DNA of 64,000 nucleotides from assembly GCA_045837725.1 (NCBI GenBank), contig JBEWZL010000217.1, positions 1 to 64,000 of the forward strand, in the 5' to 3' direction. Positions 1 through 64,000 of this stretch are shown one piece after another. A model generated the notes under the pieces. The model was not told the DNA's origin, did not search any database, and saw only the letters and a list, made by a program, of their open reading frames with translations. The DNA comes from Vermamoeba vermiformis (lineage: Eukaryota). Each line of letters starts with the position of its first letter. The first letter of the stretch is position 1. The position numbers were made by a program, and so were the translations under genes.

Positions 1-1061
1 GCAAAGAAGTCGCCGCGGTCCACAGTCCAAAAGCAACTCCGGTGCTTGTTTTTGCTCTCGGGCTGGCTGTTGGAACATTCACGGGAGCTTGTACTGGAGC
101 TTGTACAGCGGCACAACCATCTTGACCGTATCCAGGACCAGTATAGCCAGTGTTACACGCACAAGAGATGAAAGGTTCGGAATCGAGATCTGTACAAGTT
201 GCATGGACGTTGCACACTACTGCTCCTGAAGTAGGGCAAGTAACTTGAGTGCATCCAAGAGTAGCATTGCCTTCATAATACTGCATACAAGAGCATTGGG
301 GCGTTCCGTTAATGTTGGTGCAGTTCGTGTTCGCACCACATGCTCCATCCGCGCATTGACCTGAAACCAGCATTACACTGTTAGAATACGGAAGCGGTTA
401 ACGTTATTTAACGCATACCCATGCATTGTCCATCAACGTAATCAAATCCTGCAGGACATCTGGCAAATGACAGCAGATCGGCGGTTGCGTAACTATCTTG
501 AATCACAATCTTCTTGATATTGCGGGTGGTTGAGTTGAAGCCGCGATAAGAATAGGCGTTGTCGTTTGATTGGGTGACGGCAGGGAATATGTTACAATTT
601 AGTTCTTGATCAGATTCGTCATAAATAAAAAGTCCGGCATCTGCTCCTTCATCCGACGCCACTCGCACTGAAAACTGACTGACAGCCTCGGAGAATATAA
701 TCTCACAATATACATCGGAAGTGCTATCTAATCCCAAAAAATAACCAGGATCTCCGGTGCCTTCCGGATACCAAGGAGATCCACTGGACCAACTGTGGCT
801 GCCCAATCCGAAACTATTCCACACGTTGCAATTAGCCGAACCTTGTAGAGTAAGATATATTGGACCTGCTGTTACGTTGATTGATATTCTGCCATCCCAA
901 GGCGTCGGAACAGCGTCGAAATCAAAAGTAAATTCTGGATTTGCCAATTCAGCATTAATTAGCGTTGGAGTATCTTGGGCAGTGCAGTTTGGCGATCCGT
1001 ACGCGTGATGTACTGCAACGGCGAACAAAATAGCGACCAACCAAAGATATAAAATTCTCAT
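1..1061 (-). CDS. Secreted/cell-surface protein: N-terminal uncharacterised domain plus EGF-like repeats (copy 1; 3' end runs off the window)
   Basis: Signal peptide MRILYLWLVAILFAVAVHHAYG; GT-AG intron 361-418; the second exon encodes Cys-rich EGF-like units; near-colinear with 3362-4460. Confidence 0.85.
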
Positions 1062-1585
1062 TGGAGCTATGTGTTAGTGCTGTTGAAAACGTTAAAAAAA
1101 ATTGTGCGCTCAGAAACAAAAAAAATAACTATATCTCGGTACAATCTCCCCTGCTGAAATGTTTCTGAGGCTGTAAAACCTCGCCTCAAATACTGCAAAT
1201 CTCGAGATGAATTAATTGTAGACCGTCATCTACGGCGTAAGGCGAGAATTAGAATCCTAACGTCGTGGAAGATCCAACCGTTATCTTTTTGCTTCGGTTA
1301 AATTCCGGTCATTACGTTCAGAACTGTCTTCTATAAATATCTACGTTTCAATGAATCAAATAAATGTCTTTTGTTTTGGAGCTTTCATGAAATGCATCCG
1401 CCGACCATTAATTTTACTTTATTCTAAACTCTTTACTCTCGATTTATCGAACCATACACAACTTAAAATTTAATAATTTTAGTCAAAATTAAATTCCCGC
1501 ATTGAAACGTTAGTGACAAATTATGCTAAATTTAGGGCTAAATTTAGTTTCCGTTATTAAATTTTAACTTCGCACAAGTACCACA

Positions 1586-2227
1586 ATGCCGTTCTGCTCG
1601 AATTGTGGCTCTCAGCTTGCTGGACTTTTTTGTACTGAATGTGGTACAAAATCGGCCGATAATGGTGCAGTACCTATCACTCCCACTGCAAAAAAACCAA
1701 AAGTGAGTACTCCACGAGCTCCTCAGCGCTGCACAATATGTCATGAGATCAAGGTTAAGCACAAGTGCTCTCAGGTGAAGTGCGAAGACGCATCCAAGTG
1801 TGGTTCGCCAGCTCACCATTCTGAAATCACCCTGAAGAGCCAACCAAACAAAAAGCGAAAAATTAGTGAATTAAGCCCAGACGAGGCAGCAGTAACAGCA
1901 TCGCAAAACAGTCTAAAACGACTTGAGCAGATCGAGGAGGCAACAGAGTTCATCAAAAGTTTTCAACAGTGGGTCGCCACAAAACATCCTTGGTTCTCTG
2001 ATAAGGAAGGTATTGATGGAGCATATCGCCTGGGATATGCAGTTCACAGAGTGGTTCAACTAGTCGCAAAAGCTTGTGATTCGCGCAGATCGGTTTCGGT
2101 GGAAGACTTACGCCTTCCATCTCCCGCTCCAATTGCAGACCACGCACTCTTAGAGAGCATTAAAAAGAACAATGACAAGGTGGAAACACCACAGGCGATT
2201 GAATCTAACACCAATGAGAAGAAATAA
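1586..2227 (+). CDS. Transposon cargo protein, 213 aa, N-terminal zinc ribbon plus second Cys/His cluster
   Basis: CSNCG...CTECG zinc ribbon; CTICH..HKC..C....C....HH cluster; basic NKKRK patch; lies between the TIRs. Confidence 0.8.
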   Translation: MPFCSNCGSQLAGLFCTECGTKSADNGAVPITPTAKKPKVSTPRAPQRCTICHEIKVKHKCSQVKCEDASKCGSPAHHSEITLKSQPNKKRKISELSPDEAAVTASQNSLKRLEQIEEATEFIKSFQQWVATKHPWFSDKEGIDGAYRLGYAVHRVVQLVAKACDSRRSVSVEDLRLPSPAPIADHALLESIKKNNDKVETPQAIESNTNEKK

Positions 2228-2229
2228 AT

Positions 2230-3221
2230 TTATTTTGCTAAATTAAAATCTGATCCGAGTTCAATGTAGCCACATTTCTCTGCCCATGCCTTAATGTGTT
2301 TGGACTGAATATTTCGCATTATATTCGATAGATCTGCAACCACGTCTTCATCGTGAACTGTGCCTCGGCGCTAGAATTTAAAATTTAATTTTGTGATTGT
2401 GCGGGAGATTAAATTAGCCGTTGTACCTGTAGCTTCTTCTTAATATAGGCATACGATATCTCAATTGGATTGAGGTCGGGACTATAGGGTGGTAAAAATA
2501 GAAATTTGTTTCCCGAGAGCTGCACAATTGCTTCTAACGCTGGATCTTTGTGGATCGAGGCATTGTCTATAATCAGCACTGAGCCTTCTGGTATAAATGG
2601 AAGTACCTTCTCTGTGATAAAAATACTAAAATCAATAGTCGCTGCACTTTGCGTAATTGTGTGGAAACTCACGAACCCGGATGTACTTATCGCTGAGAGC
2701 ATGGTAAACGAAGTGTTTTTTACATACTTGCTAGGCTTAGTAGGTCGTACACCACGTCGGGCTCGTCCGAATCGGCGCCTACAGGTCTTAAAGTCCACAC
2801 CGGTCTCATCAATGAAATAAAGAGACGAGATCGGGACAGAACTTACTTGTCCTAAATATCTTGCTCTCAGCTCTAGTGCCATTGGGGTAAATCGCTCCAT
2901 TGCAGGGTAGGACGCGACCTTTCTAGTAATATTGATGGTGTTCATAATTTTCCAAACGGTGGATGTACCTAAAAAAACGAATCTGCGAAGAAGAAGCTCA
3001 TCGCGAATCTCATCAAGGTATAAATTAGGACTTTCTCTTACTATTTTCTCAATTTCACCAATATCTTGGGCAGTGTAAATCGTTGTGCGTTTCTTTCGAG
3101 GCACGTTGAAAATGATCTTCTTCGCAGTTCGCCAATTAATGCGGAAGTGATTAGCAGTACTGTTAATACTGCCCACTTCACGATAAAATCGCCGTACACT
3201 CTCGTGTAGTACTGAGTTCAT
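2230..3221 (-). CDS. IS630/Tc1-family DDE transposase (2 exons: 3221-2427, 2370-2230)
   Basis: Motifs FIDETG, IIDNASIH, LPPYSPDLNPIE (34 residues between second D and E); HTH-like N-terminus; splicing 2371-2426 restores a typical C-terminus ...IKAWAEKCGY. Confidence 0.92.
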
Positions 3222-3361
3222 TTTAAAAACGGTAATTAATCTCGGCGCGAAGATTTTAACTTAAATTTAATTTGACAACCCTAAATTTTAGACTAAATTT
3301 AATATTTTTGTACGTTTCCGTAAATCGAGAGTAATAGTCAATGTTCTCTTTCGATTGTAAA

Positions 3362-4460
3362 TTAGAAAATTGAAGCAATCGCAATAATCAGCGAAGTCGC
3401 CGCGGTCCACAATCCAAAAGCAGATCCAGAGCTTGTTTTTGCTCTCGGGCTGGCTGCGATGGGACCAGAGGATGGAGTCGTTACAGCGGTACAACCATCT
3501 TGACCGTATCCAGGACCAGTATAGCCGCTATTGCACGCACAAGTGATGAAAGGCTCGGAGTTGATATCCGAACAAGTTGCATGGACGTTGCACACTGTGG
3601 CTCCTGAAGTAGCACAAGTAGCCGGAGCGCATCCGAGAGTAGCATTGCCCACGTAGTGTGCCACACAAGTGCATTGAGGAGTTCCGTCAATATTAGTGCA
3701 GTTCGTGTTCGCACCACATGCTCCATCCGCGCATTGACCTGAAACATGCATGAACATCAGATATGAGCTTCGAACGTCGATTGAGTGGAGTAATAATGAG
3801 TGATGCCTACGTACCAATACATTTTCCATCACTCCAATCCAATCCTGCAGGACATCTGACAAATGACAGCAGATCGGCGGTTGCGAAACTGTCTTTAATC
3901 ACAATCTTCTTAATACTGCGTGTGGTTGAGTTGAAACCACGAACAGAGTATGCATTGGTGGTCGCTCCGGCGAAAGGGAATAAGTTGCAATTTAGTTCTT
4001 GATCAGATTCGTCATAAATAAAAAGTCCGGCTTCTTGGGCCTGATCCGACGCCACCCGCATTGAAAACTGACTGACAGCCTCGGAAAATACGATTTCGCA
4101 GTAGGTGTCGACATCGCTGTTTAATCCTAAGAAGTATCCAGGGGTAGTGCTGTTGACATCCAACGGATACCAAGGACTGCCACCGGTCCATTGGCCACTG
4201 CCCAATCCGAAGCTATTCCACACGCCGCAATTGTCCGAGCCTCGTAGAGTAACAACTAATGGACCAGCTGATACGTTGAGAGCAACTGTGCCGTTCCAAT
4301 CTACTACTAGTGTCGGCACGACGTCGAAATCAAAAGTAAATTCCGGATTTACTAATTCAGCATCTGTCATCGTTGGATTCGCTTGAGCAGTGCAGTTTGC
4401 CGCTCCATGTGCCTGGTGTGCAATAGCAGCCAGCAATAAAGCAAAGCAAAAAGTCTTCAT
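3362..4460 (-). CDS. Secreted EGF-like cell-surface protein (copy 2), probable GPI or C-terminal anchor
   Basis: Signal peptide MKTFCFALLLAAIAHQAHG; intron 3739-3814; EGF-like Cys repeats; hydrophobic C-terminus LWTAATSLIIAIASIF. Confidence 0.88.
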
Positions 4461-4819
4461 TAGAGCTTTGTGGTTGTGGGTGTTTACGTTGGTAAAAACT
4501 AAAAAGAAAAGATTCGATTTAAAGCAATTTTGGGCCAACGTCCGACAAAAAACGAGCTTCATCGGGCAGCAGCATGACCTAACATGACAATCAGTTTCAA
4601 ATCAGATAATATAATAGTGATTGAATTTGAAACTTCAATGGCCGTTAAACATTGATTAAAAATAGGATCCACAATCTTGTTTGAAACCCCAAAACTGAAA
4701 TTATATCCCAACAATGAAATTAATTCGTGTCAATACTATTTCGCATAGAGCTCGTATTGAAACGAAACTCTTGTGTTAATCATTGTCTATTTTGAATCAA
4801 AAAATTGAATTCCAATTCA

Positions 4820-5830
4820 TTATTTATTCTTGTTCGGGTACTTCTCTTTTCTCCTTTGGCTCTGCTTCGGATTATCTTTGGTCCATGTGTAATCAAACAC
4901 AACACCGTCTTCGATCATCCGCTTCAAATAAAGTTCGATTAATTATACGGCTTCAACCGACCAAAATTTAATCCGTTACATACCACCGCTATACGAGTAA
5001 TATTTCTACAATCATCAATCCCCGAATGATGATGTCCTATTAGTTCCATATTCAGCTTTTTAAGCATTCCTGCCATCCCTTAAAAAAGGTCAGCGAATCC
5101 AATAACATTATTTCGTTACGAACCTGTTATTTTGCTCTTATAATGCACGTTAAAAACGTCTTTGATATTAATCCAGCTCTTAAAGTAGTCAGGGTAAGTC
5201 TGCACGCCGCTCGATAAACATTGGGTCGGCAGCATCGTTTTGAGATCCCAATCCCCGCATGTAACGTAACAAAATGTCTTCGTAGTATCCTTAGTTATAT
5301 TCTCATATAACCATTGTTGATATTTCTCGAAGACTTCTGGGAATAACGGCGCTTTATCGACCCAATCTTGTTGGATGCCGGTGATCTCGATGCAGATGTG
5401 GTTCATCGGAACATTAATAACTGGCCTAACAAAGCTTTGAAACTGAGATTCGACCTGCATTAATAATTCGGTTAAAGAAAGCATGACACGCAAGTTGATA
5501 AATTGTTAAGAATTCTCGATCTGCGCGAGATTTTTTTTCTTGGGCTTACCTTCAATGTTTTTGTGTTTAATATTACAGATGGAAATTCTATAACCTCCCA
5601 ATTTTTTCGTTGCATATCGCAGACAGCCTCTAAACAAATGCAGAATTAAATTAAGTACCGTGCATTTGAGATTAGAAAATATAATTAATATAAATATTGG
5701 TGTTATCGTAGCAACGTACCGTAATCTAAAATCACGAGATAATCAAATTTCTGTTGCAGATCTTGCGCTGAACTATTGCTACTGTTATTCCTCTCCATAT
5801 CTGTCCTGTTGTTCTTGTTCTGTTGTTGTA
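4820..5830 (-). CDS. ERI1/ERI3-family DEDDh 3'-5' exoribonuclease (multi-exon; start uncertain)
   Basis: Spliced motifs YLVILDYEAVC, IEFPSV, FVRPV, TCGDWDL, WINIK, GMAGML, HHSGIDDCRNI. Confidence 0.9.
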
Positions 5831-6079
5831 TCACTTGCTGTGAATAATTAAACTGATAACAGAACCATGCCTTGCTATTTGTATCTAAAATTGAACTGGG
5901 GTTTCGGGGTTTTCACCTCGTTTTGCGTAAAATAATAGAAACGTGTCTTAATTTAAATTAATTTTAATTGAATCCGATAGAATACACATAACCGTATTAT
6001 ACATATTGCTATCGCTCGAGAAAGAAATCATTTCAATGTTAAGGTTTGAAAAATCAGATTCGAATCCGTTTTGTAACGA

Positions 6080-9000
6080 CTACTTATCCGCTTGCAAAAT
6101 GTTGAGAGTCATTTGCGCGATCAAAGGCACTTGCTCGTTCTCAATAGACAACGTCAATGACTGCAAGGCATCAATAGCATTCGCTTGTCTGAAGTTTTCT
6201 TTTCGACGAGAGGATTTGCTCGCCAACAACCCGATCAACTCAGCAGACTTGGCTTGGAGCAGTGCTGAAGAGCTCGTCAAATATGCTACCAAGATCGGTA
6301 CTAAATGCAAGGAGAATACGGAATCTTGGTTTTGACCTAATAATCGATCAGATCCGAATCTATTTTAACGCCTCAGTTATTCGAACTTACTGTTTTCTCT
6401 GCATGCTTCAGACAACGCCTCCAGAACAAAAGCGACAACTTTGTTATTGTTCTTAAAGATATCGACCATGGCTAGTAACTTCGACAAGATCTCTTCCTTA
6501 CGCAAAGCACGTTGTAGTTTGTCTGAAAGTACTTATATGAGCACATTATACTTCAATATGGAACTTATTATATGCTTACCATTGCCAGCAACGAGAGCAG
6601 AAATGAAACCAGTCACAGATTGCAACAATTTGTTCTGATCTTCCTTGTTTTTGTTGCTCGTGTTCGCGCTCAATATTTTATTGATTCTATCGAGCACGTC
6701 GTACTTCTTGACCAAGTCCTCTTGCATGTTCTCTGAATACATTATAAATATAGCTTAAATGTTAACAAGTCGTTCATACCGTTGCCGCTAATAATGTGTT
6801 GCAAGGCCTGATAGACTTCAATTTGAATGACAGCGTCATCACTCGCAAGAAGTTTAGCAATCATTGGGAATGCTTGAGACTTGCACACTTGCTCTTGAAG
6901 AGGCTCTATAATATAATGGTATTGTCAGTATTTGTTCAGCGAGGAGGATCTAGATCAGCGTACTGTTGTTAGCGCAGAGAGATCCGAGCGCTACGGCAAA
7001 AGCAGAGATGAGCTGAGGATTGGTCTTCTCAGCACTTGCTTGCTCTTCTAACAAGTGTAACAACTTCTCGTGCACGTCATTGGCGATGAACAGTTGCTGG
7101 ATCTCGCCTGTTTCACGTCAGTTCTGAGCTTACAAAAGTATATTATAGAACTCACTGTGCTTAGTAACAAGGTTAGCGATGAGACGAAGAACTGAAATGG
7201 TCAATGGCTCTTCGTTGTTATTAATCGCGTGATCAAAGTGGGCAGCAATAGCGGTCACAACAGCCTCATCGGCAAACGGCTCACGGAACTTGAGATTGAA
7301 GGCTTCAAATTCTTTTGTAATAAAAGGTTGTTATGGTTTGCCTACTCTAATATTAACAATCATATCGATAATATCTGTGTTACCTATCGCCATCAAGTTT
7401 CTCGTGATCGCTTCGACCAATGCGTGCACAGTGTCAGAGCTAGCAGTAGCAACGTCTTGCGCGGACTTTTGCAAGTCTTTTTCAACGTCTTCGGGAGCAC
7501 GAGGCGTGCGTCGTTCACCGTACGGCAATCGTTGGAGATTATTCACACCTAACATTGGAACTCTTTCTCTTGGCGATCGTGGCGATTCCTATGAAGTTAC
7601 AAAGGGCGTGGCTAAGACAATATTAGACTAATCAGAATTTCGTTAACTCGCTTACGGCTTTCGGAGTTCCCTCAGCAGGTCGTTTAGGGAAAACCATCGA
7701 TTGAGGACGATCGCCTTCCTCGTTGTTATTGTTCACAGGCTGCTTGGGAGGACCAGAGAGTCTTTGCAAAGATTGAGGACCACCTTTAAGCGCGCCTTCT
7801 TTCGGGGCTCCTTCTTTAGGAATGCCTTTGGGCATGCCTTCCTTTGGTGGGCCGAACTTCTTGGGGGCGCCACCGGGACCGCCCTCTTTCGGCGAGGCAG
7901 GGACCATCATCTTCTTAGGAGCTGGCGCCTGGCTAGGATCACCTCCTTCAACCTTCGGAGGAGCACCTGCTTTTGGTGGGCCACCAGGACCAGTCTTCAA
8001 AGGAGCCTTAGCCACGGGCTTAGGATTCGCACCAGGAGGCACCGGCAGCTTGATCGAAGATGGATCTGCGCCTTCTTTGGGCTGAGGAGGACTCATCTTC
8101 TTGACGCCAACAGGCACTTTACCAGATTTGGCAAGTCCCTTAGGCTGTCCCTCAGGTGCCTTCTTGGGTGCACCTTCAATAGACTTGGGACCCTCAGCTG
8201 ACTTCGGACTGTCACGAGGCGATTGTTCAACTGAGCTTCGGCTCTGTTCATCAGAGGACACGCTGGTTCTCGGTGCGTCAGACTGTGGTGGCGACTCGAC
8301 ACGAGGTGAAGGAACTTGATCAGGGCGAGGCGAAGGGTTATCAGAACGAGGCGAAGCAATTGTAACTCTGGGAGAAAGCTCGACTGACTTGCGCTCAATA
8401 GAAGAAGGTTGCGAGCTCTCAGTCGCTTCGACACTGGCGCGAGGGGATTTGGCGGGCAAAAAGATTCGCGGTGAAGGCTGAGGTTGTTGAGGCTCTGGTT
8501 GTGGCTCAGGTGGTGGCTGTTGTTCCACTGACTTCGGCTCTTCAACAACAGGCAATGGAATTGGAGGTGGCAAGCTGGTAGGAGGAGTTTCGCTTGTCGG
8601 AGGCAAGATAGGAGCAACGTCAGGAGGTGGTATGTCCATTGGTGGAGGTAGAGTAACAGGGTCAATAGGAGGAGGCAACAATACAGGAGTAGGAGGCGGC
8701 AGAGTGGTTGGTGGTGGCGGATCTTGACTAGGTTGAGGTGGCGCGGGAGTGGATTCGGGCGCAACTGGAACGCTAGTAGGCGGTGGAGGTGGCAAATTGG
8801 AAGGAGGAGCCTCGCCCTTAGAGGTCCTGGACTTGCTCTTCTTCTCTTTGCTCTTCTTGTCCTTATCTTTTGCGCCATCCTTTTTCGTTCTCTTCGATTT
8901 GCGTTTGTCTGCCCAAGTTAGCGCCATTTAGTAAAAGTTAGCTAGACTTACCAACGCTCGGGGTCTTATCATCTCCTTTACGTGGTGACAAGGGTTCTTC

Positions 9001-10751
9001 CTCGGCAGGGAGTTCTACATGCAATTAGTATCGCGCCATCCGATCAGCTCGATTTCCTTACCATTTCCGCTGAGCAAATCGAGGGCAGCCTGAGCTTCAC
9101 GAATTATTTCTTTGACAGCAACGTAATCAGCGTCATCAGACTCGCCACTAGGAGCCAATGCAGAGTAACGTTCGATCATCAATTGCAAAACATTAGTGAT
9201 GTTATCAATATGGTTAGCATTGGCTTTGCTATCAGCTTTATCAATGACTTTGGCACGCAAACCAGCTAAAAAGTGATGATATTAGCAAGATGAAAGCAAA
9301 AAAGGGCAAAAAATTTTGTCGACACCGGCAGGATTCGAACCTGCGCGGGCAGAGCCCAGAGGATTTCTAGTCCGCCGCCTTAACCACTCGGCCACGGTGT
9401 CTTGTTGTTCGCGGTCTTCGCCTTTTTTGGTACCCGTGCCTTAACAACGAGAAATTGACTTACCGTTGCTCATCAAGTTGCGATAGGCCATGGCTACGGG
9501 CAACATAAGGAAGGATCCATCGTTCTCGCTATCTGAACAAGATTGTTAGATCCTTTGCATAACTAGTTAACGTCGTACCTCCGTCAGGCATGTTTTCATT
9601 AGCAGCGCCGTTTGCCCAATCAAACACGGAGAGTTGGTCGATGATAGCATCCACATTGCTTCCAGGTTCGTCTGCAGACATATTAGCGCTTATAACTTCT
9701 AGCAACAATGCTTACAATAAGGAAGCAAGTTGGCAATGGCAATTGACGTGCGTCTTTGTGCTGACATGAAATCGTTGTAGCCCGTGCCATCATCCTCGTT
9801 GATCATCGTGTTCAAGCGTTCGTAGGCCTTGATCAAGTGCTTGACAGCGCCCTTCGAAGCAACAAGCTTCTTGGCAGTATCATCTCCTATAACAGCATTA
9901 ATGTTAGCCTCCGCAGAATCTTCAGAGATTGCTACGTACTGCTCAAAGAAATGTTCTGCAACAAGGTTGAAGCCTCCATCAACAATGCGTTCTCACTATT
10001 CGCGACGAACGATACAACAGTGGCAGGAGTTGCAGCTTCAACCAGCTCTTTTGCTCCACCTTAAAGAACGAAATTAAATTTTGAATTTTTGGATGCGGGA
10101 AATCATACCGGCAATTGCGATATTAGCAAAGGCATTGATGAGCTCTTGTTTGAGCTCGGAGTTCTGAGAGAGGTCTTGTGCAGCGCCAGATCGTCTATTG
10201 TCCTCTTGAGGGACGCAGTTCACGAGAGCCTTCAGTACATCCGCGTTCTTCCAAACTTGCTCGGCCAGTTTGTCTGAGCTATGTTAGCCAATAAAAAATC
10301 GATAGTATATTACTTGCCATTAAGCGCCAAGGTACCGACGAGAGCAATAGAGCCGAGCTGGTTGACCTTGAACAAAGGCAATATTGCATCCCATCCCACG
10401 CTTTCGATCAAATTCGTATCTAATGTTAGATAAATTAATTAAATTTACAACAAATACTAAATAGCTGGAGGATACTGCTAATACTGCAGGCGAATATTTG
10501 ATTTTCTAAAATTATCAGATCTCGTTCTTACTGAAATTAGCGGCCAAAGAAAACAATAACCATGCAGATTGTGTTTGCACCAATTTATCGTTGAAGGAAA
10601 CCAATTTTTTCAAGGCAGGCAACGCATCCTTGCCAACGGTAATATTTCCTTCGTCATCTTGGTTCAGACTGTCTGCAATTTCTTTAGTCAACGCCTTGAC
10701 TTGATCGTTCTTGAATTTTGCGATATAATTAAGATGTTCTAATGTGGCCAT
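6080..10751 (-). CDS. Large multi-exon armadillo/HEAT-like helical protein with a central Pro/Ser/Lys-rich disordered region
   Basis: Chain of minus-strand exons with GT-AG introns; ARM-like helices (ALPALKKLV..AWLLFSLAAN, LVPILVAYL..AELIGLLA); about 430-aa Pro-rich exon near 7640-8930. Confidence 0.7.
9320..9401 (-). tRNA. tRNA-Ser (anticodon AGA), intronic
   Basis: GACACCG TGGCCGAGTGGTTAAGGC GCGGA CTAGAAA TCCTC, long variable arm, GCAGGTTCGAATCCTGC CGGTGTC G; followed by a T-run terminator. Confidence 0.95.
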
Positions 10752-11782
10752 GATACGAGAGCAAAAATACAATACGAAATTATTTAACCCAGTGCACGCT
10801 TAGAAAGTTGGCTCACACGGCGTTAGGCCGAACAGCCTTTATTGTGACTGAATAAGTATATTTTCTAGCGCATAGGCGAGTAGTATTTATTGGATATTTT
10901 ATGGATTATGGATCTCTATCCTTCTTCGAGATCGACCTCGATTATTGTGCAGGGCTCGATTCCCTGGTTCTTTCTAGATATTCTTCATATAGTTCTATCT
11001 TGTCACGATAGTAAACAAACTCTTAGTCTGCATGGCCGAAGGGTTAAATTCCGGTAAGGAGTTTAAGGAACGGGGCTGATCAACCGGTGCTGCAGCGAAT
11101 CAGTTTGTACAGTATTCTGTTGCTTTTCCCTCGTGTCTAATCTACATCTGAAGTTAATATGAGGCTATAAAAAGGTAAAAAGAGAATATCTGAGTGAGAT
11201 CGAGTGAATAAAAAAGATATCGGGAACCGAGACGCTAACTTAGGCGTATTGAGTTAACACCCTTGTCACCTGAGGCCCCTTGAGTATAAATTCATCATAC
11301 TAAACTGAAAATCACAATAATTGGAAACAAATAAGTCCGTCCTTTTGGATGCGAAATTGTTGATGGGATAAAAAGAATGCAAAACCTCACCAAAAAAAAG
11401 TTTCTAACGTACGATTAATTCACAATAATTATTATTGTTTACTGTCGGGGTTGGTAGTGATTTTGCTCGCTCGTTTCAGATGGAGAGATGCCAGGTCTAT
11501 CGGAACAGATGCGCTGCTCCAGACATGCTTTGCAAGTGTATAAGGACACACGAACAGTCGTTCAAAAGTGCAACATTATCTGCTTCTTTGTGGCTGGTGT
11601 TGAAGTAATCAAACGAATAAAAAAATGCATAGAGATTTTCCTCTTTGTATTCAAACGGGCCCGCTCCTTTTTGTACAAAAAAGAAAAATAGGCAAGAAGT
11701 AATAAAGTCACATAATTATGGTAATCCTGGTTTGTTTGAAAAAAAGTTGTCAGAGCCGGGTCAGTTTATTTAGTTAGCAACG

Positions 11783-14498
11783 ATGTTGAAAACAACAATA
11801 CTATGTCGCTCGGTGACAAATTGTCTGCGTAAGCAATTAAATAAGCTGTATGATTATGATACTAACGGTTAGGACTAGCGTGGAAAAGGAAGTTGACATG
11901 CACATCTAGATCGTTGTTTCAAAAAGCTGCTCGGGCCACAAAAAATTGCACAAATATTAACACAGTATCTAGTATATATAATCAGCATAAATCAATCGAT
12001 AAAAGCAGATTCTATGCCACAGGTAATTTTGGTTCGAATCCAACTCGGTTTAAATAATTAACACGATGCCTATAACGCTTTATCTATTCCTTATTATTCT
12101 AAGGAAATTATTTCATAATATTTGGAGTATTTTGACAATTAATGTAATTATTTTCTAAACGGATCTGATCGTGGATCAACAAAGTTCCATTTACTTCGCT
12201 TTTAAATCTAATATTTTTCTTAGAAAAATGGCAGACTGTTATTAAAGGCAAAATCAAGGACATGCTTTCAGATTACGTCACTCGATACAACGCGATCCAA
12301 AACGATCTCGCCAGCGGTGCTGTACGTAATAATTGACTCGTTGAGAATAATACTAGGAAATTCGTACTGATATTTAAATAGCTTCCCCCTAAAGAAATAA
12401 TCAAGTTAACAAAAGAAGCAAGCAGTTTAACGCCGCTCGTACAAGCTTTTCAAGAATTTGAAAACAAACAAAAGGTAGATCTGAATAACGGAATTTATAT
12501 ATCGATCTATAATATATTCTTTAATCCATATTATTTAGAATTAATATGTTACCGTTAGGATTAAAATTAATTTGTTTTTGCTGTAGGAATTATTTGGCTT
12601 ACAAGCGATGTTCGAGGAAAGCAAAAACGATCCTGAAATGCACGCAATGACTAAAGAAGAAATTGCAGCGTGTTCAGAACAAGTTAAAGCATTCGAAAAG
12701 AATTTAATTATGAAATTATTGCCGAAGGACGAAGCTGACGAAGGCGATGCAATTATCGAAATTAGAGCAGGTAAGATGCTTAATTAATATTATATGATAC
12801 TACTATACGAAAAATCGAATGATTACTCTATTTTTTTCAGATTTGTAACGGATTTGTTTTTCTGTTTGATAGACTTAATTCTTTAATAGGTACCGGAGGT
12901 CTCGAGGCATCATTATTTGCCAATGATTTGCTGCGCATGTATCAAATGTACGCAGATATTAAAGGTCACCAGTATGAAGTTTTGTCCGTTTCAGACTCCG
13001 ATGTTGGCGGCATTAGGGTAAGTTTCGTATAATACGAAATATATTCATATCGATATATATTATAATAACCGTCGGTCACTTATTAGCAATGCCATTACTA
13101 ATGGTATGATGTTATTATAGGACGCTATTGCGTTGATGAAAGGTTCAGGTGTGTTCGGAAAAATCAAGTACGAAAGTGGTGTTCATCGAGTTCAAAGAAT
13201 GCCAGAAACTGATACTACAGTAAGTGTTGATTATAAAATGGATAGTAATATCGATACCATTTACTTTTACACGTCATTGACACTTTGACACTTTTAAGCG
13301 CATCCACACGTCAACTGCTACAGTTGCAGTTTTTCCCGACTTTGACGAAGATGTAAGTTAATTTCGAAAATTTCATTAGTATCATACATACGTACTAACG
13401 TTCAATATTTAGATCGATTTTGAATTGAAAGCTTCAGATATCCGCATTGATTATTACAGGTAGGCATTCGTTAACAGCAGTTTAATTAATACTAATTTGA
13501 ACAAATCTGGATCGGATCAATCGTTAAATATTTGACGCGCTGATGAAATCACTTAAATTTCCTAAGTTATTGGTGTTGTGATACCGCGCGTAGCCGACAC
13601 TGGCTTGTGCAAATCGAAATTCTGCTCTGTTAGTATGACAAGCAGTGACCCGAACACGGTGCATTTTTGTTAGGCCCGTCAGTGGTGACCTGAACACGAT
13701 CTGGTAGGCGACTCGGGCACGACCACACTAACAAGAATGCACCGCTTCCCGTCCAATCAGCGAAGTTAAGCTTGTTCAGGCCTTCTTAGTACTGGGGTAG
13801 GAGACTACCTGGGAATCGGAGGTGTTGTGCTCTTTACTTTTTGCGCGAGTCATCCACGTGCTTTTCTATCGACCCCAAAACTTTCACAAGATCCAGATCC
13901 ACACGAATTTTTTTTTGAATAGTTAATGTTAATGTTTATTTTTAGAGCTGGTGGTGCAGGAGGTCAACACGTGAATAAAACGGACAGTGCCGTGCGATTG
14001 ACGCACATGCCTACTGGTGTCGTGGTCGCTATTCAAGATCAACGCTCGCAGCATCAAAACAAAGCACGTGCCATGAAGATTTTAAAGTCACGTGTCTATG
14101 CTATTGAACGGGAAAAAGTTAAAGGCGCACGTGACGCCCAGAGAAAATCACAGGTATGATTTGACACAGTACTAAAATTTCCTTATTTGGGTTAACTTAC
14201 GCTTGTAGATCGGATCCGCTGAAAGAAGTGAACGAATTAGAACATATAACTTCCCTCAAGATAGAGTGACCGATCATAGAGTTGGTAAGTACAACGACTA
14301 CGCTTTTCAAATTCAACATCTGGATTCAGATCCAAACAAATCTAACAAAACTTTCGGGTAGGTATTACGTTGCATAATGTTGAATCAATGTTGAATGGAG
14401 AGCTATTAGATGAATTCCATTCGGCTCTAAGTGCGCAAGACGAAAGCGAATCGTTACGATTTTTCTTGGAGAACGAAGTTGAAAAAGAAAAGAAATAA
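11783..14498 (+). CDS. MRF1: Mitochondrial class I peptide chain release factor (RF1/prfA-type), multi-exon
   Basis: Spliced motifs [74 protein letters not shown]-terminus resembles a mitochondrial presequence. Confidence 0.93.
13715..13833 (+). rRNA. 5S rRNA gene inside an intron of the release factor gene
   Basis: 119 nt; helix I GGGCACGAC/GTTGTGCTC; conserved CCCGTCC, GAAGTTAAGC (box A), TTAGTACTGG (loop E/box C), CCTGGGAAT; downstream T-runs. Confidence 0.95.
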
Positions 14499-14701
14499 AA
14501 TAAAAACCAAAATATTCAATGATTATGATGGAAGCCAAGACTAGGTTTCTAATGATCATTAGAAATTTAGCTTGTGCAATTGATAATATGAATCCGCAAT
14601 TTTGTTGGTAAAAGAATACGCAGAGAAAAAGAAAAACGGATTCCAATTCGAATGACAACAAATTCGCATTTAGATCATTTAACAATTTTTGTATCAATAC
14701 A

Positions 14702-16575
14702 ATGGAAGAGGTTCGTACCACTCCGACGAAGAGAAAGTTAGATCAACTACTAGAAGCCGACACAAATCCGCTGAATAAAAAATTCAAAATTGATAAAAAT
14801 AGTGATTACAAGGTATGATAAATATAGATTGTTCAAACATCGCTCCGGCTAATATATAAATTCTTGGACAGGAAGAATTGTCATTTTCAGATCTGCCGCC
14901 TGAAACACAATACCACATACTTTCCTTTATCACAAGTGATCATCATAGACGTGTCTATAGATTAGTTTCAAAAATTTGGAGCGAATTTATCAATTACAGC
15001 GAGTTTAAAATTGGACTTTTGCTCGAAACTGAATCCGACGAATTTATTCGATATTTCAGTCAGTATGAGAAGCCAATTGGACTCAAATTTATGAAGACAG
15101 CGCATTTTATCACTTCCGCGTACCAAAAACCATTTTCCAATCCAAATTTAATCCGAGAAGATCAACTTTTGCGCGCGATCGAGAATCTGACTCAACTTAC
15201 CTCTTTGGATCTACACCTTGACGCATTTAAAGTTCCAAAACAATTAACAAATCTTCAACATCTCTCAATATTATACAGCATGGAGACTAAAGAAGATTCA
15301 GAGTCGCTTTTGTTTAGTCTGCCACATCTGACTTCGCTCTCAGTCCCAACTTTCCACCTCGGAACGAAATTTCCTCCCAAATTAGAAAAACTCAGTTGTG
15401 ATATGATAGAATTTCAAGCAGAGAGAACATTAGAACAAAATACAAGATTGACATCACTTCAGGGAATTTTTGACAAAACTTTAATTCGAGCACTTCCAAA
15501 TCTACGACAACTAGACATCAAATCATCGTACATAATATTAAACAAAGATACACCAAATTTAATTCCTTATTTAGAAGACCTTTGCACAAGTACATTTCAG
15601 CCAGAATGGGAATTCAAACATCTCACACAACTTGATATTAAAGCTATTGGCAGTCCACCACCAGTAAAATTGACAAACAAATTGGCAAAATTGAAGGTAC
15701 TAAAGTGCCATGAACTAGATCTGGAAGATTGTGATATGAATATTATGAAATCATTGGAATCATGTGTTATTAGAGATGATGACTGTAATATGAAAGTTTT
15801 GCCAAAACTAAATTCTGAGAAAATTACTCAACTAACAATTAAAGCCACAGAAGATAATTTTGTTGATTTTGCCAAGTTTACAAACTTGGTGAGTTTAAAG
15901 ATGACTTTGCCTGGAAAAAGTGGACCACATCCAGTGCCACTAACATCATTAACAAAATTGATACTGTATTATAACACATATCCAACAACATGGATGAATG
16001 GACTTCAAAATTTGCAAGATTTAAGTATTGCACCGATAGTAAATGCTAGGAATTTCAATGAGCTGCTTGATTTCGAAGAATTACAAAAATTGACAGTGTT
16101 GCGAATGAGAGGCAGTTATGATCGAATTTACGTCAAAAATTTAACCAGCTTGATCCAATTAGAGATAGAAAGTGGTCCTTATCAAAAAAAACCACCAACA
16201 CTTGATATTTATGGCTTATCAACATTAACAAATTTGACGCGCTTGGCTTTTATAAGCGGATCATCGTACAAAGCTCTGAAAAATTGGACAGATCTGGCCA
16301 GTTTGACGAAATTACGCGATCTGTATCTCGGTGCCGAACAAGAAAGAGGCGACGGAACTAATTTGGCACTACTTACAAATTTAACTCGTTTAGATTATTC
16401 TACGAGTGATGTACATTCGCTTGAATGTTTGACAAAACTTAGTCGATTGCAAATATTAAGAGTTCAAGGTGACGAAGCAAAATATATTCGACAGAATATT
16501 TTCCCTGAACTACCGTTTTGTTACGATTGCGTGGTTTTTCCGGATTATAAAAAGGAACGTGATCCAATAAAGTAA
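14702..16575 (+). CDS. F-box + leucine-rich repeat protein
   Basis: Short first exon, intron 14813-14871; F-box FSDLPPETQYHILSF...LVSKIW; many LxxLxL repeats. Confidence 0.88.
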
Positions 16576-16934
16576 TTGCTGCTGTATTTTTAAAACCAAA
16601 ATAGGAGAATAAAGATCGATGAAACGAATGCGCGGATAAATAATCGTGCGTTACATAGTAAATGCGGCAATACTGCTTGATAAGCAGGTCAAAAAATACC
16701 TTGAAGGCGAATTTACATTTTGATTCTTGCTGTCTTTTCATCGACTGCACCTCTCAACACGCCCGTTGCAGCTGATAAGACCAGCGCTTCTGTCTACAAT
16801 ATTACAATATTACTATTAGTTTAATATTTGCATTCATTAGTTGTTGCAATAAAAGGTTGTCGAACGGAAGAGATCCGATATTAATTGAAAATGATTGTAA
16901 AGTTTTAATTATTAGTAGTGTACAAGTTATGTTT

Positions 16935-19900
16935 TTAAGCTGTATCTTTAGCCTTGTAGAGCGGGTTAGCAGCGTCAGAGTAAGCAGCCTGGTACATCGG
17001 GTTAGTGGCACCAGAGGTCATACTGTCGTTCAAGTTCTCGAAGAAGTCGTCAACGGCAGCAGCCTTCTTCTTCATTCTCCAGATCACAATGCCGGCGGCA
17101 GCAGCTGCAGCGGCGGCGGAGACAGAGACGGCAATAGTAAGCGTGTTGTCGGTACCAGTAGTGGTGGTCAAACCAGTGTCAACGGAGTACAAAATGCGAG
17201 CGACAACAACGTCCTTGAGCGCAGTGTTGTTCCAATCAGTGTTGCCCAAGTCATCGACAGTGATGGTCAAAGTAGTTTGAGTGGTAATGTTGCTTGAGAA
17301 GTAGAGGTTGGCCAAGTACACATTGAGATCAGTTTGTTTGGCCTTGCAAGTCAAGTTGTTGGCCTCAATAGTGCAAGGAACGTTGTTGAGCGAGCTGCCA
17401 AAGGAGAAGGCACCAGCATCCTTCTCGGCAAGGATGGTCAAGAGGATCTGCTTCTTGCCAGCGTCAATGTCACTAACGTTGAAAGCACTCAAAGCAGTGC
17501 GTGAGGCGCCGTTGGTGTCAGTGTTGACAGTCAAGTCGAGGGTCGTGTAGCCAATGACAGGAGCGTCGTTGACGGGTCTGACACGAATGATGGAGCGAGC
17601 AACGTTGGAGTCAGCACCGGCGTCATCTTGAAGGGTCACGGTGAAACCGGCAAAGTTTCTGTCGTCGTAGGCATTGGCGTCAGGAACAAAGAGCACTCTC
17701 CAAGTACCGTTGCCGAATTGGCTGGTCAAAGTGGCAGGGATGGTCAATTCTTCACCTTGCTTGCAGTAAGCGCCGTCAGTAACGTCGCAGTTGTAGAGCT
17801 TAGCGTTGGAAGGAACTTGGCTGCTCAAAATAGCGACGAGCTTGGAGATGTCAGAATCGATATCGGTGCCGTTCCATTCAAGCACAAGAGTGGTGTCTTC
17901 GAACATGACAACACGCTCAGGCAAGACGTTGTAGAGAGGAGTGAGGACAGGAGGATCGTTGACAGGAGTGACGTCAATGGTGATGGTGTAAGTGCCGCTA
18001 AGCAAGCCATCAGAGTCGCGTAATTGGAAGGCGAAGCTGGCGTAATTGTTGCCGTTCTCGTTGGCAGCGGGCAAGAACATGAGCTGTCGTTGAGTGCCTG
18101 TCAAAGTGTCACCAACATTAACAGCGGTCTCAACGCAAGAGTTGGTCTCAGTGGCAGTGCAAATGTACAGCGAGCCACGAGCAACAGTCTTAGTGATGAC
18201 GATGGAAGTCTCGCCAGTGGAGTCAATGTCGGTGATTTGAGAGCCCAAGTTGATGTTGAGGATGGTGTCTTCAGGGATGGTCAAAGTAGTGGCACCATTG
18301 TAAGTCGAAGGATCGTTAACAGGCGTCACGAAAACAAGACCGTCGTAGACGTCGCTGTAAGCACCGTCACTGTCGAGGATCTGGAAAGTGAAGGTAGCCA
18401 AAGGAAGACCGTTGGCGCTGTTGGCGTTGGCAGGAGGCTTGTAGAAGAGAGTCTTGTTGTTGTTGGGCAAGAATTGACCGACTTGGACTTCTTGAGTGAG
18501 AGCAGCGTCGTAGTAGAAAGTACCGACAGAGCTCGAGCCAATCGAGGTAATCTTGACGCTGAGGTCGCTATAGAGTGATTCCAAATCAATAGCGGTCAAG
18601 GTGATAGTAGCAACGGTGTCTTCATCGATAGTTGTCACGGACTTCTGGCTGACAGGGGGAGTATTGGAGAAGATAATGTAGATGTCAACAGTGTAGTTCG
18701 AAGGGGAGTCGAGTTGACCGTCATTCAACTTGAAGTTGAACGAAACGAAGGGCACGTTAGGATTGACGGCAAGACCGCGGAGATCGGGAGGAGTCCAAGT
18801 CAAGACGATTGACGAGGGGTTAGTGCCAGCGTTGTAAGGAGTGGTGGTGATTTGACTTTCGGATTGAGTCAAAGTACCGACGTCAGGAACGCTCAAAAGA
18901 ATGAGCTTGATGGCGGAGGGAGCAGTATCAACGTCATTGGCAACCCAATCAGTAATGTCAACCGAGTCGATTCTGGTGGTCGAAACCTTGCGGCTTTGAG
19001 AAGTAGGAGGGTCGTTGACAGGCGTGACGGTGATGGTACCAGTGGAGGTTGAGATCAAACCAGCAGGGTCCTTGACGTACCAGTTGAAGTTGTCTTGGCC
19101 GTTGAAGTTAGCGGCAGGAACGTAACGAGTGTTGAAGTTGTTGACAGAGAGGGCTTGGCCTTGAGTGACAGCGGTCCAAGTAGTTCCATCAGTCGTGGTT
19201 TGCAATTGACCGTTGCTCGGCAAAGAGGTGACATAGACAGTCAACTCAGTGTTCAAGTTGTCAACATCGCTCACGTAAGTGCTCCAAAGGAAGGTCTTGG
19301 CGGTGTCTTCCGCAGTAGTGAGAGTGATGGGCGTGGCAACAGGAGCGTCGTTAATGGGGAGAACGTTGAAAGTTACGGTCTTCGGGTCAGAGTTAGCATT
19401 GGCAGCACCGCTATTGTCACGGATAAGGAAATTGAAAGTAGTGTAAGGTGAGCCGTTGTCGTTGGTGTCAGGAGTGAAGCGCAATTGCCACGAGGCATCA
19501 GTGCTGTAAGGGAACTCGTCGTTGAGAGCCACTTGAGTGTCATCACCAGCAGGACGAATGAGCTTGCCCTTGGCGGGGAGTGACTTAATGACAAGTGTGA
19601 AAGTGTCACCGACATCAACATCAGTCACGGCGAATTGAGTGAGAGTAGCAGTAGTATCTTCATCGATAGTCACGCTAAAGCTGTTGGTGATGGGCTGATC
19701 GTTCACAGGAGTGACGGTAATGTTGACAAATTGCACGGCAGAAACACCGTTGAGAGTGTCAACAAAGTAGAAGTAGAACGAATCAGGACCGTTGTAGTTC
19801 TCGTTGGGACGGTAGTTCACCAAGTAGTAAGTGGTGTTCGTGGTCGTCTGACGAATAGCGCTTGGCAAGGCAGTGTTGATAGTTGTGTAGTCAACGCCGT

Positions 19901-22900
19901 TAGCGACGATAGTACCGTGTTGAGGAAGAGTGGCAATGTAACCAGTCAATGTGGTGCTTTGACCGGCATCAGGGTCATTGCCTTCAATTCTGAAGTTGTT
20001 GTAGGTGGTGTCTTCAGGAGTGACGATAGAACCAGGGGTCAAGACAACGGGAACCTTGTTGGCACTGACACGAAGGTAGACAGTGACAATATTGGAGGTA
20101 GCACTAGCAGCGTCAGTGACTTGGAAGCTAACAATGCCGTTCAAGTTGTCAGGGGCGGTGGAGCTTGGAGTCCAGGCAATGTTCAACTGCTTCAAAGTAG
20201 CGTCGTTGCTGGCGTACGTGGCAATAGTAGTGGTCGCCGAGGGGCTAATGGTAGTGCCAGAGACAACGTTGACAGTACCGTAAGAGGCAGTGACGTTCAA
20301 GCTGAAAGCCTTGGCAGTCAAAGTGTCACCAATGTCAACGTCACGAATGTACAGAGGGAAAGTAGCTGTAGCCTGTCTGTCCGAGATAACAATAGTGGCG
20401 GTGGTCGTGAGCGTAGGAGGGTCGTTGACAGGAGTCACGATAACGGTGACGGTGTAAGTGGTAGCAGATCTGAGGGCACCGTCATAAACATCGTAAGTGA
20501 AGACGTAGTTTCCGTTCTGATCAGCCGCAGGAGTGAAGTAGACGCTTTGTTGGGTTAATTGCGTGGCAGAAGTCAATGAAGATGAGCTAGCGGAGGTCTG
20601 CTTGAGTGAACCAACGCTGGAGTCACCGAGGCTGCGCACAGTTACGATGAGCGAAGAGTTGGCATTGTCAACGTCCCAGATGCTACCCACGAAGCTGATC
20701 GAGAGAGGAGTGTCTTCAGCAGTAGTGACAGTGAAGTCAGAGCCGACAGGAGCGTCGTTGACAGGCAAGACGTTGATGGTACCAGTGTACACAGCAGAGT
20801 CATTTTTGCCGTCGTTGAACTTGAACTTGAAGGTGGTGAAAGGAGAACCGTTTTGGTCAGCGGGAGGAGTGAATAACAGTTTGCCAGAGGGGACGGCAGC
20901 GGGCAATGAGCCGAGTGCAGAGCCGTCAGCCTGGGTGAGAGTTCCCTTGCCAACGGAAGTAGTGACGTACAAAGTCAATGCATCACCCTCAACGTCAGAT
21001 CCGGTGATTTGATCGATGACCAAAGGAGTGTCTTCGTTGGTAGTCACGGTGATATCGCTTGAAGTGGGAGGATCGTTGACAGGCAAGACATAGATGTACA
21101 CGGTAACAGTGGCAGAAGTTGCACTAGCAGAGTCAATAGCGAAGTAAGTGAACGAGGTGATGCCGTTCCAGTCAGCAGGAGGTGTGTAGCGCACCAAGTT
21201 AAGAGGAATGTTGGTGTTACCACTTGACACGGTTGAAGTGTAGGTCTGACCATAAGTGAGAGTTCCCTTCGAGGGCAAGGTTACGATGGTAACAGTAGGA
21301 GTGGTGCCGTCAACGTCATTAATGAAGTTAACGAAGTTAATCGTCTTCTTGTTCAAGTCGGTCTCGTCTTCGTTAATAGTAATGTTGAAGGATTGAGCGG
21401 TAGGAGGATCATTGACAGGACGAACAGTCAAAGAAACAGATCCAGTGGTGTTCTCGCAACCATCGGTGACGAGCAAGTTAAGAACAATGTCTCCGTTGAA
21501 GTTGGCATAAGGATTCAAGGTGAAGGTAGCAGAGGGGTCGTACCAAGTATTGGCTGCGACGTTGGATCCGGCAAGTTGAATAGTTCCAGAGGTCGAAGAA
21601 GGCAAGCTAGGGAACAAGAACTTCATCTTGTTTGATTGAGCATCGCTGAAGACAGAGCTCAAAGAGAAAGTCAGCGAGGAATCTTCGTCACCGTAGAAAG
21701 TGGTGGTCGAAATGGTGGGTGCCAAGTTAACGACCATCTTGACATTGACGACGTTGTAACCCCAGATGACGTAGCTCAAAGTGCTGGGAGAAACGTAGTT
21801 CGCAATACCGCCTGCAGGCCAGCCGAGAGTCAAGTTGACTTGAGTATAGGCGCTGACAGCAGGAGTGATGCTAGTTGGCAAACTAACAACGAATTGATTG
21901 GAAAGCGTGTTCAAAGCAGTGACAGCTGAGTTGCTAGCAGCCCACAAGATCGAGTTGACGGCTTGGATCGAGAAGGTGGGGTAGACATGAGAGTACGAGT
22001 TGTAGAAGGGTAATGACAGAGAGGCGTAAGAGCTCGATACAGCTGAACCAGCAATGAACAAAGGCACGACGTTGGCGCTGGCAGAAGCTGACGCAAGAGC
22101 GTCAAGACCAGTGCTGGCGGGAGGTGCCTTGGTCACGACAACGACAACAGAAAGTCCACCAGCGTTAGTAAGACTGCGCCAGCCCATACCACTGGTAGTG
22201 ATGAGCGAAGCAACGCTGCTGTAGACGTTCGAAGTAGCTGAAGTGAAAGTGGTGCCCAACGCCACGGACTTGAAGGCCGAGATCTGACTCGACACTGCCG
22301 AGCTCAATGTAGAGACGTCGGTGCTTGATTGACGAAGGATAGCATAACCGAGTTGCATGCTTCCAACAGGGAAGTTACTTTGAATGTTGGTAGTAAAAGT
22401 TGTGAATTGAGTCCTGCGGGTAAATTATTAGTATGAGACTAAAAATCGGTTAATTAAAATTAAACTCACTTGAAATTATCCCATTCAGATGAAGATACTC
22501 CATTGAAGTCAGCGACGAACAAGATATCAAGAGGGCGCTTGCTGTTAGCCCAAGTGAAGATGTTTACGGGCAAAGTGATCTGAGGGTTCGCGTTAGATGG
22601 GACGACGTAAGCGGTCCAAGTAGTCGGATCAACAGACTTGTTGACGGGTGAGGAGGTAGGGTCACGAGTGATAGTGGCAGAACCAATGTTAGGATCACAG
22701 AAGTTATTCTCCAAGTTTGTGCATCCGTTGCTTGTGACATAGATACTTCTTAATAAAATACGGTAGCTGCAGTCAGCACCAACGCATTGAGAGTCCGAAG
22801 AGAAGGTAGTAACCTTGCCGCCCGAGCAAGAGTTACCGTTAGGGAGGATGCACTTGTCACCAGCTGTCAACAAGTAGGAGTTGGATGTGGTTCCGGTCCA

Positions 22901-24006
22901 AGCGAATTTGCTTCCGGCGGCAGTGACGGCAGCGAGAGTGGTGCTGTCATAGGGAGCAATCATGTATCCGCTGGGGATACGGATAAAGCTTTGGCAGCCT
23001 ATTAATAACATGTGTCAGCGCACACGGGACGGGACCGTTTGGGAATGCAATTCGCTTTCACTTACCATACTTGTTGCTGTTTTCCAAGAGCGTGTAGGTG
23101 TAGCAGCTGTATTGAGCATAAGTAATAACACTTCCGTCAACACAGCCTTGAATAAAACCGTCGGTGTAGTTGCTAACTACGGTTTGGTTCCAAAGACCGT
23201 TCACTCCGAAGGCAAACATGACTGCAAAAGTTATTAATTATACGCCTGGTAGTTGTTATAGTAATGTGACGTACCATCATTATAATCAGCATCACCCATG
23301 CTCGCGTCTTCAAATCCAAAAAGAGTTTTACCGCCGACGGTAGCCCACGAGACGTGCTTGTTACCGTCGCTATTTCTCAACGCAGAAGAAGTCATACTGA
23401 ACCACTTTTGAGCGTTGGTATTGAAGGGGGTGCTATCCCACGCGTTCACGTATATGAAGAAGCTAATATAATTGTGTTATTAGGACTTGGTGCGTCCTAT
23501 CCGAAATCCGATCGGACATCCGAATCTACTACATACCCCAAAATGGTACCAGCGGGGAAAGGTCCCAAAGTCACTGTATACCCAGGATACATGCATCCAT
23601 TAGGTCCGTATTGGGGCACGACGTCCTTAAGCAAAGGATAGATGACCACCAAACCGGGATTTGCGTTGTAGGTTTGAGTTGTGGAGTTGTACAGGAAGTA
23701 GCCAAAGGAGTTCCTGGACGAAGTGATCGAAAGAACGTAGGTGATATCGATCGTGGCGTTGTCTGAAAGGAATTGCACGAAGACGTTGGTATTCTTGTTG
23801 ACCAGTAGAGGATTCGGTGTTTGCGTTTCGATAAAGATCTTGCGTAATTCGCTCATGTAGTCATTCGTAAGGAAGGTAGTATTGTAGACTTGATTAATAA
23901 ATGCGCTTGCTGGCCTCTTGGTTGCATCGCAATATGAGAAGTTAATCGCAGCGTGGCCAAGGGCTGCGAAGGCCAGAAAAATTACTAATGTACAAACGAG
24001 CTTCAT
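16935..24006 (-). CDS. SibA-like (integrin-beta-like) giant transmembrane adhesin
   Basis: Signal peptide; GFED...DADYND motif; vWA-like strand RPLDILFVAD; about 13 cadherin-like units ending in (V/I)ND(A/P)P or variants; Ala-rich TM helix; cytoplasmic NPMY and NPLY. Confidence 0.85.
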
Positions 24007-24913
24007 ATATGGAGCTCTATTTAAAAAATAAATGTTAAATGGTCACGATGCAAATTCAACTTTTTGTGCATTGCTGACTTGTCAACGCGTGTCAGGTTAT
24101 TAATGTCTACTGTAAATCACTGGAGATTAATCGAGCTCACCTCCCTGGTTGACAAACCTTCCTTTTATGGTTGAAACGAGAATAAAAATTATAAATCTCG
24201 TTCAGTGAACAACGCGTATTCCGGTTGAATTTTACTTCTTTTGCGAAGTAATTGCCTAACAAAATTAACTTTAGTGATACGCAACGCGATACTTAACTAA
24301 TATCAACAGAAGATACCTGTTTTCTGGCGTGTACTAGCTTCTCGTTGGTTCGTGATTCAATAGTACTATTTCCCGCGCACAAATTTGGGATGAACTCGTT
24401 ACAACTACCCAACCCATAGCTTGTTAAGAAATGGTTGGTGCAATTTGCGTGCCATATTGGATGTTAACGTTACCATAATACCTTTTTTAATGGTTAAATT
24501 AAATATTCCGTATTAATTTCTAATTAAGAGTATGTGTTTACTGCGTGCCCGGGTACAAGTTTAATTTTAATTTTTTTCACATATAAAGCAACGAGTTTTA
24601 AATGATGACGAAAAATATTAAATCGATCGAGTTACCTCTGTGGATAGCAGGCTTGCGTACTCGTTTAATCCATCCGAAGATGACGCAGTATAATCAATTG
24701 AAGGTTATTTGAACAATTGTGGTTTGTATGTTGCGTGTTCATGTTGTTAAGCAGAATTAATTGAATTCAAGGTTAATCCGGAGTCGGCGAAGTAATGGCA
24801 CAGCAAGTTTATAGAGAATGAAATGGCTTTAATTGCAGGACGAATCAACTACAAAGTAAGCTAACAATCATCATTCGCCGTCGCGCGACTGAATGAAGTG
24901 ACAGAGACACCCC

Positions 24914-26052
24914 TTAAGCAGTGGTGGTGCTCAACATGCCTCTCTCGCGCAATCTCTGAACACCAGCTTCGAAGCGGGTGCCGTCTCGGCCAGTAATTTG
25001 CTTGAAGGCGGGAGAAGGATCCTTCAACGCGTTCTTGCAGACCATGTCGAAGGTCTCGTACATTCCTTCGGCCTGTTCAATGTTGTGAACACTTTGTAAC
25101 ACGGTATGAAGTCATATTAGATCTTACTTGGTACTCAGGCATCTTTGCTTTCCACATGTTGAGGGCTCGTTGTTTGTCAATGTCCACGTACTTGATCTGG
25201 CGATTGAGCACCTTGGTCAAGATCTAGGACCGCATATTAGCCATGTAATCTATACGCAGCACATTTTTATTACGTACTTGAGCCTGTTGCTCGCCAGTCA
25301 AGGCCTCGGGACCAGTCAACAAGTAGGCCTTGTTTCTGTGCACATCCGGGTTGAGCAAGATGGTAGCTACGGCCACACCAACGTCTTCGATCGACAACGG
25401 GGCGAAGCGAGAAGTGTTCAAGTGCTCCGGCAATTGGCCTTGGTTTAATTCCTCGCGTAAGCCAATGATGTTCTCCTGTAGAATAACGCACGTTAGACAA
25501 GACTCGGACGAGAGCAAGTTTTACGCACCAAGAACATCGCCATTCGAAGGAAGCAATAAGGGATGCCCATTCCTTCAATCTTCTTCTCGACCATGCGGAA
25601 CTCCTTCGCGAAGGTAGTGCTCTCCAATTCCGCACCTGCAACGGATCCGAACACAATGAATTTCACCGTGCCGACTTCGCGTACATAATCGAGGAATCGC
25701 TCGACCCAACGAGCTCGCTCGTACATCTTCATGGTCTTAGTGGGGTTAGGCTCAGTAATCCAAAGGCGATCAACACCCTAAGTGATAAACAAGGTCATGA
25801 ATCCGTAGCAAATCCGAGAAAGAAATCGTCACGTACCTTCAAGGCTTTCGTGCAGAGGTCCTTGTTGTCGAAGTCAAAATCGACAATCTCGACGCCTTGC
25901 TTGCCCTCGAACTCCTTGACTTTTTGGCGATTGTGGGCAGCCAAGCGAATGATGTAGCCATTTCGGTTTGGCATAGCGAGCAGATTGCGAACGATGGGCA
26001 ATCCAACGTTACCGCAAGCACCAGCGATGAGAATAACAGGCTTGTTGTTCAT
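24914..26052 (-). CDS. NmrA-like / atypical SDR NAD(P)-binding protein (multi-exon)
   Basis: ILIAGACGNVG Rossmann motif; later LSIEDVGVAVATIL..HRNKAYLLTGPEALT. Confidence 0.88.
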
Positions 26053-26622
26053 TTTGAGAGTAGAGAGGAGGGTTGAGAAGTGAGTGTTGTTGTTTGATGA
26101 ATGAGTAAACAATGAAAGCGATGAACTTTTATAGTTTTTCAGCGTACTTAATTAGTACTTTATCAATAAATTAGATTTGATTGACGTGGCATAAGCTGAA
26201 TTTTATGGTAATTATTGAAAGTAAAATTCAAAAAATCTAAATCTACAGAAAATGCGCCATTCTTATCGATTTTGTTTGGAAAGTTGTATCGCTGTAATAT
26301 ATGCGCACGATATCTTTATGAATTTCATCATGGTGTTGTAATAGTTATTCTATGGTGATCAAACCAAATTGTTCACTCTATCACACAATTCGTTTACTAG
26401 TAAGTGATACTATCATAATCATAATCATTGACCAGCGTATTGATGTCGTATGTCGTATGTCGATTTAAATAATAAACATGAAGATTTTGTGACCAACAAA
26501 AAGTCGGTAAAAAAAATCGCGCCAATTTTCAAAAATAACGGACATCATTTTTTTTGTTCGCCGCGTTAAGTTGCAACACAATTATTAAGTTGATTGTGGT
26601 GTAATAATTTGGAAGTAGCGTA

Positions 26623-29600
26623 ATGTCAAGATCTCTTAGCCATTTTTTTGGCGAGAACGTTTTGCTCGGATCTCGCACCAGAAAACCTGTAAAACAATTT
26701 GAAATTGCAGAAGAGCCTAAGAAAACCACAAAGAAGTACGAGATATTTTATTTAAAATTTTCTTCGAACCGCATCTCACAAAATTTATTATTTATTTAGT
26801 AATACAAACGCCAAGAAGAAAAATGGAGGAAATAAAGAAAATAGTAACCCAAATTCAGAAGATGACTCGTATTACAGCGACGACGAAGAGTCTTATGAGG
26901 AGTCAGTAGCAAAGAAGAGCGGCGGAAGATCAGATGGGCCGAAAAGAGTGCCCAAAAAATCAATGAGATATGTTCCTGATAGTGAAGACGATGAAAGTGA
27001 TGGAATGGACTCGATAGAGGTAAATTAATTGCGTGATTTATTTTACGAGAAGTCATCTGATCAAATTAAATTTGCAGTCGGAAGAGCCAGAACAGTCCGG
27101 ATCTGGCGAAAATGGAGAAGGCGAAGAAGAGTCCGAGGAAGAGACCGTTAAAATCGATGCTATCCTCGGTTACAAGCCAAGCAAGGTATCGATTTGTTGA
27201 TTTCCTTTTAAGGCAAAATTTCAAAGATCTGACGCGGAATATAGGACGGTAAACCAGCCGACGACCAATTCTTGATCAAATTCCAAGGCGAATCATATTT
27301 ACACGTCAAATGGCTTACTACCGCCGAAGTGGAAGAATATCCAGCTGGAAAACAACGAATCAAGCGTTACTTAGCGAAACGCAAACAAATGGAAGAGAAC
27401 GGAGAACTCGATGAAGATGGTACGTTATAAGCGTAATTAAATACCAAGCATTGCTAATATTTTTTGTTCAGAGGAATACTTCGATCCGAACTTCGCCATT
27501 ATCGAAAGAGTTATTGCAATGGATTATTTTGACGATGACGAAGAAGAATCTGGCGAAGAAAAAGAAAATGGCGAAGAAAAAGTCGACAAAATGGATATTA
27601 CTAGCGAGGACTCCGGACCAACTAAAGAAAAAGACGACAAAAAACAAAAGGAAAAAGTTCCGCAGAAGAAAGGCGGTAAAAAGAAAGCTGCAGAGGCTGA
27701 AAAAGAAGACAGCGAGGATAAATCAGGCCCGTTAGAGCTATTATCTGAAGAATCTCAAGAAAGCGATAAGCCTGCAGGAAAGAAACATTATTTCGTTAAA
27801 TTCAAGGGTCTTCAATACGACGAAGCCACATGGGAAGACGCCGAAATGGTTGAACGCGAGTACCCCGAATTGTAAGTATTGATATAATTGATAGTATATT
27901 GTAGCTTACCAATAATATCTGATAGGGTTGAAGAGTTCAATAAGCGCATTAAGTTGCCGACAAAAGAATTGCAACAAAATTCAAAGAAAGGAGCTGTTCG
28001 TAGAAACACGAAGGACTTTAAAGAAGATATGGAGCAAGTCAAGTTCGAAAACGACATTACTTTGCGCGAGTATCAACTTGAAGGCTTGCGTTGGCTCGTT
28101 TGGTAAGTACTTTCAATTTTTGGTATTTTTTTGCTCGCGGATCTGACGTTCGTTTTGTAGGAACTGGTGCTGCGGTCGTAGTGGCATTTTAGCCGATGAA
28201 ATGGGTCTCGGCAAGACCGTTCAAGCCCTGAGCATTTTGTGGTGGTTGAGAATCACTAAAAAGATGCGTGGACCTTTCTTAAGTAAGTGTAACACCAGAT
28301 CTGCATGGAATTTTTTTGCAAATTTTAATCTTTATTTGTAGTTATTTGCCCCTTGGCGACTATTGACCATTGGTTGCATCACGTTAACTCTTTGACGTCG
28401 CTCAATGCTATTGTTTGGCACGGAACTCAAACGTCACGTGACTTGATCCACGACAATGAATTCTATTTTGACGGCCTGAGCAAGACTATGGCTAAGACTA
28501 ACAACGTCTATAAATTCGAGGTCATCTTGACTACCTTCGAAGTATTGTTGCAAGACGTTGAATTGCTCAGCAAGCCTTTCTGGAAGTACTTGGTAATTGA
28601 CGAGGCTCACAGATTGAAAGTACGTAAAAAACAAATATCAAAATTTTATTGTGCTTTATCTAACTATTTTAGAACAAACAATCGAGATTGTTCGAGATTT
28701 TGCAAAACTTCCGCAGCGAGCATCGTTTGTTGCTGACCGGCACGCCTTTGCAAAATAACATTGACGAGCTTTGGACTATGTTGAATTTTATTGACCCCGA
28801 TGAGTTTTCGTAAGTATTAATACGGACTCGTTTCTTACAGCCCTCTTCCAGATCCACTAACAAAACTTGTCTTAGGTCTTTCCAAGACTTTTCTAAAAAG
28901 TACGGAGCTCTTCAAACCAGTAAACAAGTCCAAAAATTGCAAAAAGAATTATCGCCTTATTTGCTGCGTCGTATGAAGAACGATGTCGAGAAGTCTATTC
29001 CGAGCAAAGAAGAAACAATCGTCGATGTCGAGTTGACTTACACTCAAAAGACGTTCTATCGTGCAGTCCTCGAAAAGAACAGAAATTTCTTGTCAATGGG
29101 CGCTTCGAGCAAATCAAACGTGCCTAGTCTCTCGAACATTATGATGGAGCTTCGTAAAGTTTGCAATCATCCTTACTTGGTAGCAGCAGCTGAAGGTACG
29201 TCACTTTGTGGTATTAAATCTATTACACTAGTTAATCTTTACGTAGAAACTATTACTCGTGGTGTCAAGTCCGACAAGGAGCACAAAGAATGGTTGGTGA
29301 AATCATCGGCCAAGCTCGTGTTCTTGGACAAATTGTTGCCAAAGTTGCAAGCTGAGGGTCACAAAGTTCTAATCTTCAGTCAAATGGTGCGCATGCTCGA
29401 CTTGCTGGAAGATTATATGAACTACAGAACGTTTAAATTCGAAAGAATCGATGGTTCTATGGACAGACAAAGTCGTGCTCAAAGTCTGACTCGCTTCAAG
29501 ACTATGCCTGACAGGCAAGTTAATTTTACTGAGCGGATCTGATCCAACCCGAGATTAACTTCTTTTTCTTTAGATTTGTTATGCTTTTATCTACAAAGGC

Positions 29601-32301
29601 ATGTTCGTTGGGCATTGATTTGACAGTGGCAGACACGGTCATTTTATTCGACTCAGATTGGAACCCTCACAGTGACTTGCAAGCTCAAGCACGCAGTCAT
29701 CGTATCGGTCAAAAGAACAAAGTCAAAGTGTTCAGATTGGTCACGCGCAACACTTACGAGTCTCAAATGTTCCAAGTTGCTTCACGAAAGTTAGGTCTTA
29801 ATCGTGCCGTACTTGGTAACTCAGAATTTGGCGGCAAAAATGATTCAAAACCCGACGCATTCCTCGATGCCAAAGATATCGAGCGTTTGTTGAAAGTCGG
29901 TGCCTACGATTTATTCAAAGCTGATGCCGAGAGCGAGAAGAAACTTCAAGATGAAATGATCAATGAAGATATCGAGACAATTTTGAGCCGCTCGAAGACC
30001 GTCACGGTCGATGAGAACGGAGGTAACTCCAATCAAGGCGAGTTGTTTGCTTCATTCTCCAAGGCTTCATTCGTTGCTTCGAACAAGGATATGGACGTTG
30101 ATATGGACGATCAAGGTAAGTTTTGCATTTGTCTTTAGAATTTCACTTGCTGACACCGTCACTTAGATTTCTGGGAGAAAATTCTTCCCGAGTTCAAAGA
30201 CGCAGCGTCATTGTTGAAGAAGTTAAAGAAGGGCGAATTGACCAGTCCAGAGAGCAAAGACGCGTTCTTGAACGACATTGAAAACTTGATCAAGTCCGTG
30301 AAAGAAGCAGCCAGACATCGTTCACAGTTCTCGAGCCAAAATCCCGCCACTGAAGTTGCAGATCTGTTGATCAAGTCTGAAATTTCCGGTGTTTTCAATG
30401 ACGCGCAAGTCACGCGTATCATTCTCTTGCGAGAAGAACTTGAAGGCAAGCGAGCTCGTAAGAAAGATGGCAAAGCTGGTGGCGATGCTATGGAGGTTGA
30501 TGAAGGCGATGGCGAGAAGAAAGCCAAGTCCAAGCCTGCTCCAAAGGCTTCAGGCTCCGAGTGGACCAAGAAGAGCTTCCAAGAGCTGCGAAAGGCCCTC
30601 TTGTTGTATCCCTTCGGCGAATGGGAAAGCATCATCAACCAGTCCAAAGATCTCAGCAAGAACTTTTCACTCGAAGACATTCAATGTTACTCTGAGCACG
30701 TGGCTAGTTATGTTTGCTCGCCCGATCAATTGGCTAACTGCGAACGAGAGCGCGTTGAAGACAAAGAGTCCAAGGACGAAAAGGGATCTGACACGAAGGC
30801 TGCACCGGCTAAAAAATCTTCGAAGAAACGAAGCACGGAAGAAGACGATCATCCGTTCTTATTGAACTATTTGGAGTACCAGACTAAGCTAGCTGAAGCT
30901 GAAGCTAAGACCAGCCCTATTCCATATAAGGCAATCATTAGCAAATGCACGGTGGGCAAGAAACTTAACCCTGGTCAACGCATCACATTTGAAATTGAAT
31001 GGCGAGCCATTGACAAGCCTACAGTCAATGTTATTGCTATTAATAGACTGCCCTGTGATTATGACCAAGAAACTCGTCAAGTTCGACTCCGCGCTTTGAC
31101 GGATCCGAAAGTGAAGACGCTGACGATGTACGCACCTGGCTATATTGGCTCTTATTCTATCAACTATGACGATGAAAAAGTTGGAGAGTTTTCAGTGATC
31201 GAAAACAGAGTCATGTCTCGCGACTTTGACGAGCAGATGAAGCAATTCAAGACTTGGAATCGAAGATTTAATTTCTTATTGAAGCTTCAAAAGATTTTCG
31301 ACAAATATGGAAATAATTTGGAGAACTTGGATAGCTTCGTTGTTGCCGGATCTGCACCGACCTTCTGGTGGGGCGTTCAACAAGACAAACTCTTGCTGCA
31401 ACACACTCGTGCATCGGGCTTCTCACGATACACTTCGCTTCAAGTAAGCTCAAATCAATTGATTTAATTTTTCGCGTAATTTCTCGTACTAATTTTATGC
31501 TATTTTTAGGAGGAATTGAATAATATTGACAAAGAGTATTTGAACAAGAAAATTGATGATACTTTGGGCGAGAAGCATCGCATGCATATTCAATCCGAAG
31601 AGTTGCGAAAAGTTGCCTCGCCGAATCTGCGCGTGGATCTGCCTTCGTACGCTGATTACATTAAGCGCGATGAAGCCAAGCAAGCTGTTAAATTCGAAGT
31701 TCCTCCTTCATCAGTATTGACGACGCGACTGACTAAAGTCGTTAAAGTCTTGAGCGAAGAGAAACACAATGCCGTAGTCGGATCTGCTATGGAAGTCGTA
31801 ATGACTATTAATAAGAAGCGCAAAATTGATGAAGTCGTGCAAGGCGAGAAGGCTGAGAAAGAGAATAAGCCAAAGAAGAAGCAAAAAGTCAATGCTGAAG
31901 ATACTGCTGGCGGCGAATCCAAGGCGAAAAAAGAAGCCAAATCCAAGCCGAAAGAAAAGAAAGAAAACGAGGAAAAGAAACCAAAGGTGAAGAAAGAAAG
32001 TGAAAAGGAGACTAAGAAGAAATCTGATAGCGATACTAAAGAAAAGAAAGAGAAGAAAGAAGCGCCTAAAAAAGAAGCAAACGGATCTGCATCCGATAGA
32101 TCGCCAAGCAAGCCCAAAGAAAAGACTACTAAATCTAAAGATAAGAACGCCGATAATAAGAAGATAACATCGTTCTTTACCAAAGAGAAAAAAGAAAACG
32201 GATCTGCTGAGAAGAAAAAACAAGCTAAAGAAAAGAAACCCAAAGAAGAAAAGAAAAACCAAGCAGAACCATTGTTATTAGTACTCGACGAATCAAATTA
32301 A
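26623..32301 (+). CDS. CHD-family chromatin remodeller (tandem chromodomains, SNF2 ATPase, SANT/SLIDE-like region, Lys/Glu tail)
   Basis: Chromo motifs ([31 protein letters not shown]), [51 protein letters not shown] as in the CHD6-9 group. Confidence 0.93.
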
Positions 32302-32408
32302 AGATTCTCGATCTGATTTTTTTCTGACGCGAGCTCTTAACGCACGTGCATCGTCCCAATTTATTTTAAGATAATTAATGTTGAGTAATAGAATAAGTAC
32401 ATAATATT

Positions 32409-33414
32409 ATGGAGCCAGTTTGTTCGTTATCGTGCTTGATAATCGGAGATCACGGTGTCGGCAAGGTAAGTGTCAAAACAATTCAGAAATTGCGCCAAAA
32501 TTTATTAATGAATTTTTCAACATGCAGACTGCATTAAAATATACCCAAATATTAGGAAAATTCCCCGATTATATCCCAGGAGTAAGCGTTGTTTCGGATT
32601 CGATCCAGAATTATTGACTTTCCCATTCATTAGTCTGGTAATGGCCCACCAATAGCCGCCGTAAGAATAAAGTTTATTAAATATTATAATAATATTAACT
32701 TAGGTCATTATTGATGGCGCTCTGTACACAATTATGTTAATGGATCCGTCTGTCGATCCTGAAGGAGGTAAAGTTCATTAGACTAGACTAATAGCTAAGT
32801 TTAATTTATCAATAATAGATAAAATGCGGCTTATGATGTACCAGCCCAGGGTAGCGAGTAAGTAGATCCATCAAAAATTTCGAGAACCATCGTGCTAATT
32901 AAATCTAGACATATTCTTATTAGCGACCGTAAGAGTCTCGAAAGCATAGAAATTAAGGTAGGATTAAATAGCCAACCTATTAAAATTTCATCGTTCTAAC
33001 AGATCCGTTTTGTAGTGGTTTCCAGAAGTAAGGTTATCGAAGGCAGGCAATAAAAGAAGTTAATAATTCAATTAGATACGAGAAAGACTACCTAACGTAC
33101 CAGTAATTGTTGCAGGTTTGAAAACAGATCTACGATCCGAATCCGACAGCGTTACTTATGATGAAGCCGTGAGTTTTGCTGAAAAAATTGGTGCTGTTAA
33201 ATACGTTGAGTGGTAAGTTTAATGCTTCACAACTTAATTGATCTGTAATGTTTGTAACAGCTCTGCGAAATTGAATGACGGAGTTAAAGAAGTGTTTGAG
33301 CAAGTTGCAATTTATGGAGCGAAGTCAATAGCCGCTGGAAATAATCTCGAGCCAGAACGAGACGATGGAAGTAATTCTAAGAAGAAATCTAAAAAGGAAT
33401 GCTCAATACAATAA
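32409..33414 (+). CDS. Divergent Rho/Rac-family small GTPase (possible frameshift or pseudogene)
   Basis: IIGDHGVGKT P-loop, WFPE, GLKTDLR, YVECSAK, polybasic tail plus CAAX (KKECSIQ); G3 degenerate; reading frame unclear near 32910-32925. Confidence 0.75.
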
Positions 33415-33543
33415 ATTATTTGATTAGTCACGTCACGCAAAGCACCGAACAGCAGTTAATGAAGCAAATCGGACAGTCTAAAAGGCGTCTGAAACTGAGT
33501 TACCTAATAGAGTTATTTATTTCCGATTACTGCTCATTGATTA

Positions 33544-36500
33544 TTAAGCGAAGCTTTCCGTTAGTTTTTCGTTTCGGAGTGCTGCTTGAATTTTACTGAA
33601 CGGAGGACGCCTCGTTGGTTCTTTGTCTAGACATTGCGCAATTAATTGATAGAGCTCAGACTGCATGTCGAATTTGCGTAGAGATTCAGGAAGCCAGCCA
33701 TTCTTAATTGTCTCTGCGATCTGCTTGTTCGATCTGCCTTCCCATGCACCCTTCGTACTTGCCAGCTCGAGGAGCAATATTCCAAAAGCATAAACTAATG
33801 TCGTTATTAGTAATGAAATAGTGGCTGCGCGAGACATACCATCGCTCGCTTTGCTAGCGGATCCAACCCCTTTTTCGACGAGTTCTGGTGAAGTATAGGC
33901 GACCTCCATTTGGTCAGTGCGACGACTGGAGTAAATCAATTTGGCATTGTGCTGGTCATCCAACTAATTTAGGCTCGTTAGCTTTGTTATTCAAGAGCAG
34001 TCCAAAGACTTACTAAAATTCGGCTTGGCTTTAAGGATCTGACAGCAAAATTATCGTTAATAAATACGCGATGCAATCACTATCTTCTAACATACATATA
34101 TACGATATCTTTGCTATGCAAGAATGCCATCGCTGCACAAATTTGTCGCGCGATCCGCAATCGAACTTCTTTCTTCAGATCTCCGAGCTTGATTGTGCTC
34201 AAATCGCACTTCATTTTCTCGAAGAGCAAGTGCGCTGTATCTTTATCTTCGTAATAATATCCGAGGAATTGCACAATGTTTGGGAATTTTAATACTCTAG
34301 CAAAGAAGTTAGTCCTCCGGATCTGATCAATTCAGGTTATTCGTACTTTAACCAGAACAGGTCTCGCAAAGCGTTTTTAGCAGGGATAGTCTTAACATAA
34401 ATATCTTGACCCAGGTACGTTCCATTGAAGTTCGTTTTTGACGGCACCAAATCGATGCTGACCAGCGACTTGCCGATAACGTCATGTTCATACGTCGTAA
34501 GCAGTAGGTTCAAAAAGTACTCTGAAAGCTTGCGCCAGTCTTCATCTTCCATATTATATTCTAACTCGTCCATCTAACGAAAAAGGAAAATCAGATCCGC
34601 TCGCTGAAGTACGCACTCACCTTCAGTACGGTAGTAACAGTCAGATTGTCATATTTGCTATCCAACAACACCTCTGCAGCTTCAATATAGTGTATGACAG
34701 CTGGGAGTAGGTCTTCAATTGCCAAAGTGCGTATCATTAACGGAAATGAAAAGGGATTTGGCTGTAACACTACCGTGAAGAGATGCTTGTTGCGCGCAGT
34801 GTTGCAGTGCGAGTGAACCGGCAAAACGTTGATATTCCATCGAGATTTCGCCCACGGGACGATCTGCAATGATTTTTCTTAGTACTTAAAGAATTTCATT
34901 ATTGTTAGGACTTACGTTAATTAATTCGAAATCAGCTTGTAATGGGACCTTGCAGAAGTAGCACAACGGAGTCTGGTTGCTTGCGTCGAGCTTCTTCGCG
35001 TGTTCGAGGAATATCTGGCGCTTATCTGGTTGGGACATATCGGGGTAGACCTTGCCAACGAGTTTCAAGTGCAAAGTTGGCACGATGATCTGTTTTTGAT
35101 TAATTAACATATTCATATATAGTAGCTTGTATACTTACTTCCGTGGAGGGCGCAAACCCGCTTATTTGTCGCTTGATCGAGTAAAATTTGCCCGGCGAGC
35201 ATTTGATCATGAGTTTGTTTTGCACTACGATGAAATTTTCAATGTTGAGCTGCATTTGCGTATCAATATCTTTGACTATAAGATGTTTTTTGAGCTCAAC
35301 AGCTGCTTCAACAGATTCAACGGAGAGCGGTATACAATTGTGCGAAATTTCCTCGTAATCCACGCGAAAGTCAATGTCACCCGCTTTAGCCGTGTCGAAG
35401 TAATTGACGATCGAGCGCACTGTAATAGGTCTTGGAATCAACGGATAAGCCTCGGCGAACTTATCGGCATTATTCACCTCGAGCCCAACTTCCAAATTAG
35501 GAAAGTTCCAGTTTGCTGGCGAGCGTGCACCTATAATAATTACATTAATACAGGTAGTATTTTTCCAAGAACTTACGATTAATGCGCCTGCACATGTCAA
35601 TCATGACTGAAGTGTGCGTCATCAAATTTTCCGGTAATATTACTGTAAGACGAGAATTGGGGTAAATTTGCAGCACTTCATCAAAAGTCGAGGTGTCTTC
35701 GTCGATGAGTTGGACGCATTCGACGGTGATTCGGTTTCGTTTGGGATCCGGAAATTGACTTGGCCCGGCGACTACTTTTTTGAGGACTATAGTCTTGTTG
35801 ACTAGGCTATCTATAATCGTTTTAATATTGATGTCAAGGCATTCAAATTCCAAAGTGATGTAATCTGGAATTTGCTTCAGCGAGTTAATAACCAAAATAT
35901 TTGGAATTAACATTCTTCGGGGGACTCCAATTGTCTTCAATTTTGTCGATTTTTTGATTAAAGTCCACAACCAATTGCTGTACCAAACGGAGATCGGATC
36001 TTCAGTTAAGGTCAATCTTTCGAGATCATTCATTGCTTGCATTCTTTTTCTTGCGTCCGTCCATGCTTCGTTGAGGCCGTTATGAGTTTTATCCGAAGGT
36101 ACGATGTTAAAGAAGTTCAGCAAAGCCCCAAACTTTTCAGGTTTGGTATTGTAGTCTTCTTTAGGCCAAGCTTTGTTTAACGCTGCCTCAATATCTTATA
36201 GATAAGCCGTCAGGTAGAGTTCAAAGTGATATAATATGGCAAAACGACGTACCTTTGGCAGCAAGCTCTTTTTGTGAGTTGGATCCGATTTGATGGAAAA
36301 ATGTTGTTCCGCTTTTCATATTGAGCCGTTGTACATCAAGATAATTTGCGATATTGATAGCTATTTGTTGTACGTCGTCAAGGAAGAATGATAGAGCGTC
36401 TATCAAATCTTCTGGCACATCAGAGAGTTGTTGCAATGCATCCACAAAGTGCTTTGAAACAGGCGTCATGCTTGTCAAAGTCCAACCTTGATTTTTGAAA

Positions 36501-37805
36501 GCTGATTTGATATCTGGATAATCAATCCACAGCCGCCAATAGTTTTCAACTGTTGTAGCGAAAATTACGACCGTCGACTCGTCTGCTGAGAATCTTGATA
36601 GAATGACATGACCGTCTTCATTTGTCGGAATTGTAATTTGTTGATTTGGATAGTGCTCGTCGAATGACATTTGAGCAATAACCGTTTGAGAAGATTTGAT
36701 ATCTGGAAAGCTTGCAGTCCAACATTGCAAGAAGCACGCTACTTGATCCATCATAAATTCTTTGTCCTTGGCGCAAACTTTGAAGACCAGCTTGTCGTCT
36801 ACGTCATTCACGTGCTGTAATAGCATTTGTAAGTTCGCATTCGCGTTCACGTTTTTTTCGAGGAAAATTTCAGCGTGAGATTCGTGCGTTGAGCAGCAGT
36901 TTTTGCCATCGTTATTTCGCCAATAATCGATCAAGAGCTCATCAACACGGTTCAAATGGATAGTAGACGTCGGTGTAACAACGGTTTGCGGGATGACGAT
37001 GCAGTTTTTGTCTTCTTCGTGGAACTGCACGATTGAAACATTCGGGGGTTTGCCGAACTGCCGAATGAACATTGGCCACGCTTTGTCCACTTTTCCACAC
37101 GTATTGACTAGTGCTATAGTAGTCTTAACATCTTTTGTCGTCGTTTCTAACCAATGAATGGTCAAACCAACATTTTTGTCGGCATCCAAAACATCGTCCA
37201 CGTCTTCCAGCGTCAGATCCATTTTCATCTTTGAAGCTATTCTTGCTATCTCGCCATCGTCAAGATTAGGAAATAAGATAACGTGACTGTTGCTATTAGT
37301 TTTGTTGCGCTGTTCGAAGTTGCTGGCAATATGTCAGTTTGTGGTTCAAATTGAGATTCAATAGACTTACGCCAATAAGTACATCCACTGCGGGGCTACT
37401 TGACCATTGATAATAGGAGTCATTTTGTTCGCAAGACCGAGCAAGCCTAATTTTTTTAGCGCATCCACAAATGTTTGCAAGGAAATACGGTTTGTCGCCA
37501 ATTCTTTGAGAATTTCTACGCATAATTCTTGGGCCGTATAATTATGCCTCGCTAATTTACGTTCAATAAGGGCTTGGGTCGTGAAAGGCTGATAAAGTTC
37601 GTAGATGCCTCCTAACTGCGTCCATTCTGTGCAATTCCGCACCAATAAATTGGCAATGTGATCTAGCGTTACCGTGGGTAAGCCGGATATCCCTAAGAAT
37701 TGAAAAAAAAGTAAATTTTCCACTTTAGATCAGATGTATCGTTTAAACTTAGGTTTGAATAAGTAAAAATTACTTAGTAAACTATAATTACTTACGACCC
37801 TCCAT
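33544..37805 (-). CDS. Large multidomain protein: death-fold-like N-terminus, uncharacterised middle, HNH-like zinc motif, C-terminal pseudokinase
   Basis: Continuous chain of GT-AG-linked exons from ATG 37805; kinase C-lobe (AYTSPE, DVYAFGILLLEL, CLDKEPTRRPPF); catalytic loop reads IVYISLKPSRIL and the DFG position reads YSS. Confidence 0.7.
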
Positions 37806-37938
37806 TTCTCAAGTTTGGTGCTGCTGGCGAATTAAATTAAATTCAATTGAAAGAATTTCATTTTTCTCCGGAATTTCAAATGCTCGCAAAGTCTATGGAT
37901 TGAAGTTGTTTGGTAAAAGATAGTACCACGCTTGGCGT

Positions 37939-39750
37939 CTATTTTCTGAGTTTCTTTAAATATCGTTCAGGATTGTACCAAGGCACTACATCGTTCGGGG
38001 TGATCTTGCCGATGATCGTCTCAGCGATGACTTTGGCCACACCAAAGCAATTAGGCATGCCATTGCCCGTATAACCAGCCACAATAGTTTCTCCAGAAAG
38101 CACTGCTCGGTCTGTTTTAGCGAGTGGAGAAAGACATCCAACAAGAGGAAGCTCATCCGGCGTCCAGCCCATAATACCCGTCCATTCCTAAAAAATCTGA
38201 TTAAAATAACTCCTAATTGTTGAAAATAAATGCACGTTATATGAATGAAAGCCAAATGAAGCAATCGTTCTGCTTGATTTTCAGATTCGAATCGGATCTC
38301 TTTAGGCGAGTAAAAAATCAAAGATCGTACGATTTCATTACTTACGTAAGCTATTTCATATGGTTCGTCTTTAATTTTTGGGAATTCACTGACTAAGAAC
38401 TCTTTGAGTGCGTTGCTGATCTCCGGTACGAGCACAGAATCATCCACAATATACTTCTCTTTTTTCGTTGGCATTGGTGATTTCCATCGCATGCCTCCTA
38501 ATATGATACGACCATCACTTCCTGTAGGCAAAAATGACGTCAGAAAGAAGATCCAAAACTCAAAATTATTTGTACTGGCCAATTTAAGTCTTACAATGCT
38601 CAAAAATTTAAGTTTTTCGCGTATATTAATATAAATATTATTTACCTCGTTGAGTGGTGTATTCACGACCGTAATTGAGCTCCAAGTTTGAAGGGGTGCG
38701 AAAGTGTTGTAGCGGAGATGTTGCAATACATTGCCCTCGTACGGGATATATGACGTCTTTAAAATGAGGTAGTAGTTTAGCGCAGTATCCATTTGTAGCG
38801 TGAACGACGTGCACGGATCTGATAGTTTTTCCATCTTTTCGATCCGTTTTCAGGTTGAAAATGTTCGGATCAGCAGTATCTCGTAATACTTCTGTTATGG
38901 AAGTATGCGTTTGAATATTGACGCCGTTAATAATGATGGTTTTCGCCAAAGCTAAGGTGAACTTTGTCGGATTGAACTGCGATCCATGCCGTTCATAAAT
39001 TCCTTTAATGTACTTGTTAGAATTGGTTTTTTCTTCGAGTGCCGCTTTTTCTAGTAATTTAATATCATATTTGTTAGCATCAATTTCTTTTTCGACCCAA
39101 TACTGCCATTCTTTTGCTTCTCTTCGATCTTTCGTAGCTGAAACGGATCCATTTTCGATAAAGTCGCAGTCAATATTATTCGATCTTATAAATTCCTTCA
39201 TTAATTTTATCGTTTCTAATTGAAATTCATAGTTTTGTTGGCAAGCCTTTGCTTTCAAGCCAGAAACGTCTTCATCTGGCCAAAGAGCCCACATGTGTCC
39301 GCCGTTACGTCCAGTAGCACCTAATAGGATCGATCAGCAAATATATTACGTAATTATAGTGCCAGATAAGCATTTTTAAGTCTTAAAGTCGGGATCAGAG
39401 GGAAATTATAATATTTTTGTTCGAATAATCTAAAATTTGCTTGTATATGACGAATTAATATTATAAGATGCGTACCCGAGCAAATACTTCTGCTATCAAG
39501 TAAGACCACGTTTGTAATTCCATTTTTATAAAGCCAGTAAGCGGTAGAAATACCCGACATTCCACATCCTGTTCAAAAATTAATTTGAAGCTCCACAATA
39601 GCATTTATATCGATAATATAATATACCTATTATAGCTACGTCGTAAATATGACCATCAACAAAAGGAGAGCGGTAATCTTGAAGCTCAGCGCCATCCAAC
39701 CAAAATGATTTTGTTGGATTCGCTGCTGGGACTCTGGCTTGCGGCTCCAT
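37939..39750 (-). CDS. FAD-dependent oxidoreductase (DAO/glycine oxidase family)
   Basis: YDVAIIGCGMSG, GATGRNGGH, VVHATNGY, PVRGQCIAT, WTGIMGWTPDELPLVG, AGYTGNGM. Confidence 0.92.
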
Positions 39751-40038
39751 TAGAAAATATAACAAATAATTTTGTGGTTCGTATGGTATTGTTGTGCAGG
39801 TAAGCGTGCAGAAAATTTTGCTTTGTTTCATAATATTTTTTGCTGATTTTGGCAAACCCTGATTATTTTTAATAAATGCGCTACTCGCTATATTCTTATC
39901 ACTAATAAATTTCCGACATTATGAGGTATTAATGCTTCAGATTTCGCGGGATCCAAATCTAATAACGCTACAAAAGGTTGATCTGGGCTACTGTTTATTA
40001 AAATGCAATTCGTAGTGAATGAAGGCTATACTCTAGCA

Positions 40039-40968
40039 TTAAAGAATACCATGGAGGAAATTAGCTGCGTGAGCGGCGAATTCTTTTGGGTGATCCAGCG
40101 GGGTTAAGTGACCGGAGTTTGGAATCGTTACAACTGGCGTGGAATTGGTCGGGAAATACTTCAAGACGTGCCTGGTATGTTTCTTTGGCGGATTTAAGCT
40201 ATCTTCTTGTCCGGCAATGAAGAGAATCGGAGCTTGAATTTTCGTCAAAAGATCTCGAACGTCTTCTGGGTGTAGCAGCATGTGATCCACAACCGCAACC
40301 ATTTGATCGTGGCTATTGAAGTTTTGTAAGCACGTAACCATTCTAGATTTAAACGCAGGATTGGCCTTCATCGCTTTCGGTCCAAGCAGCGCTTTAATCG
40401 TCGCTTTTGCTAACCACTTGGCGCATCCGACAGTCTTCCAAATACTAACAACAACGCTGTTCTTGTTGCGTACAGCTGCTTTAGGCATTTTAAGTGGAGT
40501 ATTGCTGAGTACCTGAAGAATCAAAAGTTAATCCAGATCGTCAAAAATTTCAGCCGGAACTTCATGAGCATTTTAAGTGAGTAACGTATAGCTTACCAAG
40601 GCGGTTACTCTATTTGGATAATGAGTCGCGAAATGAATGCCAACTAATCCTCCCCAGGCACATCCGACGAAGATGCATTTCTTGAAGTGCAGTTGATCCA
40701 GTACTTCGCTGACTGATCTCGCGCAATCTCCGAAGTTGAGGGTTTTGGATGTAAAGCTGCTTTTGCCATGTCCAGGCGGATCTAATACCACCCTTGATAA
40801 ATGTCCGAAATTTTGATTTATAACGAGCTCATCTACTGCTTCTGAAAATAAAATATGATTGGTGAATAGACTAGGCCAAAATAACATGCAGCAATCCTCA
40901 TTTGAAGTCAGATCTACTGTGGCGTACAACGTTCCGATACTTGTTTCAATGAATCGTTCAGTAGTCAT
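40039..40968 (-). CDS. Alpha/beta-hydrolase fold protein with Ala at the nucleophile position
   Basis: LDPPGHGKS, FVGCAWGG, IAGQED, SGHLTPLDHP; one intron near 40513-40596. Confidence 0.88.
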
Positions 40969-41274
40969 CTTTTTCGCTTTCTTGAGTTAATTGCTTTGCT
41001 TTGTTTAGATAAAAGATCGTCAGTCTAAACTAATTTAGGTCCGTTAGAAATTTCGCAAAGATTTTGTCCCGTTACGAGTCAATGAGTCTCGAACGAGAAC
41101 TCCACTACAAAGTTGACTAGATTGACAGCTATATATAAACGATCATATTATCTCTAGAATATGGTAACTTACTTAGTACTTACAAGTAAAGAATCTTCCG
41201 AAAAAAGTTTTCTTTGTACTTGGATCCGGATCGGATGTGCAGTGAATCACCTCATATTTATGAAAGAGCAGTTG

Positions 41275-44200
41275 TTACACATGCATACAGAAGGTCAAGG
41301 CAATCACGAGTGAAAGCAAGAGTGATTGACCAAAGACGGATGTTGCCAAGGAAACTTTCGTGCTGACTGGTGGTTTAGCGACCGGTGCCTTTGCATAATT
41401 ATAAGAAATTTGCATATACTAATATATCTTCTATTACTTACTGTTGCAACGGGTGCTTCAGCTTGAGGGACATCAGCAATTGGTGGTGAGATCGGCACCG
41501 CGACTGGCGCAGGCAAAGTCCAAGCAGTGACAGCAGTCTCGTACAAATCAGCCAAGGCTTGTTTACCGCTCGTCGTGGATAAGCCACCGCTTGTAAACCA
41601 ATCGTAGTAGTACGCGTGGTACTGGCCTGGCATGAATCTGAACTCACGTGGCAGCTGTGACGTCGTACCGCTGTACATTTCGTGGTGCGTAAATCGGTAC
41701 CCTATAATCGTAGTGTTAATAGTTAAATCTTTAAAATATTAAATGAACTCTGATATGACTTACAAGCGGAAGTGGTTGGAGGTTGAGGCGGATTGATCAA
41801 ATCAAACTGAATAGAATACGCAACAAAGTCTGCCCAGTCTTCAACATTGCCACCCCCGAACGAACTCGTGTCCATCTATTCGTAGAAATTGTATTATTAT
41901 TTTAATATATTTTTTGAATTCGTAGAAAAGGCCATTGTAGCGAACGGTTACTTGACTTACAGTAACTCCAGGAAAACCACCATATGTAAACACTCTGCCG
42001 ACATTGTTCTCGACAAATTTGGACACAAACAACGAACAAGAACTGCCGCAAGTACCGTCGGTTATAATGATCGGATCTGCTGGGAAATGAGTGACATTAA
42101 TGCTGTCCATGACGTCTAAACAGTCAGAAGGGAAGTAGAATCGTTGCGACAATGATGTCTGTTGACCACCACGTGTTACTGTGCGCGAATTGTACCATGA
42201 TTCATCTGTATACTCTCTTCCAGTGCTAACCCTAATATAAAGAAATTCGTCAGATGTTGCATAAGAAATCAATGTTTCAACGTGATTTTCCATATTTGGT
42301 AAATTCACAAATTTATCGCCGATTTTAACTTACTTGATGTAATCAAGCCCACTCAAGACTCCTCCCTTCGCAATAAAGCAGGTCAGTAACGTGACTTAAA
42401 GTAATGATAATTTAGTCTTATTGTATTCGTACCGATACGAGATCAGAATTAGACTCCGTTCTTCGGAGATCATACAGCTCATAGTTGTTCACACCACGGA
42501 ATGTTGCGCTGAAAATTGTTGTCGATTGGTACGCTAAACAAATTTTTCCACCACTAAAGAATTGAAGTTAGGAAACGACATCCGAAAAAGGAAATTTTGA
42601 ATGAGTGATTTGCACGTACCCGTTGCCAGAGACATCAACAATGATACGATCGATCTGATTGGTTGACACGTGATTCGAAAATTTAGTCAAAATAGCAGTA
42701 AAGTTGTCGCGGTCATAAGGTGAAAAAGATTCGATGCGCAAGTAAGGCACTTGCTCGCCGTCAGCAGTGGTGTACATGCCCCACCAAATTGCATCGTCGT
42801 CGGATCTATCGAACACTTTGATGTTTGCAGGAACACCTGTCTTGACGCTCAAAATGTACTGTTCGGCGGCTTGCAGATCCGAGCGTTTTTGAACGGCCTG
42901 AAAAATATTAAGACATTAGACTAACATAATAAAAAACGAATATTCGCTATGATGATCATAATTTCTAATAAAAAAATATACGAGTAAGTTCGATGCGAAT
43001 CTGCGATCATTAATCTTCATTGAAGCTATTTTAAAAGAAATGTACCTGAGTATTCAAAGATGCATAATCAAATCGTTTTCTATTGTTCTCATTGTTAGCA
43101 TTAGCAGGCTTGAGCCAGGTCAAGTCGGCTTTGCGTTCACGATGAATGTCGGGCTGATCACCCGTGGGACCAGATCTCTTCTTGGATATAGGCTAAAACA
43201 AAAACGTTAGCCAATTTTTAAATTAATTAAAAAATTATCTATCGTTACCAAATAAAATAAAAAAATTAGGAAGTAATTTTGAGAACGCATCCGACCTTAA
43301 CAGATGCGTCTTAAACTCCTGTTCCACATAAATATTTTTCCGTACCGTATCAATTTTAGTAATAGCATCCTCAGTTGAAGTAACACCGCCGTTGAAGATT
43401 GCCATGTACGGCGCCTCTACATCCGTTCCGTTGATGGTCATTACAGCGGAATCGGCCAAGTCATAAATGGAGAAGTAAGCGCAGTCGAATATATTGAACG
43501 AGCCATACAGTTGAATAGCACCGTTGAAACGAATTGGTTGGTCTTTGTATGTTCCAACGAACTTGTCGACGAATTGCTACAAAAATTTTTAATTAATTAA
43601 TTAAAATCGCGGAGATACTAATAGATCGCCTAAAAGTTAAGCTAATGCACTAAATAGTCATATTTTGGCATTCTTTACCTGGAACCACTCAAGGATTGGA
43701 ATTCCATCAATGGCAGTTAGCTCATAACCGTAATAAGGAGTTGGATCGAAGTTAAACAAGCTGATCAACTTGGCTGTATCGGCAAAGTCTGCGTAATATT
43801 AATCAATAGCAATGAATTCGTACATGAAAGGCCGAATTAAGTAGCAGATCCGGTCTAACTTACAGGATTCCGATACGTAGAACTTAAGAAGGCCATTGTC
43901 ATTAACTATCTGAATTCCAAACGGCCTAACGACAATAACGCTTGAATAGGGTGCAGGAAATGCGTACAACGTATGAGCGTCGTTTAATTTGCCGAACAAA
44001 TTGGCCAAATCTGGTCATAAGTTGTTTAGGTTAATTATCTCGGCGGAGATTATCCGACAACAGTTATCGGGTCCTTAATTTTTAAGTTATCGGGACAAAG
44101 TGTTAAGACTTACCGGCATGGAACGCGTAATCGCCGAGATATTCCTTATTAGTGATTTCTTCCAAGCCCGCGTCCAAATCAACCTAAATACAATCAGAAA

Positions 44201-44743
44201 ATCGAATCGAAGTATTCAGAACCTCTTATTGCTTGTAATCCTTGGTGACTTTGAAAAAAAAAAGAGATTACGAGACTTGATCAAATCCAAAAAAAAGTTT
44301 TTCATTCATCCGCTGCGGATTACTGGTAAAACTCTGATCGAGTACGTACTTGCATGTTCCAAGGAGCACTTGAATTCTTTACGATGTCGGTGAAAGCGTA
44401 GAGATCAACCAATTGGCGAAGACGAGAGAGTGTGTCGGATTGACGTTGAGAGGAGAAAGGTATGTTGTCCCAGCACTGCTTGATTCTAAACATTACATTA
44501 ATGGTTTGATCTGTTTTTAAGAGCGGTTAAATTAAAGTTAAAAAACAAATCTGGCTTTTTAAACTTTGTTGCCAACGAGGCAAAAATCAATATGATTAAT
44601 AATCGTGCAACTTACGGGGACAAACCTCCATACCACTCGGTATTGCCAGAGTCAGGAACCAAAATACAAGGATCTACAGCAAAGACTCGGCCAAAATTGC
44701 AAACCGCAAACACAAGCGCCGCGATTATGATTACTGCCTTCAT
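41275..44743 (-). CDS. Secreted peptidase S41-like protein, probable GPI anchor (multi-exon)
   Basis: Signal peptide; LNDAHTLY; IIVDVSGNGGG; ITDGTCGSSCSLF; YGGFPG; Pro-rich linker and hydrophobic tail. Confidence 0.8.
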
Positions 44744-45307
44744 TCTTCTGTATTAGATATGAACGGCAGTGGTGTTACTTGATCGCGATCTTAAAATACA
44801 AATGTTACGGCGTTTATCTCCGGCCTGATAGGTTATTTCCATAATTGGCAATGGGAATTAATTAATTTGCGCAGTTAACGTGTATTTACCAGCTGTACTT
44901 GCTTATTGTCAGGGAAACCATGGCACTAGTATAGGTATGTCCTCGGTTTACCCAATAATACGCGGCATCAGATCCAAAACTGGAAGTCCGAGTTCCCGAC
45001 CACCTGCTCATCATGAGCGCTTAAGCTTTTGAAAATAGACGTTGTAATCGAGGTAGACATACCGTGGTACGAAAGGGAAATTAACCCAAATTCTGCAACG
45101 GCCAAATAGCTTCGCGTTCCTAAAATCCGTTCTGTACGTGATAATTAGTACGATAAAATTCCTAAAAAGGGAAATCATCTTAGTATACTAGTACATATCT
45201 ATTACTATATCAATAATAATATACTACAAGCGGACACCGTTCTATTACAATTTGCAGCAATTTTAACGGTTTGAAATAATTTAAGCAAAAAAATCGTTCA
45301 ACTGACC

Positions 45308-47147
45308 TGAGTATTCAGAGTATTATAATCAAATCTCTTCGTATTATAATGGCTATCATCATTATCATTATTCGTTGGTTTGAGCCAGCTCAATTGTTCC
45401 ATTCGTTCGCGGTGGATGTCGGGTTGTGAAGGCAACAACTCCTTGGCGTTAGCAAATCTCTTTTTGCTAGTCAAAGGCTATAATAAATGAATATCGATTA
45501 GCGTATATATTAATATTGACGATAATTAGCAAAATGAATTTTTTGCAAGTTAGTCTAAGATTCGGATCCAACTAAAACCTCGCTATTACTGTATTACTAT
45601 ATACGTACGGTATCAACCAAACTCATAACGTAGCTAGTCGAATTGACTCCTCCTTGTCCCAATACTGCGAGATAAGGCACCTCCACATCGGTGCCGTTGA
45701 CAGTCATCGACCAAGAGTCAGCCAAGTCCATTACCGAGAGAAAAGCGCCGTTGTATAGAGTGAAAGTTCCGTACTGTTGAATGGCTGCATTGAAACGAAC
45801 TGACGGATCTTTATAGAGCCCAACGTGCTTGTCGGTAAAGTTCTAAACGGATCGATTAGCGTCATTAAAATGATAAATTTAGGATCATAAATTGCAATAT
45901 AATTGAAATTAATCAAGAAGTGCGGTGATTGACCGCTTTTTGGTTAAATTTGTGTAATTCTTTATCCGTCAGCGTTTTGTTTATAGTTCCGCTGAGGCTA
46001 ATTTTAGAAATTGAAAAATAGCTAAATTTGCTTTGAATTATTCGAATATGATAGTTAATTATTTACCTTGAACCATTGATTGATAGGCGTTCCATCAATA
46101 GCGGTCAATTCTCTGCCATAATACGCAGCAGAATCGAAGCCAGTTAAAATCTTAAAGGAAACTCTTGATATGACTAATATATTAATGAGCGTTAGTCATA
46201 AAATTGCGGCAAGGAGATCACGTACGAGAAGCTGGTGCCAAGTAACACTTCAAAATTCCGTTGTCGTTTACGACTTGAAGACTGAACGGTCTAACGACCA
46301 CGGCGTTAGAATAGGGACTAGGGAATGTGTACAATGTATGAGCGTCGTTTAGTTCGCTAAACAAGCTTGCCAAATCTGTTTTTTTAGCAAGATCCATGTT
46401 AGACGTGGACGGAGATATTTTCCAAAAAAGAAATGATTGGTCAGGTTTAAGCCTACTTACCAGCGTGAAAATCATAGTCGTTGGCATAAGCTTTTACGGC
46501 AATGGCTGATAACCCGGCATCCAGATCGACCTAAATTGAAACAATTATTTTCTGGGTTTAATAAAGTCGAATTATTATAACTGTAGGTTTTTGCTTTACG
46601 CTTGATCACGATCAAAAGAATCGGTTCAGAGTTCGCGCTAGATCCCGCGACTGTTTTTTTCGAAATCTGGAACGTGCCGACTAATTATTCATTTACGCCT
46701 TATATGCTTGCCTGCATGTTCCAAGGAGCACCCGAATCTTTGGAGATGTCAGTGAATGCATATAAATCAACCAGCTGCCGTAAACGGGTGATCGTGTCGG
46801 CAACTCTGCTGGCCGAGAAAGGCGTGTTTCGGAAGCAATTCTTGATTCTATTACATTTATATAAATTAGCAATGATTTACAATTAGATTAATTAATCAGG
46901 GTTGGCCGTAATGAAATATGAAAATATAACTCTAATGCGCAACTTAATTTTCTCTCCGTGTTCATTCATTTTCATTATTAGAGTTATTTTTTCAATCATA
47001 ACAATGTAAATATTAATTAACTTACGTAGTTACATTTCCGTACCAATTTCCAGTGCCTTGTCGCGGAGGTAGAACGCACGGATCAGCTGCCGACAGAGCG
47101 TGCAAGTAGCAGGCCAGAAGAAGCACAAAAAGGAATGCCAGCTTCAT
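45308..47147 (-). pseudogene. 3'-truncated paralog of the S41-like peptidase (N-terminal half only)
   Basis: Exons match 43045-44743 one for one (e.g. LNDAHTLYTFPSPYS); no recognisable catalytic exons before the next gene starts. Confidence 0.6.
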
Positions 47148-47459
47148 TAAGTTAATGTGCTTGTGATCGTACTTCGAACGTTAATAATAGGAAAGACCTA
47201 AACAGAAACACAAAAAATCGTGCACATCCGGTATTGAAATCTCCGACGAAGTGCAGAACAAAAGGATCGGCTTATTCCGCTTGTGCTGAATTAATTTACG
47301 TCGCAGATTCAGGACGATCGTCAAAAATTTGCGATTCTTAAACAAATTATTTGAGCAAATATTTTTTAATATTATTAATCCTGAAAGCCAAAGCATTTAA
47401 TAATATTATTAAATTGCTGAATATTTATTAATAATAATCGAGAAGGAATTTCGGAAGGT

Positions 47460-47637
47460 TGGATGCACACCTTGAAAATAATTGTAATTCATAATTTAAC
47501 CTTAGTGATATAATTACCTGCGTTTTTGTTTGCAATTTATTTTCTCATCTAAAGCTACAATAATAAATTTTGTATGGAGCATTGTGTTACGCTGAAATTT
47601 GTTTTCCTGCTTCTGACGCGAAATGCAAATGGTAAAC
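47460..47637. repeat. About 175-bp segment duplicated at 51462-51637 (same orientation)
   Basis: Shared blocks tttaaccttagt.atataattacct, gctacaataataaa, gagcattgtgttacgctgaaatttgttt.cctgcttctgac. Confidence 0.85.
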
Positions 47638-47684
47638 AATTTATTAATGCTAATTGACCTAACAAAGAGAACACAACTGCTAAA

Positions 47685-48873
47685 ATGTGGAGCACCATAG
47701 AAGATACCGTAATTACGGCGCTGAGTACGAGCATCGCTAAAATTGCTAATTTTGCTACAGGTGATCTTCGAAACAGAAATTCAAGACCATAATTACGTGA
47801 TTTTTCCCGAGTTACCAATGAGATTCAGAGACTATTTAAAGCTTGTAGGGTAAGCCCTATTTAACTGGAATAATTAATTTAATTTATTAATAATTCAACA
47901 GAATTCGAGAGCCCTTAGCGCACCCCTCGATAGACAAATATACAATTAATATAGCCGCAAGAGCTTCATATAATCCTTTTGGATTGAAAAAGAAGGGAAA
48001 GAAAAAGAAACAATTTTTCGGCATAATGCGATCCCGCACTTCTTTCTCAACCGAAGTCAGAGCTCACCAGCGATTAGATCAGTATAAATGCCCTTACATT
48101 ATTAAGCTGTACGAACATATCAAGCTGTCGGAGGAAGCGGGGCTTTTAGTGACTCCATTTTGCAACTTGTTTGATTTTAATATTCTGCGGCCGTTTGCAA
48201 AACTCATAACTTATCAATTATTACAGGTAATTAGCTTTACTAATGTATTTAAGACACTTTACATATATCGGGATAGGCGCTCAAAGTTTGTCACGATAAC
48301 AAAGTAGTTCATCGCGACATTAAGCCAGACAACATAGTATGGAAATGGGACGATGATAAGCCTCACATCTACTTGACAGACTTTGGGATCTCGTTAGATT
48401 TGGAATACAGGGGTTATGATGCAGGAATTTTAGGTGGTACTCCTTGTTACATGGCACCTGAAATTTTTTTCATGTATGCTGCAAATGATTTCAAGCCAAG
48501 TGATGTTTGGGGTACTGGTCTGATCTTGGCTGAAATGGTGGGTTTTTTGGAAATTGATCATTCTAATTATTCTGATTAGCTTCTTAACAAACCACGTATG
48601 CTTGAAGAGGATCGAAAATTGAAAAAGTGGAAGAAACACAAAGAAGAATGGCTCCAAGATGATCCAAAAGCATTCAATCTGTTAACGAAAATGCTCACAG
48701 AAGAACCAAGTGAAAGAATACTAGTTGACGATGCATTGGCTCATTCATACTTTGATGAGGTGAGAGAAAAAGCACAACAGAGTGATAAGAAGAGAAAATA
48801 TGATTGTATTGATGAAGCGTCTGTCAATTCACCTTATTGTCAGCAAAAAAAGATCAAAACAAATAAACAGTAA
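47685..48873 (+). CDS. Ser/Thr protein kinase with divergent N-lobe (multi-exon)
   Basis: VVHRDIKPDN, LTDFG, GGTPCYMAPE, DVWGTG, ALAHSYF. Confidence 0.85.
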
Positions 48874-48999
48874 GAGATTATATACACAAAACAACACCAT
48901 TTAAGCAGCGATGCGAATATCTTAACGCTTGCTGTACTGATTTGATTTCCTTCCCTTACTATATTGAGCTGTTTTCAAAGTATGAGGAAGAAATGCGAT

Positions 49000-51296
49000 G
49001 GTATTTATAAAATAATTCGAACGCAAATGCAAACTCTATCCATTATGGATAGTAATACACAACCAACAGGACTGCAAGGATGTCATATTAAGTGGTGTAT
49101 TTGTAAGCTCTTCTGAGAACAACAAGATCCGACCAGTCACAGATCTGACGTTAAAAAATAAAATTAGAAATATAATTAACCTAATTAGTTTTGGATCCAG
49201 TACCTGTAGGCATAAAATTTAAATACGCGATCCGATGTCTCTTCGAATGGTTCGTGATATCTTCTGCTATAATGTCTCTGATATAAGACCTTTTCTTTTT
49301 CAGCCTGACAAATCACGTGATTGATTTTTGTGCCGGGTCTGTGCCACGTGCCCCAATAATTCGTCATTTCTTCTGCCATATATACCATCTTATAGTGCGT
49401 AAACGTTTTAGATGAGCATTTGATAATAAACCTGTTATTTTCCATAAAGTCTAAGTTTCCAACGGCATTTAATTGTGAAAATTTGTCCGATCCGGCCGGA
49501 TTCCTAATTAGGAAATTGATGAGTATTATGGCGTATCGGGTATACGAATTTATTACCAATCGACAACATTTTCTGCTAAATTGTATTTTTTCCCTGGCTG
49601 AATAACGTCAATAATTGCGTTGACCGATTGAAGTAATTTTGGATCGGATCTAATTGCTCGTAGTTCATTTTCAGAAAATTGTGCCCCATTCATTAATAAC
49701 CACTCGATTAATATAGTGCTATCATTCTTATTATAATCGAAGCAAGCAAGGCCAAGTATCGTCTCGATCCACGAATATTTTTCACGCCTAAAAAAAGGCG
49801 ACAACTTTCCATTAATATCTAAATAACATATTTAACTATTAATATCAAATTATAATCACATCAATTCTTTTCTTACCAATTTTTTTCTCAAATAGCAAAT
49901 CGTAAAAATTAGAACGCAAATGCAAATTCATCTTGCCGCACGCTACAGCCGGAAAATATCCCGCATTTGGATCTAACAGCACCACGCGCGAAATTCTTTC
50001 AAAAGATTCATAGTCGCAATTATAACATGCTAGATCTAATGGCGTAATCTATAAAACAAAAAAATAAATTTCGGGCTTGGGTACTGGATCCAGTTCGAAC
50101 TTACACAGAATGACTTGATGACATCGATTTGGTCTATATTATTATCAACGTGCATGGTGCTCGTTAAATCAAACGGAAATTTGTGATAATGCTCCAATAG
50201 ACCAAAAATAATTTTGTACGGCTCATTTGCCTACAAAATTTTAACATTAGAGAAGCCTATTTTACAAATAAATTTGATAGTAGATAGACTTTGAGGCACT
50301 TACCAAATAAGGAAAGTGGTTTTTTCCGCCAACGACATCAGGTGTCAATAACAATCGTATGACAAGTGGACTATATTTAGCCATAAAGTTCATGAATACG
50401 GGGAATAAATGCATTGATATGAATCTGTTGTATTGATGTGGAACCGTTAATAATTCTTGGAAAGCGAGTAATATGTGCCAAATAAAGCTTTGAAACTTGG
50501 TCTCGCTCATTATAGCCCATCTGTCGTTCGGATCCTTAAACTCCTCTTCAACGACCTATAATTAAATTATTATTAGAGGGTCTATATTTAATTAATTTTA
50601 ATTTACCTGAATAAAATATTGCAGGATCTCGTCGGCATCAAATTGAATAATTGAAGCCAATTCGTGCCTAGCCTTTCGTCTGCCAAAATCATCGTTCAAA
50701 AAATTCTCAAGCACACAAAAACGAAGTAGTTTCGTAGTATCGACTTTGAAATTGAAATAAGAAGCCATTAAATTTGGATCGTTGAAGCTGTAAGCCCTCT
50801 AAACCAGTTTTTAAGCTTTGATAGCATTATTTTCGCTAACATACGAGTTTCAGAGTTTGAGGATACCATTTTAATAATTCTTCTACGACTTTGTGGGTTG
50901 GCAGAGACCGGTCAGCTTTGTATCTGAAAAAAAAATTAATTTCGCTTGTTTGACGGAGAATGAATCCTTCACGCAATAATAACTAGTAGTGCATTAGTCA
51001 AATTAGTCAAATTATTTAAATTAATTTTCTTACACTGCGAACGTATTTTGAAATGCTCTGTTTTCTGCTCTTTGATCAGCTTGTCTGTACAAATGTTTGC
51101 ATACGGCTCGTATATTGCAAAAAATATTTAAAGTACAATAGCTGAATATGATTGAATTCACTTCGTCTGGAAGAGTCAACCAAAGGGCATCCGTTTGGTC
51201 TTCATGGTTGTTGTAATTAATCCGATTCCATCTCTGTATAGTAGGACTAAATGGTTTAAATTTGATATAATTGAACTCTGTGTTTGTATTTAACAT
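49000..51296 (-). CDS. F-box protein with ankyrin-like segments (multi-exon; 3' end approximate)
   Basis: F-box LWLTLPDEVNSIIFSY...RAVCKHL; ankyrin-like ITPLDLAC and ETILGLAC...IEWLLMNGA. Confidence 0.6.
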
Positions 51297-51584
51297 TTTA
51301 GCGATTATCAGGAGAACAAAATCATTTTTGCCTTGACAAGATCGGGTTCGGAATCAAACTGAAGACCCGGTAGACTATAATTGACGAATATCTCGCCGTT
51401 AGTTGAATTTCAGTACCGTTAGAGTCGATCATCTTATCCGTAGTGATTTGGGACGGACGGGTGGATGCACCGCCTCGAATTTGCTTTGGCCATCATTTAA
51501 CCTTAGTAATATAATTACCTTCGTTTTTGTATGCAATTTATTTATAATCAGCTACAATAATAAAAAATTGTGGAGAGCATTGTG

Positions 51585-53940
51585 TTACGCTGAAATTTGT
51601 TTGCCTGCTTCTGACTCAAAAATACCAACGGTAAAACGTGAAGCAACTTTGGCGGCAACAATGTACTGGCCTGACGAATTGTGACGCACTGCGCGGCCAT
51701 CGGAATGAAGGCTAAAGACGTCGAATATTTCCTCGTTCACGAGCAAATGATACGGGGATTCCTCCAGATCGCGAGTCTTGAATGCTTTTTTCAGCTTTCT
51801 AAGCGCGTCTTGTGGAGCCATTCGTGAAGGATAAATTAATCTCGTAGATTGAGATTTCGGAGATTTGACGTCACAGAGCAGCAAGGCGGCGAGGCATTTG
51901 TCGTTATGATTGCGCAAAGAGTTGAACTTCAGGGCTTCATGGAGCTCTTTGTGCAAATATTCCTCGGCTTCCGTTACGTTGTCCTCGAGCAGGGCAATGG
52001 TTCCAAGACAATAGAACGGCTTGAGATAGGTTTTGACGTATGGAGATCCAGCTGTCGATTCAATTTTCTTGCGTGCATCGTCAAATATTCCGCACTTCAT
52101 TTGCGCCACGCCGTAGTAATAGTTGATGACGTCATTGTAGTCCGCGGAGAATTCTTTCAGGTAAGTGCTTGCCAATTTCTCAAAGATGTCAAGAGCCTCT
52201 TGAAATTCGCTCTTTTCCAAGCACGCCAATCCATCGTAGAACAGCGAGACCAGCGTGAAAAAGTTGTTCGTGCCGAGTTTGTCCGTGCATTCTTTGTGAA
52301 CAGTTTGGTGATGTGGAAAGTCGTGAATCACTTTCAATATTCCGCCGTTGACGTCTCCTTCGGTGGCCAAAAGTCCAGCCAATCGTCGCACGACCATTGA
52401 ATTTGCGTTGTTGTCGAAGATTCCAATGTTTTCCAGTGCGGTTCTACGAAGTTCTACCAATATTGCTGCAGGCAACTGACGATCGCAAAAGTCCAAAAGA
52501 TCGTGCAAAATGAATAACTTTGACTCGTTGTAGCGATAATTCGTCGTTAAAACGTCCAACCAAGCACTCATCGTTCGCTCAAATTCTTCTGCTGTCATTG
52601 ACTCTAGCAGGTACTTCGCCACTGCATCGTGCTCGATCTCAATGCATTCGTTATTAGGACTCATCTTCAATAATGTCAAGTTGAGTGCCGGTGAAATTAA
52701 CTCTTTGAAGTCGATCGCCTTGAAGTCGCTGGAGATTGGCACGAATAAACTTGAGTTGTAGAATAATGACGCCGTGATCATCTTCTTGCTGACTCCGCCA
52801 GTCAGCGACAACATCCGCAAGATCAGTTGTTGCTTGTAATCGAGCTTGTTGATCATGTTGACAAAATGACACGTGTCAAACTCGAGACCTTCACGCTGCA
52901 CGTTGAGATATTTCTTTTTGAATTCTTCGGGCTTCAAGTTGAACATCTTCATGAACAGCGGCACGGATGAAGTCAACAGAGGATATCCGTGAAATTTCGC
53001 AATGATGGGTTTGATCTCGCCGAGGTTTTTCGAAGACTTTTCGAGCGATAGAACTTCCATAAAGTAGTCTACCACGTCATCGTCAGATTGATTCAGCATG
53101 AAATGTGAAGCCGCAAAGCTGTTCGGCCAAATGAGCTGGTTCAGTGTGGTGGTGTAAAGCACGTGACCGTCAAATTCTGATGGAATGAACTCGCGGTAAA
53201 GAGACTCGACGAGTTCTGGTCCGTGACAGTTATCAAAAACAACGATCACGTTACTCAATCTAGATATTCTTTCACGGATCAAGTCGTAGTCTGTTCGCAC
53301 CGAGAGTTGCTCGTGCATTGCTGGTACATCGAGTAACTCCGCTACTTTCATCACGCTGTCGTTCATCGATTTTTCCTTGCAATCGAGCCACAAAATATAC
53401 TCGTAGTCTGAACTTCGGACAAATTTCTGAAAGAAATCTTAGTTCCAAATATAGTAACATTTTTCAAAATGATATTACCTCAGCCAATAGTGACTTTCCT
53501 ATGCCTTTTTGACCGTGAATAGCTACGACGTGTGGCGCTGACTGAAGCAAGTTTTTGACGGTCATGATTTTGTCAGAGATCTTGATCAGGGTTCTGTTTG
53601 TTTCAGGAACGAATGGATTGATACGCGACGTGAAGCCTCGTTCTATTCTGTCATGAAGCCATCGAGAAACATCTTGACGATCGGTCTGATCCAGGGAGTA
53701 GATAAACTGATCCAGCTTGACTTTGCGACGTGCTAATTCCTCCACCATTAATTCTGAAGGTTCTTTATCATAGGCAATTTGTTCAGGAGACAGATGATTA
53801 ACAAGCCAATCTCTTGTGATCGGATCCACGCTGTCAGGTTCACATAGGTGCCCAATATCAGGCCATCTTGGTTCGATACAAATCCTTGCAGCAAGTTGAA
53901 TCCTTGTTAATTTCGGAAGAGACGCGAGTGTAAGGTCCAT
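51585..53940 (-). CDS. STAND/NB-ARC NTPase with N-terminal death-fold-like domain and C-terminal TPR-like repeats (NLR-like)
   Basis: Walker A VAIHGQKGIGKSLLA; intron 53427-53478; YILWLDC; Walker B VIVVFDNC; GHVLYTT; GYPL (GxP); TPR-like helices. Confidence 0.85.
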
Positions 53941-55203
53941 ATTAAATTTCTAAAGCTGGGAGGTAATTAGTATTCACGTAGTCGATCTGGTAACGCGTAC
54001 CTCAGTAAGATCTGCTGTTGTATTTCTTCGTTCTCTTTATAACATTAGGACGAATCTTCTTACCAAAAATAGTGCCACATCACGATTGATATCCAAAATG
54101 CTTGCTTTATTAGTAGAGAGGTCTCGCGATTACGGTATGGTTATCAAAGAAAATTCGTAATAAATTAATTTAACTACCTTATCGGCTAGTACAGTCGGAT
54201 TTAGTTATAATGGGTGCAATGTTTAAAAAAAAAATGCTCTGCACCACGACGCAGGCGTCCTTATGAAGGGATACTTCTGTTGTGGACAGAAGACCTATCA
54301 TACTTTATTGTCCGTGGGGTATGGACCTGGTCGATAAGCTTCATAGACCACGGATCAATGTTGAAATCGGATCCGCACACCCATTAAGGGCAAATTGAAG
54401 CGTACAATGCCCTCTATAATTTATTTCTATTCATCACTCAAGCACCTGAGAAAGGCCACTCCTCACGTTTAATTTAGTGGCGGTAGAAGAGATTTTAAAT
54501 ATATTTATGTATATGTCGAGACCAGTGCAGTGAACCTATGCTCTTGCCCAGTAATTTTAAATAATTAGAGAGAACGCCGCAATGACTTTCGCGCGTCAAT
54601 CGGTCAAACTAATTCTCTATTTGCCTTCAAAGGCGATCTTTTAATACGGAAAATTGTGCTTCGTATTCATAAATTTGTCCGACTGACAATGTGCTCGTCA
54701 TTTTCGCAGGCAGTTTTGATTCGCAAGACTTATTGCAATGAGAAGTTTTCATTTAAACGAAAAATTCTCGAAAGAGCGATTGAAAACGAAATATTTAGAG
54801 ATTTCAAAAGCTTGAAAAGATTTCAATTTTGCCCATTATAATTAAATCCGACTGTAATAATATTTTTAACTCAATCTAAATAGGTTTGTTGGGTTTGGTT
54901 AAATGGATGCGGATTAGCAAATGAAATTATTTTCAGGGTTGAATAATTCTTCCAATTTATCGCATAAGATATCATATTATAATATTATATAATTAGCTGA
55001 TTTAAATTATAAAGGAAATAATTGAGCACAAACGTGCAAACCGAGTCCTTGATCTGATCAAGCTAGCACTGGCATCCCATCCATCTTTGCTTGATTAAAG
55101 GTGGTGATCGCATTGCACGAACAAAATAATTATGATTTAGTGCGCGAAACCAAAACAGTTTAATTTAGCAACTTTATTTCCGAAAATGCATCCACTCGCT
55201 AAT

Positions 55204-57601
55204 TTATTCCCAAGGTGAAGTGTCTGTGAAGGCATAAGGTCTCATACGTTTGCCCATCTTTTTACCCCAATAGGCCTTTTTGTCGGATGTTGCCACCAGC
55301 GCCGTGCACCTGCCCATGTCCGTGTACTCTTGCAGCGTCTTCACATCCCGAACTAAAAATACCGTTAACGAGTCGCCTCTATTGTAAAACCAAACATACC
55401 TCTATAAACAGTCTTTTGACACTTATCGCAGAATCGCTCGGTTTTGTTGTTCGGATCTTCTTTCAAATTATCCCAACTCATCGGACACTCAAACTCGAAA
55501 CCACAGTTTTCTGTCGAAACTTATTAGGGCTTGTTAAATTAGAAGTTCTGCTTACCAATTGGTCCCTGATATGATTTAACTTCAGTTGCACGTCGTTTGA
55601 AGAACTTGAACCACGATTTGATCTTCAAGTCAGGATTCTGATGCTTGTGTGTTTGCAAGTACAACGTCTTCCACACTGGATTGCCCAAGTATGATTCAGC
55701 GAACTTCTTGCTCACCTACAGAGCAATCAATTATTGTGCAAGAAACACATATTCGTCAAACTTACTTTACGAAGTTCTTTGACTTGAGCGACTGAGATCA
55801 CTGAGAACCCTGCAATCAAGTTCATGATGTCACTGGGGACAGCAGAGATGTGGTTGTGTGGTACGTTGCGATAGTTTGGCAAAGTGTTCACATCGAATTT
55901 GAACGGACCAGTGAAGTTAATTGTGAACGAGACACGTGACTGTTTCGTGAACGATACTCCTGGGAAGCAATCCATGCCTTTGTGTACTGTGTCTTCAATG
56001 ATACCTAAAAACCCTTGCGCGTCAGGATCCAGAACTAATCGAATACTTAGATCAAAGTCGTACCAACGTATTGACCGTTCTTGGTGAAATAGACTTTGCG
56101 TTGATTGTAACTGTCGAACAATATTCCAACACCAATCGTGTCTCCTTTGCCAAATTTCATATCGAAGAAGCTTCTGATGGATTGCGCCGAATTGACGCTC
56201 GCCTGAACGAGTCAGTTAAGTACAAACTAGCAATATTTTTGCACTTACTGTTCCATTGCTGAAAACTCCAAAACTGTTCTGTTGATAGCCAAGCATCTCA
56301 TTTTGACCGAAGATCTGATTGCCAATTCCAACTCCAACAAGTGCGTCTTGTGCAACTTCATCGAATGTCACTTCCATGTACGCGTGACTTGCAGGTGTTT
56401 GTTCGATCGAGCTCAAGTCCCAACACTTGCTTGTCTTCACACTCATGTGTTCGGGACAAAGCTTGTCGGGGCCAAAGTTCAGCGAGTACTTCTGACCTTT
56501 GCATTCGAGCACGTGTGACAGATCCTTCAGCTCAAGATCAAGGTCCGAGGCCTTCTTTGACACGTCACTCTGAAGAACATTTCCTTTCAATGCACACTTG
56601 GGACACTCGTCGTAGTTGCCACACTCAACGCAATGGAAAACAACTGAATCACTCGCTGTTCCGCATTTATCGCACTAAAATCAGTTAATTTTATGGCAAT
56701 ATTGTATAACTGCATAGTTGTACCTCGAAGCGGCCACCGTATCCTTTTTCGACCCAAAAGCCAGTTGCTGACTCCAGTCGCAACAGTTGGTGCTCGTGAC
56801 TTGGGCTTTGAACCAATGAATCGGTTGTGCTCTCGAGCTTCGCGTGACAGCTGTTGCATTGAGCGTAGTTCGAGCAGAATTCGCAAACCCACGAGCGAAT
56901 GCGTTTAGGCTTTTCTTTTGCTGTTTTTGGTTCCAAAACATCTTCATCAGCGGACTCTTCGGAGTCAGAACTTACATCCGGCTCATCCGAGTCGTAATTG
57001 CTAGTATCTTCGAAGATCATTGTAGCTCTCGTGGGGCAACATACTTGGCATTTGTAAGTCTTGTTCGTTGAGGGTGTCAAAGGATGATTATGACGCAAAT
57101 TAATTCGTTTTTTTAGCGTGACGAAATTAAGAAGTTGAATCCAGCGTTCCGTATCCTTTCAAAAAAAGTTAGAAGCGTGTTAAAATAATCTAAAATTATA
57201 ATAGACCTACTTCTGGTTTTTTGCAAGCAAAACGGGGACCAGTTGAATATTCCGATTCTTCTTTGGAGTGGATCACGAAAACACCGTCGTACTTGCCATA
57301 TTTTTTTGGTGGGCCAATCTTTACAAATGGTGATAATGATATTTCTTTCGAAACACCCTGCCCGTAAGATTTTTAGCAACGGTCACAAAATTAAATAAAT
57401 TCATTTTTAGCAAATATTTATAGAAGAAGGGCAGTTAATGCTCACATGAATTTATTAAATATTTATCCATACCGATACTGTCAAATTTCCAGTGGAACTC
57501 AAACTGAGTTGCGCATCGACCCAAGTTCCGTCACGTTTCGAGTCATCTTTGTAATAGCGCACTTGCTGCTCGTGAATAGTCTTCACGGGTGAATTTCCCA
57601 T
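55204..57601 (-). CDS. PH-like + Cys-rich zinc finger + SPRY + F-box-like protein (copy A)
   Basis: MGNS start; CEFC..C..CH zinc motifs; SPRY motifs YMEVTF, VGVGIG, GDTIG, YFTKNG, FPGVS; VPSDIMNLIAGFS...LRKVSK. Confidence 0.7.
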
Positions 57602-57892
57602 CGCTTTGTGCTTTCGATATTAAATTTAAGTTAATTTTATTTTTACGCTTCATTTTATTTTTAGTCGTTCGGTAAATTACCTACGTTTTTAATGACAAGA
57701 GATTGACGTGTAATGACGAGCAGCCATTAGACTTAAAAAACTTCCTTAAAAGAATCGTGTGGCAGTGACTAACAAAACATATAAAGGGCCCGTCTACATG
57801 TATAAAACAAGCATTTTGTTCCGAACTAGTTATTAGCAAGCCCGAGCACTTTTACAGATCGTTGATGGGGTAACAAGTTATTTTTTTGTACT

Positions 57893-60288
57893 CTATTCCC
57901 AAGGTGATATGTAGTTGAATGCAGGAGGTCTAGCACGTCTTCCCATCTCCATATCATACATATCAATCTCATCTAATTTCTGCATCAGTGCCGTACACCT
58001 GCCCATGTCCGTGTAGTCTCGCAGCGTTTGTAAATCAGACACTAGTCATGGGTCAAAATTAGTTATTTCCTTTTACGGTATTTAAGCAGTACTGTAATAG
58101 CTAGACAACTTGGGCACGAAAACGTACCTCTATAAACAGTCTTTTGACATTTATCGCAGAATCGTTCGGTTTTGTTGTTCGGATCTTCTTTCAAATTATC
58201 CCAACTCATCGGACACTCAAACTCGAAACCACAGTTTTCTGTCGCAACTTATTAGCGCTTATTAGATTAGAAATTCTGCTTACCAATGGGTCCCTGATAT
58301 GATTTAACTTCAGTCGCACGTCGCTTGAAGAACTTGAACCACGATTTGATCTTCAAGTCAGGATTCTGATGCTTGTGCGTTTGCAAGTACAACGTCTTCC
58401 ACACGGGATTGCTCAAGTATGATTCGGCGAAATTCTTGCTCACCTGCGGAATTTAGCGGTCAATCGTTGTACAATCGTCAATGCATTTGACTTACACTAC
58501 GGAGTTCCTTTACTTGAGAGACTGAGATCACTGAGAACCCTGCAATCAAGTTCATGATATCGTTGGGAATAGCTGCCATCAACTCGCATTGGTAGTCGCG
58601 ATAGTTTGGCACAGTGTTCGCATCGAATTTGAACGGACCAGTGAAGTTGACTGTGAACGAAACACGCGACTGTTTCGTGAACGATACTCCTGGGAAGCAA
58701 TCCATGCCTTTGTGTACTGTGTCTTCGATAACCCCTAATATTACCAATGAGCTTGATTACGAGACAAAAACACCGTTGTTGTTTCGACGTACCAACGTAT
58801 TGACCATTCTTGGTGAAATAGACTTTGCGTTGATTGTAGCTGTCGAACAATATTCCAACTCCAATCGTGTCTCCTTTGCCAAATTTCATGTCAAAGAACT
58901 TCTTCGCTGATTTTGCTGAATTGACGCTTGCCTAAACATGGTGCATTAGTTCATTTCTTATTCGCTTGATGCAGTCTAGTAATAGCCAAGCACGTCTTAT
59001 TTTGGCACTTACCGTTCCATTGCTGAGAACTCCAAAACTGTTCTGTTGATAGCCAAGCATCTCATTTTGACCGAAGATCTGATTGCCAATGCCAACTCCA
59101 ACAAGTGCATCTTGTGCGACTTCATCGAATGTCACCTCCATGTACGCGTGACTCGCAGGTGTTTGTTCGATCGAGCTCAAGTCCCAGCACTTGCTTGTCT
59201 TCACACTCATGTGTTCGGGACAAAGCTTGTCGGGACTAATGTTCAGCGTGTACTTCTGACCTTTGCGTTCGAGCACGTGTGACAGATCTTTCAAGTCCAG
59301 TTCGAGGTCCGAGGCCCCCTTAGATACGCCATCTTTTAGATCGCTGTCTTTCAGTGCACATTTGGGACACTCGTCGTAGTTGCCACACTCAACGCAATGG
59401 AAAACAACTGAATCACTCGTTGTTCCGCATTTATCGCACTAAAATCAGTCAGTATAAATATGACGTAGGGGATTATCGCATGGCAGTACCTCGTAGCGAC
59501 CGCCATAGCCTTTTTCGACCCAAAAGCCAGTTGCTGACTCCAATCGCAACAGTTGGTGCTCGTGATTTGGGCTTTGTACCAATGGATTGGAAGCACTCTC
59601 GAGCTTTGCGTGACAGCCGCTGCATTGAGCGTAGTTCGGGCAGAATTCGCAAACCCACGTGGGTTTCGATCTAGGTTGCTTTTCAACGTCGTTAACCATT
59701 GCACATATGTTGCAGGGCTTGCACAATATTGATGGTGGCGTCAGAGGATGATTATGGCGCAATTGAAGGCACTTTTTGAGAGCAACGAAACTGAGAAGCT
59801 GAATCCAACGTTCGGCATCCTGCACAAAAAGATCAAAATTTAAAAGTTACCTCGAGAATTATTATAATATATTACCTCAGGTTTTTTGCAAGCAAAACGA
59901 GGGCCGGTGGAATACTCCGATTCGTAAGTGGTGTGAATAACGAAAACACCTTCGTACACGCCGTATTGTGGCGGGGTGATAGTTGTGAAAGGTGATAGTG
60001 TAATTTCTACTGGCTTCTTCAGCTCACGCGACTGAACGAAATAATATTAGATCGCACTTAAATTCGGAATTCAAAAATAAATTAATTTGCAAAATCTTCA
60101 AAAATTGTAATATCTCGATATTATAAGTACTCATGAATACTGCTCTCTAATGATCTTACCGAGACCGTCAAATTTCCAGCGGAACTCAAACTGAGTTGCG
60201 CATCGACCCAAGTTCCGTCACGTTTCGAGTCATCGTTATAATAGCGCACTTGCTGCTCGTGCAACTTTGTATTCGCTGAATTTCCCAT
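57893..60288 (-). CDS. PH-like + Cys-rich zinc finger + SPRY + F-box-like protein (copy B, tandem paralog)
   Basis: Exons closely match copy A; PH-type terminal helix DAERWIQLL. Confidence 0.7.
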
Positions 60289-60660
60289 CTTCTATCGTGG
60301 TTGTCTGATCAAGGAACGAGCTCATAACAAAATTTATTTGTAATTTGAAACACGGCTAACCAACACAAGGCCTCCCAACGCAACAGCTTAGGTGAAATAT
60401 TCGCCCCATTAATAAATTGTATTATGTTGCGTTAAAGAAGGCGTCGTCGGTTTGAATTAAGGACGTAAGTAATTGAATTCTGATCAAATCCATCCGTAAT
60501 TCTGATGTTCAAGAATTTAAATTCTGATCATTTGTAAATTCTTACGGTAAGAATTAATATACACAATATCTAAGATATTTCGCGAAAATTACACACAAAG
60601 AATTAAAAAAAAGAATAAATAACAACAAAAATCGGTTTTAATAGCTCAAACCCTTAATTG

Positions 60661-62798
60661 ATGTCGAACAAACCTAATCAAATGGACGTTACGGCAGGCT
60701 ATATTCTAGAGAAAGAAGAATTTGACCTTGCAAACAAAGATCTGGTAGCGCAAGTCAAAAACTTTCTGCGCAATTTTCTGCTGATTTGGAAAATACCTGA
60801 TTATGCGCCGCTACGCCCCAAACTACGTGCAAAGCTATTTATTATAGGCAGATATGGTCACGCTAGTATTTGCAAGATGATTTATTCGATAGTAAAAGAG
60901 ATCAACAAAGGTACGCGTTATAGCTCCATCGAACTTCCATTAAATGATAATTTTTTTGCAGGAAGAAACGAGGAAGCACGAACAAACGCTAGAAATGACA
61001 ATTTTTCATATTTATTCGAGCCGTGGGCCGACCTGAGCCCTGAAAACAAAAAACGGCTCACGAAGCTATTTCTGCACGTCAAATACAACTTAGGCGATGA
61101 ATTACCTACCATCCTGCTCGTCGGACAAGAATTTAAACAATCACCGGCATACAAAGAATTGGAAGTATTGGCCAAAGTTATCGTTCGCAAGATGCCGGAT
61201 GCCGATCAAGGTAAAATTCATAGTACGAATAAGCGTTGCGTGTATTCTTTTCTAATACTAGAATTAATAGAAACAAGAGTAGAGTATGCTCCCAAGTATA
61301 TTCAATAGCGAGTCAAGCGCCCAGTAGATTCGATGTTGGAAGTGTTGCCTAAAGGAGTAAAGCGGCGAAGAATACTGATCGTTGGTGACGACGGCATTGG
61401 AAAGACCGAGTTTGCTTTGAGATTTTTGGTGTCTGGTGTCTGTTATGAAAGAATAGATATCGGCAATAATGCGGATGCAGAAGAGGAAATATTGCCCGGC
61501 GCCGATCTGGATGCGGTAACTCGGGAAACAAAAATTTACACCTATCGAAGCGGAGATGGCCGCATCATTGAAATTATCGATACACCCGGCTTCTACATGG
61601 AGGATCCGACCAATAGAAACAAAGAAACTGTCACCAGATTTTACACCGACTTCAGCAAGTACACCGAACACATTCTCGGTCTTTTGGCCCCGAATGTGCC
61701 GCATCTCAAAGACGAAGATAAGAAGATCCACCACGTGTTATTTTGCTTTCTACGACCACGTTGGAAAGACTGGCAGTACAGTCTGATTAAAGCCATGACA
61801 GAATTTGCTCCGGTCACAGTTTGCAGGCTTCAAGCTGTTTCGGAAAGAGAATGTGACGAAAATTTAAATCTTCTACGCAACTGCGAGCACTTGAAGTGTT
61901 TGCCGGCTGAAAGATTTGTGAAGGTATTGGCAAAAGATGTCGAAAGCAATGAGGAAATCATTCACGCGTTCGGCATGCACACCTTAGCGAGAAGTTTGGG
62001 TCAGAATATGTTCGAATGGGAGCAATCCCAGGAACACTTAAGAGATCTCTACGAGAAGAATAAGAAAGCATATTTTGGCACAATGTCAGTACTTCGTTGT
62101 TGCTTATTATAAACTCAATATTAACCCTTTGATTTATAGTCGCGTGAAAGCCGCTGCAATAGTCGCTGCGTTTACTACCGCTTGTGCTGGCGCCGGATTT
62201 ATACCAATGTGAGTCCTATCCCACATGACATGAGAAATTCTGACGTGTTGACAGTCCTTTCGTTGACACGGCCATAGTTATTCCGCTACACGTCGGCATG
62301 CTCGGTGCTATAAGTAGATTGTTTGGCATTAAGGCTCCTCGCAGAGTTCTTGCCAATATTGCAAGTAAGTCCGCCTATCAACTATTTTTTTCTCTTACTT
62401 AAATGTTTTACAGACGGTCTTTGGACTGGTGCTGTCGCCAATGCACCGGCGCTAGTGTCTAAAGCGCTTTTTTTTGGCGTAGAACTCTTAAAGTTCATTC
62501 CGGTCGTGAACATTGTAGCTATGGCTGGCGCTGCAGGTGAGTTGACATTCGGATCTAACTGCCATTAGTAGCGTATTATTGACATGTATTAGGCATTCAT
62601 GCATTTGCCACTTCGGTTACAGGTGCCTCGTTTACAGCGATGCTGTATAAAAGGGCTCTGAAAGGTACGCTCTCGGAGATTAGCCTCAACAACGAAAAGA
62701 AGATCCTCGAGAAATTAATTAAATTAAAGAAGAAAAATCTCGGACACATATACAGCACAAACGAAGAGAAGGATAATGAGATTATGGAGTTCAAGTAG
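60661..62798 (+). CDS. P-loop GTPase with C-terminal DUF697/YcjF-like hydrophobic region (in-frame TAG at 61306-61308)
   Basis: ILIVGDDGIGKT, IIDTPG, IHHVLFCF; spliced C-terminus AAAIVAAFTTACAGAGFIPIPFVDTAIVIPLHVGMLGAISRLFG. Confidence 0.65.
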
Positions 62799-63232
62799 AT
62801 TTTGACCTTGATTTAGCTTGTTACAAGCTCGGATCGACGGTATAAATCAAATTTTCGGCATATTTTTCGCATTTTGTACACGCCCACTAAAATCGTGGCT
62901 ATTTTTCCGCTGATTGCTCGAATTCGTGTTCTTCGCGTAGTTCACAGAACTAATTTCACAGAAAATTCAAAGAAGCTCCACCGAACTAAGTCAACACTAT
63001 TGCGTACCATGACGCCAATTCTCATTCGCCAATTAAATCGCAGAATGAGTTTCGCCAAATCACGTGATGAGATTAATCTCGATAAAATTTTTATTACGAA
63101 CATCTTTTTTCATTCCATCTAAAATAATAACAAGATCAACACCAATAATTGTTTCTTATGTACCCACTAATAAAGAAAAGATCGGTCAGTCTTACTGCCG
63201 AAAAGCAAGCCAGTGAGAAAAAACGGAAAATA

Positions 63233-64000
63233 ATGCTGGAAGCAGATGTAAGTAATATTAATTGTAATTATTCGGTTCAATACTTATAATTATGTTTGTA
63301 AATAGCTGATATCAATAGATCTTCCAACAGAGATATGGAGGCACGTATTTAGCTATTTGGACTTGCAAGATCTCACCAGGTAATTTTTAGAATATAACGA
63401 TAATTATTTTTTAAGACATAAGTGTCGATCGGTAGAACTTCACACAAAAATACTTTCAGAAATTTAGCAAAATTTTTATTTGTTCGGGGATCTCAAAACG
63501 GACAAATTTCTAACCTTTACGATTATTAGGCTCCAATTCGTGTCCAAATTATTCTACAAGAACGCGTTTAAGAACATTACCTCGTTTAACTTATCAGCAG
63601 TACCTGAACTGAAGCGCCATCTGACGAAGGAAAAAATGGATCAAATATTCTTCCGCCTATCCAACTTTAGTTTGAATGGAATTAATACGAGCATTACGAG
63701 CTTCGTATTAACGCATTCAATAGCCGAAAACTCTCACTTTGAACACATCAGCAGACTAGCCAACTTGACCCACATAAATTTAGCAATGTCTAGTCACATC
63801 AGCGATGGAGTATTGCCTTATTTGGCGAAGCTAACAAATCTCAAGGAGTTAGTGCTTAATAACATATTGATTAATGGCAACGGACTCGAGAATTTGAAAC
63901 ATTTTCAGCATCTGAAGTACTTGAACGTCAGATCCCACGGCGATGTCTTAGACGCACTGCCATTAATACCAAATTTGGAAGAACTATTCCTGACTCACTC
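63233..64000 (+). CDS. F-box + LRR protein (5' part; runs off the window)
   Basis: DLPTEIWRHVFSYLDLQDL; LRRs LANLTHINLA, LTNLKELVLN, LKYLNVR. Confidence 0.8.

Follow-up and report, generated by a model that had tools for sequence, protein, structure and literature searches.

The window, the whole 64,000-nt stretch of DNA analyzed here, carries on its minus strand a gene for a 767-aa protein (Table 1), and this model coincides exactly with the gene coordinates given in an initial annotation made from the sequence. Two minus-strand open frames, 53464–53949 (161 aa) and 51585–53438 (617 aa), underlie it. The start codon at 53940 is the first ATG that follows the in-frame stop 12 nt upstream. The two frames are separated by a short intron with GT at 53478 and an AG finishing at 53427. 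The exon 1 product is 83% identical to residues 1–154 of the relative P0003, while that of exon 2 is 85% identical to the same protein. The junction GKSLLAE/KFVRSS is continuous and intron-free in the full-length relatives P0003 (766 aa), P0004 (765 aa) and P0006 (767 aa), and these 765–767-aa relatives lie on intron-less contigs of ~2.4 kb. In run X3, which by guess we take to be RNA, one contig joins 53426 to 53479 and skips exactly 52 nt, with CT..AC ends on the plus strand; the shorter side of this contig has 30 letters, one below the tool's own 31-letter rule. The X3 contigs span 51550–54023 only. At the same codon, the related genomic locus L001 carries a GT..AG intron of 61 nt. The single coding intron initially called is confirmed by its absence from the three orthologues and by the X3 contig that jumps it. 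The 767 open codons, five relatives at 72–85% identity and a pN (0.167) far below pS (0.721) against L001 together indicate that the gene is not a chance frame. What the locus holds is a genuine gene of two spliced exons, from a eukaryote whose introns are short.

Table 1. Features of the gene and its 767-aa product (window positions).
Feature	Positions	Strand	Basis or remark
Gene for 767-aa protein	51585–53940	-	Coding 53940–53479 + 53426–51588, then stop
Coding exon 1, codons 1–154 (N-terminal domain, linker, P-loop)	53479–53940	-	Sequence
Sole coding intron, 52 nt, GT..AG, phase 0	53427–53478	-	Sequence, orthologues, X3 contig, L001
Coding exon 2, codons 155–767, plus TAA stop at 51587–51585	51585–53426	-	Sequence
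Predicted all-helical N-terminal domain, residues 1–110	53611–53940	-	Both AF2 runs
NB-ARC module (NBD-HD1-WHD and following helical domain), residues ~111–478	52455–53610, intron included	-	
Walker A/P-loop GQKGIGKS, residues 143–150	53491–53514	-	Alignment A3
Walker B VIVVFDNC, residues 214–221	53226–53249	-	Asp nearly invariant in A3
Sensor-1 (RNBS-B) position VLYTTTL, residues 243–249	53142–53162	-	Thr where Arg is usual
GxP (GLPL-type) motif HGYPLL, residues 300–305	52974–52991	-	Pro nearly invariant in A3
MHD-type motif EIEHD, residues 417–421, winged-helix domain	52626–52640	-	A3
TPR-like helical solenoid, residues ~495–676 (~180 aa)	51861–52406	-	
Predicted C-terminal alpha/beta domain, residues ~677–767 (~90 aa)	51588–51860	-	AF2

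Same-species RNA runs X21–X23 yielded two reads at the locus in one run and none in the other two, which is evidence neither for nor against expression. Metatranscriptome runs X15–X20 shared a small fraction of words with the locus, which is given no weight here on habitat or taxon.

The family is very narrow in distribution. A profile search of 1.84 billion representative proteins returned 40 matches in all, 37 of them outside the family. The closest non-family sequence (E 1.2e-7) aligns over the NTPase core only, and no match outside the family extends beyond that core among these representatives, the sister pair P0009/P0062 excepted. The protein is under strong purifying selection: dN/dS between the window and L001 is 0.078 overall (dS saturated), with 0.12 for the N-terminus, 0.064 for the NB-ARC module and 0.078 for the helical arm. 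The upstream neighbor gene is conserved at L001, and the neighboring ZZ/SPRY gene matches that locus in many separate blocks. No paralogue was found within the 64-kb window. High conservation, an apparent single copy in the window and conserved synteny set the gene apart from typical expanded immune-receptor families. One weak match to a PADLOC defense family (PDC-S01, E 2.9e-4), seen in one of three orthologues, was not taken as grounds for filing the gene under defense. The window also holds a 5S rRNA and a tRNA, as well as an 1829-aa ORF without interruption, of raised G+C, that encodes bacterial cadherin-like and Big_9 domains.

The central module is a STAND NTPase of the NB-ARC (AP-ATPase) class, with NBD-HD1-WHD organization, a GxP motif and an MHD-type His. 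Scanned as two exon pieces, the window protein reaches 13.1 bits for Pfam NB-ARC (PF00931), below the gathering score of 23.5 bits, and all its Pfam matches are sub-threshold; the class assignment is therefore made through the 73–85% identical orthologues. Three of these, P0003, P0004 and P0006, score 28.2, 24.5 and 25.8 bits, and the sister sequence P0062 scores 44.3. NB-ARC is likewise carried by 34 of the 37 matches outside the family (18/21 at E<=1e-5 and 16/16 at E<=1e-3). Foldseek with the AF2 model returned 153 rows at E<=0.001, headed by the STAND-TPR protein 6mfv (E 1.2e-10), Apaf-1, CED-4 and NRC2, and the structural neighbors nearest to the NTPase module are Apaf-1, CED-4 and Dark. 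Pfam scan of the orthologues, remote relatives and fold comparison therefore uphold the STAND-class NTPase of the initial annotation. The strict animal NLR arrangement, NACHT-LRR, was not recovered by Pfam in the three orthologues, where NACHT scored 17.6–22.8 bits against a cut-off of 26.7 and always under NB-ARC, with no LRR match.

The motif set, initially described as complete, holds for the P-loop, Walker B, GxP and the MHD-type His, the last found in 29 of 32 non-gap rows of A3. It does not extend to the sensor-1 arginine, and the initial reading of YTTT rather than TTR or TSR was correct. The sensor-1 arginine (hhhTTR or TSR) is typical of the NB-ARC clade and is not universal among Pfam NB-ARC matches. 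Across the 38 rows of A3 this column has R in 18, Q in 7, S in 6, T and K in 2 each, P and N in 1 each, and one gap. Within the family the residue is Thr in the window and Ser in the five orthologue rows. The 30 remote NB-ARC rows comprise 18 with Arg and 12 without (six Q, two K and one each of S, T, P and N), and so its loss is a variant feature that gives no ground for excluding the protein from NB-ARC. Asn directly follows the Walker B Asp, and the next acidic residue is a Glu at +5. Judged from these residues, a protein lacking both the sensor-1 Arg and an acidic neighbor of the Walker B Asp may have atypical or lost hydrolysis or gamma-phosphate sensing.

Downstream of the module lies a helical solenoid. 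Its best Pfam scores are 18.7 bits for TPR_12 (cut-off 30.1), 17.2 for TPR_2 (27) and 17.0 for TPR_1 (27.8). Because every Pfam TPR model falls under its cut-off, the tail is termed TPR-like rather than TPR; of the repeats initially proposed, what is seen is a helical solenoid that falls short of a Pfam assignment. The solenoid is followed by an alpha/beta domain, absent from the initial annotation, which AF2 models with six strands and one or two helices (pLDDT 62–82). It is the least conserved part of the protein, at 55% identity to L001, and has no Pfam, PDB-sequence or ESM Atlas match (Atlas query, P0003 residues 670–766). Searches against the PDB gave one irrelevant match for exon 2 (E 0.051) and one for the C-terminal 96 aa (E 0.41), both set aside.

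At the other end of the protein, a helical N-terminus of ~100 aa had been described from the sequence, and both AF2 runs agree at low confidence, with helices at about 5/10–22, 29–32, 40–49, 52–57, 63–85 and 89–100 (pLDDT below 61). AF2 does not model this domain reliably (pLDDT 41.2). It has no Pfam match, and the search of 1.84 billion representative proteins brought up no homologue from outside the family. The N-terminal profile A4 gave nine matches against the PDB, the best being eIF2-alpha (E 0.1–0.2, query 56–105; several rows from one family), which is not significant and is ascribed to chance. The eIF2-alpha stretch is the region around the Ser51 loop and is beta in structure; the hydrophobic residues of the query segment are spaced i/i+3/i+4 and both models make it helical, which also argues against the likeness. 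An XRE-type HTH N-terminus, as in the remote match P0021, was rejected since hhalign of A4 against P0021 gave a probability of 0.2 with the HTH left unaligned. DUF6471 on residues 62–104 (E 0.001–0.068) is below cut-off and was taken as unexplained noise; no mention of this family was found in the literature.

The initial annotation went further and read this domain as a death fold, and here the sequence searches do not follow it. Pfam models of Death, CARD, DED and PYD gave no match at E<=10 for the exon pieces, at E<=1 for the orthologues or at E<=0.001 for the remote matches, in which a death-fold Pfam domain occurs in 0 of 37. A PDB sequence search with exon 1 (phmmer) returned 0 matches, none of the nine A4 matches is a death fold, and the ESM Atlas held no usable match for P0003 residues 1–125. 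A wide VIA-align search with the low-confidence N-terminal model brought nothing informative. The sole hint comes from Foldseek with that same model, where death-fold chains occupy 14 of the 31 rows listed at E<=10 (two PYD, four CARD and eight DD), all sub-threshold at E 3.2–9.5, with probability <=0.13 and rmsd 8.5–15.8 Å. Size and helix count, six to seven predicted helices in ~100 residues, also agree with a death fold, as does the structural proximity of the NTPase module to Apaf-1, CED-4 and Dark, and such an architecture is described for invertebrates (PMC2246300, PMC6321704). That the N-terminal ~100 aa form a highly divergent DD, CARD, DED or PYD, making the protein an apoptosome- or inflammasome-like platform that would recruit a death-fold partner by homotypic contact, is thus a tentative reading that we consider possible, with the balance somewhat against it.

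We propose that the helical N-terminus, NBD-HD1-WHD, TPR-like solenoid and alpha/beta cap, a tripartite architecture plus an end domain, probably work together as an NB-ARC switch. Nucleotide switching, ligand, oligomer and output are assigned by analogy with Apaf-1, plant NLRs and prokaryotic STAND-TPR proteins. The resting form would be an ADP-bound closed monomer, kept shut by the C-terminal arm. A ligand would bind this arm, whose strong conservation makes an invariant or endogenous molecule more probable than a pathogen protein that evolves fast. The bound ligand would allow nucleotide exchange and oligomerization, and the clustered N-terminal domains would then recruit or activate a partner. 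A more specific version has the protein as a lineage-restricted, apparently single-copy and strongly conserved apoptosome-like platform, in which an orphan N-terminus would act as a cryptic death fold or new adaptor fold, the arm and alpha/beta cap would read a conserved endogenous ligand, and no sensor-1 arginine would be needed; we regard this version as improbable.

The same residues and the same constraint could instead reflect a degenerate or slow NTPase that binds nucleotide and scarcely hydrolyses it, serving as a constitutive scaffold or regulator in housekeeping or development, and not as a switch that is triggered in immunity or cell death. Such a role would suit a family with Ser or Thr at sensor-1 in six of six rows and a Walker B of FDNC whose Asp is followed by no acidic residue before +5. 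It would also suit the strong purifying selection over the whole protein, in which the putative sensor arm is conserved best, and the conserved synteny and lack of a paralogue noted above. Against it, retention of the P-loop, the Walker B Asp, GxP and the MHD-type His argues for nucleotide binding and a closed/open switch, and the Arg-less remote relatives indicate that the loss need not mean inactivity. We consider this explanation rather unlikely.

Horizontal gain of a bacterial NB-ARC-TPR gene, followed by domestication with one intron and new end domains acquired, is very unlikely. It would explain why the best curated match is a bacterial family model, NCBIfam NF040586 FxSxx_TPR (E ~1e-13; its N-terminal NTPase region, profile positions 1–136 of 830, matches at E 7e-13 to 3e-11), why many remote matches are of bacterial type (TIR_2, SEFIR or HTH with NB-ARC and TPR_10/12), and why the gene has one intron only beside a ZZ/SPRY neighbor that matches L001 in many blocks; the bacterial-type domains of the 1829-aa ORF count in the same direction. 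However, membership in the FxSxx-COOH system TPR family is not indicated at 42.4–50.1 bits against a curated cut-off of 300, the closest non-family sequence is confined to the NTPase core, and fungal-type architectures (HET, PNP_UDP) also occur among the remote matches. An NB-ARC phylogeny, initially suggested as a means of telling bacterial from eukaryotic origin, does separate the family: in the NBD tree it forms with its sister pair a long-branched clade of its own (SH-aLRT 96), outside all 34 other matches and nested in none. The tree places this clade on neither side, as its sequences carry no taxon names and a donor is therefore not assignable.

Returning to the NB-ARC switch that we favor, the window protein is a known kind of protein from a rare family, with both end domains lacking recognizable relatives, and is a well-supported but ordinary addition to its class. 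STAND/NB-ARC proteins are core switches of cell-death and innate-immune signaling in animals, plants, fungi and prokaryotes. Should the N-terminus turn out to be a new adaptor or a death fold in cryptic form, this would provide a data point on effector and adaptor swapping on NB-ARC scaffolds in little-studied eukaryotes. The protein would also offer a natural Arg-less sensor-1 variant for mechanistic study.

Compared with Apaf-1, CED-4 and Dark, the window protein has no detected CARD and lacks the sensor-1 Arg, and its arm is TPR-like and not WD40. The sensor-1 residue of Apaf-1 is Arg265, and the Foldseek list includes an entry titled 'R265S mutant'. Since 0 of the 37 matches outside the family have CARD or WD40, the protein is not an Apaf-1-type orthologue by sequence.

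The invertebrate proteins that join a death fold to NB-ARC and TPR or WD40 follow the same tripartite logic. Amphioxus, sea urchin and Nematostella are described as having death-fold/NB-ARC proteins in which TPR takes the place of WD40 (PMC2246300), and for placozoans 39 NB-ARC genes are reported whose tails are WD40 or TPR and whose effector domains are CARD or death-like (PMC6321704). The death-fold and NB-ARC arrangement, initially treated as the hallmark of Apaf-1, CED-4 and animal NLRs, therefore extends to TPR-tailed invertebrate proteins. Unlike these, the window protein has an N-terminus that matches no death-clan model and an extra alpha/beta end domain on its tail, and the sequence relatives recovered for it include none from those families. 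The archaeal STAND-TPR protein 6mfv is 12–14% identical to the window protein (rmsd 9.7 Å) and has no counterpart of its N-terminal or C-terminal alpha/beta domain.

The nearest sequence relatives of the NTPase core are bacterial and fungal NB-ARC-TPR STAND proteins. In these, canonical TPR_10/TPR_12 arrays that score hundreds of bits form the tail, whereas the window tail is under every TPR cut-off, and many of them contain DUF7779, which has no match in the window family. Their N-termini also differ (TIR_2, SEFIR, HET, HTH, kinase and PNP_UDP). In fungal NLRs, according to PMC4986451, NB-ARC is preferentially combined with TPR and about half of the N-termini are unannotated. The window protein and these bacterial and fungal proteins have in common the hhhhFDN Walker B and an H-x-L-x-Q-type WHD motif region.

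On the minus strand (53949–51585) the gene is split over two long open frames, one of 161 codons and the other of 617. Its ATG, splice sites and TAA were read directly from the sequence, and its outer coordinates agree with the initial annotation. The joined exons encode 767 aa. The one coding intron called there is also borne out: its GT comes directly after the Glu154 codon, and the resulting junction, ...GKSLLAE/KFVRSS..., is uninterrupted in three full-length relatives (765–767 aa, on contigs of ~2.4 kb). The related genomic locus L001 has a 61-nt GT..AG intron after the same codon, and the 198-aa database protein P0008 is L001 exon 1 translated onward into its intron. Contigs of sequencing run X3, which is RNA only at a guess, span 51550–54023 and nowhere else in 51000–54400; one links 53426 to 53479, its shorter side measuring 30 letters where the bridging rule is 31. 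From three RNA runs of the same species, 2, 0 and 0 reads fell at the locus, too few to bear on expression.

Coordinates of the NB-ARC gene and of other features of the window
Feature	Position	Strand	Remarks
Start codon of NB-ARC gene	53940	-	ATG; in-frame stop 12 nt upstream
Exon 1	53940-53479	-	154 residues by translation
Intron	53478-53427	-	52 nt, phase 0; GT at 53478, AG ending 53427
Exon 2	53426-51588	-	613 residues by translation
Stop codon of NB-ARC gene	51587-51585	-	TAA
F-box-like ORF	51030-51353	-	PF12937, 24.8 bits (cut-off 24.3)
ZZ/SPRY gene, first copy	55207-57613	-	
ZZ/SPRY gene, second copy	57896-60288	-	
Cadherin-like frame	16935-22424	-	1829 codons, uninterrupted
5S rRNA gene	13715-13833	+	98.6 bits
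tRNA-Ser(AGA)	9320-9401	-	
DDE_3 (Tc1/mariner-type) transposase fragment	2409-3260	-	E 1.8e-25
571-codon open frame	14860-16575	+	LRR_14 39.3 bits, slightly under cut-off 40
SNF2-family helicase exon	28814-29542	+	

Upstream of the NB-ARC gene lies a tandemly duplicated, multi-exon ZZ-finger gene (ZZ 24.1 bits, cut-off 21.4) with a sub-threshold SPRY piece; a single copy at L001 440–2901 is the conserved upstream neighbor of the L001 gene. The F-box-like ORF sits directly downstream, and a counterpart looked for in L001 was not found. Elsewhere in the window, the 1829-codon frame encodes Cadherin_4 (bacterial cadherin-like, E 7.6e-72), Big_9, Cadherin_5 and SibA-like Ig domains, in a stretch of 0.47–0.50 G+C (0.36–0.44 around it) with strong GC skew. 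Within a eukaryotic window that bears introns, it has the look of a foreign gene, whether gained horizontally or by some other route.

The central module of the protein belongs to the NB-ARC class of STAND NTPases, and its sensor-1 is atypical. A Pfam scan of the window's own two exon pieces, split at the intron, gave no significant match; in the three full-length orthologues NB-ARC reaches 28.2, 24.5 and 25.8 bits (gathering score 23.5), and NACHT stays under its Pfam cut-off in all three. Residues 111–248 match NF040586, the bacterial NB-ARC-TPR model of NCBIfam, at E 7e-13 to 3e-11, far under its membership cut-off. The P-loop GQKGIGKS, Walker B VIVVFDNC and GxP HGYPLL are aligned across a 38-row NB-ARC alignment, as is the MHD-type EIEHD, with His in 29/32 non-gap rows. 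Sensor-1 reads VLYTTTL and lacks Arg, as noted earlier: the column holds Thr in the window, Ser in five orthologue rows, and Arg in 18/30 remote rows, the other 12 carrying another residue. Full-length analyses were run on the orthologue P0003 (83% identical to the window in exon 1, 85% in exon 2). Its AF2 model has a mean pLDDT of 71.0, with 75–93 over most of 120–450 and a dip near 190–200, and a Foldseek search with it gave 153 rows at E≤0.001, with the STAND-TPR protein 6mfv, Apaf-1, CED-4 and NRC2 at the top.

Close relatives number only five (72–85% identity) in a 5.8-billion-cluster collection. The family profile, searched against 1.84 billion representative proteins, matched 40 at E≤0.001 and just three at E≤1e-10, namely the family itself, fragment P0008 and the divergent relative P0009. 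The remaining 37 align to about residues 100–380 only, and 34 of them have an NB-ARC match (18/21 at E≤1e-5; 16/16 at E≤1e-3, two of these slightly short of the gathering score). TPR_10/TPR_12 tails are common among them; their N-termini include TIR_2, SEFIR, HTH, HET, kinase and PNP_UDP, and a Pfam scan found a death-clan domain in none of the 37. Pfam matches in orthologues and remote relatives, the motifs and Foldseek therefore argue together against a non-STAND NTPase.

P0062, the full-length relative of P0009, has 929 aa and scores 44.3 bits on NB-ARC; its alignment to P0003 covers 118–513 only (E 1e-19, 22% identity). This sister family shares the NB-ARC module and has a different, likewise unassigned, helical-looking N-terminus of ~165 aa and a longer tail. 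A quick maximum-likelihood tree of 42 NBD regions unites the family (SH-aLRT 99) with the sister pair (99) in a single long-branched clade (96), outside the other 34 matches. The matches carry no taxon names, so the tree speaks neither for a bacterial nor for a eukaryotic origin.

The HMM scan that placed NB-ARC above cut-off in three orthologues gave no support to the death-fold-like N-terminus proposed initially: no Pfam family matched there in the window exon pieces or the orthologues. Exon 1 had no match among PDB sequences, and the domain had none in the ESM Atlas and no homologue beyond the family among the 1.84 billion proteins. Both AF2 runs place helices at about 5/10–22, 29–32, 40–49, 52–57, 63–85 and 89–100, at poor confidence (pLDDT 41.2 alone, from a 5-row alignment; 35–61 within the full-length model). 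Death folds cluster among the weak Foldseek rows for this low-confidence model, a lead only, and we regard a death fold as possible, on balance rather doubtful. A likeness of residues 56–105 (53626–53775, minus strand) to eIF2-alpha, in what we take to be its Ser51-loop region, topped the PDB profile search at E 0.1–0.2 and was judged chance. An HTH-type N-terminus was discarded, hhalign against the remote HTH-bearing relative P0021 having found nothing.

At the other end, the last ~90 residues (51588–51860, minus strand), unmentioned in the initial annotation, form a small alpha/beta domain of six strands in the AF2 model (pLDDT 62–82), with no match in Pfam, PDB sequences or the Atlas. This is the fastest-evolving and least conserved part, with 55% aa identity to L001; the helical arm is the most conserved (80%). 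Overall dN/dS against L001 is 0.078 (dS ~2.4, saturated; pN 0.167 vs pS 0.721); by region it is 0.12 (N-terminus), 0.064 (NB-ARC module) and 0.078 (helical arm). No paralogue of the gene occurs within the 64-kb window. Together with this constraint pattern, its absence is unlike expanded, diversifying immune-receptor families; the pattern is compatible with a protein that senses an invariant ligand.

Apaf-1, plant NLRs and prokaryotic STAND-TPR proteins suggest by analogy that the protein most likely works as a ligand-opened NB-ARC switch. A closed ADP-bound monomer would be opened by ligand binding to the C-terminal arm, and nucleotide exchange, oligomerization and clustering of the N-terminal domains would follow. 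With its sensor-1 Arg missing and a Walker B that reads FDNC, the NTPase may be a slow or non-hydrolyzing variant.

Published work describes proteins from amphioxus, sea urchin, Nematostella and placozoans that join a death fold and NB-ARC to a TPR or WD40 tail (PMC2246300, PMC6321704), TPR as the preferred NB-ARC partner in fungal NLRs, about half of whose N-termini are unannotated (PMC4986451), and death-like domains in bacterial systems with AP-ATPase-TPR proteins (PMC8195603). The architecture would therefore be a known one even if the N-terminus were a death fold; what is particular to this family is its narrowness, its two orphan end domains and its Arg-less sensor-1.
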